Source of the DNA: Candidatus Marinacidobacterium sp.
Lineage (GTDB): Bacteria > Acidobacteriota > Vicinamibacteria > Marinacidobacterales > Marinacidobacteraceae
Direction of reading: 5' to 3'
Assembly: GCA_965202845.1 (NCBI GenBank)
Contig: OZ241856.1
Coordinates: 1,027,159-1,091,158 of the forward strand
DNA: 64,000 nucleotides
The position numbers and the translations under genes are program-made. The notes beneath the pieces are model-generated. The model saw nothing but the letters and a program-made list of their open reading frames with translations, was not told the DNA's origin and did no database searches. The first letter of the stretch is position 1; each line of letters begins with the position of its first letter. Below, one piece after another: positions 1-64,000 of the stretch.

Positions 1-69
1 CTCCCCGCCGGAAACGGGCGCGATCCGGTCGTTCGGCTCTTCTCGCTGCGGGTGGCGAACGGTGAATAG
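1..69 (+). CDS. 3' end of an upstream ORF (partial; possibly another minor pilin gene of the same operon)
   Basis: Open frame from the window edge to TAG at 67-69 (...VVRLFSLRVANGE*). Too short to classify. Confidence 0.25.
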   Translation, partial: LPAGNGRDPVVRLFSLRVANGE

Positions 70-844
70 CCGCATGGCGTCGGCCCGAAACGCGGGTTCC
101 GAGTCGGGGCTGGCGCTCGCGGTGGCGCTGATTCTGGCGCTCGCGCTCGCCGTCGTCAGCGCGGCGGTGATTTCCAGTCTCGGCGCCGGCAGCGACGTCA
201 GCCGGAACCGGCTGTGGGCCGAGACCGCGGCGGCCCGAGCCGAAGCGGGCCTTGAATACGCCAAGACGGTGCTGGCGGCGTGGGTGGAGCGGGACGGGAG
301 CCTGAACGGGATGCTCCCCCCGGCCCGCGCGCGGATCCGGGCGCCCGAAGGCGCCCGCTGGGGCGTCGCGCGTCCGGAGGACCCGGGCGCCTGTCGGGAC
401 CCGCAACAGGCCGGATGCCGCGACTACCAGATGTTCCGGGACGAACCGGTGGGCGGCGCCAGCTCGCGGATCTATGTCGGCAGGGTGCTCCGCACTCCCG
501 AGGGCCGGGCGCTGTTCTTCGATCCCCGCGATCCGCGCGCCGGCTGGACGCCTTCGGACGCGACGGTGGACCTGAACGGCGTGACGGTGTGGGCGCGCCG
601 CCCGGTGGTCGGAACCCGGGACGCCGGGGATCCCCACGACCGGGTCGTGCTCACCGCCGAAGCCCGCTATCCGCCCCCGGCGGATGCGGACGATCCCCAC
701 GCGGTCAGTCGGATCGAGATGGCGATCCGGGTGGCGCCGCGCCCTCCTTCGGAGGAGGGGGGCCTGGACGACTACGGAGGGCCGGGGACGCAATTTCGCC
801 TGGTGGATCGACGCCGGGGCGGCGACGCCCAGGTCGTTGAATGA
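62..844 (+). CDS. PilX-like type IV pilus minor pilin/assembly protein
   Basis: Hydrophobic N-terminus GLALAVALILALALAVVSAAVISSL resembles the PilX N-terminal domain. Sits immediately upstream of the PilY1-like gene. Start is GTG at 62 or ATG at 74. Confidence 0.55.
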   Translation: MNSRMASARNAGSESGLALAVALILALALAVVSAAVISSLGAGSDVSRNRLWAETAAARAEAGLEYAKTVLAAWVERDGSLNGMLPPARARIRAPEGARWGVARPEDPGACRDPQQAGCRDYQMFRDEPVGGASSRIYVGRVLRTPEGRALFFDPRDPRAGWTPSDATVDLNGVTVWARRPVVGTRDAGDPHDRVVLTAEARYPPPADADDPHAVSRIEMAIRVAPRPPSEEGGLDDYGGPGTQFRLVDRRRGGDAQVVE

Positions 845-850
845 CAACCG

Positions 851-857
851 GAGGAGA
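851..857 (+). promoter_or_regulatory. Shine-Dalgarno GGAGGAG upstream of the PilY1-like gene
   Basis: GGAGGAG lies 6 nt before ATG at 864. Confidence 0.5.
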
Positions 858-863
858 TGCCGA

Positions 864-3800
864 ATGAGGAAACGAAACGCCGCGATTCTGGTCCTTCTGC
901 TCGCCGCGCTGGCGGAGGGCGGGGAAGGCCCCGAAATCGAACGGGGCCGCGACCCGTTCGAGCTGGCGCGCAGTCAGGTTCGCCAGCGGGTCTGGGTGCT
1001 TCTCGACACCTCGCATTCCATGAACTTCGGGAGCAAGAACGATTCGCGTCTGGATGCGGCGCTTCGCGCGATCCGCGGGACGGTGGACGAGTTTCGCTCC
1101 CGGTCCGGCGAGCCGCTCGCCGATTGGGCGTTTGCGACGTTCGCCTACCAGGCGTCGCGCGGAGAGGACGTCCAGTGCTCCGACCCTTCCTTCGGCGCCG
1201 CACTTCCCACGGGATGGGAGAAGCTGACCTTGGGCGTTCCCAATCCGGGATGCCAGGGAGTCGCCATCCGAACCGTCCCGGACGACTGCGATCCCGAAGC
1301 CGGCGCCCGCGCGCTCTTGGGCGGGTTGCCCCGCGTCACGAATTCCGTCGTCACCCCGATCGGAATCGGGATCCAGCAGCTTGCGGCCCACATCAGCGAG
1401 AACCGGGCCGCCGATCTCGCTCCCGGCCAGCAGAATGTCATCCTCTTGCTCACCGATGGCGAGGACAACTGTGAATGCAAGGAATTCCCCTGGCTGGATT
1501 TTCATGAGGGGCCCGCCGGGATTGGATCGCAGGACAGACTGTCGCTCCGGATCCACGCCGCATCCCCGGATCCGGTTTCCTTGCCCTCGCCGGGCGTCGT
1601 TGATGTCATGGCTCACAACGCCGGCCTGCGGGCGCGCACCGCGTTTCGCCTGCTGGGAGGCGGGGATTCGGAAAGCGCCACCGGAGACATCTTCGTGGTG
1701 GGTTTCGGGATGTCCGTTCCTGAAATGCGGGAGCGCGTCAACCACATCGCCTGGATGGCCTCCGGTCTCCGGCGTCCGGCGCTCCATGCCCTGGACGGCG
1801 CCGCGCTCCGGGATGCGCTGCGGCGCACGATGGATGCGGTCACGTTGCCCCGGGGCCGGGTGGCGCTCTCCGCTCCGGCGCTGGCCTCGATCAAGGAACT
1901 GGTCGCCGGTTCGCCTTCCCCCCGCTTTCCGGGAAGCGATCCGGCCCGTTCCCCGACGGAACTGGTCGCCGATCCGTCTCGACCTGCCGACGTCCGGCGC
2001 GCGCTTGCGCTCCGGGAGATGTATCGGGACAACGTCCTCATCTCCACCGCCGCCGAATTGCACCGGCTGCGGGGGCATCTTTGGGCCAAGCCGACCCCGG
2101 CGCACGCGACTGCCGGACAGCGAATCTGGGACGCCGGCGAGCAGTTGCGCGACCGGGACCCCGACGATCGGATGCTGCTTTTCAACCGACCGGGCGGCCG
2201 CGAGCTGATTCCGTTCCGGGTGGGGAAGGTGACGGCGACCGATCTCGGCGTCGCTTCCGGCTATCTCGAGGAGATGGATGGAGCGGGCGCCCGTTCCGCT
2301 TCCGACGCCGCCGAGATCGTGGTGCGGATCACGCGGGGCGAGGAACTGGCGATCCACCCGGCGACCGGCCTCATCTACGACCCGGACGGCAGGCTCCACT
2401 TCGTCGGCGGGGTGGGGACCTGGAAGCTCCGCGAAACGCTCGCGACGCCGACGCCGGTGGGGAGTCCGCCGAGCCCGCCGGAGCGGGTCGCCCGGCGCCG
2501 TCAGGCCTACCGGTCGTTTTTCGCCGACCACGCGAACCGGCGCACCGTGCTCTACCTGCCGACCAGCGGCGGGATGCTGCACGCCTTCGCCGCCGACACC
2601 GGCCACGAGATCCTCGCCTACATCCCGGACGATGTGCTGGGGCCGGCGCCCGGCGAAGTCCATCCGGGGCGGACGCTGCTCCGGGATCTGGCGCTCCAGG
2701 CGGCGCGCCCGGAACCGGGCTTCGAAGTCAGTCGGGTGAGCCGCTTCACGCTGGCCGGATCGGCGGTGGTCCGGGACATCTGGCTGGACGGCGCGAACCG
2801 GTGGGCCACGGTCCTCGCCTTCGGGAGGGATTACGGCGGAAGGTTCGTCACCGCGCTCGACGTGTCCGGGGTGGGAGGCGTCTGGAAGGGCGACTTGAAG
2901 CCGCCCGCAGTCCGGCCCGGAGGGCCGGGAATTCCGAAACTGCTGTTCAACGTCGGAAACCGGACGAGCCGGGATTCGTTTTCCGGTTTCGGGCACACGC
3001 CGCTGCCGGTGCTGGCCGAGGTTCCGGATCGGGACGCCTCTTCTCGGTCGGTGGTGTTCCAGGCGGCGGGCGCCGGCGCTCCCGGGAACGATTCCGGCGC
3101 CTGGTTGTTCGCCCTGTCGCCGGAGGACGGCCGGATCGAGCGGCGCTTCCGGGTGTCCGGTCGTTCCGGAGCGGTGGTTCGCGCCGCCGCCACTCCGGCG
3201 CCCCCGGCGGTCTGGCGGCCCGCATTCGCCGGCAAGGGGGGCGGCGATCTGGTGACCCGGGTGTTTCTCGCCGATGTGCAGGGACAGGTGCACCGGCTGG
3301 ACACCCGGGACCCGGCGGGTTGGCGCTGGGGCGAGGCGTTCCAGCTGGGCGCGGACCAGCCGGTGCTCACTCCGCCGGTGGCCCTCGCGCTGCCGGGTCG
3401 CACCGAGCCGCACCTGCTGGTCGTCACCGGCGGCGACCGCCGGGTTCCGAACGGGGTTTCGCGGCTGGTGCTGCTCCGGGAAGCGGGAACCCGCATGGAG
3501 GAAGTGTGGAGTCGGGAGCTTGAGCCGGGCGAGACGCCGCAGGGAACTCCGGCGGTTCTTTCGGACGGAGTCGCGGTGGACGTGATCCTCGCCACGCAAC
3601 TGGCGGTTGAATCCTCCATCGGATGTTCGGGAACCCGCAGCGCGATCCGGTCCCGGTTGCGGGGGTTCAACGGGATCACCGGCCAGCCGGCCGCGGGCAT
3701 CGTGGCGTCCGAATCCGCGATTCTGGAGATGGGCAGCGGTCCGGCGCGGGGAGTGACGCTCTCCCGGAGCGGCAACATGGCGATCAGCGTCACCGGAGCG

Positions 3801-3911
3801 GCGGGCGAAGTGGTCGACATGGTTTTCGGAGATTTCCGCTTCCGGGTGCGCGACGGGGCGCTGGAGAACGTGACCCTTTTCGTCGAGGGCTTCCGTCGGT
3901 CTCCCTTCTGA
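864..3911 (+). CDS. pilY1: PilY1/PilC-like type IV pilus tip adhesin with N-terminal von Willebrand A domain
   Basis: Signal peptide MRKRNAAILVLLLAALAEG. vWA MIDAS motif VWVLLDTSHSMNF and ILLLTDGEDN. PilY1 C-domain signature TVLYLPTSGGMLHAFAADTGHEILAYIP. The 1273-aa antisense ORF over this region is rejected. Confidence 0.75.
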   Translation: MRKRNAAILVLLLAALAEGGEGPEIERGRDPFELARSQVRQRVWVLLDTSHSMNFGSKNDSRLDAALRAIRGTVDEFRSRSGEPLADWAFATFAYQASRGEDVQCSDPSFGAALPTGWEKLTLGVPNPGCQGVAIRTVPDDCDPEAGARALLGGLPRVTNSVVTPIGIGIQQLAAHISENRAADLAPGQQNVILLLTDGEDNCECKEFPWLDFHEGPAGIGSQDRLSLRIHAASPDPVSLPSPGVVDVMAHNAGLRARTAFRLLGGGDSESATGDIFVVGFGMSVPEMRERVNHIAWMASGLRRPALHALDGAALRDALRRTMDAVTLPRGRVALSAPALASIKELVAGSPSPRFPGSDPARSPTELVADPSRPADVRRALALREMYRDNVLISTAAELHRLRGHLWAKPTPAHATAGQRIWDAGEQLRDRDPDDRMLLFNRPGGRELIPFRVGKVTATDLGVASGYLEEMDGAGARSASDAAEIVVRITRGEELAIHPATGLIYDPDGRLHFVGGVGTWKLRETLATPTPVGSPPSPPERVARRRQAYRSFFADHANRRTVLYLPTSGGMLHAFAADTGHEILAYIPDDVLGPAPGEVHPGRTLLRDLALQAARPEPGFEVSRVSRFTLAGSAVVRDIWLDGANRWATVLAFGRDYGGRFVTALDVSGVGGVWKGDLKPPAVRPGGPGIPKLLFNVGNRTSRDSFSGFGHTPLPVLAEVPDRDASSRSVVFQAAGAGAPGNDSGAWLFALSPEDGRIERRFRVSGRSGAVVRAAATPAPPAVWRPAFAGKGGGDLVTRVFLADVQGQVHRLDTRDPAGWRWGEAFQLGADQPVLTPPVALALPGRTEPHLLVVTGGDRRVPNGVSRLVLLREAGTRMEEVWSRELEPGETPQGTPAVLSDGVAVDVILATQLAVESSIGCSGTRSAIRSRLRGFNGITGQPAAGIVASESAILEMGSGPARGVTLSRSGNMAISVTGAAGEVVDMVFGDFRFRVRDGALENVTLFVEGFRRSPF

Positions 3912-3914
3912 TTC

Positions 3915-5273
3915 GTGATGGCCCGCAAGACGAACCCGCAGCCGCGCGCCGCCGCCGGTTTCACGATCGTGGAGGTCGTGGTGGTGGCGGCCGTCACCCT
4001 TTTCGTTCTCGCCAGCTTCGTCACGCTCTTCCGGATGGGGCAGGGCGCGTTCCGCAGCGGGCCGGAGACCGCCGCGCTTCGGCTGGATGCGTCCGCCATG
4101 CTGGACTTCATCGCCCGCGACCTCGAGCGGGCGGGGTCGGGATTGCCGCCGGAGATCCCGGTGTTCAACAACCTGGACCGCGCCGGAAACCGGAATCCGG
4201 ACGGCCTCGACTTCCTTGCCGCGCCCGCCCGCCTCGTCGGGATCGGGTTCGAGCCGGTCACGTCCTTCGATGGCGCCACCGCACGCCTCGGAGTCCCCGC
4301 AAGCCGCCTCGACGCCTCGGCGCGCCCGTTCGCGGTGGTGTTCAACGACGATGAAATGATGCCGCGCTGGGCGTTCGGCGAGGTGGCTTCGGTCGCTTCG
4401 GCGGGCGGCGGGCTCGCGGGAAGCGTGTCCCAGGGCCTCAACCGGGTGGTGGGCGATTCCGCTTCGCCGCCGCCGGAGGGAGCGCGGGTCGGGCTGCGAC
4501 CGGTTCGGAACGACTGGCACTACCACTTTCGTTCGGTGGACGCGGACACCTTCGCCCCGGGCGGGGGCGGCGGCCTCATGCAGCGCGCCCTCAAGAGCGT
4601 GCTCGGCGGGGTGATCGACGCGGCGCTGCCCGGCCTGGGCTCCGGCCCGGCGGCCGCCTTGACCGACCAGGTGGTGTCCTCCATGCTCGAGACGCTCGCC
4701 GAGCGGGCGCAGAAGGCAGGGAAGTCACTCGGAAAGAAGGGCGGGCTTCCGGTCGGCGGAATCGGCGACGAGCCGGCGGAACGCTACGGCCTCTTCGGGC
4801 TCGGGCAACCCGGCGTCGTTCCGGTTTCGCGCATCCGCTACTGGCTTCGTCCCCCCGGACCCCGGGACGGCGGGCGGCGGACGCTGATGCGCCGGGTCGA
4901 TGAAGGCCAGCCCCAACCGGTCGGCTTCGCCGACGACCTGCAAATCCGGTACATCACGGGTCGGGACGCCGACCGACTTTTGGATGACCCGCCGACGTTC
5001 CTCGGCGACATGCAGACCGCCGCCGCGCTCGGCGATCACATCGTCCGGGCGGTGGAGGTGGAGATTCGGGCGGCGTCCAGCGCGGCCGCCTGGCGCACGC
5101 CGGACGGGGACGGGGCGGCGCCGCGGACCACTATTGTCCGGCGTCGCGTCGGATTGCGGATCGCCGCCGCCGGAGTCGGACGCCGCGCCTGGGAGGAGAG
5201 CATGCAGCGGAACGCGCTCCCCACCGAGATTCCGCGGATCGGCCCGCTGCGGTTCATCAAGCTCCCCTGGTGA
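3915..5273 (+). CDS. Type IV prepilin-like minor pilin (PilW/PilE-like, large)
   Basis: Class III signal and prepilin motif RAAAGFTIVEVVVVAAVTLFVL (G/FTxxE). The last ~165 codons are duplicated downstream at about 13072..13578. Confidence 0.65.
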   Translation: MMARKTNPQPRAAAGFTIVEVVVVAAVTLFVLASFVTLFRMGQGAFRSGPETAALRLDASAMLDFIARDLERAGSGLPPEIPVFNNLDRAGNRNPDGLDFLAAPARLVGIGFEPVTSFDGATARLGVPASRLDASARPFAVVFNDDEMMPRWAFGEVASVASAGGGLAGSVSQGLNRVVGDSASPPPEGARVGLRPVRNDWHYHFRSVDADTFAPGGGGGLMQRALKSVLGGVIDAALPGLGSGPAAALTDQVVSSMLETLAERAQKAGKSLGKKGGLPVGGIGDEPAERYGLFGLGQPGVVPVSRIRYWLRPPGPRDGGRRTLMRRVDEGQPQPVGFADDLQIRYITGRDADRLLDDPPTFLGDMQTAAALGDHIVRAVEVEIRAASSAAAWRTPDGDGAAPRTTIVRRRVGLRIAAAGVGRRAWEESMQRNALPTEIPRIGPLRFIKLPW

Positions 5274-5280
5274 GCGCGGC
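4776..5280 (+). repeat. Direct repeat copy 1 (~505 bp), 3' end of the pilin-like gene
   Basis: About 99% identical to 13072..13578. Roughly 4 mismatches, e.g. gggctc/ggactc, catcac/cgtcac, cgactttt/cggctgtt. Confidence 0.9.
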
Positions 5281-7783
5281 TGATGGAGTAGACTCGGCGG
5301 GAGATCATTTGCCGATTGTGCCCGGAGCGCCGCGGCGCGGTTCGTTCCGGACTGCCGGCAGCTCGCACGCGCATCCTTCCACCGGACGGAGCAAGGGAAT
5401 CCAGCATGCACCCGACGCAAGAAAGAAGGCGCAATGTGGAGCGCCTCAAGGAGTTGTTGCTGGAGATGCTCCGGCTTGACCGCGGCGACTTGGACTTCGG
5501 CCTCTACCGAATCATGCGGATGAAAGCGACGGAAATCAGGAGTTTCCTCGATCGGGATTTGTTTCCGCAGGTTCAGGAAGTGATTGATGGCGCTACCGAC
5601 GAACAGCGAGCCGCGCTCGAGAAGGAGATCGCGAACATCAGCGATTCGTTGCGAAAATATGGCGCTGTTCCCGATGACGCCCTTGCGGTCCAAAACCTGA
5701 AGGCGGAGTTGAAGAGGGCGAATACGGACGTCGCCGCGGAAGCCGACGTGTTCGGCCATCTCGTCAATTTCTTCGCCCGCTACTACGCCGAAGGGGATTT
5801 CATGCCGCTTCGCCGTTACTCGTCGGGCGACGCGCCCACCTATCGGATCCCTTGGGACGGCGAGGAGGTGAAACTGCACTGGGCCCATTCGGACCAGTAC
5901 TACGTCAAGACGACCGAGAACTACGCCTCCTACGCATTCCTCGCCAGTGCGGGCGACGCATCGTTCCGGGCGCGCTTCGAGATTGCGATGGCGGACAACG
6001 AGAAGGACGACATCAAGGAGGCGAACGGTCGGCAGCGCCGCTTCGTTCTCGCAAGGCAAGCGGTGGCGCTCAAGGACGGCGAACTGGTCGTCCGCTTCGA
6101 GCACCGTCCCCTTCGGGAGAGCGAGAAACAGAAATGGCCCGGCAACGGCGCAAGCCAGCAGGAACGGATCAATGGGGCGGCGGTGGAGCGCATCCGGGCG
6201 GCGGTCGAACGGCTGGATCCGGAGCGGCTTTCGGCCCTCGACACGCCCGCCCCGACCGACGTCAAGCAGCAACGAACCCTGCTGGAGAAGCATGTGGGGC
6301 GGTACACGGCGAAGAACAGTTTCGATTACTTCATCCACAAAGATCTGGCCGGATTTCTGCGCCGGGAACTGGACCTCTACCTGAAAACCGATGTTCTGGA
6401 CCTTCAGGACCTCGCGTTCGGCGATGCCGACCGACTGCGTCGCGCCCTGGGGCGGATGCGCGGCGTCCGGGAGATTGGCGGCAAGCTCATCGACTTCCTC
6501 GCGCAACTGGAGAATTTTCAGAAACGCCTCTGGCTCAAGAAGAAATTCGTCCTGGAGACCGAGTGGTGCGTGACTCTGGATCGGATTCCGGAACGCTTCT
6601 ATCCGGAGATCGCCGCAAACGAGGCGCAGCATGCGGAATGGGTGGAGTTGTTCGCCATCGACCGGATCGTGGGCTACGCCAAGCCGCTCCCAGTCGGTTT
6701 TTTCAAGGCCAATCCGTTTCTGACGCTGGACACCCGCCATTTCGACCGCAGCTTCAAGGATCGGTTGCTGGCCGCCCTCTCGGAAGCCGCCCCCCTGGAC
6801 GAACAGACCGATGGACTTCTGATCCAGGGCGAGAACGCCCAGGCATTGCGTCTGTCAAGAAAGCGCTACGCGGGGAAAATCCAATGCATACATATTGATC
6901 CTCCGTACAATACGCAAACAAGCGGTTTCATGTACAAGAACGGCTACATGCATTCCAGCTGGATGGCGATGATGCAAGAACGCATGGAATGCTGTATGCC
7001 CTTGCTCGAGGAGCGGGGACATTTTCTTTGTCATATTGACGAAAACGAACATGGACGTTTGCATGTCTTGATGGATCAATTCGACCTTCCCGATGCGGGA
7101 ACCATTGTGTGGGACAAGAGAAATCCCATGACCGCCGGGGGCGGCGTCGCCATACAGCACGAGTATGTACTGTGGCGGACGCATTTTTCTTCGTCCATTG
7201 ATCTTCATCACGGCAACGAGGATTTGATCCTGGACAATGCGGCCGCCTTGATCGAAAAGCACGGAATGTCTGATTTGGCGAGAAAGGAATTTGCGAAGTG
7301 GGTCCGGGGAGAAACTCGACTGAGCAACGGCGACAAGTCCTATGCGTACATTGATTCGAAGGGACAGGTCTATCGATCCGTCAGCTTGCGAGCCCCGGAA
7401 ATGAGGGAGGACCCGAAATTTCATGAATCCCTGATACACCCCATCACGGGAAAACCCTGCCCGGTTCCGCCGAACGGTTTCTCGCGCACTCCGGAAACGC
7501 TTGCAAGCATGATGGAAAGAGGTGAAATCCTGTTCGGCAAGGACGAAACCTCGCAGCCCAGACAAAAGCGCGTCTTGCATCGGGACGCGAGCAAACAGAT
7601 TTCATCCGTTATCCCGGACGCCAAAAGGGGAAAATCCGAACTGGACGAACTGGGATTGGGCGATTTCCCCTACGCGCACGCAACCTCCCTCTACGACATT
7701 CTGGTAGGCGCGGCGGCGAGAAAACATCAAGACACGGTGCTGGACTTCTTTGGCGGATCGGGGACGACCGGCCACGCGGTCCT

Positions 7784-7791
7784 CAATTTGA
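7784..7791. repeat. Target-site duplication CAATTTGA (left)
   Basis: Identical 8-mer immediately flanks both IS ends. ISL3 elements make 8-bp duplications. Confidence 0.7.
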
Positions 7792-9259
7792 GGCTCTTTC
7801 AAATACCGAGTGGGTACGCGACATGAGGGTTGAGCTTGGAGAAGTCCAGTTTTCCGGCGATGAGGAAGAACACGGTGCGGATGGTCTGGAAGGTTCCGTA
7901 GCCTCTGGCTTTCCGCTTGGCCGCCTGAAACAGGCCGTTGAGCGCCTCGATGAAGCCGTTGGTCTGGCGGGTTCGGGCCCACGCGACGATGCCCTCGAGA
8001 TGTTTGCGGATCATCCGCGCGACGGCTTTCATGGGTTCGACCTTGGAGCGGTTCACGTTGGCGCACCACTGCCGGAGCATGGCTCTGACGACGTTGACCT
8101 GCTTGCGGTTGAGGATGTTCCGGAGTTGCTCGCGGTACATCCAGGCTCGGGCGGTGCGCTTTCCGGGGGCCTGCGCGATGAGAGCGTTGAGTTGGGCGCG
8201 CTGTTCGGGGCCGAGTCGTTCGGGATTTTTGAGGAGCGCCCAGCGCATGCCCTTGAGTTGGGGGTTGGCGCGCTGCTCGATGCGCCGGGTCTGGTCGAGG
8301 GCCTTGGATGCGTGAGCGATGACGTGGAATTTGTCGAAGGTGATCTGGGCGTTGGGGAGATGCTCTGCGACGCCCTTCATGTAGGCGGGGGACATGTCGA
8401 TGGAGGCGACTTCGACGGCTTCGGGGTCTCCGCCGTGGGCTTCGAGGCTTCGGGCGAATCGGTCGACGGAGTCGGCGGCGCGGCCTTCTCCGACGAAGAT
8501 GACCCGGCGTTTTCGGGCGTCTGCGACGACGGTGACGTAGTTGTGGCCGCGCGCGCGGGAGGTTTCGTCGATGGCGACGGCGCGGACGTCGGCTTGGTCG
8601 TCGGTTTCGGTGGCGAGTTCCACATAGCGGTTGGAGATGGCCTGGGTTTGGTGCTGGGAGAGTCCGGCGAGCCGTGCGACGGCGGCGAAGGTCATGTCCT
8701 GGCACATGGCGAGAATCAAGGCTTCGAAGAGGAGGGAGAACCCGGAGAGCTTGCCGGCCCAGGGCGGCGAGACCAGCGCGACCTTGCCGTTGAGGAGGCG
8801 CACCCGGGGGACGCGCGCCACCAGTTCGCACTCGAATTGGAAGAAGTTGAGGTGGCGGAAGCGCTTGGTCTTGGTGTCGTGGACCGGATGGAGGCCGTCG
8901 TGGTTCTGGTGGGCGAAGCGGGCGCCCCTGCGGAAATCGACGCGGATGCTCAGCTTTCCTTGGTCCTTGTCGAATTCCACGTTCTCGACGAACCAGGGGT
9001 CCGGGATGCCGAGGGCTTGGGCGAAAAGCTCGTGTAGCACTGGATGCGCTCCTTTTTTTCAGGGTCGAAAGCGGGAAAAGTGTTCCATTGGTGTGTGGCG
9101 ACGCTGGCTGGGGACGGTTGCGGCTTCCCGCTTTCGACCCTTTTTCGAGCGTGCCCGCCGGATTCCGTGAGTCAAGGGTTCGCTACGCCGTGCAAGCCCG
9201 CCCTTGACACCCGGAATCCCGGCGGTCTCCATTCTACCCACTCAAATCTCAATTGAGGC
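7792..9259 (-). mobile_element. ISL3-family insertion sequence (~1.47 kb)
   Basis: Imperfect terminal inverted repeats GGCTCTTTCAAATACCGAGTGGGTA and (rc) GCCTCAATTGAGATTTGAGTGGGTA. Carries a single transposase ORF. Flanked by an 8-bp duplication. Boundaries are good to about 1-2 nt. Confidence 0.8.
7799..9040 (-). CDS. ISL3-family transposase
   Basis: 413 aa (MLHELFAQALGIPDPWFVENVEFD...KFHVIAHASKALDQTRR...). Length and composition are typical of ISL3 (IS204/IS1001/IS1096) transposases. The stop lies inside the terminal repeat. Confidence 0.85.
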   Translation of the reverse strand: MLHELFAQALGIPDPWFVENVEFDKDQGKLSIRVDFRRGARFAHQNHDGLHPVHDTKTKRFRHLNFFQFECELVARVPRVRLLNGKVALVSPPWAGKLSGFSLLFEALILAMCQDMTFAAVARLAGLSQHQTQAISNRYVELATETDDQADVRAVAIDETSRARGHNYVTVVADARKRRVIFVGEGRAADSVDRFARSLEAHGGDPEAVEVASIDMSPAYMKGVAEHLPNAQITFDKFHVIAHASKALDQTRRIEQRANPQLKGMRWALLKNPERLGPEQRAQLNALIAQAPGKRTARAWMYREQLRNILNRKQVNVVRAMLRQWCANVNRSKVEPMKAVARMIRKHLEGIVAWARTRQTNGFIEALNGLFQAAKRKARGYGTFQTIRTVFFLIAGKLDFSKLNPHVAYPLGI

Positions 9260-9267
9260 CAATTTGA
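9260..9267. repeat. Target-site duplication CAATTTGA (right)
   Basis: Same 8-mer as at 7784-7791. Confidence 0.7.
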
Positions 9268-9970
9268 ATCGGCTGGACGGGGGCCGGCGGAAGTACATCC
9301 TGGTCGAGATGGGGGATCATTTCGACACGGTGATGCTGCCCCGCCTCAAGAAGGTCGCCTACTCCCCGGACTGGAAGGAGGGCGAACCGACCGCGCGCGA
9401 CAAGGGGATGAGCCAGCTCATCAAAACCGTTCGCATCGAATCCTGGGAGGACACGCTGGACAGCCTGGAAGCCAAACAGCCTCCGGAAGACGTGTTGAAG
9501 CGCTATCCGACGGTGGCCGAAGATTACCGGCTGCGGTACGCCCTGAATGAGGAAACCGCCGGCAGCCCCTGCCTGCTTGGCGAGGACTTCCGGAACCCGT
9601 TCGCGTACACGCTCTCGGTCGTCCGGGACGGCGTCCGCCAGGAGACGCCGGTGGATTTGGTGGAGACGTTCAACCTGCTTCTCGGCTTCCGGGTGGAGTC
9701 GCGCCGCCGCGTTGATGGCGTGCTCGCCATCTTCGGAGTGGATCCGGAGGGACGGACATGTCTGATCCTCTGGCGCGACCGGGACGAGATCGACAATGAC
9801 GCGCTGGACGACTGGCTCCGACGTCATCGTGCGAACCTCCCCGACGGACTTGAACTGATCTACGCCAACGGGGACCATACGCTGAACGCGGTCCAGGAAA
9901 AGGACGAAATCTGGAAGGCGAAGCCCATCGAACCGATCTTCCGAAAACTCATGTTCGCCGGGGATGGAGG

Positions 9971-12900
9971 ATGACTCCGTTCGAAAACCGGCTCGTCCTG
10001 AACCGCTTCCTCTGCCGGGAATTCGGTTATCAGGACGTGGCGTCCATGCTGGCGCTGCTCCGCGACGTGGACGCCGGGACCGATGCGAACGGCGAGAGCT
10101 TCTATTTCCGCCGGATGTTTCCCGACCCGGGCGCCACGAAGCTGACGCCGGAACGACTCATCGCCTGTGATGCGTCCATCGAGGAAACCGGAAGGCGACT
10201 GCGCATGACTCCGGAGCACGGTCGGGGATGGAAGCCGCACCAATGGCTGGCGCTGCTGTTCGCCGAGCACTACCTGCGCCTCTATTTCGAGGACCCGGAG
10301 GACCTCCAGGCGAAGCTGGACGCGGAGCGGCGCGCTCACCGGGCCACCAGCTCGATGCCGAAGTACTCGCTGGACGATCTGCGCGCCGTGGCGGTGCAAA
10401 GCGCCACCGGCTCCGGCAAAACGCTGGTCATGCACGCCCACATCCTCCAGTACCGGCGCATCGCCCAGGAGGCGGGCCGCCCGCCCCGGAACGTCATTCT
10501 GGTGACCCCGAACGAGCAGCTGTCCGGGCAACACGAACGCGAATTCCGCGCCAGCAACCTGCGGGCGCGCATCTTTTCCAGCGCGGCCAGCGCGGGCTTG
10601 CCGGGGACGGTCGAGATCATCGACGTGAACAAGCTCGCCGAACGGAAAGGCGTGAAGCGGGTCGCGGTTCGTGATTTCGGCGACAACAACCTCGTCCTGG
10701 TGGATGAGGGGCATCTCGGCTCTTCCGGCAAGGTCTGGCGCAAACTGCGGAAGGAATTGGCGGAGGGCGGCTTCACCTTCGAGTATTCGGCCACCTTCAA
10801 CCAGATCGTCAGCAAGGACGACGCCCTGCGGGACGCCTACGGCAAGAGTCTGCTGTTCGACTATTCCTACCGCGCCTTCCATGCGGACGGTTACGGCAAG
10901 GACTTCGAGATCGCCAATCTTCCGGGAGGGGCGGCGGACCAGAACAGCCGTATCTATCTGCTGGGCGCGCTGCTGAGCTTCTACCGGCAGTGCCGCATCT
11001 GGCGCGAGGGGCGCGGCCGCTGGGCCGCATACCAGGTAGCCCGACCGCTATGGGTGTTTCTCGGCAAGACGGTCGCCAGGCATTCCAGGTCCCAAGTGGA
11101 CCGGGAGGCGCGGTCGGATGTCCTGTTGATCCTTGACTTCCTCGGCTGGGTTCTGGCGCATGGTGCCGCGGTCCGCCCCTTGCTCTCCCGCCTTCTGAAA
11201 GGCCAGTCGGGGCTGACCGGAGCGGACGATGCGGACTACTTCGCCGGCCGGTTCGACGACCTGAAGGACGTCGACCCCGACGAGCTCCATGATGACATAT
11301 GCAAGACGCTGTTTCACGGGGCTGGGCGGCTCCATGTGCGCTACCTGACCCAGGGCGAAGGCGAGCTGCATCTGCGCACGGCGGACAACGCGCCTTTCGG
11401 AGTGGTGAACATCGGGGACTCGCAGGCGCTCTATCGGCTTCTCGAAAAGGGAGGCAACCCTGATCTCGTCGTCGAACGGGACGCCGGTTTTGTCCGGCGG
11501 TTGTTCGCCGATGTGGACCGGGCCGATTCGACGGTGAACATCGTCATCGGCGCGAGACGCTTCATCGCCGGCTGGAATTCCTGGCGGGTGAGCGCGATGG
11601 GGCTCATGCACGTCGGCGTCCGCGAAGGGCCGGAGATCATCCAGATGTTCGGACGCGGCGTCCGGCTCAAGGGCCGGAACATGAGTCTCAAGCGTCACCG
11701 CGCTCTCGCCGAAGCCGATCCGCCCGCCGACAGCGACGGGCTACGGGAACTGGAGACGCTGCGCATCTTCGGCCTCAAGGCGAACTACATGCAGGCGTTC
11801 CGCGAGATTCTGGATGCGGAGGGAGTCACGACGGAAACCATCAAGATGTGCGTCGCCTGGAATTTCGCAAGGGAGGATCTGAAGCTTCTCCGGATCGGGG
11901 AAGGAAAGGAGTACGTTCGCTCGGACGACCGTCCGATCCTCCCGGAATCCGGCGCTCCCAGGGCGAAACGGGATTTCCACTCCCGGCTGCAAGCCTTCGA
12001 CTCCAGGGGGACGGCGACCGAAGCGGAGACTCGGCAGCCGGCGCCGCTGGATCGCGGGCAAACCGCCCTCTTCAACCGCGCCCGCATCCATGACCGGCTG
12101 CTGGAGCGCAAGGAACGGGAAGGCTGGAGGAATCTCGCCATGGACCGTGCGACGATCGATGCGTTGCTGGACCGGGACGATTGGTACGACCTGTACCTGC
12201 CTCCGGAATGGCTCGAACCGAAGAGTGTCTCCGATCTGCGAAAGCTGGAGGACGTCGCCGTCGAACTGATCGCCGACTACGCTGACCGGTTCTGGCGCAA
12301 ACGGCGTCGTGCGTGGGAATACGAACGTCTGGAAGTGGGGACGCTCAACGAGTCCGATTCCAACTACATCGGCGCCTACCGGTTTGCGGTAGCTGCCAGC
12401 GAGGAGATCCTGATTGACCATATTCTCACGATCAAGAGAAAAGCGAGCAGAAGGGAACTCAAGGAAGGCCCTTACGATCACGCGGGGTTTGGCGTTCTGA
12501 TGCGCAAAGAGCACGCCTACCAGCCGTTGCTCCACGATCCTGACGAACGCAAAGTCGATATATCCGTTCAACCAGTGCTCCTGAACGACGCCGAGAAGCG
12601 GGTGGTCAAGACACTGACCGACCTGAAGAAAGGCGATCCCCCCTTGCGGGGATGGGAGTTGTCCCTGATCCGCAACCAGAGTCGGGGGCGGGGTGTGTCC
12701 TTCTTCGACGATCATTCCTATTACCCGGATTTCATCGTCTGGCTGGTGAAGGGAGAGCAGCAGCACATCCTGTTCCTTGACCCGAAGGGGCTGAGTCGAT
12801 TTGATTCGGACGAAAAAAAGAAAGTAGGGCTGCACGCTGAAATCAAGAACGTCGAAGCGCGCATCCGCCGCAACGACCCGACGATCCGCCTGCATGCATA

Positions 12901-13039
12901 TGTGATCTCGGTTACACCGCCCGGCGAGATCGGGAGCGACGAAAAGCGCAGCAGCAAGAATGAATGGGAGGATCGAGGCGTTTATTTTCTGGAGGACGCC
13001 TCCTGGGCCGTCCGCTTGCTTGAGCGGGTCCTCGCGTGA
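9971..13039 (+). CDS. res: Type III restriction enzyme Res subunit (helicase-nuclease)
   Basis: Helicase motif I ATGSGKTLVMHA and motif II VLVDEGHLGSSGK. C-terminal PD-(D/E)xK-like YYPDFIVWLVKGEQQHILFLDPKG. ATG overlaps the mod stop as ATGA. Confidence 0.8.
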   Translation: MTPFENRLVLNRFLCREFGYQDVASMLALLRDVDAGTDANGESFYFRRMFPDPGATKLTPERLIACDASIEETGRRLRMTPEHGRGWKPHQWLALLFAEHYLRLYFEDPEDLQAKLDAERRAHRATSSMPKYSLDDLRAVAVQSATGSGKTLVMHAHILQYRRIAQEAGRPPRNVILVTPNEQLSGQHEREFRASNLRARIFSSAASAGLPGTVEIIDVNKLAERKGVKRVAVRDFGDNNLVLVDEGHLGSSGKVWRKLRKELAEGGFTFEYSATFNQIVSKDDALRDAYGKSLLFDYSYRAFHADGYGKDFEIANLPGGAADQNSRIYLLGALLSFYRQCRIWREGRGRWAAYQVARPLWVFLGKTVARHSRSQVDREARSDVLLILDFLGWVLAHGAAVRPLLSRLLKGQSGLTGADDADYFAGRFDDLKDVDPDELHDDICKTLFHGAGRLHVRYLTQGEGELHLRTADNAPFGVVNIGDSQALYRLLEKGGNPDLVVERDAGFVRRLFADVDRADSTVNIVIGARRFIAGWNSWRVSAMGLMHVGVREGPEIIQMFGRGVRLKGRNMSLKRHRALAEADPPADSDGLRELETLRIFGLKANYMQAFREILDAEGVTTETIKMCVAWNFAREDLKLLRIGEGKEYVRSDDRPILPESGAPRAKRDFHSRLQAFDSRGTATEAETRQPAPLDRGQTALFNRARIHDRLLERKEREGWRNLAMDRATIDALLDRDDWYDLYLPPEWLEPKSVSDLRKLEDVAVELIADYADRFWRKRRRAWEYERLEVGTLNESDSNYIGAYRFAVAASEEILIDHILTIKRKASRRELKEGPYDHAGFGVLMRKEHAYQPLLHDPDERKVDISVQPVLLNDAEKRVVKTLTDLKKGDPPLRGWELSLIRNQSRGRGVSFFDDHSYYPDFIVWLVKGEQQHILFLDPKGLSRFDSDEKKKVGLHAEIKNVEARIRRNDPTIRLHAYVISVTPPGEIGSDEKRSSKNEWEDRGVYFLEDASWAVRLLERVLA

Positions 13040-13071
13040 GCCGGAATATGAGACGCCATTCTCCCGACTTT

Positions 13072-13571
13072 CGGCGGAACGCTACGGCCTCTTCGGACTC
13101 GGGCAACCCGGCGTCGTTCCGGTTTCGCGCATCCGCTACTGGCTTCGTCCCCCCGGACCCCGGGACGGCGGGCGGCGGACGCTGATGCGCCGGGTCGATG
13201 AAGGCCAGCCCCAACCGGTCGGCTTCGCCGACGACCTGCAAATCCGGTACGTCACGGGTCGGGACGCCGACCGGCTGTTGGATGACCCGCCGACGTTCCT
13301 CGGCGACATGCAGACCGCCGCCGCGCTCGGCGATCACATCGTCCGGGCGGTGGAGGTGGAGATTCGGGCGGCGTCCAGCGCGGCCGCCTGGCGCACGCCG
13401 GACGGGGACGGGGCGGCGCCGCGGACCACTATTGTCCGGCGTCGCGTCGGATTGCGGATCGCCGCCGCCGGAGTCGGACGCCGCGCCTGGGAGGAGAGCA
13501 TGCAGCGGAACGCGCTCCCCACCGAGATTCCGCGGATCGGCCCGCTGCGGTTCATCAAGCTCCCCTGGTGA
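13072..13571 (+). pseudogene. Duplicated 3' fragment of the pilin-like gene (no start, truncated)
   Basis: Encodes ...ERYGLFGLGQPGVVPVSRIRYWL...RFIKLPW*, identical to the C-terminus of the 3915..5273 product. The track ORF 12960..13571 is an upstream run-on. Confidence 0.7.
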
Positions 13572-13578
13572 GCGCGGC
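13072..13578 (+). repeat. Direct repeat copy 2 (~505 bp)
   Basis: See copy 1. Begins about 30 bp after the res stop. Confidence 0.9.
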
Positions 13579-14569
13579 GCGTGATGCCGACATCCGTCGG
13601 GGGGCCGGAACGTTCCCGGCCCAGCCCCACGACGCGCTGTTCCGCCTGCTGGGCGCCGCTCCCAGGCGCGCCGCGACACTGCTCGCCGAATTCCTGCCGC
13701 CCGAAGTCCGCGAACGCCTGGACCCGGACCACCCGCCCGAACTCATCGAGGGCGCCTCCATCGACGGCGAGGGAAAGGCCGCCCGGGCCGACGCCATCTT
13801 CCGGGCGCGGCTCAAGGATGGCGCCACCGCTCGGATCCACGTCCTGCTGGAGCACAAGTCGCAGCCGGACGCCCGCACCCCGCTCCAGCTGATGCGCTAC
13901 ATCCAGCGGATATGGACCAGGGAACGGGACAGCGGACACGGGGCGCCCGGGCGCGTGCCGCTGGTCATCCCGGTGGTCTTCTACAACGGACCCGGCGCCT
14001 GGACCACGCCCCGCTCGATCGTGGACATGATCGATGCTCCGGAGGGACTCAAACATCTGGCGAGCCAATTCGGGACGTACCTTCTGTACGACCTCACCCG
14101 GATGGCTCCGGAGGAACTCCCGAAGAATCCGGAGACGCGGAGCGCCCTTTTGGCGATGGGGCGCGTCCACGCCAGGAAGGCCACCGACGCGGAGGCGGAC
14201 ATCATCGTGGAGGGGATCGATTCCGGCACCGACTTCGGGCAGTTCCTGCTACAGTACGTCGCAACGCTGGTTCTGTCGCTGGATCAGATGAAGGCGGCGA
14301 TGGGGCGCACCGGTGCCGAACCCGAAGAAGTGGAGGCCGTTATGGAAACCGCAGCTCAGACTTGGTTGAAGCAAGGCAAAGCCGAGGGCAGGGCCGAAGG
14401 CAAAGCCGAAACGCTCGCCCGGCAGCTCGCGCGCCGCTTCGGACGTCCGCTCGGTGAAGTCCAGGCCCGTATTGCCGGGGCCGATCTCGGGCAACTGAAC
14501 CGCTGGCTGGACGCGGTGCTGGACGCGCCCACGTTCGAGGCGGTTTTCGGTTCGGCCCCGAAACGCTGA
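13568..14569 (+). CDS. Rpn/YhgA-like PD-(D/E)XK recombination-promoting nuclease (putative transposase_31 family)
   Basis: N-terminal PHDALFRLLG and IHVLLEHKSQPD core. C-terminal repetitive KAEGRAEGKAETLARQLARRFG is typical of the family. GTG start overlaps the pilin-fragment stop as GTGA. Confidence 0.7.
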   Translation: MSAARDADIRRGAGTFPAQPHDALFRLLGAAPRRAATLLAEFLPPEVRERLDPDHPPELIEGASIDGEGKAARADAIFRARLKDGATARIHVLLEHKSQPDARTPLQLMRYIQRIWTRERDSGHGAPGRVPLVIPVVFYNGPGAWTTPRSIVDMIDAPEGLKHLASQFGTYLLYDLTRMAPEELPKNPETRSALLAMGRVHARKATDAEADIIVEGIDSGTDFGQFLLQYVATLVLSLDQMKAAMGRTGAEPEEVEAVMETAAQTWLKQGKAEGRAEGKAETLARQLARRFGRPLGEVQARIAGADLGQLNRWLDAVLDAPTFEAVFGSAPKR

Positions 14570-14605
14570 CGTCCCCGGGATGGCGTTTGAAGCCTGGCGG
14601 GGAAA

Positions 14606-16054
14606 GTGAGAGCATCCCCAGTTGACGTGAAACCGCCACCCCCTCGAGAACGCTCCTCCCTTTGCCTCCGGCGCGCGCTCCTGCCCGCGCTCCTGCCCGC
14701 GTTCCTCATGGTTCCCGGACTGGATATAGCCGCCGCTGACGCGCCGTCCCGGAGCACCGTCTGGCGGGACCTGGTGCGCAGGGGGCATTCGCTGGTGATC
14801 GGGCGCTTCGAGGGGAAGTTCGAAAGCCCCGATTTCCGATCCCGGCGGATCGTGCTGCGGCATCGGGACACCGGACGGCGGGAGACGCTGCGGATCGACG
14901 ACGGACTCGGCCTGATCGCCGAGATCGTGGAGCCCGGGGTGTACGACGTGCTGGCGTTCGAGGCGGTCTACCTGCCGCAGATCCGCCCGATGAATCCCCG
15001 TCGCGTCCGGCCCATCCGGCAGCGATTCAAGGTGACTCCGCGCGAGCACGAGATCGGGGAAGCGCTGATCCTGGTGCCCCCCGACCGGCCGGTCTACATC
15101 GGAACCATCCGCGCGGCGGCGGAGCGGCGGGGCATGGTGTACGAGGGACAAAAGCTCCGGGTGCTCGACGATTTCGAGGTGGCGATGGAGCGGCTGGCCA
15201 CCGTCCATCCGACGCTGGCCGCCAGTCTCGAGGAAGAGGCGCTGGCGCCGCAGCGCCACTTCATGCTCCGTCCGACCCGGCAGGAGGACGCGCTGCTCGA
15301 GGCGGTGGTCGGACGGGACGATCCGATCGCCCAGGCCCGTCGCTACATCGAGGACGGCAAGTATTCCCAGGCGATCGACTGGCTCTCGACCGACATGCCG
15401 GTCTCCGACAACCATCGCAACCAGGCGAGGCTGCTGGTCGGGGAAGCCCATCTCGGCAACCGCAACCTGCCTCTCGCCATCGACGAACTCGGCGAAGTGC
15501 TGCTCAGCGAGCCGGGCAACCTGCGCGCCCTGCGACTGCTGGCGCGGGCCCATTCGCTGAACGGGGATCTGGAGGACGCCGGGAACCTGTACCAGGCGCT
15601 TTTGGACATGCGCCCCGGAGACGCCGAGGCGCACCTGCAGATCGGGTATCTCCAGGCGCTGCGGAACGAGGAAGCGAATTCGCTGGCCTCCTTCGAGGTG
15701 GCCTTCGAGGCCGACATCGACTACCTGATGCACGATCTGGCGCCGTTTCTGCTCGCCGTGCGGGGGAGCGCCGAGCACGGGGCGCTCTACGAACCCGCCA
15801 CCCTGCTGGCCACCGACGCTCCGATGCGCGATCGCCAGGGCGGGGGGTCCCGGCGGTCGGCGCGCGCCGATGGCATCCTGGTGCTGATCGATCACCGGGG
15901 GCAGGTCAAGGCGGCGCGCTTCGCCCCCGACAGTTCCGACCGGGCGCACCTGACCATGATGTCCCTGGTGCGCGGGCGCTACCGGCCCGCCAGGTTGAAC
16001 GGAGTGGCGGTTCCCTCGATTCTCGCCAGCGGCAACTTCGCCGGGGAACGCTGA
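14606..16054 (+). CDS. TPR-repeat protein with TonB C-terminal-like domain
   Basis: TPR-like helices LRALRLLARAHSLNGDLEDAGNLYQALLDMRPGDAEAHLQIGYL. C-terminus DHRGQVKAARF...RPARLNGVAVPS resembles TonB_C. The antisense 566-aa ORF is rejected. Confidence 0.55.
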   Translation: MRASPVDVKPPPPRERSSLCLRRALLPALLPAFLMVPGLDIAAADAPSRSTVWRDLVRRGHSLVIGRFEGKFESPDFRSRRIVLRHRDTGRRETLRIDDGLGLIAEIVEPGVYDVLAFEAVYLPQIRPMNPRRVRPIRQRFKVTPREHEIGEALILVPPDRPVYIGTIRAAAERRGMVYEGQKLRVLDDFEVAMERLATVHPTLAASLEEEALAPQRHFMLRPTRQEDALLEAVVGRDDPIAQARRYIEDGKYSQAIDWLSTDMPVSDNHRNQARLLVGEAHLGNRNLPLAIDELGEVLLSEPGNLRALRLLARAHSLNGDLEDAGNLYQALLDMRPGDAEAHLQIGYLQALRNEEANSLASFEVAFEADIDYLMHDLAPFLLAVRGSAEHGALYEPATLLATDAPMRDRQGGGSRRSARADGILVLIDHRGQVKAARFAPDSSDRAHLTMMSLVRGRYRPARLNGVAVPSILASGNFAGER

Positions 16055-16071
16055 CAGACGGGCCGCGCCGC

Positions 16072-16126
16072 CGATCAGGGAATTTCGGGTCGGGGAATTT
16101 CGGGTCAGGGAGTTTCGGGCGTTTCG
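16072..16126. repeat. Imperfect 15-bp tandem repeat x3 spanning the TlpA-like stop codon
   Basis: cagggaatttcgggt / cggggaatttcgggt / cagggagtttcgggc. On the minus strand this encodes ...ETPETP*PEIPRPEIP*. Confidence 0.6.
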
Positions 16127-16878
16127 AGGAGGCGTTCGACGGCATCCTCGAGCGCACGGAACGGCTGGTCGGCGCTCGGCGCCGGGTGCAGCAACCCATC
16201 CCGGTCGATCAGGAAGTTGGCCGGGTAGCGGGCGGTCTCCAGGAACACCGGCGGCATGACTCCGCCTTCAAGCGGCGCGCCGGGAAGCAGCAGCGGGTAG
16301 TCCACCGGAACCGATTCGTCCTGGAAGGCGCGCTGGACGGCTTCGTCCTCGGTGGAGATTCCGAAGACCACCAGCCCCCGGTCGGCCTGCTCGGCCGCCA
16401 GCCGGTCCAGTTCCGGCATCTCCGCACGGCAGGGGGGACACCAGGTGGCCCAGACGTTCACCAGCGCCACCGACCCCCGATGCTCCGAGAGCTGGTGGAT
16501 GTTTCCGTCAAGGTCCAGGGCGCGGAAATCGGGCGCCGGCACGCCGGCGAGCGCCAGATTCGCCGCCTGCCGGGCGCGCCGCATCCCTCCCCGGATCGGG
16601 AGGACGGCCAGACCGAGCGCCAGCACGGCGACCAGCGCTCCGATCCAGCCGGGGACGCTGAGGCGCCGCCGGGCGCGCCAGTCCCGAACCGCCATGAGGA
16701 GCGCGATCCCCGGAGGGATCAGCATCCCCACCGTGACCACGGTCAGCCGGAACATCCAGTCGCCGTCGGGGTTGTCGCTCAACCGGGTGAGGACGCGGTA
16801 GAGGGCGGCGCCGATCCCCGCCGAGAGCAGCGGCGCGAGCAGGCCGGGCAGGAAGGGCGAGCGGGGCGGGGGCTTCAT
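16105..16878 (-). CDS. TlpA-like membrane-anchored thiol:disulfide oxidoreductase (thioredoxin fold)
   Basis: WATWCPPCRAEMPEL CxxC motif with N-terminal TM helices. Confidence 0.75.
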   Translation of the reverse strand: MKPPPRSPFLPGLLAPLLSAGIGAALYRVLTRLSDNPDGDWMFRLTVVTVGMLIPPGIALLMAVRDWRARRRLSVPGWIGALVAVLALGLAVLPIRGGMRRARQAANLALAGVPAPDFRALDLDGNIHQLSEHRGSVALVNVWATWCPPCRAEMPELDRLAAEQADRGLVVFGISTEDEAVQRAFQDESVPVDYPLLLPGAPLEGGVMPPVFLETARYPANFLIDRDGLLHPAPSADQPFRALEDAVERLLETPETP

Positions 16879-17870
16879 GGCTGTCTCCCCGGCGGGTAGC
16901 GCCGCCGGATGTTCGGGATCAGATACTCCGAGAACAGCGCTTCCGCTTCCCGGTCGGGGCGCCAGCCGAAGTCGCGCCGGGCCGCTCCGTCGTCCACCGC
17001 TGCGGGCCAGCTGGCGACGATCCGGTCCCGGTCCGGGTCCGGCTCGAAATGGCGCTCCAGGCCGGGGAAATCCCGGCGCACCCGGCGGGCCACCTCCTCC
17101 GCCGAGAGGCTGGGCCCGCCGAAGTTGTAGGCGGTGCGGGAGAGGCGCGCCTTGTCGGCGGCGAAGAGCCGCGCCAGCCCCTCCACCGCGGTCGGCATGG
17201 CGCAGAAGGGAAGCCGGGCGTCGGGGCGGACGAAGCAGGTGAACGGCTCGCCGCAGGCGGCGGCGTGGATCATTTCCGGCGCCCAGTCGCTGGTGCCTCC
17301 CGAGGGGAGGGTGTCGGCGGAGAGGAGGCCGGGGAACCGCACGGCGCGGAAGTCGAGGTTCGGATGCTCGCGCTCCAGGACGGCGCCGAAGTGCTCGATG
17401 TAGAGCTTCTGGGCGCCGTAAAGGGTGATCGGACGGAGGAAATCGTCCTCGCCGACCGGCGCCGCCGCGTCCTTGGCGCTCCGGGAGGGCAGGCCGTAGA
17501 CGGCGATGGAGCTCGGAAACAGGAATTGCACCGGTCCGGCGGCCGCGAGCGCGACCGCCGCCTCCAGCGCCCGCACCGAACCCTCCACGTTCACCCGGTG
17601 GGCCGGAACCGGCGCCGATTCGGTCCGGGTCGAGAGCAGGGCGGCGAGGTGGACGATGCGATGCGGCCGGTGGGCGAGCGCCCGTTTCCAGACGTCGCGC
17701 TCGAGGATGTCTCCCTGGATGTGCTCCAGCGGCGACGGAAGTCCCGGCGGCAGGGGGCGGATGTCGCTGGTGAGAACCTGCTGGCCGGGGGTTCCAGCGA
17801 GCCGCCGGACCAGCGCGGTTCCGATCTCCCCGGACGCCCCGGTGACGAGCGTGACTCCCGGAGGGTTCAT
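16875..17870 (-). CDS. NAD-dependent epimerase/dehydratase (SDR family)
   Basis: VTLVTGASGEIG Rossmann motif and YGAQK (YxxxK). ATGA overlap with the downstream gene. Confidence 0.75.
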   Translation of the reverse strand: MNPPGVTLVTGASGEIGTALVRRLAGTPGQQVLTSDIRPLPPGLPSPLEHIQGDILERDVWKRALAHRPHRIVHLAALLSTRTESAPVPAHRVNVEGSVRALEAAVALAAAGPVQFLFPSSIAVYGLPSRSAKDAAAPVGEDDFLRPITLYGAQKLYIEHFGAVLEREHPNLDFRAVRFPGLLSADTLPSGGTSDWAPEMIHAAACGEPFTCFVRPDARLPFCAMPTAVEGLARLFAADKARLSRTAYNFGGPSLSAEEVARRVRRDFPGLERHFEPDPDRDRIVASWPAAVDDGAARRDFGWRPDREAEALFSEYLIPNIRRRYPPGRQP

Positions 17871-18559
17871 CGGAGCAGCGCGCGGAGGAAGCGACCGATG
17901 TCGCGGGTTTCGGGCGCCGAAACCTGATGGCCCATGGGATAGCTCCGGAACACGCCGTCCCAGCCGGCCTCGAGGAGGGAGCGGCAGGCGGCTTCCCCGT
18001 AGCGAATCGGGATGAGGTCGTCGGCGACGCCGTGCGCGGCGAACAGCCGGGCGCCGGGGAGGCGCGGGGCGACGACCACCTCGTGGCGGGCGATGTAGGT
18101 CGAAAGGGCCATGACCCCGCCGACTTCGGCCGGCTCTCCGGGAAAGCCCTGGAGCGCGGCCGCCGCCAGCGCCACCGCGCCGCCCTGGGAAAACCCGGCG
18201 AGGACGATCCGCTCCGGTGGGATGCCGGACTCCCGTTCCTCCCGCGCCAGCTTGCGAACCAGGGCGACCGATTCGGCGAGCTGCTCCCTGTCCACCAGCC
18301 GCGCCGCGTCGGCCGGGGAGTTGACCAGGAGCGCCCGCATGTCGAACCAGGAACGCATCGGGAGGCCGCCGTTCAGGGTCACCGGGCGCACCGGCGCCTC
18401 CGGGAAGCGGAAGCGGACGCCGAGCGGGGCGGGCAGGTCAAGCGCGGGGACGATCGGAACGAAGTCGTGGCCGTCGGCGCCCAGTCCGTGGAGCCAGATC
18501 ACGGTGGCGCGATGCTCCCCCGCCGGGGGGAGCTCCACCATCCCGAACGCCGCGCTCAC
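17867..18559 (-). CDS. Phospholipase/carboxylesterase-family alpha/beta hydrolase
   Basis: VIWLHGLGADGHDF and GFSQGG (GxSxG). About 230 aa. Confidence 0.75.
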   Translation of the reverse strand: MSAAFGMVELPPAGEHRATVIWLHGLGADGHDFVPIVPALDLPAPLGVRFRFPEAPVRPVTLNGGLPMRSWFDMRALLVNSPADAARLVDREQLAESVALVRKLAREERESGIPPERIVLAGFSQGGAVALAAAALQGFPGEPAEVGGVMALSTYIARHEVVVAPRLPGARLFAAHGVADDLIPIRYGEAACRSLLEAGWDGVFRSYPMGHQVSAPETRDIGRFLRALLR

Positions 18560-21534
18560 GGGAATTGCTCCCCCAGCACGAAGTCCAGGACTTCGAGGTA
18601 GCGGTCGGCGTCGGCGTTCGAGAAGGTGAGCGGCGGCTTGAGCTTGATCACGTTGCGGTCGGGGCCGTCGGTACTGTTCAGGATGCGGCAGTCGTGGAGG
18701 CGGCGCACCAGTCTATGGGCTTCTTTTCCGGCTGGCGTCGGGGGATCGCCCGGGAACGCGAGCTCGAATCCCAGAAAGAGGCCGCGGCCCCGCGCGTCGG
18801 CGAGGATCGGGTGGGAACGCCCGAGCTCCCGGATGCCGTCCAGCAGGCGCTTTCCGACCGCCGCTGCATGCTCGGCCAGCCCCTCGTCCCGGATGACATC
18901 CAGCACCGCGATGCCGGCGGCGCAGGAGACCGGATTGCCGCCGAAGGTGTTGAAGTACTCCGGTCCGTTCTCGAAGGCGGCGGCGATGCGGCGGGTGGTG
19001 AGAACCGCTCCCAGCGGGTGCCCGTTTCCCGCCGGCTTGCCGACCGTCACGATGTCCGGGACCACCTCCTCGTCGGCCTGCATCTCCCGGAAGGCCCAGA
19101 ACGCCGGGCCGACGCGCCCGAATCCGGTCTGCACCTCATCGGCGACGATGACGCCGCCGGCCTCCCGGACGGCCCGGTAGAGCGCCCGGAGATAGCCGGG
19201 AGGCGGGACGATCTGTCCGCCGCAGCTGAGGATGGCTTCCGCGACCAGAGTCGCCGGGCCGGCTCGCGCCACCCGCTCCGTCATGTCCCGGATCAGCGCC
19301 TCCACCCAGTCCGGCCGGTCGCGCCGGAAGCGTCCCCGGAACCCGTCGGGCATCGGAAGCCGATGCAGCTCGGGGAGAGGGCGGGACGCTCCGGCGGCGT
19401 CCAGCTTGTAGGGACTGATCTCGATGAGCGAGGTCAGGTTGCCGTGGTAGCCGCCGTCGAAGACGAGCGTGTCCCTCCTTCCCAGGAAGGCGCGCGCCAG
19501 GCGGAGCGCCAGGTCGTTCGCCTCGCTTCCCGAGTTGGTGGGGAAAACCACCGAAAGCGGCGCCGGGAAGGTGGCGGCGAGCCGTTCGGCGTAGTCGGTC
19601 AGCTGCCGGTAGAGGTAGCGGGTGTTCGTGTTGAGCAGCCGGGACTGGCGGGCGATGGCCTCGGCGACTTTCGGATGGGCGTGCCCGACGTGACAGACGT
19701 TGTTCACCATGTCCAGGTAGTCGCGGCCCCGGTTGTCGTAGAGGCGGGTCTTCCGTCCCCGAACCACCGGGATCGGCGGGTCGTGGGTGAGGCTCAGCGC
19801 CCGACTGATGCGCTTGCGCCGCGCATCGAGCAGGTCCTCCGGGTCTTCCCGATCCGCCGAGACCCGCTCCGGATCCAGGCCCAGGAAGGCGGCGGGGTTG
19901 GGACTCATCGCCTCCAGGACTTCAAGGTCGGCGGGCGCCGCGACGCCCGGCGGGTCTTCGCCGAAGCCGAGATCGACCGCCAGCAGCTGGAAGTGGAGGT
20001 GGGGGGGCCATCCGCCGTTCTCCGCCGGTTCGCCGACGACGGCCAGACGCTCCCCGCGTCGCACCGGTTGACCGGGCTGGAGCCTGGCGAGGCAGTCCCG
20101 GCCCAGGTGTCCGTAGAGGGTCTGGAAGCCTCCCTCGTGCCGGATCGCGAGACAGGGACCGAACCCGAGCGGCTCGCTGTCTTCGCGGCGCCAGGCGATT
20201 TCGCCGTCCAGCGGGGCGACGACCGGCGTGCCGGCGGGGGCGAAGATGTCGATTCCCAGGTGGATGGTGCGCGTCTCCCGGGTCGGGGGATCCCCGACCT
20301 TCGGGAAGAATCCGGGGGCGGCGTAGAGCAGGCGGGGCTCGAGGTAGCGCCCGATGGAGACGCCCTCCGCCGGAATCGCGGCGGCGAGCGAGCCGATCGG
20401 GTCGGCGGGGTCCACCGCCGGGCTTTCGGGGCCGAGGTCCAGCGCCGGGGCGTCCGGCGGGACGGAGATCGGCGGGAGGGCGTTCCGGGCCGGCCCGTCC
20501 AGGGTGGCGGATGGCGGCCCGAAGCCGGCGGCGGCGCGGAAGCGGGCGTCGAGGAATCGCCCCGGAGTCCGGTCCAGTTCGGCGAGAACGCGCCAGACGC
20601 CCTCCTCGCTGGTGACCAGGTAGCTGTCGTTCAGGCGGTGACGCCGGGCGCTCACCGCGGCGCTCACCAGGGCCCGGGCCGCCAGCGCGACCCGGAACAG
20701 GTCGGCTTCCGGTTCCTGGACCGGATGGAGGGCGGAGTAGGCGCGGAACACCGCTTCGGCGCTTCGGAGCGGCTCCGCCGCCGAAAGCGACAGGTAGAGC
20801 GTGGCGCCCGCCGCTTCCATGATCCGCGGGCCGACGAGCGCATCGCCGAAGTCCAGAATCGCGAGAGATTCGACGGTCGCCTCCTCCGGATCGCCTTCCA
20901 GAAGCAGATTGTCGTCGTTCAGGTCGTTGTGGAGCGCGGCGGCGGGGAGGGCGAGCAGCGCCGGAAGCTCCGGCAGCACGGCGGCCGCGACCCGGCGGAA
21001 CCGCTCCGGATCGCGCAGATCGGTCGCGTTCCGGATGACATCCCCGAAGCGCGCCGGATTCCACGGAAGGTCAACCGGCGCCGGCGGGTCTGGCGGATTT
21101 CTGGAAAGGGCGAGCTGGAGCCGCGCAGCCAGCTCCCCGACCGCCCGCAGCAGCGCCGGGGGACGGCGGCGAAAGCGGGAGAGCGGGACGCCGGGGAGCC
21201 GGGGGAAGAGGCGCGCCAGGTGGTCGCGTCCGCCGAAGGCGCATCGAACGCGGGTCGTTCCGTCGGGAAGGGGAAGCGGCTCGGCGACCCGGAGGCCGGG
21301 GTCGGCGGTTTGCGCCGCCCGCGCCATGCCGCCCTCGAAGGCGATCCGCTCCGGGGAGACGCCGCTCGCGCTGATCTTGAGGATGTGGCGGGCGCCGATG
21401 GCGAAGTTGGCGTCGCGTTCGCCGGGGAGGCGGGTCGCCGCGGCGTCGGAAATCCTCCAGTGGCGGGCGGCGATCCGACCAGCGGCGTCCGTCGGGACGT
21501 CGGGACGCCCCGAAATCGGATCTTCCGGGCGCAT
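18556..21534 (-). CDS. Tri-domain protein: APH-like phosphotransferase + M23 peptidase domain + class-III aminotransferase (phospho-lyase-like)
   Basis: N-terminus: ALHNDLNDDNLLL...ILDFGDA (kinase catalytic and DFG-like motifs). Middle: HLGIDIFAPAGTPVVAPLDGEI...HLHFQL (M23/LytM). C-terminus: YDNRGRDYLDMVNNVCHVGHAHPKV...ADEVQTGFGRVG...VGKPAGNGHPLGAV (PLP fold type I, class III). Confidence 0.7.
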   Translation of the reverse strand: MRPEDPISGRPDVPTDAAGRIAARHWRISDAAATRLPGERDANFAIGARHILKISASGVSPERIAFEGGMARAAQTADPGLRVAEPLPLPDGTTRVRCAFGGRDHLARLFPRLPGVPLSRFRRRPPALLRAVGELAARLQLALSRNPPDPPAPVDLPWNPARFGDVIRNATDLRDPERFRRVAAAVLPELPALLALPAAALHNDLNDDNLLLEGDPEEATVESLAILDFGDALVGPRIMEAAGATLYLSLSAAEPLRSAEAVFRAYSALHPVQEPEADLFRVALAARALVSAAVSARRHRLNDSYLVTSEEGVWRVLAELDRTPGRFLDARFRAAAGFGPPSATLDGPARNALPPISVPPDAPALDLGPESPAVDPADPIGSLAAAIPAEGVSIGRYLEPRLLYAAPGFFPKVGDPPTRETRTIHLGIDIFAPAGTPVVAPLDGEIAWRREDSEPLGFGPCLAIRHEGGFQTLYGHLGRDCLARLQPGQPVRRGERLAVVGEPAENGGWPPHLHFQLLAVDLGFGEDPPGVAAPADLEVLEAMSPNPAAFLGLDPERVSADREDPEDLLDARRKRISRALSLTHDPPIPVVRGRKTRLYDNRGRDYLDMVNNVCHVGHAHPKVAEAIARQSRLLNTNTRYLYRQLTDYAERLAATFPAPLSVVFPTNSGSEANDLALRLARAFLGRRDTLVFDGGYHGNLTSLIEISPYKLDAAGASRPLPELHRLPMPDGFRGRFRRDRPDWVEALIRDMTERVARAGPATLVAEAILSCGGQIVPPPGYLRALYRAVREAGGVIVADEVQTGFGRVGPAFWAFREMQADEEVVPDIVTVGKPAGNGHPLGAVLTTRRIAAAFENGPEYFNTFGGNPVSCAAGIAVLDVIRDEGLAEHAAAVGKRLLDGIRELGRSHPILADARGRGLFLGFELAFPGDPPTPAGKEAHRLVRRLHDCRILNSTDGPDRNVIKLKPPLTFSNADADRYLEVLDFVLGEQFP

Positions 21535-22908
21535 CTAGCGGAGCAGGCGCCGGATCAGCCCCAGCTTGCCGGCGTAGGGGGGATAGCGAATCGGCGGGTC
21601 GAGCCGGGAGCCGGTGAGCGTCGCCCGGGGCCGGGAGAGCCGGTCGAAGCCGTAGCGCCCGTGGTAGGCGCCGGTTCCGCTTCGTCCCACGCCGCCGAAG
21701 GGAAGCCACGGGGTCGCGCAGTGGATCACCGTGTCGCGCACGACCAGCGCCCCGCAGGGGGTCCGCCGCGCCGCCCGTCCCAGCGGACTGCGGAGCGATC
21801 CGAAGTGGTAGACGGCGAGCGGTTCCGGATTTTCGGCGATCCGCGCCAGCGCCTCCTCCGGGGAGCGGTACGGGAGCACCGGCAGGATGGGGCCGAAGAT
21901 CTCCTCGCTTCCGGCGGGATGGCCCGGAGGCCACGGCCCGGTGATCGTCGGCGCCAGGTAACGCTCGTCCCGATCCGCCTCTCCGCCGGCGTGAACCGGA
22001 AGGCCGCGCAGCAGGCCGAGGAGGCGCTCCAGGCGCTCTCGATTCACGATACGGGCGTAATCGGGGCTGATCGCCGGGTCGGCCCCGTAGAACCGCTTGA
22101 TGTTCGCCTTCAAGAAGTGGATGAAGTCGGCGACCCGACGCTCCGGGACCAGCACGTAGTCGGGCGCGACGCAGGTCTGGCCGGCGTTGAGGAACTTTCC
22201 CCAGGCGATCCGCCGGGCTGCCTGCTTCAGGTCGGCGGAGTCCTCGAGGATCGCCGGGCACTTGCCGCCGAGTTCCAGGGTCGTCGGGGTGAGGGTCCGG
22301 CCGGCCGCTTCCGCCACCCGCGCTCCGGTCCGCCGGCTCCCGGTGAACAGGATGTGGTCGAACCCTCCCTCCCGTACGAGCGTCTCCCCGGTTTTCGGTC
22401 CGCCGGGTACGACCGCCGCCAGTCCTTCGGGGAGCGCTTCGGGAAGCAGACGGGCGAGGAGGTCGGCAGTGCGCGGCGCGAACTCGGAAGGCTTGAGGAC
22501 GACGGCGTTTCCGGCGGCGATCGCCGAAACCAGCGGCGCCAGCGAAAGCTGGACCGGATAATTCCAGGGGGCGATCACCAAAACGACGCCCAGGGGGACC
22601 GGCTCGACCCGGCTCCGCGCCGGGAACAGGGCGAGCGGGGACGGGCGGGGAACCGGCCGCATCCAGATCCGGAGATGCTGGCGGGCGTGGCGGATTTCGG
22701 CGAGGACGATGCCGATTTCGGTGGCCCAGGACTCGAAGGCGCCCTTGCCGAGATCGGCCATGAGCGCCGTTTCGAAGTCGCTCCGCCGTTCCTGGAGCAG
22801 GCGGGCGAGCGCTCCAAGGGCGCGGTTCCGGAATTCATGCGGGAGGGTGGCGCCGCTCGCCGCCAGGGTTCGCGCCCGGCGGATGGCGTCGTCCCGCATC
22901 TCGTCCAA
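21535..22908 (-). CDS. Aldehyde dehydrogenase family protein
   Basis: ELGGKCPAIL (catalytic Cys) and FTGSRRTG. 457 aa. Confidence 0.85.
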   Translation of the reverse strand: MDEMRDDAIRRARTLAASGATLPHEFRNRALGALARLLQERRSDFETALMADLGKGAFESWATEIGIVLAEIRHARQHLRIWMRPVPRPSPLALFPARSRVEPVPLGVVLVIAPWNYPVQLSLAPLVSAIAAGNAVVLKPSEFAPRTADLLARLLPEALPEGLAAVVPGGPKTGETLVREGGFDHILFTGSRRTGARVAEAAGRTLTPTTLELGGKCPAILEDSADLKQAARRIAWGKFLNAGQTCVAPDYVLVPERRVADFIHFLKANIKRFYGADPAISPDYARIVNRERLERLLGLLRGLPVHAGGEADRDERYLAPTITGPWPPGHPAGSEEIFGPILPVLPYRSPEEALARIAENPEPLAVYHFGSLRSPLGRAARRTPCGALVVRDTVIHCATPWLPFGGVGRSGTGAYHGRYGFDRLSRPRATLTGSRLDPPIRYPPYAGKLGLIRRLLR

Positions 22909-23045
22909 GGGGGCGCGAGTATACGGCTGGACCCGCCTTCACGACCAGCGCGCCGGAGATCGGGCGGGCGAACCGGCTGGGCGCGCTCGCTGGCGTTCGA
23001 GGGAACGCTCAGCTGGTAGAGCCCGCGCCGCCGGTCGGTCGGCGG

Positions 23046-23465
23046 CTACAACGTCAGGGTCAGCCTGATGAGGGAGAAGACGAGTCCGCCGCCCAGGATG
23101 ATCAGCGGTCCGCCAATCCACTTCACGAGGCTGATCTTGGCGGCCTGGATGTTCGCAATCGTGTCCTTCCGCAGCCCTTCGATGTCCTTCTTCGTCTCGT
23201 TCCGCAGGGTCTCGATGGCCAGCTCCACTCGTGCGATGTCCTTCTTCGTGTCCTCCCGCAGGGTCTCGATGGCCACCTGCGTCTCCTTGCGCAGGGTCTC
23301 GATGGCCAGCTCCACTCGCGCGATGTCGTCCTTCGTCGCCAAGCTGGCGTGGATCGCGCCGGCCTGCGCTTCGGCCAGCGTCTCGGCCTGCTGCTCGGTG
23401 AACCCGCCCCCGATCAGCTGCTTGGCGTAGCGGAGGGTGTCGAACGCGGGCGCGACTTCAAGCAT
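23046..23465 (-). CDS. DUF1640/XhlA-like coiled-coil membrane protein
   Basis: Internal repeats IARVELAIETLRKET / IARVELAIETLRNET. C-terminal TM segment WIGGPLIILGGGLVFSLI. Confidence 0.5.
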   Translation of the reverse strand: MLEVAPAFDTLRYAKQLIGGGFTEQQAETLAEAQAGAIHASLATKDDIARVELAIETLRKETQVAIETLREDTKKDIARVELAIETLRNETKKDIEGLRKDTIANIQAAKISLVKWIGGPLIILGGGLVFSLIRLTLTL

Positions 23466-23507
23466 GGTCCGATTATAGGTCAGCGGCTGGGGAATTCGCG
23501 GCGAGCG

Positions 23508-23575
23508 GATGCTTGGCGCAGCGGAGGGTGTCGAACGCGGGAACGACGTTCAGGCGTGGTCCGATCCCATTAGAC
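23508..23575 (-). repeat. Degenerate duplicate of the 5' end of the DUF1640-like gene
   Basis: About 80% identical to 23411..23478 (cttggcg[ct]agcggagggtgtcgaacgcggg...). The copy lacks ATG. Confidence 0.5.
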
Positions 23576-23588
23576 TGCATGCCCGACC

Positions 23589-24161
23589 ATGTCCGCGCGC
23601 CATCTCGTCCTCGGCAATCCGCTCGCTCCCCCCTGGCCTGCGGGAACGGAGGAGAGCTTCTTCGGGATGGGGTGTTTCTGGGGCGCCGAACGCCTCTTCT
23701 GGGAGACGGACGGCGTCCACGTCACCGCGGTGGGCTACGCCGGGGGAACCGCCGTGAACCCCACGTACCGCGAGGTCTGCTCGGGGCGCACCGGGCACGC
23801 GGAGATCGTCCGGGTGGCGTTCGATCCGGGGCGCGTCGCCTACGAGGAGCTGCTCCGGCGGTTCTGGGAGAACCACGATCCCACCCAGGGGATGCGACAG
23901 GGGAACGACGTCGGGGCCCAGTACCGGTCGGCGCTCTACACGGTGGGGGCGGCGCAGCGGGAGGCGGCGCTCCTCTCCCGCGATCGCTTCCAGGAGCGGC
24001 TGCGCGAAGCGGGGTACGGGGCGATCACCACCGAAATCCGCGAAGCGCCGGACTTCCACTACGCGGAGGAGTACCACCAGCAGTACCTCGTCCGGAATCC
24101 CGACGGCTACTGCGGCCTCGCCGGAACCGGGGTCTCCTGTCCGGTGGGCGTCGTCGGCTGA
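23589..24161 (+). CDS. msrA: Peptide methionine sulfoxide reductase MsrA
   Basis: GMGCFWGAE signature. 190 aa. Confidence 0.9.
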
Positions 24162-24165
24162 CGCG

Positions 24166-24546
24166 ATGCCGTGGGCCCGCGCTGGCGAACGATTCGCCGA
24201 GTTGGGCTTCGGCCGGATTCGGCGGCACATCCTGCTCTGCGTGGATCCCGCCAAGCCGAAGTGCTGTTCCCGGGAATGCTCGCTGGAATCCTGGCGCTTC
24301 CTCAAGGAGCGGCTGGACGAACTGGGCCTCGCCAGCGGACCGGACGGCGGTCCGGTGGCGCGCACCAAGGCGAACTGCCTGCGCATCTGCGCCGACGGTC
24401 CGGTGGCGGTGGTCTGGCCCGATGGCGTCTGGTACGCCGGGATGACCCCGAAGGCGCTGGAACGGGTGATCCGGGAGCATCTGGGGGAGGGGCGCCCGGT
24501 TGCGGACTACCGGATTGCGGCGCCGAAGCCCGAGGCAAAAGCCTGA
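24166..24546 (+). CDS. Thioredoxin-like (2Fe-2S) ferredoxin domain protein
   Basis: Cys pattern C..KCCSREC...CLRIC, typical of NuoE/HoxF-like thioredoxin-fold [2Fe-2S] proteins. 126 aa. Confidence 0.5.
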   Translation: MPWARAGERFAELGFGRIRRHILLCVDPAKPKCCSRECSLESWRFLKERLDELGLASGPDGGPVARTKANCLRICADGPVAVVWPDGVWYAGMTPKALERVIREHLGEGRPVADYRIAAPKPEAKA

Positions 24547-24554
24547 GTCGGGGC

Positions 24555-28199
<3,645 letters not shown>

Positions 28200-28254
28200 G
28201 GCGGAAGTTTAGGAAGGGGGGGCGCCGGGTAGGATTGCCCCCCCTGATCCAGCC

Positions 28255-29484
28255 ATGAGCCGCATCCCGCTCCACGTTCAAGTCCTCGTCGGCGCCGCCG
28301 CCGGAATTCTGGTCGGGGTGGTGGTCGGCGAGCCGGCCGCGCTGCTCCAGCCGGTCGCCGACCTGTTCGTGAAGCTGCTGCGGATGATCATCGCGCCGAT
28401 GGTCTTCTTGACCCTTTCGGTGGCGATCCTGGGCCAGGGAGCGGGCGCGATGTCGGGGATCGGACTGCGGGCGGTCGCCTACAACCTGGCCACGCTCGCG
28501 GTCGCGCTGGGGATCGGGATCGGCTTCGGCGTCGCGCTGGCGCCGGGAGCGGGGATGGACGCCGCGACCCGGGAGGCGCTCCAGGCGAGCGGAACGGCCC
28601 CGGCGGTCGCCGGCGAGACGCAGTCGGCGTTCGAAATCCTGAGCGGGATCGTCCCCGGCAACGTCTTCTCCGCGTTCGTGGAGGGGAACGTGCTCCAGAT
28701 CCTGTTCCTTGCGATCCTGTTCGGGGGCGCGGTCCGGGCGGTCGGGCCGGCGCGTCTCCAGGGACTGGTCGACGTGACGCAGGGGCTTCACGACCTGGTG
28801 TACCGCGTCGTGCACTGGGTGGTGCGGCTCGCCCCGGTGGGGGTCTTCGCCATCCTCGCCGCGGTGGTGGGCGCGTCCGGACTCGGCATCCTGGGCGCCC
28901 TCGCCTGGTATGTGGCGGTGGTCTTCCTGGCGACCTTCGCGCACGTGTCGCTCGTGCACTGCGGCGCGGTGCGGCTTCTCGCCGGCCAGCCGCTCGGCCG
29001 GTTCTTCCGGGCGCTCCGGGAGCCGCTTCCCATCGCCTTCGCCTCGGTCTCGACCGCGGCCGCGCTTCCGGTCTCGATGGTTTCGGTCCCGCGGGAAACC
29101 GGCATTTCCGAGCGGGCGGCCGGTTTCGTGCTCCCGCTGGGGGCGGCGGTGGGACGCGATTCGAGCGGGATCTACCAGGTGGTCTCGGTGCTGTGCATCG
29201 CCCAGCTGGCGTCGCAGCCGCTCGCCGGGCCGGAGCTGCTGATCCTGTGGGGAACCGCGATCCTGACTTCGCTCGCAGTGGCGGGAGCGCCCGGCGCGAG
29301 CTTCGTGAATCTGGCCATCCTGCTGGAGGCGGTGGGGCTTCCGGTCCCGCTGGCCGCGCTGATTTTCGCGGTGGAGCGGCCGCTGGACCACCTGCGCACC
29401 AGCGGGAATCTGATCGGCCAGTTCGCCAACGCGGTGTTCACCGGAGCGACCGGCGGAGAGATGCGACGCGCCGATGCCGCTTGA
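28255..29484 (+). CDS. Dicarboxylate/amino acid:cation symporter (DAACS family)
   Basis: 409 aa, polytopic. The N-terminus LVGAAAGILVGVVVGE...FVKLLRMIIAPMVF is typical of GltP/DctA. Confidence 0.8.
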   Translation: MSRIPLHVQVLVGAAAGILVGVVVGEPAALLQPVADLFVKLLRMIIAPMVFLTLSVAILGQGAGAMSGIGLRAVAYNLATLAVALGIGIGFGVALAPGAGMDAATREALQASGTAPAVAGETQSAFEILSGIVPGNVFSAFVEGNVLQILFLAILFGGAVRAVGPARLQGLVDVTQGLHDLVYRVVHWVVRLAPVGVFAILAAVVGASGLGILGALAWYVAVVFLATFAHVSLVHCGAVRLLAGQPLGRFFRALREPLPIAFASVSTAAALPVSMVSVPRETGISERAAGFVLPLGAAVGRDSSGIYQVVSVLCIAQLASQPLAGPELLILWGTAILTSLAVAGAPGASFVNLAILLEAVGLPVPLAALIFAVERPLDHLRTSGNLIGQFANAVFTGATGGEMRRADAA

Positions 29485-30403
29485 ACGACGGGCGGCGGCT
29501 TTCTGGCTGCTGTTGTGCGCCGTCCTCCAGGCGTGCGGGAACGGCGGACCGGCGGCGGGGCCGGTTCCTTCGCCTCCCGCGCCCGATGCGAGCTTTCGCG
29601 GGGTGGTGACCGCCACCGTCGCCGGAACGCCGGTGGCCGGGGCGACGCTGCGCGCCGGGGGGCGGACCGCCCGCACCGCGTCCGACGGGAGTTTCGGGCT
29701 GGACCTGCCCGCCGGGGAGCACCGGCTGACCCTTTCCGCTCCCGGATTCGTGGAGCGCGCGACCACAGTTCGCTCCCCGAATCCCGAGGCACGCCTGGAC
29801 ATCATTTCCACCGCCGCTCCCTGGGATTTGGCGTTCTACCGCGAGCTGGTCCGCAACGGAGCGGGAGGGGGCGACCTGGAGCCGTTGCGGCGCTGGACCG
29901 TCGAACCGGCGTTCCACATCGACGCCCGCCCCGAACCCACCACCGGCGATCCGGTCCCGGAGGAGGCGATCGCGCTGGTTCAGAGGGCCATCCGGGAGAC
30001 GGTTCCGCTGCTCACCGGGGGGCGCTTCACCGGCGAGCGCATCCACGTCTCCCGCGACCCGCCGGAGGACATGACTCCGGGAACGGTGGTGCTGCGCTGG
30101 AACGCCGCCGAAGTGGAGGATCGGATCGGGGTCGGGGACGCCTTCGCCTACCGGGTGGGCGGGCCGGCGAACGTGGTGGTGTTCCGCCACTTCGAGCAGA
30201 CGTTCGCCGCCTGGCACGAGATCGGCCATGTGCTGGGCCTCTACCACCCGCTGGGCGGCTTCCGGCCGTCGCACATGTGGTACTCCGGCGAGCTGGCGCC
30301 GCCCCATTTCACCGAGTGGGACATCTTCCACTCCCGGGTTCTCTACAGCCGCCCGCCGGGAAATCTCGATGTGGACGTGGACCCCGCCGGCTCCGTGAGG
30401 TAG
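29474..30403 (+). CDS. Lipoprotein metzincin-type zinc metalloprotease
   Basis: Lipobox LLCAVLQAC. HEIGHVLGLYH (HExxHxxGxxH). Carboxypeptidase-regulatory-like N-domain. Confidence 0.6.
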   Translation: MPLERRAAAFWLLLCAVLQACGNGGPAAGPVPSPPAPDASFRGVVTATVAGTPVAGATLRAGGRTARTASDGSFGLDLPAGEHRLTLSAPGFVERATTVRSPNPEARLDIISTAAPWDLAFYRELVRNGAGGGDLEPLRRWTVEPAFHIDARPEPTTGDPVPEEAIALVQRAIRETVPLLTGGRFTGERIHVSRDPPEDMTPGTVVLRWNAAEVEDRIGVGDAFAYRVGGPANVVVFRHFEQTFAAWHEIGHVLGLYHPLGGFRPSHMWYSGELAPPHFTEWDIFHSRVLYSRPPGNLDVDVDPAGSVR

Positions 30404-30425
30404 AGATCGTTCAGGTAGAGATCGC

Positions 30426-32012
30426 TCAGGGAACGATCAGGTTGCGCCGGAGGCGGCTCGCCGCCGGGTCCCCAAGCGCGGCATCCAGCCGTTCGACGAA
30501 GCCGGGGCCGTAGCGAGCGAAAAACACCAGCGGTCCGAGTCGGCGCTCCTGGGGGCGGCCGCCCGGAAACAGCGCGTTGCGGGCGCGGAGGAAGCGCTGC
30601 CGGCGTTCCCCGTCGCGCCGCTTCGCGGCGCGGAGCGCCTTGCCCTCGAGATCCTGGAGAACCCGAAGCATGCGGCCGCGGGCGCGCGCCACCGCTCCGG
30701 CCAGACTGGCGTCCAGGGCGCCGAGCGCCGCCTCCACGTCCTGAAGCCGCTCCACCGTCGCCGCTTGCGCCGCCGCCAGCGCCTCCACCGAAGCGGCGTC
30801 CCCGGCGCGCCTGTTCAGCGCCGCCTCGTCGGAAGCGGCCAGCTCGTCGAACGGGATGCCGTCCTCCTGGAGAACCCGCAGGTTCGCGGGCTGGAGGACG
30901 GCGACCAGGTGCCGCGGCAGGACCAGCGGACGCGGAATCCGGTGGAGGTCGTAGAGGTCGCCGATCTGGGCGTGGTAGGCCATCTCGGAGGGACCCGCTA
31001 CGTAGGCCGCGGTGGGCAGCAGGAAGTCCTGGATCAGCGGGCGCAGCAGCACCGCGGCGCTGAGCCGCTCCGGCTGGTCGGCGCTTTCCGGTCCGGGCGG
31101 CTCCAGGCGAACCCGGCGCCCGTCGTCCCCGGTGCGAAACACGCCGTATCCGGTGGGGCTGGCCTGGGCGGGAAAGCCGGCGGCGACGCACCCGGCCGTC
31201 CGGGCGGCGACCCGCCGGCGCGCCTCCTCCTGGATGTCCAGCGCCTTTTGGTAGACCGGCAGGGCGAGCCGTTTCAGCGCCGGGTCGCTCGGATCCATCA
31301 CCACCAGGCCGGTTCCCCGGCTGCACCAGGCAAGGAGCCGGCAGAAGGCTTCCGCGAGCGTGCGTCCGGGGGCGTAGGCGTCGCGCGCCGCCGCGAGCGC
31401 GTCTGCGGCGAATTCGCTCGGAGGGAGCCGGGCGGCGAATTCGTCCAGCAGGGTCGTGATGTTCCGATCCAGCTTCCGCGCCGAACCGGGAAGTCCGGGC
31501 GCTTCTTCGTCCGGCTGGTAGCGCAGCATCGCCGGCTGTCCGTCGGCGTCCAGCAGCCAGGTGGAGCGGACCTCCTCGAAGTCGTGGTCGTCGCCCTCCA
31601 CCCAGAAGACCGGAATCGCCTCCCGGCCGGTTTGCTCCTGGAACTGGCGCGCCGCCGCCGCCGCCGAAATCGCCTTCGCCAACCCGTAGAGCGGCCCTCC
31701 CAGGAGTCCCGGCTGCTGGCCGGTCACGATGGCGACCGAAGCGGGATCCCGGAGGCGGGCGGCGGATGCGAGCGCCTTCCGGTCGGCCCCCCAACGCCGG
31801 TTCGCCTCGACGAGCGCCGTCGCCACCGCTTCCCTGGGGCGTTCCAGGCGCAGCGCGCGTTCCGCCGCCTGGATGGCGGCGTCGGGGGGGAACGGGTCGG
31901 GGAGGAATTCGGCGAAGCGTTCCGGCTCTTTGGCCCACTTCGGAAAGAACCCTCCGTCGGGCAGGTCCAGCGTGCCGGCCAGCGCCCGGGGGCGTTCGTC
32001 GGACGGGCTCAC
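30426..32012 (-). CDS. bshC: Bacillithiol biosynthesis cysteine-adding enzyme BshC
   Basis: AIVTGQQPGLLGGPLYGLAKAISAAAAARQFQEQTGREAIPVFWVEGDDHDFEEV matches the BshC TGQQ / DHD core. The proposed GTG start overlaps the lepB stop as GTGA. The long upstream run-on of the track ORF is rejected. Confidence 0.7.
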   Translation of the reverse strand: MSPSDERPRALAGTLDLPDGGFFPKWAKEPERFAEFLPDPFPPDAAIQAAERALRLERPREAVATALVEANRRWGADRKALASAARLRDPASVAIVTGQQPGLLGGPLYGLAKAISAAAAARQFQEQTGREAIPVFWVEGDDHDFEEVRSTWLLDADGQPAMLRYQPDEEAPGLPGSARKLDRNITTLLDEFAARLPPSEFAADALAAARDAYAPGRTLAEAFCRLLAWCSRGTGLVVMDPSDPALKRLALPVYQKALDIQEEARRRVAARTAGCVAAGFPAQASPTGYGVFRTGDDGRRVRLEPPGPESADQPERLSAAVLLRPLIQDFLLPTAAYVAGPSEMAYHAQIGDLYDLHRIPRPLVLPRHLVAVLQPANLRVLQEDGIPFDELAASDEAALNRRAGDAASVEALAAAQAATVERLQDVEAALGALDASLAGAVARARGRMLRVLQDLEGKALRAAKRRDGERRQRFLRARNALFPGGRPQERRLGPLVFFARYGPGFVERLDAALGDPAASRLRRNLIVP

Positions 32013-32488
32013 GGGACGCCCCGCCGTTCCCAGGGCAGGTAGCGGAAAAAGACCTTGCCGCGGATGGCGTCTTCGGCGAGGGGGCCGAAGTACCGACTGT
32101 CGCGACTCTCCGGACGGTTGTCCCCGACCACGAAGTAGAAGCCCTCCTGGATGCGCACCGGCGCGGGTCCCCCGGCGGGTCTGGCGATGACGTCGACCAG
32201 CGCGTCGTCCGACTCGAAGCGCACCGTGTCCCCGGGAACCGCCACCACCCGCTTCACCACCGAAACGCCTGGTTCCAGCGGGGAATGAAAAACCACGATG
32301 TCGCCGCGCCGGATGCCGAAGAGGTGGACGGCGAGGGGAGTCGCCAGAATGTGATCGTCCGCCAGCAGGGTCGGCTCCATGCTGGTTCCCGCGACCCGGA
32401 AGGAGCGGACCGAGTAGCTGCCGACGATAAAGAAGCCGCCCACCAGAAGCGCGGTGCGGAGCAGGCGCAGCGCGCGGGCGACGGTCAC
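32009..32488 (-). CDS. lepB: Signal peptidase I (S26)
   Basis: GTSMEPTL (Ser box), RGDIVVF, VKRVVAVPGD, VVGDNRPESRDSRYFG. Short form of about 160 aa. GTG overlaps the argS stop. Confidence 0.7.
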   Translation of the reverse strand: MTVARALRLLRTALLVGGFFIVGSYSVRSFRVAGTSMEPTLLADDHILATPLAVHLFGIRRGDIVVFHSPLEPGVSVVKRVVAVPGDTVRFESDDALVDVIARPAGGPAPVRIQEGFYFVVGDNRPESRDSRYFGPLAEDAIRGKVFFRYLPWERRGVP

Positions 32489-34404
32489 ATGCGCTCCGGC
32501 GTCGGGATGCCCAGGAGATCGAGGCCCCGGGTGTGCCAGGCGAAAAAGCAGGCCACCGCGTGGGCGCGGAGTTCGCGGGCGTTCCGATCCGGTTCCCCGG
32601 CGATGCGATACCGGTGGTAGAAGGCGTTGAACCGCTGGGCGCCCTCCCAGGCCCAACGCGCCAGGACCTGCGGCTCCTCGGCCTCGGCGGCGCGGGTCGC
32701 CGCGGCATGAAGGGCGGCGGCCTCCCGCATCAGAATCCAGAGATCGGCGCTTTCCTCCGGGGGCAGGGCGGCGAGGCGGCGATCCAGGTCGGGCAGGGGA
32801 TCGGGCGCGCGGTCGGACGGCGTCTCGCCGATGCGCAAAAGGATGTTCCGCGCCCGCACCGCCGCGTACTGGAGATACGGGCCGGTCGCTCCGTCGAAGC
32901 TCAGCGCCTCGTCGAGATCGAAGACGATGATCTGGTTCTTGGTGACCTTGACCATCAGGTAGCGGAGGGCGCCCACCGCGATGTCCCGGGCGAGCGCGTT
33001 CCGGGTCGCCGCGTCCTGATCGGGGTTCCGCTTCGCCACCTCCTCGCCGGCCCTGGCGATGAGGGCGTCCAGGAAGTCATCCGCCTTGACGCCGACGCCC
33101 TTGCGTCCGGAGACCTCCACGCTTCCGCCGCCTTCGGCGTCTGCGGCGGCGATCCCCAAGCGCCGGATGGTGGACTGGGTCAGCGAGACCATTTCGTAGG
33201 CGAAGTGCCGGGTGCGCGCCCGGTCCGCCTCGGAGGTGAGGCGGGCGACGGCTTCCTGGACGATCTGCTGCGGGTAGGACTGGCGGGTGTCGATCACGTG
33301 GTGGACCACCGCTCCGCTCCCGAACCGGGGCGCCTCCCGGTCTCCGGCGCCGTCGGTGGTGATCCACGCGGCGTCGCCGTCCGGATAGGCGTGAAACCGC
33401 CGGTAGCGAAACTCGCGGTCCAGCAGGCCGATCTGCCACATCTGGTAGGCGATGTCCTTCCCCACGTAGGTGACCGTGCCGTTCGAGCGGACGATCACCT
33501 TCTCTCCGTCCTGGGCGAGCGGGGTGTCCATCACCCAGCACCCCCGGTTCTTTCCGGAATCGCTGCGGCGGATGGCGCCCCGCTCCTTCAGCAACTCGAA
33601 GGCGCGCTCCCAGAAACGAAGCCGCAGGATCGTCTTCTCGCAGGGCAGGACGTCGTAGCGCGCCCCGATCCGCTCCGTCGTCTCGAGATGCCGCAGCGCG
33701 ATCCGGTCCGCCACCAGAGCCCCGATCTCCGCCCACGGGGAATCGCCGTGCTCGAGGCCGAAGAGCGCCTCCCGGCGGAGCGCGGCGCGCCCGGCGTCCT
33801 CGGCGAGCCAGCGCGATACCTCGGCGTAGAGATCCCAACAGAGATAGTCGAAGCGCGGCCGGGCGGCGAGATTCCGCACCCCGTCCGCATCGAGCTTGCG
33901 GAGCTCCACGAAGCCGAGCGCCACGTCCGCCACCTGCACCCCGGTGTCGTCGATGTAGTTCTGGATTTCCACCCGGTGTCCCAGGAACTTCAGGATGCGG
34001 GCGAAGGAGTCGCCGAGCGCGGCGTTCCGCAGGTGGCCGATGTGGGCCGCCTTGTTGGGGTTGATGCAGGTGTGCTCCACGATCCGGAGCCCGTCATCGT
34101 CGGGGGCGTTCCGGCTGGCGACGGCGCTCCGCAACCAGCGCTCGCGGTCGAGGAAGACATTCACGTACCCCGGCCCGGCCACTTCGACCGCCCGCGCCTC
34201 CGGACGCTCCCGGAGCCTTGCGGCGATGGATTCGGCGATCCGGCGCGGCGGACGACGCAGATCCCGGGCGAGGGCGAGGGCGGTGGGGAAGGCGATATCG
34301 CCGCGGTCCGGGGTGGCGGGGGTGTCCGCGACGACCCGCGGCGGATCGGGGACGCCGAGGTCCCGAACCGCTTCCCGGACCACATGAACCAGACTGGCGA
34401 GCAT
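32485..34404 (-). CDS. argS: Arginine--tRNA ligase
   Basis: HIGHLRNAALGDSF class-I motif. 639 aa. Confidence 0.9.
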   Translation of the reverse strand: MLASLVHVVREAVRDLGVPDPPRVVADTPATPDRGDIAFPTALALARDLRRPPRRIAESIAARLRERPEARAVEVAGPGYVNVFLDRERWLRSAVASRNAPDDDGLRIVEHTCINPNKAAHIGHLRNAALGDSFARILKFLGHRVEIQNYIDDTGVQVADVALGFVELRKLDADGVRNLAARPRFDYLCWDLYAEVSRWLAEDAGRAALRREALFGLEHGDSPWAEIGALVADRIALRHLETTERIGARYDVLPCEKTILRLRFWERAFELLKERGAIRRSDSGKNRGCWVMDTPLAQDGEKVIVRSNGTVTYVGKDIAYQMWQIGLLDREFRYRRFHAYPDGDAAWITTDGAGDREAPRFGSGAVVHHVIDTRQSYPQQIVQEAVARLTSEADRARTRHFAYEMVSLTQSTIRRLGIAAADAEGGGSVEVSGRKGVGVKADDFLDALIARAGEEVAKRNPDQDAATRNALARDIAVGALRYLMVKVTKNQIIVFDLDEALSFDGATGPYLQYAAVRARNILLRIGETPSDRAPDPLPDLDRRLAALPPEESADLWILMREAAALHAAATRAAEAEEPQVLARWAWEGAQRFNAFYHRYRIAGEPDRNARELRAHAVACFFAWHTRGLDLLGIPTPERM

Positions 34405-34452
34405 GAGGGAACGGCGCGGATTCTAGTGGTTCGGATTCGTAGAATCCCCGCC

Positions 34453-36306
34453 GTGCGGCGCCGGGAGTTCACCGAGTTTCTTGCGGAGCGCCCGCGGGTG
34501 GCGGACGGGGCGCTCGGCGCCGCGCTCCATCTCGGCGGGGTCGCGGCGCGGAGCTGCTTCGACGATCTGAACCGGAGCGACCCCAGCCGAGTGCACGCGA
34601 TCCACGCCGCCCACCGCGCCGCGGGAGCGGAAATCCTCACCACCAACACCTTCGGCGCCAACCGGTTCAAGCTCCGCCGGCACGGTCTGGCCGCAAAGGC
34701 GCGGGCCATCAACGAGGCGGGAGTCGGGGTCGCCCGGCGGGCGGCGGCCGGCCGGGCGCTGGTCTTCGGTTCGGTCGGTCCCACCGGCGAGGAGATCGGG
34801 CCGTTTCCACCCGACGCGCTTCGCGACGAGGCGCGGGACGCCTTTCGGGAGCAGATGGAGGCGCTCCTCGCCGCCGGGGTGGACGGACTCCAGATCGAGA
34901 CCTTCACCAGCCTGGGCGAATGCCTGCTGGCGCTTCGGGCGGCCCGGGACGTCGCCCCCGATCTCGCGGTCATCGCGCTCATGACCTTTTCCGAACAGGG
35001 AACCGCCGGCGCTGGCGAACGGGCGGAAGCGGTCGCCGCCGCCCTCGAATCGGCCGGCGCCGACGCGGTCGGCTCCAACTGCGGGCTGGGACCCGCCACC
35101 ACCTTCAAGGCCATCGAGGGGATGCGGGGCGCCACCGCCCTGCCGCTGGTTGCGCAGCCGAACGCCGGGGTCCCGGAGCGGGTGGACGACCGGTTCCTCT
35201 ACCCGTCCTCCCCCGACTACATGGCCCACTTCGCCAAGCGCTATCTGCGGGCGGGGGTGCGGCTCCTGGGCGGCTGCTGCGGCACCGATGCGGAGCATCT
35301 GGGGGCGATCACCGGCGCGGTGCGCGCCCTTTCGGCCGAGGGGCGCTTCGTCGCTCCGGCCCCGACCGGCGCCGACGCCCGCCCCCGCGGCGAGGAGAAG
35401 GAACCGACGCCGGCCCGGGAGCGATCCCGGCTCGGCCGGGCGCTCGCCCAAGGCGAATTCGTGGTCTCGGTGGAGCTGGATCCGCCTCGGGGCGCGAACG
35501 CCTCCCGCCTGCTGGAGCGGGCGCAAACCCTCCGGGACGCCGGCATCCGCTTCGTGAACATCGCCGACGGCCCTCGCGCCAGCGCCCGGATGAGCGCGAT
35601 CGCCTTCGCCGCCCTCCTCGAACGGGAGGACCGGGTCGAGACCATCCTGCATTACCAGTGCCGCGACCGGAACCTAATCGGCATCCAGGCCGATCTGCTG
35701 GGCGCTCACGCCCTGGGAATCCGCAACGTGCTGGCGGTCACCGGGGACCCTCCCAAGCTCGGAGACTATCCCCATGCGACCGCGGTGTTCGACCTGGATT
35801 CGGTGGGGCTGGTGCGGATTCTTTCCTCGCTGAACCGGGGGCTGGATCTGGCGGGAAACCCGGTCGGCGCGGCGCTTCCGTTCCTGTCCGGGGTCGGCGC
35901 CAACCCAGCGGCGGTGGACTTCGAGGCCGAGGTCGCCAAATTCGGACGCAAGGTGGAGGCCGGCGCCAGCTTCGCGCTGACCCAGCCGGTGTACGAGCCG
36001 CGCGCGCTGGAACGTTTCCTCGAAGCCATCCGGGAATTCCGGACGCCGGTGCTGGTCGGCGTCCTTCCCCTGGTGAGCTCGAAGAACGCCGAGTTCCTCC
36101 ACCACGAGGTGCCGGGGATGACGGTGGCGAAGGAAGTGCGGGAGCGGATGGCCGGGGCCGGAAGCGGCGCCGAGGCCCGGGCCATCGGGGTGGAGGTGGC
36201 GCGCGACATGGTGGCGGCCGCCCGGGAGGGGGCTCAGGGAGTCTATGTGATGCCGCCCTTCCAGCGGTTCGACCTGGCGGTTCGTTGCGTCGAGGGGTTC
36301 GTCTGA
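34453..36306 (+). CDS. metF: Bifunctional homocysteine S-methyltransferase / 5,10-methylenetetrahydrofolate reductase
   Basis: N-terminal Hcy-binding domain (VGSNCGLGP...LLGGCCGT). C-terminal MTHFR domain (VSVELDPPRG...ILHYQCRDRN...VLAVTGDPP). GTG start chosen to avoid overlap with the divergent argS. Confidence 0.8.
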   Translation: MRRREFTEFLAERPRVADGALGAALHLGGVAARSCFDDLNRSDPSRVHAIHAAHRAAGAEILTTNTFGANRFKLRRHGLAAKARAINEAGVGVARRAAAGRALVFGSVGPTGEEIGPFPPDALRDEARDAFREQMEALLAAGVDGLQIETFTSLGECLLALRAARDVAPDLAVIALMTFSEQGTAGAGERAEAVAAALESAGADAVGSNCGLGPATTFKAIEGMRGATALPLVAQPNAGVPERVDDRFLYPSSPDYMAHFAKRYLRAGVRLLGGCCGTDAEHLGAITGAVRALSAEGRFVAPAPTGADARPRGEEKEPTPARERSRLGRALAQGEFVVSVELDPPRGANASRLLERAQTLRDAGIRFVNIADGPRASARMSAIAFAALLEREDRVETILHYQCRDRNLIGIQADLLGAHALGIRNVLAVTGDPPKLGDYPHATAVFDLDSVGLVRILSSLNRGLDLAGNPVGAALPFLSGVGANPAAVDFEAEVAKFGRKVEAGASFALTQPVYEPRALERFLEAIREFRTPVLVGVLPLVSSKNAEFLHHEVPGMTVAKEVRERMAGAGSGAEARAIGVEVARDMVAAAREGAQGVYVMPPFQRFDLAVRCVEGFV

Positions 36307-36344
36307 TTCGCGGAAGCTCGGGAGGATGGGAGAATGCGGGGCGC

Positions 36345-37316
36345 ATGAGGCTTCGCAAACCGGCCGCCATTCTGCTCGCCCTGGCCGCTTCCGGCAGCGG
36401 GCAGGAAGCGTCCCGGGAAGTGCCCCGGTTCGAGGCGGGCGTGGAGCTGGTCTCGGTGCCAGTGGCGGTGACCGACCGGGACGGGGATTTCATCACCGGG
36501 CTGACGGTCGAGGACTTCCGCATTTTTGAGGACGGCGTCGAACAGGACATCCTCATCTTCGGGGCCGGGCTCGAGGAATCCTGGGTGGACCTGCCGCCGG
36601 AGGAGAAGGACGCGGCGTCCGGGCGCCATGTGATCGGGCTGCTGCTCGACTCGTCGGGAAGCATGGAGCGGGACATGGGGCTGCTCCACGAAGCGGCGAT
36701 CAAGTTCCTGACCAACATTCCCCCGACCGAACACCTCTTCGTGATCAGCTTCGACGAGAACATCCGGATTTCCGAGTTCTCGTCCAACGACCAGCGCATC
36801 ATCGCCAACCGTATCTACGACATGGAGGCGGACGGCTGGACCGCCCTCCACGACGCGGTGGCTGCTTTCCTCGACCGGGTCTGGGACTACGAGGGGCGCA
36901 AGACGCTCGCGGTCTTCAGCGACGGCGCCGACTCCCGCTCGACGCTCGGCTTCGGGGAGGCGCTGGACCTGGTGAAGCTGAGCGACGTCACCATCCACAC
37001 AATCCAGTTCGGGGACCGGGCGCGGTCGAGCGACCTGTTTCACAACTCCCGGTTCCTGCGGGCGATCTCCGATGCGACCGGCGGCTCCCATGCGGTCGCC
37101 TCCTCGCTGGAGCGGCTGGACGAACTCTATGACCGCATCCTCGACGAACTGCATAGCCAGTACGCGCTCGGATACGTCTCGACCAACACCCGGCGCGAAG
37201 GGCGCTACCGCGAGATCGAGGTGCGGGTGGTCGGGGACGGCGTCGACGATCCGAACATCCGCGCCCGGCGGGGCTACTATGGCCCCATGGACCCACCGGC
37301 GGATCCGCCGCCGTGA
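36345..37316 (+). CDS. Secreted VWA-domain protein (VWFA-related acidobacterial-type)
   Basis: Signal peptide MRLRKPAAILLALAASG and MIDAS motif LLLDSSGSM. About 323 aa. Confidence 0.65.
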   Translation: MRLRKPAAILLALAASGSGQEASREVPRFEAGVELVSVPVAVTDRDGDFITGLTVEDFRIFEDGVEQDILIFGAGLEESWVDLPPEEKDAASGRHVIGLLLDSSGSMERDMGLLHEAAIKFLTNIPPTEHLFVISFDENIRISEFSSNDQRIIANRIYDMEADGWTALHDAVAAFLDRVWDYEGRKTLAVFSDGADSRSTLGFGEALDLVKLSDVTIHTIQFGDRARSSDLFHNSRFLRAISDATGGSHAVASSLERLDELYDRILDELHSQYALGYVSTNTRREGRYREIEVRVVGDGVDDPNIRARRGYYGPMDPPADPPP

Positions 37317-38191
37317 ACGACCAGGACGCCGACATCCGGCGGACGGCCATGGAATGGCTGTGCGAGCAGACCGCCATCCACGGCCCCGAGTTGCCGTGGT
37401 CCCTGTTGCTCCATGGGTTCCGGTTTCAGGGCGAACGCATCCCGCTGGTGAGCCAGCGCGGCATCTGGAAACCCCGACGGATGGAACTCCCGTTGTCCAT
37501 CCGGACTTCGTGGAAGGATCCCTACGGAGACAGCTACGACCCGGTCCGGGAGTCGTTGCGCTATCGGTACTACGGAACCGACCCCAACCATGCCGACAAC
37601 TGGGGTTTGCGACGGCTCATCGCGGAACAGCGGAAATTGATCTATTTCCACGGAACGCGCCGGGCCATGTACCACGCGATCTGGCCGGTGATCGTTGTCC
37701 ACGACGATCCGATCCAATTGACCTTCTGGCTTCAGGCCGAGTCTGCAGCCGGTGCAATCGGGGATCCGGACATCGAACGTCGCTACGCCACCCGGGAAGT
37801 CCAACAGCGCCTGCACCAGCGCCTGTTCCGAAGCCGGGTGCTCTCGGCCTATGGGGACGCCTGCGCGATGTGCCGGTTGCGCCGCCTCGAATTCCTCGAC
37901 GCCGCGCACATCGTCGGGGATCGGAAGCCGGAAGGCGCGCCGGATGTCTCGAACGGCCTCTCCCTCTGCAAAATCCATCACACCGCCTTCGACTCGTTGC
38001 TGCTCGGCGTGGACCCGGACCGGGTGATCCACGTGCGCCCGGACCTGTTGACCGAAAGGGACGGCCCGATGCTGCGGCACGGCATCCAGGAGCTCCACCG
38101 CCAGCCGATCCAGCTTCCGCGCCGGAAGGAACACCACCCCGACCGGGACAAACTGGCGCTCCGCTACCGGGAATTCCGCGCCGCGTCCTGA
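37313..38191 (+). CDS. HNH endonuclease family protein
   Basis: DAAHIVGDRK...NGLSLCKIHHTAFD (HNH_2-like). GTG overlaps the VWA-gene stop as GTGA. Confidence 0.6.
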   Translation: MNDQDADIRRTAMEWLCEQTAIHGPELPWSLLLHGFRFQGERIPLVSQRGIWKPRRMELPLSIRTSWKDPYGDSYDPVRESLRYRYYGTDPNHADNWGLRRLIAEQRKLIYFHGTRRAMYHAIWPVIVVHDDPIQLTFWLQAESAAGAIGDPDIERRYATREVQQRLHQRLFRSRVLSAYGDACAMCRLRRLEFLDAAHIVGDRKPEGAPDVSNGLSLCKIHHTAFDSLLLGVDPDRVIHVRPDLLTERDGPMLRHGIQELHRQPIQLPRRKEHHPDRDKLALRYREFRAAS

Positions 38192-38233
38192 CCCCGGGCG
38201 CCGGAGCGAGGGTCAGGCGATCCCCGACCGGGA

Positions 38234-38542
38234 CTACGGGCGCTGTTCGTACCCGGTCACCCAGCGGTGATCCAGCACGAACCGGAATCCGGAGCTCAGG
38301 CGGCGCATCGCCAGCTCGGCGACCAGCGCCTTTCCGAAGGCGGTCGCCAGCCGCGCATCGGAATCGCCGCCCGACGCCGCCTCGATCGCCAGATCGGTCA
38401 CCAGGAAATGCCCCTCAACCTCGTCTCCGCCCTCCGGGCGCACGACGACCCGGTACGGCTGGTGCTTGTCCGTTTCGCCCTTTTCGGCGATTCCGCCGGT
38501 TCCGGTCCAGCGGACGCCCGCTGCGGTGAAGTCCAGGTTCAT
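38234..38542 (-). CDS. Hypothetical protein
   Basis: 102-aa ORF on the strand not used by its neighbours. Composition is protein-like. Confidence 0.35.
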   Translation of the reverse strand: MNLDFTAAGVRWTGTGGIAEKGETDKHQPYRVVVRPEGGDEVEGHFLVTDLAIEAASGGDSDARLATAFGKALVAELAMRRLSSGFRFVLDHRWVTGYEQRP

Positions 38543-38555
38543 GGCGGCGCGAAGT

Positions 38556-39623
38556 CTATTCCGGCAGCTCGGGCATCGCGAAGATGTCCGCGCCGTGTTC
38601 GCAGTCCAGCGTATGGAGGAACGCGATCAGGTCGTCGATCTGCCCCGCCTCCAAGTTGCGGTCCCGCAGTTCGTCGGTATCCAGGTACGGATTCGGAATG
38701 CCGCCCCCCGCCATGATTTCGACCGCCTCGCGCAGGGTGGCGACGCTGCCGTCGTGGAAGTAGGGGGCGCTCCGGCTGACGTCCCGGAGGGTGGGGGTCT
38801 TGAAAGCCCCCTGGCAGGGTTCGTCGGCGGTCGTGCTGCACTCCGCCTCGTCGGTCACCCCGCCGCGCCCCAGGTCGGGGTTCTCGGCGTCCATCCCGAT
38901 TCCGACGTTGTGAAACAGCATGTCGGTGAACAGCACCCCGCTGTGGCAGGTGGCGCAGCCGGCGCCGGCGGTGAAGAGTTCGGCGCCCCGCATCGCCGCT
39001 TCCGACATGCCGCTCCCGTCCCCGCGCCGCCAGCGGTCGTAGGCGGTGTCCCCGCAGTAGATGGAGTCCCGCTCGAAGGCGGCGATCGCCTGGACGACCC
39101 GCTCCGGGGTGGCGGGGCCGCCGAACACGGATTCGAAGGCGGCGCGATAGCCCTCGATTTCATTCAACTGCGCCGCCACCGCGTCGGCGTCCGCCCCCAT
39201 GTTGCCGCCGGTCCAGGCGGCCATCGCCTGCGCCTCCAGCGAGTCGCTGCGGCCGTCCCAGTAGAACTGGGTGTGGTACGCGATGTTCCACAGGGTCGGA
39301 CTGGACCGGGGAAGCGCGCGCTCGAAGGCGCCCACCGCGGTCGGGAGGCCGTCGGTGAGGCCGTTTTCGACCAGGTGGCAGGAGTAGCAGGAGCGGGAGC
39401 CGTCCCCCGAAAGGCGGGCGTCGAAGTAGAGCTGCCTGCCCAGCGCGACCTTTTCCGGGGTCTGCGGGTTGTCGGCGGGGATGACCGGCGCCTGAAAGTC
39501 AGCCGGAGGGCCGGGGACGAAGCCCGACGGAGCCGGGGGCTCCGGTTCGGGCGCCGGCGGCTCCGCGCCGCCACAGGCGATGACGCCCAGGCTCAGGCTC
39601 CCGACGAGAAGCTGGAAACGCAT
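38556..39623 (-). CDS. Di-haem cytochrome c peroxidase (CcpA/MauG family) lipoprotein
   Basis: Two CxxCH motifs (CYSCH, CATCH). Lipobox LGVIACGG. Confidence 0.8.
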   Translation of the reverse strand: MRFQLLVGSLSLGVIACGGAEPPAPEPEPPAPSGFVPGPPADFQAPVIPADNPQTPEKVALGRQLYFDARLSGDGSRSCYSCHLVENGLTDGLPTAVGAFERALPRSSPTLWNIAYHTQFYWDGRSDSLEAQAMAAWTGGNMGADADAVAAQLNEIEGYRAAFESVFGGPATPERVVQAIAAFERDSIYCGDTAYDRWRRGDGSGMSEAAMRGAELFTAGAGCATCHSGVLFTDMLFHNVGIGMDAENPDLGRGGVTDEAECSTTADEPCQGAFKTPTLRDVSRSAPYFHDGSVATLREAVEIMAGGGIPNPYLDTDELRDRNLEAGQIDDLIAFLHTLDCEHGADIFAMPELPE

Positions 39624-39702
39624 AGGGGAAAAACTCTCCTTCGGAACAGGCCGGGAATCCTACCAGCGACCCGGAAGAACGCAGCGCGGTACGCTTGCGG
39701 GC

Positions 39703-40593
39703 ATGGCCAGCCGGGCGGCGCTTTCCCTCGTGGTCGCCGGCGCCCTCCTGCTCCCGCTCGCCGGCGCGGCGGCGTGGCTTCTGCGCTCCCCGGCCGTCCC
39801 GCTCCCGGAACCGTCGGGCGCCGCCGGGGAGCGCCGCGCCCGCACCCAGCAGTTCACCGCCGACCGGCTGCGCCAGATGCTCGCCGAGGCCACCGGGGAG
39901 GCGGGAGGGCGGGGGGATTCGCCCCGGGAAGCCCCCTGGCGCGCCGGTCACGATTTCTACTTCACCCGGGCGGTCTATTCCGGGTACGCATGGCGGGGCT
40001 GGCACGTGGACTACCCGAAGGCGGACCGGCAGTTCCTGATCGGGGTGCGGCGGCTCACCAACCTGGACGCCTACGCCATGGAAAACCGTGTCCTGCTCAC
40101 CGACCCCGACATCGGCCGCTTCCCGTTCCTCTACGCGGTGGAAGTGGGGTACATGGCGATGGGCGAAGCCGAAGTCGCCGGTCTGCGGCGCTATCTCCGG
40201 TCGGGAGGCTTCCTGGTGGTGGACGATTTCTGGGGAACCGCCGAGTGGGCGAACTTCGCCCACGAGATGAGCCGGGCGCTCCCCGAATACCGCATCGAGG
40301 ACATCCCGCTCGACCACCCGATCTTCCGCTCCTTCTACCAGGTGGACGAGGTGGTCCAGGTTCCCAACGTGGGGAACGGCATCCGCGGCGGCCCCACCTG
40401 GGAACGCGACGGCTATGTCCCGGCGGTGCGGGGCATCTTCGACGAGGAGCGCCGGCTGATGGTGGTCATCAACTGGAACACCGATCTGGGAGACGCCTGG
40501 GAATGGGCGGAAAACCCCTGGTATCCGCTCCACTTCTCCAACTACGCGTACGAAATGGGGGTCAACTTCATCATCTACGCGATGACCCACTGA
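39703..40593 (+). CDS. DUF4159 domain protein (Bat-cluster associated), paralog 1
   Basis: Signal peptide. GGFLVVDDFWGTAEW...GVNFIIYAMTH, paralogous to 46433..47242. Confidence 0.6.
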   Translation: MASRAALSLVVAGALLLPLAGAAAWLLRSPAVPLPEPSGAAGERRARTQQFTADRLRQMLAEATGEAGGRGDSPREAPWRAGHDFYFTRAVYSGYAWRGWHVDYPKADRQFLIGVRRLTNLDAYAMENRVLLTDPDIGRFPFLYAVEVGYMAMGEAEVAGLRRYLRSGGFLVVDDFWGTAEWANFAHEMSRALPEYRIEDIPLDHPIFRSFYQVDEVVQVPNVGNGIRGGPTWERDGYVPAVRGIFDEERRLMVVINWNTDLGDAWEWAENPWYPLHFSNYAYEMGVNFIIYAMTH

Positions 40594-40603
40594 CCCGCTT
40601 GAC

Positions 40604-42931
40604 ATGACGGAGTGGCTGCTCGGGAATCCGTGGGTCGCGTTCGCCGAAGGCCGCCTGGAGCTGCCGATCCCCTGGCTGCTGCTCCCGGTCCTCTTCCTGG
40701 CGCTCTGGTGGCTGGGTTGGCGCCAGGTGACGCGCGCCGGATTCCGCGGCGTCGGCAGGCTTCAGCAGCTGGCGCTCGCCGGGATGCGCGGCGCGCTCGG
40801 AACCCTGGTGGCGCTCTGTCTGCTCGGCCCGGAGCTGGTGTTCTCCACCGTGCTGCCCCAGGAGAACGCGGTGGCGGTGCTGCTGGACGATTCCGCCAGC
40901 ATGCGCATCGCCGACGCCGAAGACGGCGAGACGCGCCGCGGCGACTTCCTGCTCTCCCAGTTCCCGGCGGAGGAGGACGCCGACGCCGGACTCGGCGCAA
41001 GGCTCTCCGAACTCTTCGTGACCCGGCTCTTTCGTTTCTCGGATCGGATCGAGCGAGTGGAGAACGCCTCCGAACTCGGCTTCGCCGGCCACCGGACCGA
41101 CATCGGCGCCGCGCTCTCGGCGGTGACCGAAGGCGTTTCCTTCGGACGCCTCGCCGGAATCGTGCTCCTCACCGATGGCGCCGACTCCCTGGCGTCCGCC
41201 GACCCCGCCGCCCTGGAGGACACGCTGCTGCGACTCCGGGAGGGAGGCGCGCCGGTGTACCCGGTGATGCTCGGCGCCGCCTCCTTCGATCGCGACCTGG
41301 CGGTGGGCGAACCGGATCTGCCGCGCCGGGCGCTTCGCGGCTCCCGGCTGGAAATCCGGATCCCGATCCGCGCCCGGGGGCTGGGCGGCGAGACGGCGCG
41401 ACTGGAAGTCCTCGACGAGGGCCGGATCGCGGCGACCCGTTCGGTCCCCATCGAGGGGGACGATTTCGAGACCACGGTCACCGTGCTGGCGCCGGTCGAG
41501 GAGAGCGGAATCCGCCAGCTGCGGTTCCGGGCGGCGCCGTTCCCGGGCGAGATGCCGACCCGAAACAACGAACGGGAGCGGCTGCTGGAAGTCGAGGAGC
41601 GCACGGTGGACATCCTCTACTTCGAGGGCGAGCCGCGCTTCGAATTCAAGTTCCTGCGCCGGGCGGTGCGCCACGATCCCGAACTGCGGGTGGCGGGGAT
41701 GGTGCGCACCGCCGAGGGCAAGTTCTACCGGGTGGACATGGAAAGCCCGGAGGAGCTCGCCGGCGGGTTTCCGAGTTCCCGGGAGGAGCTCTACGGCTAC
41801 GACGCGGTGATCCTGGGAAGCGTGGAGGCGGGGTTCTTCACCCGGGAGCAACTGAACATGCTGCGCGACCTGGTGGCGGTCCGGGGCGGGGGGCTGCTCA
41901 CCCTGGGCGGCAGCTCCTCCTTCGGCGAGGGCGGTTATCGGGGCACCCCCCTGGCCGAGGCGCTGCCGCTGGCCCTTCCCGAAATTCCGGAGGACGCGGC
42001 GCGTCCGGGAGGCGGCGCGCCGGTGTTCCGCGAGCTTCAGGCGCTTCCGACCCGCGCCGGGAACATCCATCCGGTGGTCCGGCTGGAATCGGACCCCGCG
42101 AGCAACGAGCGTCGCTTCCAGGGCATGCCGCCGCTTTCCGCAGTGAACCGCGCCGGCGTCCCCAAGCCCGGCGCGGTCGTTCTCCTGGAAGGCTTTCCCC
42201 CGGGCGGGGGCGGGGCGAGCGAACCGGTGCTGCTCCACCAGCGCTTCGGTCGGGGTCGTTCGGCGAGTCTGACGGTGCAGGATTTCTGGATGTGGCGGAT
42301 GCACGCTTCGATTCCGCTGGAGGACGACGCCCAGGAAGTCATCTGGCGGCGGCTGCTGCGCTGGCTGGCGGCGGAGACGCCCCGCCGGATCGAGGTCGAA
42401 GTCGATCCGTCGGAAGCGCCGCCGGGGGAAGACATCCGGATCACGGCGACGGTGCGCGACCAGCGGTTCCTCGATGTCAACGACGCGGTGGTGGAAGCCG
42501 CAGTGCAAACGCCCGACGGCGCGCGCGAACTGATCCCCCTCGCCTGGACCGGAGTGCGGGACGGCGCCTACGCCGGGGTCTTCCGGGGCGCGACGGCGGG
42601 GATCCACGAAGTCGAAGTCCGGGCGCTCGAAGCCGGGGAAGGCGAGGCGCCGCCGCCAGGCCGCGCCTGGTTCCGCAGCGGAACGGTGAGCGACGAGTAC
42701 TTCGACGCGGAGGCGGACCGGGCGCTTCTGGAACGGATCGCCGACGCCACCGGCGGGCGGGTCTTCCTGCCGGGGGAAGCCGACCGGGTGGTGGATCGCC
42801 TGCAGCTCGCCGACGCCGGGGTCACCGTCACCGAACGCCGCGAACTGGCCTTCATCCCGGCGTTCTTCCTGCTCATCTTCGGGCTGCTGGGCGGCGAGTG
42901 GATCCTGCGGAACCGCTGGGGGCTTCCGTGA
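40604..42931 (+). CDS. BatA-like membrane protein (N-terminal double-TM domain + vWA-like region), copy 1
   Basis: N-terminus LELPIPWLLLPVLFLALWWLGW is typical of the BatA double-TM anchor. VAVLLDDSASMRIAD. 775 aa. Confidence 0.6.
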   Translation: MTEWLLGNPWVAFAEGRLELPIPWLLLPVLFLALWWLGWRQVTRAGFRGVGRLQQLALAGMRGALGTLVALCLLGPELVFSTVLPQENAVAVLLDDSASMRIADAEDGETRRGDFLLSQFPAEEDADAGLGARLSELFVTRLFRFSDRIERVENASELGFAGHRTDIGAALSAVTEGVSFGRLAGIVLLTDGADSLASADPAALEDTLLRLREGGAPVYPVMLGAASFDRDLAVGEPDLPRRALRGSRLEIRIPIRARGLGGETARLEVLDEGRIAATRSVPIEGDDFETTVTVLAPVEESGIRQLRFRAAPFPGEMPTRNNERERLLEVEERTVDILYFEGEPRFEFKFLRRAVRHDPELRVAGMVRTAEGKFYRVDMESPEELAGGFPSSREELYGYDAVILGSVEAGFFTREQLNMLRDLVAVRGGGLLTLGGSSSFGEGGYRGTPLAEALPLALPEIPEDAARPGGGAPVFRELQALPTRAGNIHPVVRLESDPASNERRFQGMPPLSAVNRAGVPKPGAVVLLEGFPPGGGGASEPVLLHQRFGRGRSASLTVQDFWMWRMHASIPLEDDAQEVIWRRLLRWLAAETPRRIEVEVDPSEAPPGEDIRITATVRDQRFLDVNDAVVEAAVQTPDGARELIPLAWTGVRDGAYAGVFRGATAGIHEVEVRALEAGEGEAPPPGRAWFRSGTVSDEYFDAEADRALLERIADATGGRVFLPGEADRVVDRLQLADAGVTVTERRELAFIPAFFLLIFGLLGGEWILRNRWGLP

Positions 42932-43890
42932 CGCACTTCCTCGCGCTGGCGCCCATCACGGTGCTCATCGTCGCCGGGGTCGGCGGGGAAGCCGCCTATC
43001 GCGACCAGTTCTCCGGCTGGGCGGCCGAGCTCTGTTCCGCGGCGCGGGGCGTCCCGAATCCGCCCCGGGTGCGGGTTCTGACCGAGCGGCTTCCCGAAGG
43101 CGGGGAGGGCGGCCCCTGCCAGCCGGTCGGACGCAGCACTGCGGAGACCATCCGGGCCGAGCTGGACGCGGTCCCGGACCCGGAGGCTGGACTGTTCCTG
43201 GCGCTCATCGGGCACGGCAGCGCGACGACCGGACGGGGACCCCGCTTCCACCTGCCCGGCCCCGACATCGCGCCCGAAGACCTGGGGGGGATGCTGGAGC
43301 GGTTCGCCGGGGCGCCGGTGACGGTGGCCCATCTGGGAAGCGCCGCCGGCGCCTTCGTTCCGGCGCTCTCGGCGCCCGGACGGGTGGTCATCGCCGCCAG
43401 TCGCGCGCACGAAATCCACGCCACCCGCTTCGCCGGCCATTTCGTGGCGGCGTTCGCTTCAGTTGAAGATGGCGGCGGCGCCGCCGACCGCGACCGGGAC
43501 AACCGGATCTCGGCGCTGGAGGCGTTCGAATTCGCCCGAACCGAAACCGAGCGCGCCTATCGGGACGCCGGACTGCTGATGACCGAGCACCCGCTGCTGG
43601 ACGACGACGGGGACGGCGCCGGAAGCGGCCTTCCGGGAAGCGCGGACGCTTCCGACGGGGCTCTGGCGGCCCGCACCCATCCCTTCGGGGACCCGGATCG
43701 CCTCCTCGCCGGGGGAGAGGAGCTTCGCGCCCTGGTCAGGGAACGCGACGATCTGGCGGCGCAAGTGGACGCCTTGCGGGCGCTCCGCGCCGAATTCGAG
43801 GACGAGGAGGACTACTTCGCCCAGCTCGAGGAGATTCTGTTGCGGATCGCCGGGATCGAGGAGCGGATCGCCACGATCCGACCGGATTGA
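42928..43890 (+). CDS. Hypothetical protein (Bat-cluster)
   Basis: GTG overlaps the upstream stop as GTGA. N-terminal TM segment and acidic coiled-coil C-terminus. Sits in the same frame as the run-on ORF 40612..43890. Confidence 0.4.
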   Translation: MTHFLALAPITVLIVAGVGGEAAYRDQFSGWAAELCSAARGVPNPPRVRVLTERLPEGGEGGPCQPVGRSTAETIRAELDAVPDPEAGLFLALIGHGSATTGRGPRFHLPGPDIAPEDLGGMLERFAGAPVTVAHLGSAAGAFVPALSAPGRVVIAASRAHEIHATRFAGHFVAAFASVEDGGGAADRDRDNRISALEAFEFARTETERAYRDAGLLMTEHPLLDDDGDGAGSGLPGSADASDGALAARTHPFGDPDRLLAGGEELRALVRERDDLAAQVDALRALRAEFEDEEDYFAQLEEILLRIAGIEERIATIRPD

Positions 43891-46436
43891 TGCTCTTCCT
43901 GCTCTTCTCCCTGGCGCTGGCGCAGTCGCCGCTTGAAGAGGCGCGAAGCGCCCTCGCCGCCGGGGAGTACGAAGCCGCCGAATCCGGCTTCCGGGCGCTC
44001 CTGCCGGCGGAGGAAGCGACGCTGGGGCTCGCCGAGACGCTCCGGATCACCGGTCGCTACGAGGACGCGATCCAGGCCGCCTCCGGCCCCCATGCGCGCC
44101 TGGCCCGCGCCCGGATTCACATCGAGATCGGGGAGGACGAGCAAGCGCTCCCGCTCCTCGAGGACATCCTGGCGACGCCCGCTCTCCTCCCCTGGGACGA
44201 AACCCGCCTGGCGGCAGAGCTGGAACGCGCCGGAATCGCCGCCCGCCGGGGCGAAAACGCCCGGGAGCGGCTGGAGCAGGTTCTTGACAACTTCAACCGG
44301 ACGCCGCCCGGCGCGATCGTCGCGCCGGCGCTTCTCGTGGCGGGGCGCGCCCTGGAGCAGCTCGGTCATCTGGGAAGCGGCCTGGTGCGCGAGGCGCTCG
44401 ACGTCTTCGACCGGGCCGCCGAACAAGCGCCCAAAGCGCGGCTCCCGCGTCTTCTGGCCGCCGAACTGTTCGCCGACAAGGGCAACACCCCCGAGGCGGC
44501 GAAGGAGTTCGGGAGCGTTCTGGAGGCCAATCCGAACGACCCCCGGGCGCTTCTCGGAATCGCCCGACTCGGCGGCGCCGAGGGGGCCGGCGCGCTGGAC
44601 GCGGCGCTGGAAGCGAACCCGCGCCACCCGGCGGCCCGGGCGCTTCGGGTGGTGCGCCTGCTGGAGGAGGACAAGACCCTGGCGGCGCTGGAGGCGGCGG
44701 AAGCGGCGGTCCGGGACCTTCCGCAGTCGCCGGACGCGCTGGGGGCCCACGCCGCCGCGCTCTTCCTGAGCGGCGACCCGGCCGGCGCCCGCGCCGTCGA
44801 GGAGCGCTTTCATGCCGCCTTCCCCGGCGACCCCCGCCTCGACCTGGGGGTGGGAGCGGCGGCCGAACGCACCCGGCGCTACCGGGAAGCGGCGGAACGC
44901 GCCGAGCGGGCGCTGACCCGGGCGCCCGATTCGATCTCCGCCTGGCGGCTGCTCGGCGTCAACCAGCTGCGCCTGGGGGACATGGAGGCCGGGCGGGCTT
45001 CGCTCGAAGCCGCCTTCGCCCGGGACCCCTTCGACGTCCTGGTCAAGAACACCCTGGACCTGCTGGACGTGCTGGACGACTTCCGGGTCGTCCGATCGCC
45101 GCCCTTCGTCTTCGTGCTGCCCCCGTCGCAGGCGGACCTGCTGCTCCCCTGGCTGGAGCAGGTCTCCCACGAAGCGCTTCGGACGTTCGGCGAGCGGTAC
45201 GGGTTCGAGCCGGACGGAACCATCCGCATCGAGGTCTACGACCGCTCGGCCGACTTCTCGGTGCGCACCGTGGGCGTGACCGGAATCGGGGCGCACGGCG
45301 TCTGCTTCGGGAACACCATCGCCTTGGAGTCGCCTTCGGCGCGCGGGGTGGGCGCCTACCACTGGACCTCGACGCTGTGGCACGAGCTCGCCCACACGGT
45401 GACAATGGGGCTGACCGGCAACCGGGTGCCGCGCTGGTTCACCGAGGGGGTGAGCCAGCTGGAGGAGCGGCGCCGCTTCGGAGACGGCGCGTCCCCGGCG
45501 TTTTACCGGGCGCTGGGCGAGGGGCGCCTGCTTTCGGTGGGCGACCTGGACGAGGGCTTCCTGCGTCCCTCCTGGCCGGGGCAGGTGGCGGTCTCCTACT
45601 ACCATTCCTCCCTGGTGCTGGAGCATATGGAGTCGGTTCGCGGCTTTCCCGCCGTCCTTTCCATGCTGGACGGCTTCGCCCGGGGCGAAACCAGCCGGGA
45701 GGCGATCCCCGCCGCGCTCGGAATCCCGCTCCAGGCGTTCGACGAGGACATCACCACCGTTCTCGAGTCCCGATTCGGCGCGGCGGCGCGGGGACTGGGC
45801 GATTCCCCGGTTCCGAAGACGCTTCCCGAAACGCTCCCGCTGGCGGAGGCCGCGCCGGAGAATTTCCTGCTCCAGCTTCGGGCCGGAACCCTGCTGGAAT
45901 CGCAAGGCCGGGACGCGGAGGCGCAGCCCTTCCTCGAGCGGGCGCTTCGGCTCGCGCCCGACTACGGGGGACTGGACGGTCCCTCGGGGGCGCTTTCCCG
46001 CATCCACGAACGGGCCGGCCGGCTCGACGAGGCGGCCCGGGCGCTCGAAAGGCGACTGGGGCGGGTTCCCGCCGACCATGAGGGCTGGCTGCGGCTCGCC
46101 GACCTCCGGGAGCGCGCCTCGAACCTCGAAGGCGCCGCCGAAGCGATGGAGGCGGCGCTTCTCGCCTGGCCGATGGACCGGGGGCCGCACGAGCGGCTGG
46201 CCGACCTGTACGCGCGCCTCGGCGACCACGCCGGCGCGATCCGGCAGCGGAACGCGGCGCTCGCCACCGATCCGCCGGACCGGGCGGGCGCCCTCTACCG
46301 GCTCGCCCTGGCGCACCACCTCGCCGGCGACGCCCGGGCCGCGCGCCGTCGGGTGCTGGAAGCGCTCGAAATCGCCCCCACGTATTCCGAAGCCCTGGAT
46401 CTCCTGCTCCGCATGCGGAAGGAGGGGGGATCGTGA
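43887..46436 (+). CDS. TPR-repeat protein with HExxH (peptidase MA-like) domain
   Basis: Many TPR-like helices. LWHELAHTV followed by FTEGVSQLEE. ATGA overlap with the upstream gene. Confidence 0.55.
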   Translation: MMLFLLFSLALAQSPLEEARSALAAGEYEAAESGFRALLPAEEATLGLAETLRITGRYEDAIQAASGPHARLARARIHIEIGEDEQALPLLEDILATPALLPWDETRLAAELERAGIAARRGENARERLEQVLDNFNRTPPGAIVAPALLVAGRALEQLGHLGSGLVREALDVFDRAAEQAPKARLPRLLAAELFADKGNTPEAAKEFGSVLEANPNDPRALLGIARLGGAEGAGALDAALEANPRHPAARALRVVRLLEEDKTLAALEAAEAAVRDLPQSPDALGAHAAALFLSGDPAGARAVEERFHAAFPGDPRLDLGVGAAAERTRRYREAAERAERALTRAPDSISAWRLLGVNQLRLGDMEAGRASLEAAFARDPFDVLVKNTLDLLDVLDDFRVVRSPPFVFVLPPSQADLLLPWLEQVSHEALRTFGERYGFEPDGTIRIEVYDRSADFSVRTVGVTGIGAHGVCFGNTIALESPSARGVGAYHWTSTLWHELAHTVTMGLTGNRVPRWFTEGVSQLEERRRFGDGASPAFYRALGEGRLLSVGDLDEGFLRPSWPGQVAVSYYHSSLVLEHMESVRGFPAVLSMLDGFARGETSREAIPAALGIPLQAFDEDITTVLESRFGAAARGLGDSPVPKTLPETLPLAEAAPENFLLQLRAGTLLESQGRDAEAQPFLERALRLAPDYGGLDGPSGALSRIHERAGRLDEAARALERRLGRVPADHEGWLRLADLRERASNLEGAAEAMEAALLAWPMDRGPHERLADLYARLGDHAGAIRQRNAALATDPPDRAGALYRLALAHHLAGDARAARRRVLEALEIAPTYSEALDLLLRMRKEGGS

Positions 46437-47242
46437 ACATCCGGACCGGCTTCCTGGCGCTCGCCGGAGCTTCCGCGCTGCTGGCGGCCGCCGCGCTGGC
46501 GCTGGGCGACGATCCGCCCCGGGCCGCCTTCCGTCCGGACCCGAACGCGGTCGAACTGCCGCTGGACTACCGGAACACCCCCTATGACCATCGGTTCTCC
46601 TTCGTCCGCATCCGCTTCGAGCCGCCGCGCTACCGGCGCGGCCCGTTCTACTGGGGCATGGACCTCAAGTGGAACCACGACTACCCGTGGGGCGAGCAGA
46701 ACCTGGGGCGCATCCTCGCCGAATACACCTCGCTCTCGCTCCACGAAGAGGGCAGCGACATCTACTCGCTGAACGAGGCGGAGCTCTTTCGCCGGCCGTG
46801 GGCGTACCTGTGCGAACCGGGCTTCTGGCATCCGAGCGACCAGGAAGCCGAGAACCTCCGCTCCTGGCTCTTCCGGGGCGGTTTCCTGGTGGTGGACGAT
46901 TTCGTCCAGAGTCGCCAGCTGGGCAACTTCATCTTCCAGATGGATCGGGTGCTTCCCGGCTACGACCTGGTGGAGCTGGACGCCGCCCACCCGGTTTTCG
47001 ACTCCTTCTTCCACATCGAGACGCTGGATTTCGAGCACGTCCAGCGCCCCGATCTGAAGCCGGTGTACTACGGCTATTTCGAGAACAACGACCCGCAGGA
47101 GCGCCTGATGGTGATCGCCAACTACAACCACGACATCGGCGATTACTGGGAGTGGTCCGGCAGCGGCTACTGGCCGGTGGACCTCACCAACGAGGCGTTC
47201 AAGCTGGGCGTCAACTACGTCATCTACGGGATGATCCACTGA
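46433..47242 (+). CDS. DUF4159 domain protein, paralog 2
   Basis: Signal peptide MNIRTGFLALAGASALLAAAALA. GGFLVVDDFVQSRQL...GVNYVIYGMIH. Confidence 0.6.
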   Translation: MNIRTGFLALAGASALLAAAALALGDDPPRAAFRPDPNAVELPLDYRNTPYDHRFSFVRIRFEPPRYRRGPFYWGMDLKWNHDYPWGEQNLGRILAEYTSLSLHEEGSDIYSLNEAELFRRPWAYLCEPGFWHPSDQEAENLRSWLFRGGFLVVDDFVQSRQLGNFIFQMDRVLPGYDLVELDAAHPVFDSFFHIETLDFEHVQRPDLKPVYYGYFENNDPQERLMVIANYNHDIGDYWEWSGSGYWPVDLTNEAFKLGVNYVIYGMIH

Positions 47243-47259
47243 AACCAAGGGAGAACCGC

Positions 47260-48306
47260 TTGATCGAACCGCTTCTCGAGGAAGAAATCGTCGAAACCAC
47301 CCCCGAAGAGAGCGACCGGGACCTCGCCGTCCGCCTCCAGGACTCGATGGCGGCCGTCACGAAGGAGATCCAGAAGGCGATCATCGGGCAGGAGGCGGCG
47401 CTGGAGCAGGTGCTGGTGAGCCTGCTGACCGGCGGCAACAGCATCATCACCGGCGTTCCCGGCCTCGCCAAGACCCTGATCATCCAGACGCTCTCGCAGA
47501 CGCTCTCGCTGGGATTCAACCGGATCCAGTTCACCCCGGACCTCATGCCGTCCGACATCACCGGCACCGACATCATCCAGGAGAACCCGGAGACCGGGAA
47601 GCGCAGCCTGGTCTTCGTCAAGGGGCCGGTGTTCACCAACATCGTGCTCGCCGACGAGATCAACCGGACTCCGCCGAAGACCCAGTCGGCGCTGCTGGAG
47701 GCGATGCAAGAGCATCAGGTCACGGTGCAGGGCCGGACCTGGCGGCTGCCCGAGCCGTACTTCGTGTTCGCCACCCAGAACCCCATCGAGCTGGAGGGCA
47801 CCTATCCGCTCCCCGAGGCGCAGCTGGACCGCTTCCTGTTCAACATCGTGATTGGCTACCTGCCGGTGGAGCAGGAGCGGGACGTGGTGCGGGCGACCAC
47901 CCGGGACGTCCGCCCGGAGCTCCGGCAGGCGCTCGACGGCGCCGACCTCATCCGGTTCCAGCGTCTCACCCGCCGGGTGCCGGTCACCGAACCGGTCCTC
48001 GCCTACGCGGTGGACCTCGCACGCCGCAGCCGGCCGGGCGCCGAAGACGCCCCCGACTTCATCAAGGAGTGGGTCGCCTACGGAGCGAGCGTGCGCGCCG
48101 CCCAGAACGTGGTGCTCGCCGGGAAGGCGCGCGCCCTGCTGGAGGGCCGGCGCCACGTCGCCATCGAGGACATCCGGGCGATGACGCCGCCGGTCTTCCG
48201 CCACCGGATCCTTCCCAACTTCCACGCCCAGTCGGAGAAGGTGGATGCGGAGGATCTGGTCGAGCGGCTGCTCAAGGCGACCCCGGCCCCGACCTCGAGG
48301 ATGTGA
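47260..48306 (+). CDS. moxR: MoxR-family AAA+ ATPase
   Basis: IIGQEAALEQVLVSLLTGGNSIITGVPGLAKT (Walker A), ADEINRTPPKTQSALLEAM, VFATQNP. Start is TTG preceded by AAGGGAG. Confidence 0.85.
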   Translation: MIEPLLEEEIVETTPEESDRDLAVRLQDSMAAVTKEIQKAIIGQEAALEQVLVSLLTGGNSIITGVPGLAKTLIIQTLSQTLSLGFNRIQFTPDLMPSDITGTDIIQENPETGKRSLVFVKGPVFTNIVLADEINRTPPKTQSALLEAMQEHQVTVQGRTWRLPEPYFVFATQNPIELEGTYPLPEAQLDRFLFNIVIGYLPVEQERDVVRATTRDVRPELRQALDGADLIRFQRLTRRVPVTEPVLAYAVDLARRSRPGAEDAPDFIKEWVAYGASVRAAQNVVLAGKARALLEGRRHVAIEDIRAMTPPVFRHRILPNFHAQSEKVDAEDLVERLLKATPAPTSRM

Positions 48307-48312
48307 GGCGGC

Positions 48313-49275
48313 GTGCCGGGAGTAGTCCAGGCGTCCGACCCGGCTGTCCGGTTCCTCGATCCGGCCACCCTGGCGCGCATCGGCAACTTGCAGCTCATCG
48401 CCCGTGCGGTGGTCCAGGGGTTCATCAGCGGCCTCCACCGCTCCACCTTCCTCGGGCGTTCGGTGGACTTCGCCGAGCATCGGCCCTACATGCCCGGCGA
48501 TGACCTCCGACGGCTGGACTGGCGCCTCTTCGCGCGCTCGGACCGGTTCCACGTCAAGGAGTTCGAGGCGGACACCAACGCCAACTTCGTGGTCGCGGTG
48601 GACATTTCGGGATCGATGGACTTCGGGCGCCGGGGCATCCGCAAGCTGGACTACGCCCGCTTCCTCGCCGCCTGCCTCGCGGCGTTCTCCCGCAGCCAGC
48701 GGGACCGGGTGGGGCTCGTCACCTTCGACGCCGCGCTCCGCGAGTTCGTGCCCCCCTCGGCGAAACACCTCGACACCGTGCTCCGCCGCCTGGCGGGCGT
48801 GAAGCCGGGACCGATGCGGAAGGAGGAGGCCGGCGATGCGGACAGCCTGGGCGGGGTGCTGGCCCGCATGGGCGCCGCCCTCCCCCGGCGCGGTCTGGTG
48901 GCGGTGGTTTCCGATTTCTACGAACCGGCCGAACAGGTGATCGCGGCGTTCGACCGGCTGCGGGCGACCGGCCACGACATCATGGCGTTCCATGTGCTCG
49001 ATCCGGCGGAGCGGGATCTCGACCTCGCCGGGGACGCTGACTTCGACGACCGGAACGCCCGGCTGCGCGACCTCGAAACCGGGGCGATCCTCGAAGTGCA
49101 GCCCGGCCGCATCCGGGAGGACTATCGGGCGCTGCTCGAGCGCCACCTCCGGGATCTGGGCGCCGGCCTGGGGCGCCGCGGCGTGGACCATGTGCTGACC
49201 GACACCGCGACCCCCCTGGACTTCGCGCTCTTCCGCTACCTGAGCGAACGCGAGGGGCGGGCGCGCGGCCGCTGA
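48313..49275 (+). CDS. DUF58 domain protein (MoxR-associated, vWA-like)
   Basis: RLDWRLFARSDRFHVKEFEADTNANFVVAVDISGSM. The usual MoxR-DUF58 gene pair. Confidence 0.75.
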   Translation: MPGVVQASDPAVRFLDPATLARIGNLQLIARAVVQGFISGLHRSTFLGRSVDFAEHRPYMPGDDLRRLDWRLFARSDRFHVKEFEADTNANFVVAVDISGSMDFGRRGIRKLDYARFLAACLAAFSRSQRDRVGLVTFDAALREFVPPSAKHLDTVLRRLAGVKPGPMRKEEAGDADSLGGVLARMGAALPRRGLVAVVSDFYEPAEQVIAAFDRLRATGHDIMAFHVLDPAERDLDLAGDADFDDRNARLRDLETGAILEVQPGRIREDYRALLERHLRDLGAGLGRRGVDHVLTDTATPLDFALFRYLSEREGRARGR

Positions 49276-49276
49276 G

Positions 49277-51364
49277 ATGGGCTTCCTCGCGCCGCTCTTC
49301 CTTTTCGGAGGCTTTCTGGTCGCGCTTCCGATCGTCCTCCACCTCACCCGCAGGAAACGGAAGCCAGTCGCGTTCCCCTCGCTCTTGTTCATGCAGCGGA
49401 TGGGACTTCCGCTCCGCGTCCGGCGACGGCGGCTCCGGAACCCGCTGCTGCTCCTCCTCCGCGCGGCGGCGCTCCTCCTGCTGGCGCTGGCGTTCGCCCG
49501 CCCGCTGCTGGAATCGGAATCGGCCGCCGACTGGATCGATCCGCCCCGGGACGTGGCGCTTCTGATCGACCGCTCGCTCAGCATGCGGATCGGCGACCGT
49601 GCGGCCGCCGCCCGTGACGCGGCGCTCGAAATTCTCGCCGGCCTCGGTCCCGCCGACCGGGCGGTGGTGGTGGCCTTCGACGACCGCCCGGAAGCGCGCA
49701 CCGAGCTCACCCTGGATCGGGAAGCGCTCCGCCGGGCGGTGGAGGCCATCCCCGGCGGGGAAGGGGGCGGCCGGTTCCCCGCCGCCCTGGGATTCGCCGC
49801 CCGGCTGCTCCCGGCGACCCCCGGCCGCCGTCGCGAGGTGGCGCTGCTCTCGGACCTGCAGCGCAGCGGATTTGACGACGGGCGCCCCGGGCAGGCGCTC
49901 CCGGCGGGAGTGGACGCCCGGGTGGTGGGAGTGGGGGCGGCGCCGGCGTCATGGGGCGCCTGGACGCACTCGGTCTCGCTGGCCCCGGAAGGGCGGAACC
50001 AGCTGGCGGCCACCGCCCGGATCGGATTCCTTCCCGGTCCGGATGGCGACTCGGTGGAGGTCGAGGCGGTTCTTGAACTCGCCGGCCGTGCGGTGGAGCG
50101 GCGGACAATCCGACTCGAAGGCCCCCGCTCCCACCAGGCGGCGACAGTCCGGTTCGCCCCGTTTGTCCGTCCGGCGGAGCCGCTGGAAGCCGAAGTCCGC
50201 ATTTCCGGCGCCCTGCCCGACTGGCTTCCGGACGACGACGTCTTCCGATTCGGAGTGTTTCCGGGGAATGCGCTTCGGGTCCGCGCCCTCGGGGGAACGC
50301 CGTCGATTCATCTGCGGGAAGCCCTTGCGGTGGGTTCCGCTCCGGCGTTCCTCCTGGAAGGCGTCCCAGCGCGCGGCGACGCCCTCGCCGGGACGGATGT
50401 CGCGCTGTCGGTCGATCCCGGACGCCTGAATCAGGGGACGGCGCGGGCGCTGGCGGAGCACGTTGAAGGCGGCGGAGGCTTGGTCCTCGGCATGGGGCCG
50501 ACGCGCGTCCGCGCCGATCTCGACGCCCTGCTGCCGGTTTCTCTCGGGGACGCGCAGGAACGCTTCCCCCCGACGCGGCTCGCAAGCCTGCTCGAACGCC
50601 ATCCGGTCTTCGCCCCCTTTGCCGGCGGGGGCGGGGCGACGGCGGCGCTCAGCGGGGCGGCTTTCCACCGGTATCGCCGGGTGTCCGGAGCGCCGCCCGA
50701 TGGAACGACGCTCGCCCGCTTCGACGACGGGAACCCGGCGATCCTCGCCTTCGAGAAGGGAGCGGGCAGGGTGGCGGCGCTCCTTTCCACCTTCGACCCG
50801 TCCTGGAACGACCTGGCGCAGCGTCCGGCGTTCGTTCCGCTGATCCATCAACTGCTGGCATGGACGGCGCGTTTCGAGGAACGCCCGATCGCATGGCGGG
50901 TGGGGCAGATCGTGGACCCGGCGCGCGCCTTCCGGCTGGACGGGGATGGAGACGTGGTGATCCGGTCCCCGTCGGGGAGCGCCCGGTCGCTGGAAGCGGG
51001 CGCGACCCTCCGGCTGGACGCCACCGGCGCCTGGGGCGCCCGCCATCCGGAGGGTGACGCCTTCCAGATGTTGCTTGCGAACCCGCCTTCCGCCGAGCTG
51101 GATCCGACGCTGCTGGATCCGGAGGAGGTGCGGGTGGCGATCCTGGCGCCGGAGCGTCCGTCCCCCGACGCCGGGGCGGAGGGCGCCGACTCCGCGCCGC
51201 CGGCGCCCCCTGCGGAAGGCGCGCGGCTGGAATGGCCCTTGCTTCTGGCAGTCGCCATGCTGCTCCTCGCCGAGGGAACGCTCGCCAGCGGCGGCCTGGC
51301 CGCGCTCTTCCGGCGCCGCCGGGCGCCCGATTCGGGTACGGTCCCGGCATCCCCTGCCCAATGA
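49277..51364 (+). CDS. batA: BatA-like membrane vWA protein, copy 2
   Basis: MGFLAPLFLFGGFLVALPIVLHLTRRKR double-TM N-domain. ALLIDRSLSMRIGD. 695 aa. Confidence 0.7.
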   Translation: MGFLAPLFLFGGFLVALPIVLHLTRRKRKPVAFPSLLFMQRMGLPLRVRRRRLRNPLLLLLRAAALLLLALAFARPLLESESAADWIDPPRDVALLIDRSLSMRIGDRAAAARDAALEILAGLGPADRAVVVAFDDRPEARTELTLDREALRRAVEAIPGGEGGGRFPAALGFAARLLPATPGRRREVALLSDLQRSGFDDGRPGQALPAGVDARVVGVGAAPASWGAWTHSVSLAPEGRNQLAATARIGFLPGPDGDSVEVEAVLELAGRAVERRTIRLEGPRSHQAATVRFAPFVRPAEPLEAEVRISGALPDWLPDDDVFRFGVFPGNALRVRALGGTPSIHLREALAVGSAPAFLLEGVPARGDALAGTDVALSVDPGRLNQGTARALAEHVEGGGGLVLGMGPTRVRADLDALLPVSLGDAQERFPPTRLASLLERHPVFAPFAGGGGATAALSGAAFHRYRRVSGAPPDGTTLARFDDGNPAILAFEKGAGRVAALLSTFDPSWNDLAQRPAFVPLIHQLLAWTARFEERPIAWRVGQIVDPARAFRLDGDGDVVIRSPSGSARSLEAGATLRLDATGAWGARHPEGDAFQMLLANPPSAELDPTLLDPEEVRVAILAPERPSPDAGAEGADSAPPAPPAEGARLEWPLLLAVAMLLLAEGTLASGGLAALFRRRRAPDSGTVPASPAQ

Positions 51365-54300
51365 GCGTTTTCGACCCTCCCGATCCCTCGGCCGCGCTCC
51401 TCGAGACCATCCGCCGGGTTCGCTCCCGCTGGCGGCTGCGGCGGGCGCTCACCGGCCTCGCCTTGGCCTTCGCCGCCTCGGTGGCGATCCTCGGGATTTC
51501 GGCATGGGCGATGGACGCCCTCCGGTACGAAATCTGGGTGGTGCGGACCTTCCAGGTTTCCGCGTGGCTGCTGGCGGCCGGCGCCCTGATCCGGTTCCTC
51601 TGGTCGCCGCTGCGCTCCCGGGTCTCCGACCGCCAGGTGGCGCTCTATGTGGAGGAGCACGACTCGTCGCTCCAGGAGACGGTGGTGAGCGGCGTCGAAC
51701 TCGGCCCCGGCCTGGATTCGGGAAAAACGGGCGAGGCGGGCGTCTCGCCGGAGCTTTCGCGCATGGTCGTGGAGGAGGCGATCCGCCGCTGCGAGGAGGG
51801 GAACATCGGAACCTCGGTGGAGTCGGCGAGCCTCCGCGGCGCCGCCTCCGCCTTCGGGTCGGCGCTGGCCGCGATCGTCGGTCTGGCGCTGCTCGCCCCC
51901 CCGGCGCTCCAGGGCGGGATGTCCCTTCTCTTCACGCCGTGGCGCGACATCGACGACGCGAATCCGTACCGCATCCACGTGCAGCCCGGCGACGCGGTGA
52001 TCGCCACCGGAAGCGACCGCTGGATCGACGCCCGGCTGGAGGGCTTCACCGCGGAGCGGGTCGTTTTGGTCACCCAGGACGCCGCCGCCCGCCGAACCCG
52101 ACAAACCTGGCCCATGCTCCCCGACCCGGAAACGGAGGGGTTCCGGCATCTCCTGCTCGGCGTCTCGGTCGCCACCGACTACTTCGTGGAAGCCGACGGA
52201 GTGCGCTCGCCGACCTGGCGGATCGAGGTCGAGGACTACCCGCAGGTGTCCCGGCTGGATCTGACCTATCGCTATCCGGCGCACACCGGACTTTCGCCCC
52301 GACTGGCGGAGGACGGGGGGGACATCGCCGCCGTCGCCGGGACCGATGTGGACGTGCTGGTCCGCGCCTCGCTCCCGGTGGATTCGGGAGCGATCCGGGT
52401 GGAGACCGCCGGAAACGAGGCCCGGGAGGTCCCGCTCCTTCCGGCGGAGGACGCCGGGGAGGGACTCCTGAAGGCGACGCTCCGGCTGGACCAGTCGGGT
52501 TCGTACCGGATCGCGCTCGCCGACGACCGGGGCCGGGTTCGCACCGCCTCCCGGGACTACGCCATCGAAGTGCTGGACGATCTCCCGCCGATCGTCCGGT
52601 TCGTGAATCCGGGACGCGACATCGAGGCGAGCGCGGTGGAGGAGGTCTTCACCGAAGCGCGCGCCGAGGACGACTACGCGATCCGGAGCCTGGAGCTCCG
52701 CTGGTCGGTGAACGGCGGCCCCGAGACGGTGGAGGCGCTCGCGGGCGCCGGCATGCGCCGCGAAATCCAGACCGGCCACACCCTCTTCCTTGAAGAGCAC
52801 GACCTGGTCCCGGGCGACCTGCTGGCCTACTACGCGGTCGCCCGGGACGGCGCCGGCGCGACCGCCTCCACCGACCTCTACTTCGTCGCCATCCGCAGGC
52901 TGGACCAGCGCTACCGCCAGGCCGACTCGATGCCGGGCGGAGGCGGCGGTCAGGATGGGGACGCGCTCGACGGAACCCTGACCCTGCGCCAGAAGCAGGT
53001 GGTGGTGGCGACCTTCAAGGCGATCCAGGAGCGTCCGCAGCTGCCGGGAACGGTGTTTTCGGAGACGGTGGCGACGGTGGGGCTGGCCCAGGGGCGCCTC
53101 CGCGAGCAGGTCGGCGCCCTGGCCCGGCGTCTGCGGAATCGGGGCATCGCCGACGCTCCCGGATTCCAGGGCATCGTCGAGGAGCTGGAGGCCGCGCTCG
53201 GGGAGATGGCGACCGCCGAAGAGCGCCTCATCGCCGGAGAGCCGGAGGCGGCGCTGCCGTCGGAGCAGAAGGCGCTGGCCCACCTGCAGCGGGCCGATTC
53301 GACCTTCGCCGAGCGCCAGGTGGGCTTCGGCGGCGGTGGAGGCGGCGGCGGCGGAGCGCCTTCCCCGCAGTCCGAGGACCTGGCACGGCTCTTCGAGCTG
53401 GAGATGGACAAGCTGCGCAACCAGTACGAAACGGTGGAGCAGCGCCAGCGCCGCTCCGCGGACGACGAGGTGGACGAGGTGATGGAGCGGCTGGCCGAGC
53501 TCGCCCGGCGGCAGGAACAGGAGAACGCCCGCCGCGGCATGGCGACGCCTCCGAACGCGCCCGGCGGGGCGGGGGGGGCGAGCCAGCGCCGGATCGCCGA
53601 GGAGACCGAGGAAGTGGCCCGCCGCTTGGAACGGCTGGCCAGGGAGCGCTCCCGCCCCGACTTGGCGGCGGTTTCGCGGCGTCTTCGGGATGCGGCGCAG
53701 CGGATGCGTTCGGCGGACGCCGGTTCCGACGGGGTTTCGAGCGGTCTTTCCGCCGCCGAGCAGCTGCGCGGGGCGCGCCGCGATCTGGACAGCCAGCGTC
53801 GGGAGCGCCTGGGGCGGGACATGGACCAGCTGGCCGACGAGGCGCGACGCCTCCGTTCGGCGCAGAACCGCATCCGCGACGAGGTGTCGGGACTCGGCGA
53901 AACCCCGGATCCGGAAACGGTGGCCGGCCTCCAGCAGCGCAAGGAGGACCTGGCCGGACGGGTCCAGGACGTCGAGCAGGAGCTGGACCGGGTGAGCCGG
54001 GAATGGCGCCGGGACGAGCCGGAGGCGGCGGAGGCGGCTGGCGAAGCGGCGCGCGGCATCCGGGACCGGAAGCTCAAGGAGAAGATCCACTACTCGCGGG
54101 GCGTGATCGCCGAGCGGACTCCGGAGTACGCCGATCAGTTCGAGGCGATGATCGCGCAGGACCTGGAATCCCTGGAAGCCGACCTGGCGCGGGCGGGAGA
54201 GGCGGCGCGGGGTTCGGAGCGGGCGGTGCGCGAAGACACGCTGGACCGGGCCGGCGCGCTGGTGCGCGGCCTCGAGGCGCTTCGGAACCGGCTCGCCGAA

Positions 54301-54708
54301 CCGACCGGAGAGGGCGAGGGACAGCAACCGTCCGACGGCGCCGGCAGGCAGCTGGGGCGCGAGCTGGAGCGACGCCTCGCGGAAGCGGAGGGGCTCCGGC
54401 AGGCGCTCGGAAGGGAGGGGAACGGCGGCCCGCTCGGCCCGGAGCGGCTGGACGGAGCGCTTCAGGCGCTGCGGGGACTCTCGCCGGGCGACCTGCTCGG
54501 CGACCCGCGCGCGGTGGAGCGCCTGGAATCGGAAGTGCTGGACGCCCTCCGGGAGTTCGAGTTCGACCTGCGCCGGCTGGTCTCGGGCGAGACGGAGACC
54601 GACGCGATCGCAACCGGCGCCGAACGCGCCCCCGAAGGCTACGAGGAGATGGTGGAGGCGTACTTCCGGGCGCTCGGCCGGGCCGAACCGGAACCCCGCC
54701 CCGAGTGA
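51361..54708 (+). CDS. Large membrane protein with extended coiled-coil C-terminus (Bat-cluster)
   Basis: ATGA overlap with the batA stop. N-terminal TM helices, then about 600 aa rich in E, R, A and L. Confidence 0.5.
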   Translation: MSVFDPPDPSAALLETIRRVRSRWRLRRALTGLALAFAASVAILGISAWAMDALRYEIWVVRTFQVSAWLLAAGALIRFLWSPLRSRVSDRQVALYVEEHDSSLQETVVSGVELGPGLDSGKTGEAGVSPELSRMVVEEAIRRCEEGNIGTSVESASLRGAASAFGSALAAIVGLALLAPPALQGGMSLLFTPWRDIDDANPYRIHVQPGDAVIATGSDRWIDARLEGFTAERVVLVTQDAAARRTRQTWPMLPDPETEGFRHLLLGVSVATDYFVEADGVRSPTWRIEVEDYPQVSRLDLTYRYPAHTGLSPRLAEDGGDIAAVAGTDVDVLVRASLPVDSGAIRVETAGNEAREVPLLPAEDAGEGLLKATLRLDQSGSYRIALADDRGRVRTASRDYAIEVLDDLPPIVRFVNPGRDIEASAVEEVFTEARAEDDYAIRSLELRWSVNGGPETVEALAGAGMRREIQTGHTLFLEEHDLVPGDLLAYYAVARDGAGATASTDLYFVAIRRLDQRYRQADSMPGGGGGQDGDALDGTLTLRQKQVVVATFKAIQERPQLPGTVFSETVATVGLAQGRLREQVGALARRLRNRGIADAPGFQGIVEELEAALGEMATAEERLIAGEPEAALPSEQKALAHLQRADSTFAERQVGFGGGGGGGGGAPSPQSEDLARLFELEMDKLRNQYETVEQRQRRSADDEVDEVMERLAELARRQEQENARRGMATPPNAPGGAGGASQRRIAEETEEVARRLERLARERSRPDLAAVSRRLRDAAQRMRSADAGSDGVSSGLSAAEQLRGARRDLDSQRRERLGRDMDQLADEARRLRSAQNRIRDEVSGLGETPDPETVAGLQQRKEDLAGRVQDVEQELDRVSREWRRDEPEAAEAAGEAARGIRDRKLKEKIHYSRGVIAERTPEYADQFEAMIAQDLESLEADLARAGEAARGSERAVREDTLDRAGALVRGLEALRNRLAEPTGEGEGQQPSDGAGRQLGRELERRLAEAEGLRQALGREGNGGPLGPERLDGALQALRGLSPGDLLGDPRAVERLESEVLDALREFEFDLRRLVSGETETDAIATGAERAPEGYEEMVEAYFRALGRAEPEPRPE

Positions 54709-55517
54709 CCAGACCCGCCGCCAAGGTCCACGCTGACGAGACCGGGGTGGAGAGTGCGCTTGATTCCCGCCCTGTCCCCGATCTCGTTCAGGACTTGGAC
54801 CACCCGAACGGGAAGGAGTCGTTTCGCAAGTTCCTCTTCGAACGGGTCCCGACCGATGGCGCGTCCGGGAAGGGCGAATCGCAATACGACCCGCTCAGCA
54901 GCGTGTGGGAGGGGAACGACGCGAACCTGCTCGAGCGGATGTTCGCGTTCTACGCCTCGATCCCGGTCGAGCCGATCCTCGACTCCACCTTCAATCGCGG
55001 CCGGTTCTGGAAGGGTTCCAGCCGTCGCGTGGTCTCGATGGATATCAACCCGAAACATCAGCCGATGATCGTGGGCGACAACCGGGTCATGGCGGGCGTC
55101 CCGTCCGAAGCGTTCGGCGTGGTCGTCTACGACCCGCCGCACGTCGGTCCCCAGGGCCGGGACAAGAGCCGCAAGCGGTTCGATGAGGATTTCGGTGCGA
55201 CGATGGAATGCGGCAAGGAGCACGGATGGACTCTCAGCTACCTGTATCCGCCCTTCCTCGAACAGGCGAAGCGGGTGCTCAAGCCGGAAGGTCTGTTGCT
55301 GGCGAAGATCACCGACATGGTGAACTGCCACCGCTCCCGGTGGGCGCATTGCGATTTCATGCGGATGGCGGACGAGGCCGGTTTCACGGTCTGCGATCTG
55401 ATCGTCAAGGTGCGCGCCGGACCGATGGCCTCGAACAAGTGGAGGACCGCGCACCACGCCCGCAAGCGGCACTGCTTCTGGATCGTCTGCCGCAACGGAA
55501 CGAACTGCGAGCGCTGA
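54705..55517 (+). CDS. Small DNA methyltransferase (N6-adenine/N4-cytosine family, DPPH variant)
   Basis: VVVYDPPHVG (DPPY-type motif IV variant) followed by RVLKPEGLL (the LKPGG-like region of N6_N4 MTases). GTG overlaps the upstream stop as GTGA. Start could instead be the internal ATG near 54939. Confidence 0.5.
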   Translation: MTRPAAKVHADETGVESALDSRPVPDLVQDLDHPNGKESFRKFLFERVPTDGASGKGESQYDPLSSVWEGNDANLLERMFAFYASIPVEPILDSTFNRGRFWKGSSRRVVSMDINPKHQPMIVGDNRVMAGVPSEAFGVVVYDPPHVGPQGRDKSRKRFDEDFGATMECGKEHGWTLSYLYPPFLEQAKRVLKPEGLLLAKITDMVNCHRSRWAHCDFMRMADEAGFTVCDLIVKVRAGPMASNKWRTAHHARKRHCFWIVCRNGTNCER

Positions 55518-55547
55518 TTCCCCACGTGAAGGGCGCAGCGCGCCGGG

Positions 55548-56015
55548 CTATGCGCCGCTGGTGTGGTCGTGGCTGATCTTCCAGCCGTCCCCGGTCCGCT
55601 CCACCACCAGGGTGAACAGGCCGGTGGGGGCGTCGTGCTCCCGTTCCAGGTTGTAACGCCCGAACACCACCGCCGCATCCCGGGAGAGGACCCGGATATC
55701 CAGGTCGCTGAAGTGGAGCCGCCCCATCGCGGCTTCGTCCGGATAGTTCCGGCGATACCGCTCCAGCAGGTCGTCGATGCCGCGGCGGACGGTTCCGCCG
55801 CTCACGAAGCGGGTGCTGGGGGAATCCAGGTAGTCGGAGACGAAGGCGTCGAGATCAAAGGCGTTCCACGCCTCGGTTTGCCGATCCAGCATCGCGCGGA
55901 TTTCCCGGGCGATGGCGGCCCGTTCCTCCGCATCGGGACCGGAGTCCGCGCATCCGCCGCCGGAGGCCAGGGCGGCGAACGACAGCAGGATTGGCGCGGC
56001 GAATCGGCGGAGCAT
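55548..56015 (-). CDS. NTF2-like/SnoaL-like (DUF4440-type) lipoprotein
   Basis: MLRRFAAPILLSFAALASGGGC lipobox. About 155 aa. The run-on N-terminus of the track ORF is rejected. Confidence 0.5.
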   Translation of the reverse strand: MLRRFAAPILLSFAALASGGGCADSGPDAEERAAIAREIRAMLDRQTEAWNAFDLDAFVSDYLDSPSTRFVSGGTVRRGIDDLLERYRRNYPDEAAMGRLHFSDLDIRVLSRDAAVVFGRYNLEREHDAPTGLFTLVVERTGDGWKISHDHTSGA

Positions 56016-56055
56016 TGCGATACCATACCCGCACGGATCGGGAGGGAACCCCAGG

Positions 56056-57123
56056 ATGCGGCATAGCGAAAACGGCGGCGGATTTTCCGCCTTTCCCGGA
56101 GGGCGGGACGGCATCCCTCCCCCGGTGGAGGAGTTGCTGGCGCGCTTCCGGGAACTGCCCCGGCGCCAGCTGGGCTGGATACTGGCGGGCTTGCTCGCCG
56201 CGGTCCTGTTCTTCCTCTCGGTGTACCAGGTGGATCCGGACGAAGCCGGAGTCGTGACCCGGTTCGGCCGGTACGCGCGGGTCACCGATCCCGGCCTCCA
56301 CTTCATCGTCCCGCTCATCGAGGACGTGACCAAGGTGCCGGTGGAGCGCCAGCTCAAGGAGGAGTTCGGGTTCCGCACCCTCGAGGCGGGCGTCCGCACC
56401 ACCTACGACGAACGGCAGTTCCTCGATGAGTCGGCGATGCTCACCGGCGATCTGAACGTGGCGGTGGTGGAGTGGATCGTCCAGTTCAAGGTGCAGGATC
56501 CCCGCGCCTATCTGTTCAACGTGCGGGACATCCGGTCGACGTTCCGCGACATGAGCGAGGCCGCGATGCGGGACGTGGTGGGAGACCACAGCGTGGACGA
56601 AGTGCTCACCGTCGGGCGGGAGCGGATCGCGGCCCAGGCGAAGGACCTGCTGCAGGACATCAACGACCGCTACGAAACCGGAATCAGCGTCCAGCAGCTC
56701 GTCCTTCAGGACGTGAATCCGCCGGACACCGTGAAGCCCTCGTTCAACGACGTGAACGAGGCGATCCAGGAGAAGGAGCGGCTCACCAACGAGGCGCTCG
56801 CCGAATACAACCAGGCGATTCCGCGCGCCCGCGGCGATGCGCAGCGGGTGATCGAGGAGGCGGAGGGGTACGCCGCCGAGCGGGTCAACCGGGCCCGGGG
56901 CGAGGCGGCCCGCTTCGCCGCGGTGTACGAGGAATACCGCAACGCCCCCCGCGTGACCCGGGCGCGGATGTACCTCGAGACGATCTCCGAAGTGCTGCCC
57001 AGGCTGGGGCAGAAGGTGATCCTCGACGAGGAGGCGGGCAATCTGCTTCCCCTGCTGAACCTGGGCGGGAGCGGCGTCCGACCGCTGCCGACCCCGAACG
57101 AACCGAGGGAGGAGCGGCGATGA
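56056..57123 (+). CDS. hflK: FtsH protease modulator HflK (SPFH/band-7)
   Basis: TM anchor, then VVTRFGRYARVTDPGLHFIVPLIE SPFH domain. HflK/HflC gene pair. Confidence 0.85.
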   Translation: MRHSENGGGFSAFPGGRDGIPPPVEELLARFRELPRRQLGWILAGLLAAVLFFLSVYQVDPDEAGVVTRFGRYARVTDPGLHFIVPLIEDVTKVPVERQLKEEFGFRTLEAGVRTTYDERQFLDESAMLTGDLNVAVVEWIVQFKVQDPRAYLFNVRDIRSTFRDMSEAAMRDVVGDHSVDEVLTVGRERIAAQAKDLLQDINDRYETGISVQQLVLQDVNPPDTVKPSFNDVNEAIQEKERLTNEALAEYNQAIPRARGDAQRVIEEAEGYAAERVNRARGEAARFAAVYEEYRNAPRVTRARMYLETISEVLPRLGQKVILDEEAGNLLPLLNLGGSGVRPLPTPNEPREERR

Positions 57124-58052
57124 AACGCGCGGCGGTCGGAATCCTCGGCTCGCTCGCCGGGCTGGTGCTGCTGTTTTCCAGCACCTACACCCTGAACGAG
57201 ACCGAGCAGGCCATCATCACCCTCTTCGGCGACCCGGTCGGCGGGGCGGTCACTCGTCCCGGCCTCCACTTCAAGGCCCCGTTCGTCCACCGGGTCACCC
57301 GCTTCGACAAGCGCTGGCTCCCGTGGGACGGCGACGCCAATCAGATCACCACCCGGGACAAGAAGTTCATCTGGGTGGACACCTACGCCCGCTGGCGAAT
57401 CGCGGACCCGCTGCTCTTCTTCCAGTCGGTGCGCGACGAACGGGGGGCGCAGAGCCGACTCGACGACATCATCGACGGCGAAACCCGCAACGCGGTGGCG
57501 AGCTACGACCTGCTGGAGATCGTGCGCATCAGCAACCGCGAGTTCGAGCTGACCGAAGACCTGATTTCCTTCGCCACCGAGGAGGCGGCCGTCCCCATCG
57601 AGCACGGACGCAACGCCATCACCCGCAGCATCCTCGAAAAGGCTTCGGAGGTGACGCCCACCTTCGGCATCGAACTGGTGGACGTGCGCATCAAGCGGGT
57701 CAACTACGTGGAGGAGGTGCGGGCCAGCGTGTACGACCGGATGATCTCCGAACGCCATCGGATCGCCGAGCGCAGTCGTTCCGAGGGGCAGGGGAGGGCC
57801 GCCGAGGTGCGCGGCCAGCGCGAGCGCGAGCTCAAGTCCATCGAATCGGAGGCGTTCCGTCAGGCGGAGGAAATTCGCGGGCGGGCCGACGCCGAAGCGG
57901 CGGCGATCTACTCGGCGGCGTACAACCGGGATCCCGACTTCTACAGCTTCATGAAGTCGCTCGAGACCTACCGGACGGCGCTGGACGACGAGGTCACCAT
58001 CGTGATCGGGAGCGACAGCGAGTTCCTGCGCTTCCTCCGCGGCTCGCGATAG
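57120..58052 (+). CDS. hflC: FtsH protease modulator HflC
   Basis: TYTLNETEQAIITLFGDPVG...GLHFKAPFVHRV. ATGA overlap with hflK. Confidence 0.85.
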   Translation: MKRAAVGILGSLAGLVLLFSSTYTLNETEQAIITLFGDPVGGAVTRPGLHFKAPFVHRVTRFDKRWLPWDGDANQITTRDKKFIWVDTYARWRIADPLLFFQSVRDERGAQSRLDDIIDGETRNAVASYDLLEIVRISNREFELTEDLISFATEEAAVPIEHGRNAITRSILEKASEVTPTFGIELVDVRIKRVNYVEEVRASVYDRMISERHRIAERSRSEGQGRAAEVRGQRERELKSIESEAFRQAEEIRGRADAEAAAIYSAAYNRDPDFYSFMKSLETYRTALDDEVTIVIGSDSEFLRFLRGSR

Positions 58053-58151
58053 CGCCCCGGCAGTGGAGGCGCGGATCGGGTCCGGTTGTTCCGGCGCCGC
58101 CGGGTTCGGCATCATTGCGACGTTTTGGGCGGATACGCGCCCCTTTTCCGT

Positions 58152-58157
58152 GAGGAG
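58152..58157 (+). promoter_or_regulatory. Shine-Dalgarno GAGGAG
   Basis: 6 nt upstream of ATG 58164. Confidence 0.45.
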
Positions 58158-58163
58158 CTTGCC

Positions 58164-60680
58164 ATGAGAATTCCGTTTCCGTCCCTCCGCCTCGCCGCAC
58201 TCGCGGCCTTCCTGGCGGTTCCGGTCGCGTCCGCGCAGGAGGAGGCGACGCCGCCCCCCGAAATCGAGGCGAAGGTCGCCGGCATGACGCCGATCGACGG
58301 CTTCGTTCCGCTCTTCTGGGACGGGAACACCGGGCGTCTGTTCGCCGAATTCGCCGACCTGGAGGAGGAATTCCTGTATTCGGTCTCGGCGGCGTCCGGC
58401 CTCGGCAGCAATCCGATCGGGCTGGACCGGGGGCAACTCAGCCGCCGGGCGGTTCTCAAGCCGCTCCGGGTCGGCCCCCGGCTGCTGCTCATGGAGCCGA
58501 ATTACCGGTTCCGGGCGATCAGCGACAACCCGGACGAGGTCCGCGCGGTCCGCGACGCCTTCGCCCCTTCGGCGCACTGGGGATTCCAGGTGGCCGCCGA
58601 GACCGGGAATCGGGTTCTGGTGGACGCCACCGACTTCTTCCTGCGGGACGCCCACGGCTCGGCGGCGCGGATTCAGCGGGCCGGGCAGGGGAGCTACCAA
58701 CTGGACCGGGACCGCAGCGTCTTCCATCTCGAAAACACCAAGGGCTTTCCCGACAACACCGAAGTGGAGACGATGCTGACCTTCACCACCGACCAGCCCG
58801 GACGGCTGGTTTCCGGCGTCGCCGCCAGCGGAGACGCGGTGACCCTGCGGCAGCATCACTCGCTGGTGCGGCTGCCGGGACCGGGATTCGAGATTCGGGT
58901 GGCGGACCCGCGCATCGGCGTGAACGGACCGGAGTACATGGACTACGCCACCCCGATCGACCAGCCGATGACGGTGCGGCTGACCGCGCGCCATCGGCTG
59001 CACAAGCAGGACCCGACGGCCGAGCGGTCGCCGCCAGTGGAGCCGATCGTCTACTACCTGGACCGGGGCGTCCCGGAACCGGTGCGCAGCGCGCTTCTGG
59101 AGGGCGCGCGCTGGTGGAACGAGGCGTTCGAAGCGGCTGGCTTCATCGACGCCTTCCAGGTGGAGACGCTTCCCGAAGGCGCCGACCCCCAGGACATCCG
59201 CTACAACATGATCCACTGGACGCACCGGCGCACCCGCGGCTGGTCCTACGGCGGTTCGGTCCAGGACCCGCGAACCGGCGAGATCATCAAGGGCAACGTC
59301 AACCTGGGCAGCTTGCGGCTGCGCCAGGATCACATGATCGGAGTCGGTCTGACCTCGCCCTACGGGGCGTCAGCCATGGGATTGCCGCCCGATCCCGGCG
59401 GGCCGCACTCCTGCGGGCTGTCGGCGACCCCCGGCTTCGCCTACCTGGCCCAGGCGGCCGGCGCCTCGCCGGTGGAGATGGCGCTGGCGCGGGTGCGCCA
59501 GCTTTCGGCGCACGAAGTGGGGCACACCCTGGGCTTCCCCCACAACTACATGTCATCCACCTACGGCGGGCGCGCCAGCGTGATGGATTATCCGGCGCCG
59601 CTCGCGGTCCTCGAGGAGGACGGCCGGATCTCGCTCGACGACGCCTACGGAGTCGGCATCGGCTCCTACGACGTCCTCTCGGTCCGCTGGGCCTACGGCC
59701 ATTTCCCGCCGGGCGAGACCGCCGCGCGGCTCGACGCCATCATGCGGGAGGGGCTGTCTTCGGAGACCCGCTTCATGGCCCACTCCGACAACTATATCGG
59801 CGCCGGAGCGCATCCGCTGGCGTCGGTCTGGGACAACGGGGGCGACCTGGTGCGCCACCTGGAGCGGGAGATCGACATCCGCGCCGCCGGCCTGACTGCG
59901 TTTTCCGAAAACGCGATCCGGGAAGGCGAACCGCTGTCGCGGCTCGAACCGATCCTGGTTCCCCTCTACTTGCACCACCGTTTTCAGATGAAGGCGGCCA
60001 TGAACACCATCGGCGGGCAGGAGTACTACTACGCGGTGCGCGGGGACGGCCAGCTTCCGGTCGCCCCGGTCCCCGGCGACCGCCAGCGCCACGCGCTGGG
60101 GGTGGCGTTGCGCACCCTGGACGCCGATTTCCTCGCGTTGCCGGAGCGGATCGTGGACCTGCTCCCGCCGCCCGCCTACCGGGAACGGAGCGGCGAAACA
60201 TTCGACGGCTACACCGGGCTGGTGTTCGACCCGCTGGCGGTGGCGGAGACCAGCGCCGACTACACGGTGTTGCTGCTGCTGCACCCGGAGCGGATGGCGC
60301 GCCTGGTGAACAACCACGCCCGGGATCCGGAGCAGCCCGGCCTGGCCGAGGTGCTGGATCAGCTGATCGCGGCGACCTGGGGCGAAGGGGAACCCGATTC
60401 GGGATACCTGCGGGCGGTCCAGGACGCCGCCGAGCGCAGCGTCATCGACGCGGTGATGCGGGAGGCGATGAACCCGGACAACCCGGCGCGGGTCCGCGCG
60501 ATTCTTGAAGACCGGCTGACCGCGCTCGGCGCCCGGCTCGGCGCGATGGAAGAGCGGACTCCGCACGAGATGCTGGCGACGGCGGACATCCACCGGTTCC
60601 TGAACCGGACCGAGAGCCTCGACCCGAACGCCCGCCGGCCCGAGTTGCCGCCCGGTTCGCCGATCGGATCGCCCCGCTGA
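58164..60680 (+). CDS. Secreted zinc-dependent metalloprotease (DUF4953/DUF5117-type)
   Basis: Signal peptide MRIPFPSLRLAALAAFLAVPVASA. HEVGHTLGFPHN zinc site. 838 aa. Confidence 0.65.
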   Translation: MRIPFPSLRLAALAAFLAVPVASAQEEATPPPEIEAKVAGMTPIDGFVPLFWDGNTGRLFAEFADLEEEFLYSVSAASGLGSNPIGLDRGQLSRRAVLKPLRVGPRLLLMEPNYRFRAISDNPDEVRAVRDAFAPSAHWGFQVAAETGNRVLVDATDFFLRDAHGSAARIQRAGQGSYQLDRDRSVFHLENTKGFPDNTEVETMLTFTTDQPGRLVSGVAASGDAVTLRQHHSLVRLPGPGFEIRVADPRIGVNGPEYMDYATPIDQPMTVRLTARHRLHKQDPTAERSPPVEPIVYYLDRGVPEPVRSALLEGARWWNEAFEAAGFIDAFQVETLPEGADPQDIRYNMIHWTHRRTRGWSYGGSVQDPRTGEIIKGNVNLGSLRLRQDHMIGVGLTSPYGASAMGLPPDPGGPHSCGLSATPGFAYLAQAAGASPVEMALARVRQLSAHEVGHTLGFPHNYMSSTYGGRASVMDYPAPLAVLEEDGRISLDDAYGVGIGSYDVLSVRWAYGHFPPGETAARLDAIMREGLSSETRFMAHSDNYIGAGAHPLASVWDNGGDLVRHLEREIDIRAAGLTAFSENAIREGEPLSRLEPILVPLYLHHRFQMKAAMNTIGGQEYYYAVRGDGQLPVAPVPGDRQRHALGVALRTLDADFLALPERIVDLLPPPAYRERSGETFDGYTGLVFDPLAVAETSADYTVLLLLHPERMARLVNNHARDPEQPGLAEVLDQLIAATWGEGEPDSGYLRAVQDAAERSVIDAVMREAMNPDNPARVRAILEDRLTALGARLGAMEERTPHEMLATADIHRFLNRTESLDPNARRPELPPGSPIGSPR

Positions 60681-60699
60681 GCGGCTTCAGGGATCCAAT

Positions 60700-61152
60700 T
60701 CAGGGCGCCGGCTTCGGCGCCCTGCCGTGCACCGGGAAGTGGTTCAGGCCGAGCCGGGCGGCGGCCCGGTCGGTCTGATCCACCACCGCTGCGGCGTTGA
60801 TGCCGATGGCGATGGCGATGGCCTCGCTGATCTGCTCCTTGGACGCCCCCGCCTCGAGCGCCTTCTGGATGTGTCCGTCGAGGCACCCCTCGCACTTCGC
60901 CAGCAGCGAGCAGGCGATTGCGATGAGCTCCTTGTTCAGGGTGTCAATCGTGGATTCGGGAGAGAAGTAGCTCTCCTTGTAGAACCGCCCGTAGATGACC
61001 TTCAGCCGCGGTTCGATCATCGTGTACGACGAGACCGGCCCCCCCTGCCGCCGGGGCGCTGCCTCCTCCGCCGTCGCCGGGGGCGACTCCTCTTCCGGCT
61101 GGAAGTCGATTCCCGGAATGCGGGGTTCCGCTACCGCGTCCTGATGCGCCAT
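60700..61152 (-). CDS. AhpD-like carboxymuconolactone decarboxylase-family protein
   Basis: ACSLLAKCEGCLDGH CxxC...H core. About 150 aa from ATG at 61152. Confidence 0.65.
   Translation of the reverse strand: MAHQDAVAEPRIPGIDFQPEEESPPATAEEAAPRRQGGPVSSYTMIEPRLKVIYGRFYKESYFSPESTIDTLNKELIAIACSLLAKCEGCLDGHIQKALEAGASKEQISEAIAIAIGINAAAVVDQTDRAAARLGLNHFPVHGRAPKPAP
60702..60723. terminator. GC-rich perfect hairpin between convergent genes (possible bidirectional terminator; no U-tract)
   Basis: AGGGCGCC-GGCTTC-GGCGCCCT, 8-bp stem. Confidence 0.3.
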
Positions 61153-61181
61153 TTGAATCTCCTGGATGCCTTTCGCCCGCG

Positions 61182-61712
61182 GTGGGGCGGGGGGAGGGAA
61201 TGCTACCATTCGGGGGAACGATGGGAGCGTTCCGAGGTTCCGTGCGGCTCGCCACCCGGCTCGATCCGCTCTTCGCGTTTTTCAGCGATGCGCACAATCT
61301 CGAGGCGCTCACGCCGCCCTGGTTGCGCTTCGAGGTTCTGACGCCGGCGCCCATCCCGATGCGGCCGGGAACGCTCATCGACTACCGGCTCCGCATCCGG
61401 GGCGTTCCGATTCGCTGGCGCAGCCGGATCACCGCATGGGAGCCGCCGTTCCGCTTCGTGGACGAACAGGTTCGCGGCCCGTACCGGAAATGGGTGCACG
61501 AGCACCGCTTCGAACAGCAGACGGACGCCGCCGGCCGCGAGATCGTGATCGCGAGCGACCACGTGGACTATCGGGCGCCGGGCGGCAGGTGGATCGAACG
61601 GTTTCTGGTGACGCCCGACGTCGAGCGGATCTTCGCGTTCCGCTCGGCGGAATTGCGAAAACGGTTCGGCGAAGCGCCTCCCGCATGGCTTCCGATAAGC
61701 AATCTTATGTAA
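61182..61712 (+). CDS. SRPBCC (polyketide cyclase/COQ10-like) family protein
   Basis: About 165 aa. Composition fits a Bet v1-like fold. Start is uncertain (61182, 61200 or 61221). Confidence 0.45.
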   Translation: MGRGEGMLPFGGTMGAFRGSVRLATRLDPLFAFFSDAHNLEALTPPWLRFEVLTPAPIPMRPGTLIDYRLRIRGVPIRWRSRITAWEPPFRFVDEQVRGPYRKWVHEHRFEQQTDAAGREIVIASDHVDYRAPGGRWIERFLVTPDVERIFAFRSAELRKRFGEAPPAWLPISNLM

Positions 61713-61734
61713 CGTATTGGCGCACAGGGCGCGG

Positions 61735-62607
61735 TCAGCGGGAAGCCTCCCGGAAGGCGACCACCTCCCGGTGGAAGACGAACAGCGCGTCCAGGTCCCC
61801 GGTCGGCGACTCGAAGTTGTACGTCCGTCCGCCGCGCACCTTCAGTCGCAGGTTGTTGTTCATGTAGTCCAGCTCGAACGTCTCGGTCGCCGCGAAGGCG
61901 AGCGTGAAGGCGTCCTTGTGATCGGTTTCGTAGCGAAATCCGTCCGGGCTGGCGACCAAGGTCCCGCTGCAGGACCCGAACGCGTGCTTGTGCACCACCG
62001 CCGCCGAGACGTCGAGGCTGGGCGCCAGGTCGCCGAACTCGATGCGCACCGGAACCGGCTCCCGCTCGACGGCGACCCGACGACTCGCGACGTCGAACCC
62101 TTCGAGCGAGACGGTCAGGCCGTACTCCCCCGGCTGGAGATCGGCGATGGTCACCGGAGTGTTCCCCTTGAAGTTGCGATCCAGGAACACCATCGCGCCC
62201 GGATGGTCGCTTTCGACCACCAGCGAACCCAGCCGTTCGGTCAGCACGGCGCTGAGCACGCGGGTCCCGCCGGCCTCGATCCGCACCCGGGTCTCGAAGG
62301 GATGGTGGTTCTCCAGTTCGACCCGCACCTCGCGCTCGCCAGGCTCCAGCGCACCCCAGCGGCCGGGAAGCGTCCCCAGCCGCTCGCCGTCCAGGAAAAC
62401 GGCGGCGCCTTCGCTCCCCTCCACATGAAGCGCCCCGAAGCGCGGCGCTTCGGGCGCCGGCGGAGGCGGAGGAGCGGGTTCCGGTTCTGGCGGCGGGAGT
62501 ACGGGCGCCGGCTCCGCTTCGGGCGGCGCATCCTCCGGCGGCGCCCCGCCACAGGCGAAGCACCCGAGGACGAACGCCCCCAACCACCGAAGCAGACGGG
62601 AACTCAC
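61735..62607 (-). CDS. PEGA-domain lipoprotein
   Basis: Signal/lipobox LLRWLGAFVLGCFACGG, proline-rich linker, and PEGA-like beta domains (GEYGLTVSLEGF). GTG start overlaps the upstream stop. Confidence 0.55.
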   Translation of the reverse strand: MSSRLLRWLGAFVLGCFACGGAPPEDAPPEAEPAPVLPPPEPEPAPPPPPAPEAPRFGALHVEGSEGAAVFLDGERLGTLPGRWGALEPGEREVRVELENHHPFETRVRIEAGGTRVLSAVLTERLGSLVVESDHPGAMVFLDRNFKGNTPVTIADLQPGEYGLTVSLEGFDVASRRVAVEREPVPVRIEFGDLAPSLDVSAAVVHKHAFGSCSGTLVASPDGFRYETDHKDAFTLAFAATETFELDYMNNNLRLKVRGGRTYNFESPTGDLDALFVFHREVVAFREASR

Positions 62608-63098
62608 TGGGAAATCGCTCCCACCGTGCGCCAGGCGGCCCGGTGGTAGACCAACGGACGGCTTTCCGGCCGCTCCACCCGGCTCGCCAGCACCGCCCCG
62701 ACGAAGAGCGTGTGATCCGCTTCCTCGTAGCGGGAGATGACCCGGCAGTCGGCCCAGGCCAGACAATCCGGAATGGAAGGCGGCTCCCCTCCCCCTCCCG
62801 TCGCGGGAACATCGGGAAACTGCTCCCGGGAATCCAGTCCCGGCTGGGCGAAGTGGCGTCCCACGAAACCCTGATCCTCGGCGAGAAGGTGAATCCGAAA
62901 ACGCCCCCGGGCGATGGCGGCATGGGCGCGCGCCCGCTTCTGGATCGAGATGAGGAACGACGGCGGATCCACGCTCAGCGAAAAGAACGCGCTCACCGTG
63001 ATGCCCCGGGGCCCCTCCTCCCCCGCCGCAGTCACCACGCTCACCGCCTGCGGAGCGTTCCGCATGAAGGCGCGGAGACCGTCAGCGGTTTCCACCAC
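62604..63098 (-). CDS. Flavin reductase-like FMN-binding domain protein
   Basis: LRAFMRNAPQAVSVVTAAGEEGPRGITVSAFFSLSVDPPSFLISIQ. 164 aa. Confidence 0.7.
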   Translation of the reverse strand: MVETADGLRAFMRNAPQAVSVVTAAGEEGPRGITVSAFFSLSVDPPSFLISIQKRARAHAAIARGRFRIHLLAEDQGFVGRHFAQPGLDSREQFPDVPATGGGGEPPSIPDCLAWADCRVISRYEEADHTLFVGAVLASRVERPESRPLVYHRAAWRTVGAISQ

Positions 63099-63110
63099 GC
63101 GCCGCGACGT

Positions 63111-63587
63111 TCAGACGGGCGTCGGCGCGTCGACGAAATCGGCCGTGTAGCTCAATTCCACCGCGCCCCGAAGGGTGTTCGCCAGCGGACAGCCGCGCTC
63201 ATGCGCCGAAAGCGCCCGCTCCGCCTCCGCGCGCTTGCCGGCGGGCAGCGCGATGCGGTAACGGATGCGGATCCGGCGCAGCGCCATCACCCCGTTCTCG
63301 TTCACGATGTCCCCCTCCACGTCCGCCGCCAGCCGGTCGGGATGGCTGGGGATCCCGCGTGCCTCGAGCGCCCGCCCGAGCGTCCCCACCATTCAACCCC
63401 CGGCGGCCGCCACCACGTAGTCGAGGGTGGCCGGAAGCTCCTCGGCGGGCTGGACTCCGTAGAAGGCGGCGATCCCGCTGTGCACGCCGAAGCGAACCGG
63501 CTGTTCGAAATCCTCGAGGAACGCCTGGCGCACCGGCCCGGCCTGCTTGACGATACGAGCGTGGCAGGTGTGGACGGTCTCGTTCAA
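63111..63587 (-). CDS. osmC: OsmC/Ohr-family peroxiredoxin with in-frame TGA at the peroxidatic Cys position (candidate selenoprotein; alternatively a nonsense pseudogene)
   Basis: Track ORFs 63393..63890 and 63111..63392 share a frame and are separated only by TGA 63393-63395. The reading is ...PAEELPATLDYVVAAAGG-[TGA]-MVGTLGRALEARGI...ALSAHERGCPLANTL. The proposed TTG start at 63587 overlaps the upstream stop as TTGA. Confidence 0.5.
63363..63380 (-). other. Stem-loop 12-30 nt 3' of the in-frame UGA (SECIS-like candidate)
   Basis: mRNA UGA AUGGUGGGGACG CUCGGG-CGGGCG-CUCGAG: 6-bp stem (one G-U pair) with a 6-nt G-rich loop. Alternative pairings with the downstream GGGAUCCC palindrome are possible. 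Confidence 0.3.
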
Positions 63588-64000
63588 TGGGAAGGGGCTC
63601 CGAAAATTTCCGGGTGGGTCGGCTTGACCGGCGCCCCCTTCCCCGCGACCGGCAGGTCGACGGTCAGGGTGGCGCTGGTGGGCGCGCTGCAGGCGTTGTC
63701 GGTACAGAGCTGGTAGCGCAGCAGGACTTCCCCGACCACCGGCTCCTCGCCGCGAACTCGCGCGTCCACCGGAATCCGGATGGCGACGCTGCCCTCGTAG
63801 AGATCGAACTCGCCCAAGCCGGAGAGATCCCGGCGAATCGGCTCGGGGTACATCGGGTCGCCCGGCGTGAACGCATCCGGCGCGGTCCATTCCGCCACGG
63901 TGGCGCTGGGCGGCTTCTCCTCCGGCCCGTAGAGATGGTAGCCGGGAGCGATTTCGGCGAGCACCGCGACCTCGAACCGGTCCCCGTCCCGGACCGCCGA
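63584..64000 (-). CDS. DsbD N-terminal (alpha) domain-like thiol-disulfide protein (5' partial; the frame stays open to the window edge)
   Basis: APGYHLYGPEE and LLRYQLCTDNACSAP match the DsbD-alpha YQGCAD..C pattern. Confidence 0.5.
   Translation of the reverse strand, partial: SAVRDGDRFEVAVLAEIAPGYHLYGPEEKPPSATVAEWTAPDAFTPGDPMYPEPIRRDLSGLGEFDLYEGSVAIRIPVDARVRGEEPVVGEVLLRYQLCTDNACSAPTSATLTVDLPVAGKGAPVKPTHPEIFGAPSH

Follow-up and report, generated by a model that had tools for sequence, protein, structure and literature searches.

A Type III restriction-modification (R-M) gene pair, mod-res, follows the stop codon of a conserved pilin-like gene, here called X, and is bracketed by a 507-bp direct repeat of the X 3′ end. 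The locus matches the class of R-M insertions with long target duplication. We infer that the preferred and most likely route of insertion, with a probability of about one half, is a Campbell-type single crossover between chromosomal X and a circular DNA molecule. All coordinates refer to the window, by which we mean the whole 64-kb stretch of DNA that was analysed (Table 1). The locus provides a clean example of R-M spread without a mobility gene of its own in an uncultured member of the Acidobacteriota, where the duplication, at 507 bp, is unusually long. Being one locus, it illustrates a pattern of R-M mobility that had already been described and is not a discovery.

Anatomy of the insertion

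Alignment and direct comparison resolve the repeat as two ungapped copies that differ at four positions (4799 G/A, 4953 A/G, 4976 A/G and 4979 T/G; 99.2% identity), with no differences across the final 301 bp. The repeat covers X from codon 287 to codon 452, then the stop codon and a further 7 bp, and both copies end at the same base, stop+7 of X. An earlier note on this DNA had placed the left copy at 4776-5280, which is 2 bp short of its start at 4774; the remaining coordinates were exact. The anatomy proposed there, a complete gene followed by an IS-struck mod-res insert and a truncated duplicate, is supported. In the source annotation, the truncated duplicate (X′) is a 128-aa ORF (P0202). 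Self-BLAST of the 64-kb window returned no other long repeats, with the exception of short repeats near 23.2-23.6 kb. The 507-bp repeat is therefore neither a product of chance nor a dispersed element within the window, where it exceeds 30 bp without being multi-copy. X was likewise found at one locus per related genome recovered, which sustains the earlier view of the repeat as local gene sequence.

Table 1. Coordinates of features at the mod-res locus (positions in the window)
Feature	Coordinates	Strand	Evidence or remark
PilY1-like gene, penultimate in pilus/secretion-like operon	684-3911	+	Weak Pfam T4P_PilY1 match
Gene X, intact, 451-aa pilin-like (pseudopilin-type) protein, last in operon	3918-5273	+	N_methyl motif
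Left repeat copy	4774-5280	+	X 3′ end
Left-edge spacer, 125 bp, repeat to mod ATG	5281-5405		
Type III mod, 5′ part	5406-7791	+	Pfam N6_N4_Mtase, E=4.5e-21
ISL3-family IS, 1,468 bp, inside mod	7792-9259	-	Transposase 7799-9040, minus strand
Type III mod, 3′ part	9268-9974	+	In frame with 5316-7791 after removal of IS and one copy of its target duplication
Type III res, 1,022 aa	9971-13039	+	Pfam ResIII, E=2.4e-9
Right-edge spacer, 32 bp, res stop to right repeat	13040-13071		
Right repeat copy X′, truncated 3′ fragment of X without the 5′ part	13072-13578	+	
Rpn/YhgA-like (Transposase_31) gene	13568-14569	+	PF04754, E=9e-37
TPR gene, right limit of variable region	14606-16054	+	Synteny with L002/L004 resumes

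The insert (5281-13071) spans 7,791 bp, or 6,315 bp without the insertion sequence (IS) and one copy of its target duplication. Its gene content is restricted to mod, res and one ISL3-family IS, and Pfam, PADLOC and reconstruction of the IS-free sequence agree on the earlier statement that only an IS-struck mod-res pair lies between the repeat copies. The mod gene lies directly upstream of res on the same strand, and the res start overlaps the mod stop (ATGA, 9971-9974). The Mod subunit, the Res subunit and the mod-res arrangement are all those of a Type III R-M system. Although the mod ORF opens at 5316, homology to the mod genes of three homologous cassettes (L009, L010 and L011) begins at the ATG at 5406, and the 3′ part is 55-65% identical to their Mod C-terminal regions. 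Deletion of the IS together with one copy of its target duplication yields a stop-free mod ORF of 1,060 codons, which matches PADLOC MTase_III (E=8.4e-242) and carries a DPPY motif (IHIDPPYN). Residues 285-1011 of Res match PADLOC REase_III (E=1.2e-140), and a protein 100% identical to Res (P0081) is encoded on a contig of 2,864,726 bp; a comparison of Res with solved structures gave no sequence-level match. The source contig also encodes another Res paralogue (P0100).

The IS belongs to the ISL3 family, as shown by its transposase (DDE_Tnp_ISL3, PF01610, E=2.4e-67, with additional HTH and zinc-ribbon domains), imperfect terminal inverted repeats that share GAGTGGGTA, and an 8-bp target duplication, CAATTTGA, at 7784-7791 and 9260-9267. 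Given that the IS sits inside mod with its own 8-bp target duplication, it arrived later than the R-M insertion. Type III Res depends on Mod for DNA recognition. With mod split by the IS, the Type III system is presumably now inactive.

The insert has a GC content of 61.2% (IS excluded) compared to 71.1% and 71.4% in its flanks, and GC3 is lower in mod (0.75) and res (0.80) than in the flanking genes (0.83-0.90). The comparison of GC and codon usage that the earlier note proposed thus upholds its description of the insert as AT-richer than its surroundings. By this measure the composition of the insert is foreign, and the mod-res pair appears to be horizontally acquired. At under 20 kb, the insert contains no prophage, integrase or transposase able to have carried mod-res. 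The single IS is internal to mod, and the insert ends have neither inverted repeats nor a flanking IS pair, in contrast to a composite transposon. The 5281-5405 spacer has no similarity to relatives, other cassettes or the remaining window, the 13040-13071 spacer has none to other cassettes, and inspection of the insert junctions for microhomology, hairpins and terminators returned nothing convincing. A discrete element with conserved ends was also considered and rejected, since the cassettes resemble one another only in their coding regions.

An intact gene followed by an insert and a displaced 3′ fragment is also the topology that an integrase leaves when it inserts an integrative element into a gene end. 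Site-specific integration at an attachment site that includes the X 3′ end, as in islands targeting tRNAs and gene ends, would therefore produce this arrangement, and one homologous cassette (L014) does adjoin integrase and recombinase genes. However, there is no integrase or recombinase gene inside or beside the repeats and no tRNA in 1-22000, and 507 bp far exceeds the usual extent of attachment-site identity. These observations largely refute site-specific integration, which we consider the least probable of the routes discussed here.

Gene X and its variable downstream neighbourhood

Our analysis of the genes surrounding the insertion identifies X as the terminal gene of an operon of the type IV pilus/type II secretion-like kind. 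The X ORF opens with a GTG at 3915, whereas the database gene call uses the ATG at 3918; the exact 451-aa product is present in the protein collection, where its 90% cluster is represented by the 128-aa P0202. The X N-terminus carries a class III signal, AAG/FTIVEVVVVAAVTLFVL (...AAGFTIVE...), and its N_methyl score falls under the Pfam cut-off (16.7 vs 21.2 bits). The signal is joined by a hydrophobic helix, and the corresponding gene cluster of relatives contains a prepilin peptidase, consistent with a type IV pilin-like protein. X orthologues that are 81, 69, 68 and 57% identical occur once per locus in Vicinamibacteria metagenome-assembled genomes (MAGs), where they end a cluster of T2SSE, T2SSF, Peptidase_A24 (prepilin peptidase) and PilY1-like genes. 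In L001, L002 and L004, X is preceded by an orthologue of the local PilY1-like gene, which is 66-75% identical in L001/L002. A link between the insertion site and pilus-mediated DNA uptake is a conjecture; under a Campbell-type crossover, the homology that is carried sets the site, and not the function of X.

The relatives possess one X copy with no R-M genes after it, and their left flank is syntenic while the right flank differs in each lineage. The neighbour directly after the X stop is a different one in each of three lineages, and this stop codon is also where similarity to relatives ends. Synteny resumes at the TPR gene, whose product is 82-83% identical to the TPR proteins of L002/L004 and the AhpC, epimerase and hydrolase genes after it are shared with these relatives. 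The earlier note predicted an empty site in which the pilin gene is followed by the Rpn-like gene. This site was not found: no X-Rpn junction was present in the species-representative genomes and JGI metagenomes searched with protein X, and none of the relatives' loci has an Rpn-like gene at this position. The search returned relatives at 57-81% identity and no conspecific, with the nearest genome 81% identical in protein X.

In L002/L003 and L004, five other genes stand in the place of the Rpn-like gene. A start-codon scan identified a single usable start for this gene, a GTG at 13568 that falls within the repeat, overlapping the stop of X′; homology to its paralogues starts near 13607. At least four full-length paralogues with 79-100% identity are encoded on the same contig and none in close relatives. 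The Rpn-like gene is thus a lineage-specific multi-copy acquisition and not an ancestral neighbour. We set aside the reading of the local copy as simply 5′-truncated, as paralogue N-termini vary and one is equal in length; PADLOC gave no support for a defence role of the gene.

The variability after the X stop raises the question of whether the locus reflects a multi-step rearrangement at a hot spot. Here, the repeat would be a by-product of unequal exchange or tandem duplication between two downstream 'alleles', mod-res and the Rpn-like gene, at a recurrent breakpoint after the X stop, perhaps promoted by a putative activity of the expanded Rpn-like nuclease family. The different neighbours in three lineages, the five genes missing here, the lineage-specific Rpn-like family and a local copy whose start codon is borrowed from the X end are each in keeping with such a history, as is the shared end of the repeat copies at stop+7, the point of divergence between the two 'alleles'. 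Against it, no other flank sequence is duplicated in the window. In addition, the rearrangement reaches the same outcome as a Campbell-type crossover, differing only in substrate, and needs more events; we consider it improbable. It is interesting to speculate further that the X-stop position is an active capture site driven by the expanded Rpn-like nucleases of this genome, which are of the PD-(D/E)XK 'recombination-promoting' type. Breaks would then promote homology-poor joining, bringing in both the Rpn copy, fused to the X end and replacing five genes, and the R-M unit with its 0.5-kb duplication. Were this long shot to prove true, the enzyme that is missing from accounts of 'long target duplication' insertions of defence genes would be an Rpn-type nuclease.

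Route of insertion

The preferred Campbell-type route is topologically sufficient to explain the locus. A circular DNA of ~8.3 kb would have carried mod-res and a 0.5-kb piece of X from a closely related donor. A single homologous recombination event between this circle and chromosomal X would have added mod-res right after the X stop, keeping X intact on the left and leaving a truncated copy on the right, and the ISL3 element would have jumped into mod afterwards. The 507-bp repeats should in turn permit RecA-dependent loss of the island as the same circle of 8,298 bp, and a crossover of the same kind could then insert this circle into any conspecific.

The four mismatches between the repeat copies bear on this route. 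All but one are synonymous, the exception being an I/V difference at a position that is also variable among orthologues. When polarised by the closest outgroup, the derived states are all GC-to-AT, and the right copy has one of them (4799) whereas the left has three (4953-4979). This distribution is expected if one donor allele held all four derived states and the crossover fell between 4799 and 4953. The recipient allele deduced in this manner agrees with the outgroup in amino acid at all four sites, and at three of them also in the exact codon. The probability of at least three synonymous changes in four is 0.065 and that of the observed clustering is about 0.03, both tests resting on four mismatches. 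As independent mutations, three changes within 27 bp have a probability of about 0.007-0.03. However, three of the four derived states lie in the copy under selection, so the pattern is equally compatible with an in-situ duplication followed by purifying selection or by a later tract of allelic recombination in X. In addition, a diverged donor needs an extra assumption, conversion or chance, to account for the identical last 301 bp (P=0.027).

A second line of evidence comes from homologous cassettes. Res homologues with 70-72% identity occur in unrelated contexts, and the cassette family is found in unrelated housekeeping contexts. Flanking target repeats were present in only one of six other sampled cassettes, which counts against the Campbell-type route. 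The L009 cassette, 72% identical to ours, lies between two copies of an 80-nt repeat (R80) that corresponds to the 3′ end of the gene upstream. A downstream segment (S) of ~440 nt is duplicated as well, with only ~90% identity, giving the order R80 - mod-res - S1 - R80′ - next module - S2. A circle, R80-mod-res-S, that came from a diverged donor would produce this order in one step on integrating. The defence-type genes of L009 are the R-M genes and an Abi-like gene, after which come VapBC and an AAA ATPase with DUF4276. The Campbell-type route is thus favoured on two grounds: a single donor allele with a single crossover accounts for the four mismatches, and L009 has a double-flank duplication. 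Taken together, the four variable sites and L009 point towards homologous single-crossover integration of a circularised donor segment.

The Campbell-type acquisition proposed by the earlier note accordingly keeps its topology and gains from the mismatch pattern and L009, but the mismatches are few and the search for a circular vehicle was negative. Plasmid and phage homologues of Res reach no more than 38% identity, and a plasmid or phage vehicle was rejected for lack of closer ones. A search for a donor genome also returned none, and the crossover moves the origin of the mod-res/X adjacency back into an unseen donor.

The main competitor is a one-step true target duplication. Here, staggered cleavage of the target, possibly caused by restriction attack, would have left two breaks or nicks at a distance of 507 bp, to which the R-M unit, linear or excised, became attached. 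Gap filling would have duplicated the interval, with differences arising later by mutation or through a short allelic recombination or conversion tract. The insert edges are tight on the R-M genes, leaving 125 bp ahead of mod and 32 bp beyond res, as this route would suggest. Likewise, the derived states are all GC-to-AT, as for new mutations, the three in the selected copy are silent or conservative, and the last 301 bp of the copies are identical. Against it stand the improbability of three independent mutations in 27 bp, the double-flank duplication of L009, which this route could not produce in one step, and the lack of conserved cassette ends. We know of no enzyme that makes 0.5-kb staggered cuts, and the accessible text of the cited literature offers no mechanism. 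On balance, target duplication with later divergence accounts for the window nearly as well as the crossover; we consider it less likely than the crossover, with more weight than the other alternatives.

The duplication could also be false, arising from a chimeric assembly path through strain variants of a MAG. The closest relatives are MAGs, the source, a single 2.86-Mb contig, is probably one too, and four differing sites resemble what co-assembled strains would contribute. A strain bubble would not, however, fuse mid-gene sequence to the end of res as the res/X′ junction does. Furthermore, the 507-bp repeat and 8.3-kb interval are short relative to long reads, and the same architecture occurs independently in L009, making an artefact highly improbable.

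Relation to known modes of R-M mobility

Nobusato et al. (2000, Gene 259:99) reportedly described R-M insertion with long target duplication. The class 'insertion with long target duplication' of R-M genes is set out by Furuta, Abe and Kobayashi (2010, NAR 38:2428, PMC2853133). As given in the accessible text of that paper, its criteria are that R and M lie inside an insert of less than 20 kb without a prophage, integrase or transposase carrier, that the direct repeat exceeds 30 bp and is not multi-copy, and that a related genome has the empty site. The mechanism is left unsettled there. Both R and M genes lie within the insert described here, and, like members of this class in the available text, the unit has no mobility gene of its own, is shorter than 20 kb, has atypical GC and is flanked by repeats far longer than transposon target duplications, derived from a single-copy target that often overlaps a gene 3′ end. 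The accessible portion lists Type III cases in C. jejuni (195/208 and 106/110; repeats of 208 and 110 bp) and other cases of up to 423 bp, compared to 507 bp here. Our host is an uncultured member of the Vicinamibacteria, and Acidobacteriota is not among the phyla named in those portions. The cases in that text are defined by empty-site comparison; the relatives recovered here are at most 81% identical in protein X, and their right flanks differ from lineage to lineage. The four mismatches and L009 give some, non-decisive, evidence on mechanism, which the papers, in their available text, leave open.

Campbell-type integration, for example of a suicide plasmid, gives the same product: an intact gene, an insert and a truncated duplicate, with repeats as long as the homology and a reversible outcome. 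Unlike a suicide plasmid, the circle proposed here is hypothetical, and a donor chromosome would have released it by excision; neither a plasmid or replicon nor a donor was found. The locus also resembles defence islands and variable hot spots in that lineage-variable defence-type genes directly follow a conserved gene, but only one defence system is confidently present here.

The accessible text of PMC2853133 further discusses amplification and a 'virus-like life cycle' of R-M units in long direct repeats, citing amplification experiments. The long repeats at our locus could likewise support excision, amplification and re-invasion, although in contrast to amplified R-M units the unit is single-copy and its mod is inactivated by the IS. 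If integration by single crossover is correct, any R-M unit that acquires a piece of a neighbouring conserved gene would become transferable among conspecifics by ordinary recombination.

The duplicated pilin-gene end and its insert

The 3′ end of X, a pilin-like gene, lies on both sides of a Type III restriction-modification (R-M) insert. The two copies form an ungapped 507-bp alignment that contains four mismatches, and beyond both of its ends they diverge abruptly. Self-comparison of the whole window returned no further copy of this repeat, and no other long repeats except short ones near 23.2-23.6 kb. The N-terminus of X reads AAG/FTIVE followed by a hydrophobic helix, and its N_methyl match is weak. 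Orthologues at 81, 69, 68 and 57% identity occur in four related Vicinamibacteria (Acidobacteriota) MAGs, where X is found once per recovered locus and is in each case the final gene of a cluster with T2SSE and T2SSF ATPase/platform genes, a pilin, a prepilin peptidase and a PilY1-like gene. The earlier note had described this duplication almost exactly, and its view of the repeat as local gene sequence is borne out. A link between the insertion site and DNA uptake is conjecture.

Coordinates of the features at the island and at the comparison locus L009
Feature	Position	Remarks
PilY1-like gene	684-3911	directly precedes X
X, intact gene	3918-5273	451 aa; pilin-type N-terminus
Left repeat copy	4774-5280	X codons 287-452, TGA stop and 7 bases
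mod	opens 5316, probable ATG 5406	split by ISL3-family IS
ISL3-family IS	7792-9259	transposase on minus strand; PF01610, E=2e-67
res	9971-13039	overlaps mod stop
Right repeat copy (X′)	13072-13578	fragment without the 5′ part
Rpn/YhgA-like (Transposase_31) gene	13568-14569	
L009 nested direct repeats	5890-5969, 13072-13576, 16138-16581	around cassette and VapBC/AAA-ATPase/DUF4276 module

The insert (5281-13071) holds the Type III pair, called by PADLOC as MTase_III (E=8e-242) and REase_III (E=1e-140), and no other genes of its own. The IS within mod is bordered by perfect copies of an 8-bp target duplication, CAATTTGA, and removal of the IS with one of these copies restores an uninterrupted 1,060 codons that align end to end with homologues. 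The intact transposase ORF and the perfect duplication suggest that the ISL3 insertion is recent, and since Res depends on Mod, inactivation of mod would shut the R-M system down in a way that the host survives. A second copy of the ISL3 element is absent from the window. The island is foreign in composition, with 61.2% GC versus 71% in each flank and GC3 of 0.75-0.80 in mod and res versus 0.83-0.90 in flanking genes; gene content and GC agree with the earlier description of an AT-richer insert that carries only mod-res and has been hit by an IS. No integrase, tRNA, second IS or inverted repeats at the insert edges were found at the island, and insertion by an integrase is unlikely. An assembly error, which would make the duplication an artefact, is likewise unlikely.

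R-M insertions with long target duplications form a known class. The study of Furuta et al. on this class requires R and M genes in the insert, an insert below 20 kb, a duplication above 30 bp and no other mobile element; it tabulates repeats of 46 bp to 423 bp, including Type III cases of 110 and 208 bp in C. jejuni, states the mechanism as unknown and perhaps tied to double-strand breakage, and proposes a virus-like cycle of insertion, repeat-mediated amplification and release (PMC2853133). On every one of the four requirements that can be judged without an empty site, the window locus agrees with the class. It is a further case of this class, and the anatomy first proposed for it is correct.

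Mismatches, homologous cassettes and the route of insertion

Three of the four mismatches between the copies (left/right: 4799 G/A, 4953 A/G, 4976 A/G, 4979 T/G) are synonymous third-position changes, and the fourth is I347V, at a residue that is I, V or L in orthologues. With the closest outgroup as reference, the ancestral base stands in the right copy for the 4953-4979 trio and in the left copy for 4799, and all four derived states are GC-to-AT. The route that we prefer, at roughly even odds (probability about 0.5), is the Campbell-type single crossover of the earlier note, between the chromosome and a circle carrying homology. A single donor allele with all four derived states, together with a crossover between 4799 and 4953, would reproduce the pattern exactly. 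The two alleles would then read GGG/GTC/CGG/CTG and GGA/ATC/CGA/CTT at the four codons, and the predicted circle would measure 8,298 bp (6,822 bp minus the IS). The anatomy fits this route as well, but in-situ duplication of the target, a less likely alternative, also accommodates the mismatches. Because the three derived states of the trio lie in the copy under selection, such a duplication stays viable if purifying selection or an allelic recombination tract came after it. The accompanying statistics are weak (P=0.065 for at least three of four synonymous; P=0.028 for any three of the four sites falling inside a 27-bp span; P=0.027 for none of the four lying beyond the first 206 bp), and the identity of the final 301 bp of the repeat is slightly awkward for a diverged donor.

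Comparison with homologous cassettes also bears on the single crossover. This Res family has over 7,000 homologues. Those at 69-72% identity were drawn from six other genomes, and similarity to the window is limited to the coding sequences of mod and res; no conserved non-coding cassette ends were found among those compared. Their contexts are unrelated: two of the six occupy a common site between CobS and GidA, another adjoins integrase and recombinase genes, and the rest are surrounded by housekeeping genes. A variable small gene, Abi_C-like, AbiJ_NTD4-like or of no assigned type, separates mod and res in L009, L010, L012 and L014, and is absent from L011 and the window cassette. The centre of Mod (about residues 600-800) is not conserved among cassettes and is presumably the target recognition domain. 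A Res paralogue of the window protein (P0100, 67% identical) would represent a second Type III system outside the window; its contig has the same length as that of the source, 2,864,726 bp, and is presumably the same one.

Only one of the six, L009, whose middle gene is Abi_C-like, has a flanking target repeat. There an 80-nt stretch from the end of the amidohydrolase gene upstream (including its stop and about 8 nt further; R80) recurs after res at 96% identity (R80′). A segment of about 440 nt after res (S1) is likewise repeated 3 kb further on, with about 90% identity (S2), after a VapBC/AAA-ATPase/DUF4276 module; it opens with a remnant of the 3′ end of the DUF4276 gene. The resulting order, R80, mod-res, S1, R80′, module, S2, would arise in a single step if a circle carrying R80, mod-res and S integrated by crossover in R80; such a circle would derive from a diverged donor in which a different island occupied this locus. 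A staggered-cut target duplication, in contrast, cannot yield this order in one step. The joint between S and R80′ has a patch of partial identity (about 9/13 nt), consistent with an illegitimate joint. In the work of Takahashi et al., IS-linked and illegitimate integration was seen for an R-M plasmid, and long target duplication was not reproduced (PMC3031569).

The variable boundary after X

The surroundings are more complex than first supposed. Downstream of X, the L002/L003 and L004 loci have genes for a UbiE-type methyltransferase, TatA, TatC, an S41 peptidase and a HEAT-repeat protein, then TPR protein, AhpC, epimerase and hydrolase genes. Synteny with these loci restarts in the window with the TPR gene (14606); none of the five genes in between occurs anywhere in the 64 kb, and the Rpn-like gene occupies their place (13572-14735 compared with L002:11337-16792 and L004:11256-16185). 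In L001, the closest relative, X precedes a 239-aa hypothetical gene, AlaRS and RecX. Because resemblance to all relatives ends at the X stop codon and the downstream genes differ, the site just 3′ of X is a lineage-variable boundary, a breakpoint in three lineages. Multi-step rearrangement at a hot spot after X is rather improbable as the origin of the arrangement. The empty site predicted earlier, X directly followed by the Rpn-like gene, was not found in the available genomes or metagenomes searched; relatives have other genes after X.

Full-length paralogues of the Rpn-like gene number at least four in the source genome, which is one contig of 2,864,726 bp; their identities are 100, 90, 85 and 79%, and a fragment is present as well. 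Members of the family outside the window are P0204, P0206, P0207 and P0228. No close relatives are among the protein matches, and homologues outside the source reach at most 58% identity, on contigs up to 5.7 Mb. Judged from these comparisons, the Rpn-like gene is no ancestral neighbour of X. Its sole in-frame start is GTG 13568, inside the repeat and overlapping the X′ stop; homology among paralogues begins near 13607, 28 bp past the repeat end, and their N-termini vary upstream of a common G(T/G)FPA(H/Q)PHDALF. In appearance, the family resembles an element that is proliferating, with the junction of each copy defining its 5′ end.

Other features of the window

A local GC dip (0.63-0.65 versus about 0.70; 36500-38200), which may be another small acquired segment, contains an HNH_2 endonuclease-domain gene (37313-38191) flanked by methionine-metabolism genes on one side and a cytochrome c peroxidase gene on the other. 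The large ORF at 32533-36306 has homocysteine S-methyltransferase and MTHFR domains; the roughly 650 aa N-terminal to them gave no Pfam match. This ORF lies near a canonical B12-dependent methionine synthase gene (24555-28199, minus strand). The short repeats are two tandem 87-nt units, 84% identical (23159-23336, also 23419-23565), in a small coiled-coil gene (23046-23465, minus strand) with a weak CCDC90-like match.

Follow-up and report, generated by a model that had tools for sequence, protein, structure and literature searches.

An OsmC-like protein (COG1765, with a UxxT motif) has counted as a selenoprotein family of prokaryotes since 2005, when the Sargasso Sea analysis listed it with three sequences (PMC1088965), and the GOS survey recorded five Sec forms of it and 161 Cys forms (PMC2398784). 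Reviews from 2022 and 2026 still give this protein as the sole OsmC entry (PMC9312934, PMC13188914). A sequence-only reading of the present locus had stated that OsmC-like selenoproteins are reported mainly from metagenomic surveys, which is correct according to two of these sources (PMC1088965, PMC2398784). Some Acidobacteria are known users of Sec (PMC1794560), and a UxxC arrangement is listed for the Prx-like selenoproteins (PMC1088965).

The gene described here lies on the minus strand of a stretch of 64,000 nucleotides, the whole of which is called the window. In all probability it encodes one OsmC-fold protein of 158 residues in which the UGA at codon 65 is translated as Sec. The protein resembles the OsmC-like selenoprotein of marine metagenomes (COG1765/YhfA or pfam02566, UxxT; NCBIfam model NF041052) in its OsmC-superfamily fold, in the in-frame UGA at the redox-motif position, in the existence of Cys homologues and in its discovery by sequence analysis (PMC1088965, PMC2398784, PMC13188914). 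However, it scores 25.2 bits against NF041052 ('OsmC-related (seleno)protein'), far below the cut-off of 95, and 15 of the 28 family members compared with this model match it weakly (best E = 2.2e-6), no more strongly than the window protein does. The UxxT motif is not found, because Gly stands at +3 and Thr at +4, so that the motif reads U-[LM]-x-G-T. Furthermore, all 84 related loci retrieved in this study have the putative Sec form, whereas the described family comprises three to five Sec forms and, in the GOS data, 161 Cys forms. Because of the score below the cut-off and the different motif, the protein probably falls outside the described family; we would file it as an OsmC-superfamily selenoprotein that works like the known OsmC-like selenoprotein, set apart from it by the NF041052 score and the motif rather than by a direct comparison with the seed sequences. 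The general understanding of selenoproteins is unchanged by this gene, Sec-containing OsmC-like proteins being an established class already.

An OsmC-like gene with an in-frame TGA

The frame consists of 158 codons plus the terminal stop, and its sole interruption is the TGA at codon 65 (Table 1). The peptide before this TGA has the C-terminal end ...PAEELPATLDYVVAAAGG (= ...ATLDYVVAAAGG), and the peptide after it begins with MVGTLGRALEARGIP (MVGTLGRAL). With Cys substituted for the TGA, residues 54-146 match Pfam OsmC (PF02566) with 46.7 bits against a gathering threshold of 27.5 (E = 4.5e-12). The sequence, the translation and this match bear out the earlier proposal that two minus-strand ORFs in the same frame, split only by a TGA, make up one OsmC-like protein of about 158 amino acids.

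The gene is flanked by a DsbD N-terminal-domain-like (DsbD-alpha-like) gene upstream, to which it is translationally coupled, and by flavin reductase-like and PEGA-domain genes downstream. Its TTG start (63587..63585) overlaps the TGA stop of the DsbD_N gene in the sequence TTGA, and the flavin reductase and PEGA genes overlap in the same manner in the sequence GTGA. These two overlaps had been noticed in the sequence-only reading; the OsmC stop and the GTG start of the flavin reductase gene at 63098 are 12 nt apart, and the overlap suggested for that junction does not exist. TGA also serves as the ordinary stop codon of the neighbouring genes in the window, which argues for a genome without general reading of TGA as a sense codon.

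Table 1. Positions in the window of the OsmC-like gene, its proposed functional sites and its neighbours
Feature	Position	Strand	Evidence and remarks
DsbD N-terminal-domain-like gene, 5' end beyond the window end	63584..64000	-	Pfam DsbD_N, E = 1.2e-13; stop overlaps OsmC start (TTGA)
OsmC-like selenoprotein gene (predicted), complete, 158 residues	63111..63587	-	TTG start, putative Sec codon 65, TGA stop 63113..63111; Pfam OsmC; alignment with 1ukk; both flanks conserved in 84 loci
In-frame UGA, putative codon for Sec (residue 65), where the OsmC fold has its first active-site Cys	63393..63395	-	TGA in 84/84 loci; Cys in distant homologues; alignment with 1ukk
SECIS-like hairpin CUCGGGC-GGGC-GCUCGAG, 7-bp stem, 4-nt loop with G first	63363..63380	-	Prediction, pairing within the clade, codon entropy
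TGT, Cys133, putative resolving Cys, motif ERGCP (AHERGCP)	63189..63191	-	Aligns with second Cys of 1ukk; column at least 90% conserved in Sec and Cys forms
Flavin reductase-like gene, 12 nt past the OsmC stop	62604..63098	-	Pfam Flavin_Reduct, E = 3.7e-36
PEGA-domain protein gene, probable lipoprotein signal (LGC)	61735..62607	-	Pfam PEGA, E = 7.1e-24; GTG start overlaps flavin reductase stop (GTGA, 62607..62604)

Conservation of the TGA and the Cys homologues

With each GTDB species represented by one genome, 265 loci with a relative of the gene were found, 80 of which were kept; four loci from an earlier retrieval brought the set to 84. The identity of these loci to the window protein is about 45-91%. 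TGA is present at the codon in all of the 84, and TAA, TAG and Cys codons are found in none. Counted as distinct gene sequences, with that of the window included, 82 of 82 have TGA (TAA, TAG, TGC and TGT, zero). The carriers represent at least eight bacterial phyla, including Acidobacteriota, Armatimonadota, Nitrospinota, Bacillota, Methylomirabilota, Gemmatimonadota and Tectomicrobia. The closest relatives are Vicinamibacteria or Candidatus Marinacidobacterium, among them sponge- and coral-associated MAGs, and the Bacillota carriers include an isolate, Bacillus sp. EB01.

On either side of the TGA, residues are conserved while their codons vary. The residues T-11, D-9, G+3, A+8, L+9 and E+10 are all 100% conserved, and the Gly codon directly before the TGA is GGC in 35 cases and GGT in 34. 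Over all loci, the motif at the TGA is U-[LM]-[TVLI]-G-[TN], with the Gly at +3 present in every locus and Thr at +4.

The window considered alone leaves room for a pseudogene, in which decay would have brought a private TGC-to-TGA change, or for a sequencing or assembly error, and a single nonsense mutation of this kind had been kept as a caveat in the sequence-only reading. However, 84 of 84 independent genomes and metagenome assemblies share the TGA with the conserved flanks intact, Cys is encoded only in more distant homologues, and the gene stands in a tightly coupled operon. The comparison excludes the caveat: to judge from the aligned genes, the TGA at codon 65 is not a private nonsense mutation, and the probability of a pseudogene or an error is negligible. 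That Sec would never have been swapped for Cys over such divergence speaks for a genuine benefit of selenium to catalysis in active sites of the OsmC type.

Among about 5.8 billion predicted proteins, a search found 62 relatives. Of these, 61 are products of 86-96 residues that start with the residue behind the TGA or shortly past it; thus, the family is cut short by gene callers everywhere. The one full-length entry (P0002, from JGI) has 'W' at the position, yet its DNA reads TGA. In the first two genomic contexts that were retrieved, a 64-aa ORF ends exactly at the start of the 'OsmC' ORF, and 'OsmC family protein' is the NCBI name for the halves of the split gene. The present gene calls for the family would be wrong in one of two ways, either as fragments of 64 and about 90 amino acids or, at JGI, with 'W' for TGA. 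A dedicated model would mend several hundred genomes and enlarge the selenoproteomes of several phyla, Acidobacteriota and Armatimonadota among them.

By the standard criterion, a selenoprotein is recognised from a Sec/Cys pair at a catalytic position. An exhaustive HMMER search of 1.84 billion cluster representatives, with the orthologue P0002 as the query, produced 420 matches. Many of these are fragments, the N-terminal ones ending at query residue 71 and the C-terminal ones starting at residues 73-75, and by all appearances they are further split Sec forms. Full-length homologues of 150-170 residues with 29-45% identity were also recovered in this search. In an alignment of 28 full-length homologues, the TGA column contains Cys in 22 (P0063, P0067, P0068, P0069 and others), 'W' in two, and Ser, Asp or Gly in three; the two with 'W' are P0002, for which TGA was confirmed in the DNA, and P0064, for which TGA is also presumed. 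The Cys homologues have the same L/M directly after the Cys as the family has after the TGA. In this alignment, the column of the second Cys shows conservation of at least 90% over the Sec and Cys forms. OsmC/Ohr thiol peroxidases have a catalytic Arg and Glu close to their peroxidatic residue; in the alignment, 90% is attained by none of the Arg or Glu columns. The Sec clade and its Cys relatives would offer enzymologists a clean natural Sec/Cys pair.

These alignments bear on the possibility that the gene is truly split, with termination at the TGA and restart at the adjacent ATG (TGAATG), the resulting chains of 64 and 93 amino acids together forming an OsmC-like fold in which the first catalytic residue is missing. 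An ATG does follow the TGA in the window and its clade, and gene callers do report two ORFs. However, the codon after the TGA encodes Leu (CTG, CTC, CTT or CTA), which is no start, in 55% of the distinct family sequences, and the Met appears to be merely a family residue, since the Cys homologues show the same L/M after their Cys. A split exactly at the catalytic Cys, always by TGA and never by TAA or TAG, is without rationale, and it would remove the active-site nucleophile although Cys133 stays conserved. We consider a split gene extremely unlikely, and a single chain read through codon 65 is preferred.

The fold of such a chain was examined with an AlphaFold2 model that was computed from the alignment of the 28 homologues (mean pLDDT 96.4) and represents P0002, an orthologue that is 53-54% identical to the window protein and has TGA at the same codon. 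Foldseek matches of this model in the PDB are all OsmC/Ohr proteins at the top of the list, namely 1ukk (E = 5.9e-10), 1qwi, 2onf (TM 0.75/0.86) and YhfA (1ml8). The recoded residue of P0002, residue 72, lies in a long central helix (H61-83), a position that in the model, by sequence alignment, matches that of the peroxidatic Cys of OsmC. In a phmmer alignment with Thermus thermophilus OsmC (1ukk), the TGA falls on the Cys of 'aahaGCfsmala' and Cys133 on the Cys of 'keGCPvs'. Both earlier assignments are supported by this alignment, namely that the TGA occupies the place of the peroxidatic Cys and that the resolving Cys, in AHERGCP, is retained downstream.

The protein shares its fold and both redox-residue positions with the Cys-based OsmC and Ohr proteins (E. 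coli OsmC, 1qwi/1nye; T. thermophilus OsmC, 1ukk; Xylella and Pseudomonas Ohr), and a peroxidatic/resolving mechanism is therefore to be expected. In both groups the first redox residue follows a run of small residues on the central helix (AAGG-U here, AHAG-C in OsmC), and the second is part of a G-C-P motif. In contrast to the Cys-based proteins, the present family would have Sec for the peroxidatic Cys, its N-terminal motif F-G-V-H-x-G-[IV]-x-x-F-Y is specific to it, and its scores against the OsmC and Ohr models are far below the cut-offs. The window protein scores 21 bits against OsmC proper (TIGR03562; cut-off 85.8) and 21.8 bits against SACOL1771 (TIGR03563; cut-off 166), and it gives no match to Ohr (TIGR03561). 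Among the 28 family members, the best E-values against the OsmC/Ohr models of NCBIfam are 1e-8 or weaker, and no other specific NCBIfam model fits them.

The hairpin 3' of the UGA and the proposed decoding of codon 65

Bacterial SECIS elements lie within the coding sequence, and the minimal element of E. coli fdhF starts 11 nt after the UGA. The general bacterial SECIS model put forward by Zhang and Gladyshev in 2005 reportedly has one loop feature as a general requirement, a G as the first or second loop nucleotide. In the window, a hairpin starts 12 nt after the UGA, with its 5' arm at 63380..63374, the loop GGGC at 63373..63370 and its 3' arm at 63369..63363. RNAalifold recovered this structure at +12 in 18 distinct sequences of the window clade (clade A) as YUCGGGC-GGGC-GCUCGAR, with 99% of cells paired. 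At the base of the stem, U:A is replaced by C:G in four sequences, that of the window among them, and this change couples a Phe/Leu replacement to a synonymous GAA/GAG exchange.

A different hairpin, GCGCGC-UGGAR-GCGCGC, is found in the other clades (clade B). It starts 19 nt after the UGA and pairs in 95% of cells, as counted for this named structure instead of an RNAalifold consensus; the unaided program gave an implausible consensus for 58 clade-B sequences and did not recover the hairpin. A G:C to A:U compensatory change occurs in three clade-B sequences. The covariation thus amounts to one compensatory pair in each clade, and each of these may represent a single evolutionary event.

The codons that form the hairpins are under synonymous constraint, and this is the strongest of the RNA evidence. 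Normalised codon entropy in clade A is 0.16 for hairpin codons and 0.52 elsewhere (p = 0.009), and in clade B it is 0.23 for stem codons compared with 0.74 (p = 0.0003), while the Glu codon of the clade-B loop is free to vary. Bacillus sp. EB01 keeps the GC-rich stem GGCGCGCUGGAGGCGCG amid AT-leaning codons (TTA, TCA, AAA, ATA). Folding energies, in contrast, did not differ significantly from those of dinucleotide-shuffled versions of the sequence, which has 70% GC (z = +1.2 over 81 nt and -0.59 over 41 nt, and -0.90, -0.51 and -0.15 in the others). Of the stable hairpin 12 nt 3' of the UGA that the sequence-only reading had described, the presence and the distance are confirmed, but its stability does not exceed that of the shuffled sequences. 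Rfam gave no match, either at the gathering threshold over the whole window or at a permissive threshold over 63000-63700.

The hairpins resemble bacterial SECIS elements of the E. coli fdhF type in being short coding-sequence hairpins at a similar distance (+12 in the window and 11 nt in fdhF; 12-19 nt after the UGA over both clades), with the apical loop about 19-25 nt downstream and a G as the first or second nucleotide of the loop in both clades. They differ from this type in having an unrelated sequence and no evident bulged U, and in shifting in position and sequence between clades (+12 and +19). Such a shift under a conserved protein sequence would be a small, tidy case of SECIS turnover within a coding sequence.

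We propose that the hairpin recruits SelB with Sec-tRNA(Sec) during translation and that the ribosome would then insert Sec at the UGA rather than terminate. Sec65 would lie at the N terminus of the long central helix, in the place of the peroxidatic Cys of OsmC/Ohr, and Cys133 would take the place of the resolving Cys. If the chemistry of the family applies, the selenolate may attack a hydroperoxide and be converted to a selenenic acid, with which Cys133 would condense to give a selenenylsulfide, and an external reductant would then reduce this bond. A candidate electron source, for the window clade only, is the flavin reductase-like protein of the same operon. By analogy with the family, we infer that the protein functions as a selenol-based hydroperoxide reductase.

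Recoding of the UGA to an amino acid other than Sec would also give a full-length but selenium-free protein, with Cys inserted by a tRNA-Sec-like opal-suppressor tRNA(Cys) (selC*) or with Trp, Gly or Cys inserted by near-cognate read-through. tRNA-Sec-like tRNA(Cys) species that have UCA anticodons have been described, as have unusual tRNAs of the suppressor type in Acidobacteria (PMC5389517), and no Sec machinery genes were detected in the 64-kb window or the retrieved loci. ARAGORN found no tRNA genes in the window and no tRNA-Sec in 60 retrieved loci, Pfam identified no SelA, SelB or SelD among 30 ORFs scanned from the window, and neither the window nor 88 loci contained any credible signature motif of these three proteins. 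However, the selC* genes on record come from anaerobic Firmicutes, Thermodesulfobacteria, Nitrospirae and Proteobacteria, where they occur alongside a complete Sec apparatus (PMC5389517), and none was reported there for the phyla considered here. Insertion of Cys would let TGC and TGT appear freely within the clade, and neither was ever seen. Furthermore, the exclusive use of TGA over 84 genomes, combined with a constrained hairpin, is the signature of SelB-dependent Sec insertion. We regard selenium-free recoding as very unlikely, and Sec as the residue that the UGA probably specifies.

A redox operon with a second TGA-containing gene in relatives

The gene order DsbD_N-OsmC-flavin reductase is common to the Vicinamibacteria-type relatives (L002 and L003). 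One of these loci (L002), the OsmC orthologue of which is 87-91% identical, has the order AhpC/TSA, DsbD_N, OsmC(U), Flavin_Reduct, PEGA. In Armatimonadota and on other contigs, the OsmC(U) gene stands alone amid unrelated neighbours. Since the order is absent there, the operon is specific to the clade, the portable unit being the putative selenoprotein gene.

The AhpC/TSA gene of L002 has been called as a 93-aa fragment. Read through a TGA of its own, it encodes a secreted Prx/ResA-like protein of 196 residues with the motif FFRSGGW-U-PYC. The arrangement W-U-P-x-C in an AhpC/TSA gene was found in 24 loci (L002 and L005-L027), and in all 24 this gene lies two genes upstream of OsmC(U). A hairpin, GCARCUC-GGC-GAGYUGC, follows its TGA after 14 nt and shows a G:C to A:U compensatory change. 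The product resembles the Prx-like or thiol-disulfide oxidoreductase-like selenoproteins, its W-U-P-x-C being a UxxC arrangement; this arrangement belongs to the neighbour of OsmC(U) and not to OsmC(U) itself. The same genomes thus contain two independent conserved genes with TGA at a redox Cys position and hairpins with G first in the loop, which makes Sec decoding in the window clade very likely.

More tentatively, and with somewhat less than an even chance in our estimation, the findings may be drawn together as an undescribed, obligately Sec-containing OsmC subfamily (U-[LM]-x-G-T ... G-C-P), present in several hundred species of at least eight phyla and hidden as two ORFs in gene calls. 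In marine Vicinamibacteria-like Acidobacteriota, it would be part of a two-selenoprotein redox operon comprising a secreted Sec-Prx-like protein, a DsbD-alpha-like protein, Sec-OsmC, a flavin reductase and a PEGA lipoprotein, and this operon may act as a selenium-dependent peroxide/disulfide relay.

The AhpC/TSA gene of the organism from which the window derives would sit just past position 64000. In a locus from Methylomirabilota (L066), a TlpA-like gene with W-U-PFC adjoins OsmC(U).

TGA-containing neighbours of the probable selenocysteine OsmC gene

The AhpC/TSA gene of the OsmC(U) operon in the window's closest relatives is a candidate second selenoprotein gene. It is interrupted by an in-frame TGA in locus L002, from a close relative of the window, and the same TGA-containing gene is carried by L005-L027; its gene call is a 93-aa fragment. 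Judged from its sequence, the product would be a secreted, Prx/ResA-like protein with the motif FFRSGGW-U-P-[FYH]-C. A hairpin (GCARCUC-GGC-GAGYUGC) lies 14 nt 3' of this UGA, and contains a compensatory change from G:C to A:U. The window's own copy of the gene would be expected past position 64000. In another phylum, Methylomirabilota, the TlpA/ResA-like gene of locus L066 appears to be a further selenocysteine-containing thioredoxin-fold neighbour of OsmC(U).

Features of the window and of two loci encoding OsmC(U) relatives
Feature	Location	Strand	Remarks
AhpC/TSA gene, candidate selenoprotein	L002:4680-5270		in-frame TGA 4902-4904
TlpA/ResA-like gene	L066:~1044		in-frame TGA; directly 3' of OsmC(U) gene; motif FWATW-U-PFC
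DNA methylase	window 5292-7823	+	inside 8.3-kb segment
ISL3 transposase	window 7802-9058	-	inside 8.3-kb segment
ResIII helicase-like protein	window 9854-13036	+	inside 8.3-kb segment
YhgA-like Transposase_31 gene	window 13286-14566		next after 8.3-kb segment
MsrA	window 23574-24158	+	PMSR match
Di-haem cytochrome c peroxidase	window 38559-39659	-	
Large-gene run	window 39496-54705	+	domains DUF4159, DUF58/VWA, DUF4175
CMD/AhpD-like protein	window 60703-61281	-	C-E-G-C motif

Hairpins and gene calls of the OsmC(U) family

The 63 nt counted from the OsmC UGA were compared in alignments A2 and A3. The family's SECIS-like hairpins are not homologous between clades: in the window clade the hairpin occupies codons +5 to +10 and has the loop GGGC, and in all other clades it occupies codons +7 to +12 and has the loop UGGAR. 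Five loci from Terriglobia and Gemmatimonadota (L042, L054, L060, L079 and L083) fit either hairpin poorly, and may use a third, CCCUGG-AAG-CCAGAGG. In the JGI gene calls of P0002 (locus L001) and P0064, the TGA is rendered as Trp ('W'), apparently through use of a TGA=Trp code on the contig; this translation explains why, apart from these two, the protein collections contain no 'full-length' entry for the selenocysteine form.

Other genes and a repeat-bracketed segment in the window

The known selenoprotein families include CMD-like proteins, with the motif CxxU, but the CMD/AhpD-like protein of the window, encoded around 1.8 kb from the OsmC(U) operon, has Cys at both positions. MsrA and the di-haem cytochrome c peroxidase are additional oxidative-stress genes; MsrA is the Cys form, because its PMSR match begins at profile position 3 within an uninterrupted ORF.

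Two direct-repeat copies of 300 nt (4774-5073 and 13072-13371), 99% identical, bracket an 8.3-kb segment of lower third-position GC. This segment resembles a restriction-modification or mobile island that has been inserted here, or is possibly an assembly duplication. The large-gene run resembles a BatA/Bat-like aerotolerance-type cluster; large ORFs within it (e.g. 40586-42928) had no Pfam match, and nor did the large ORF at 585-5270.
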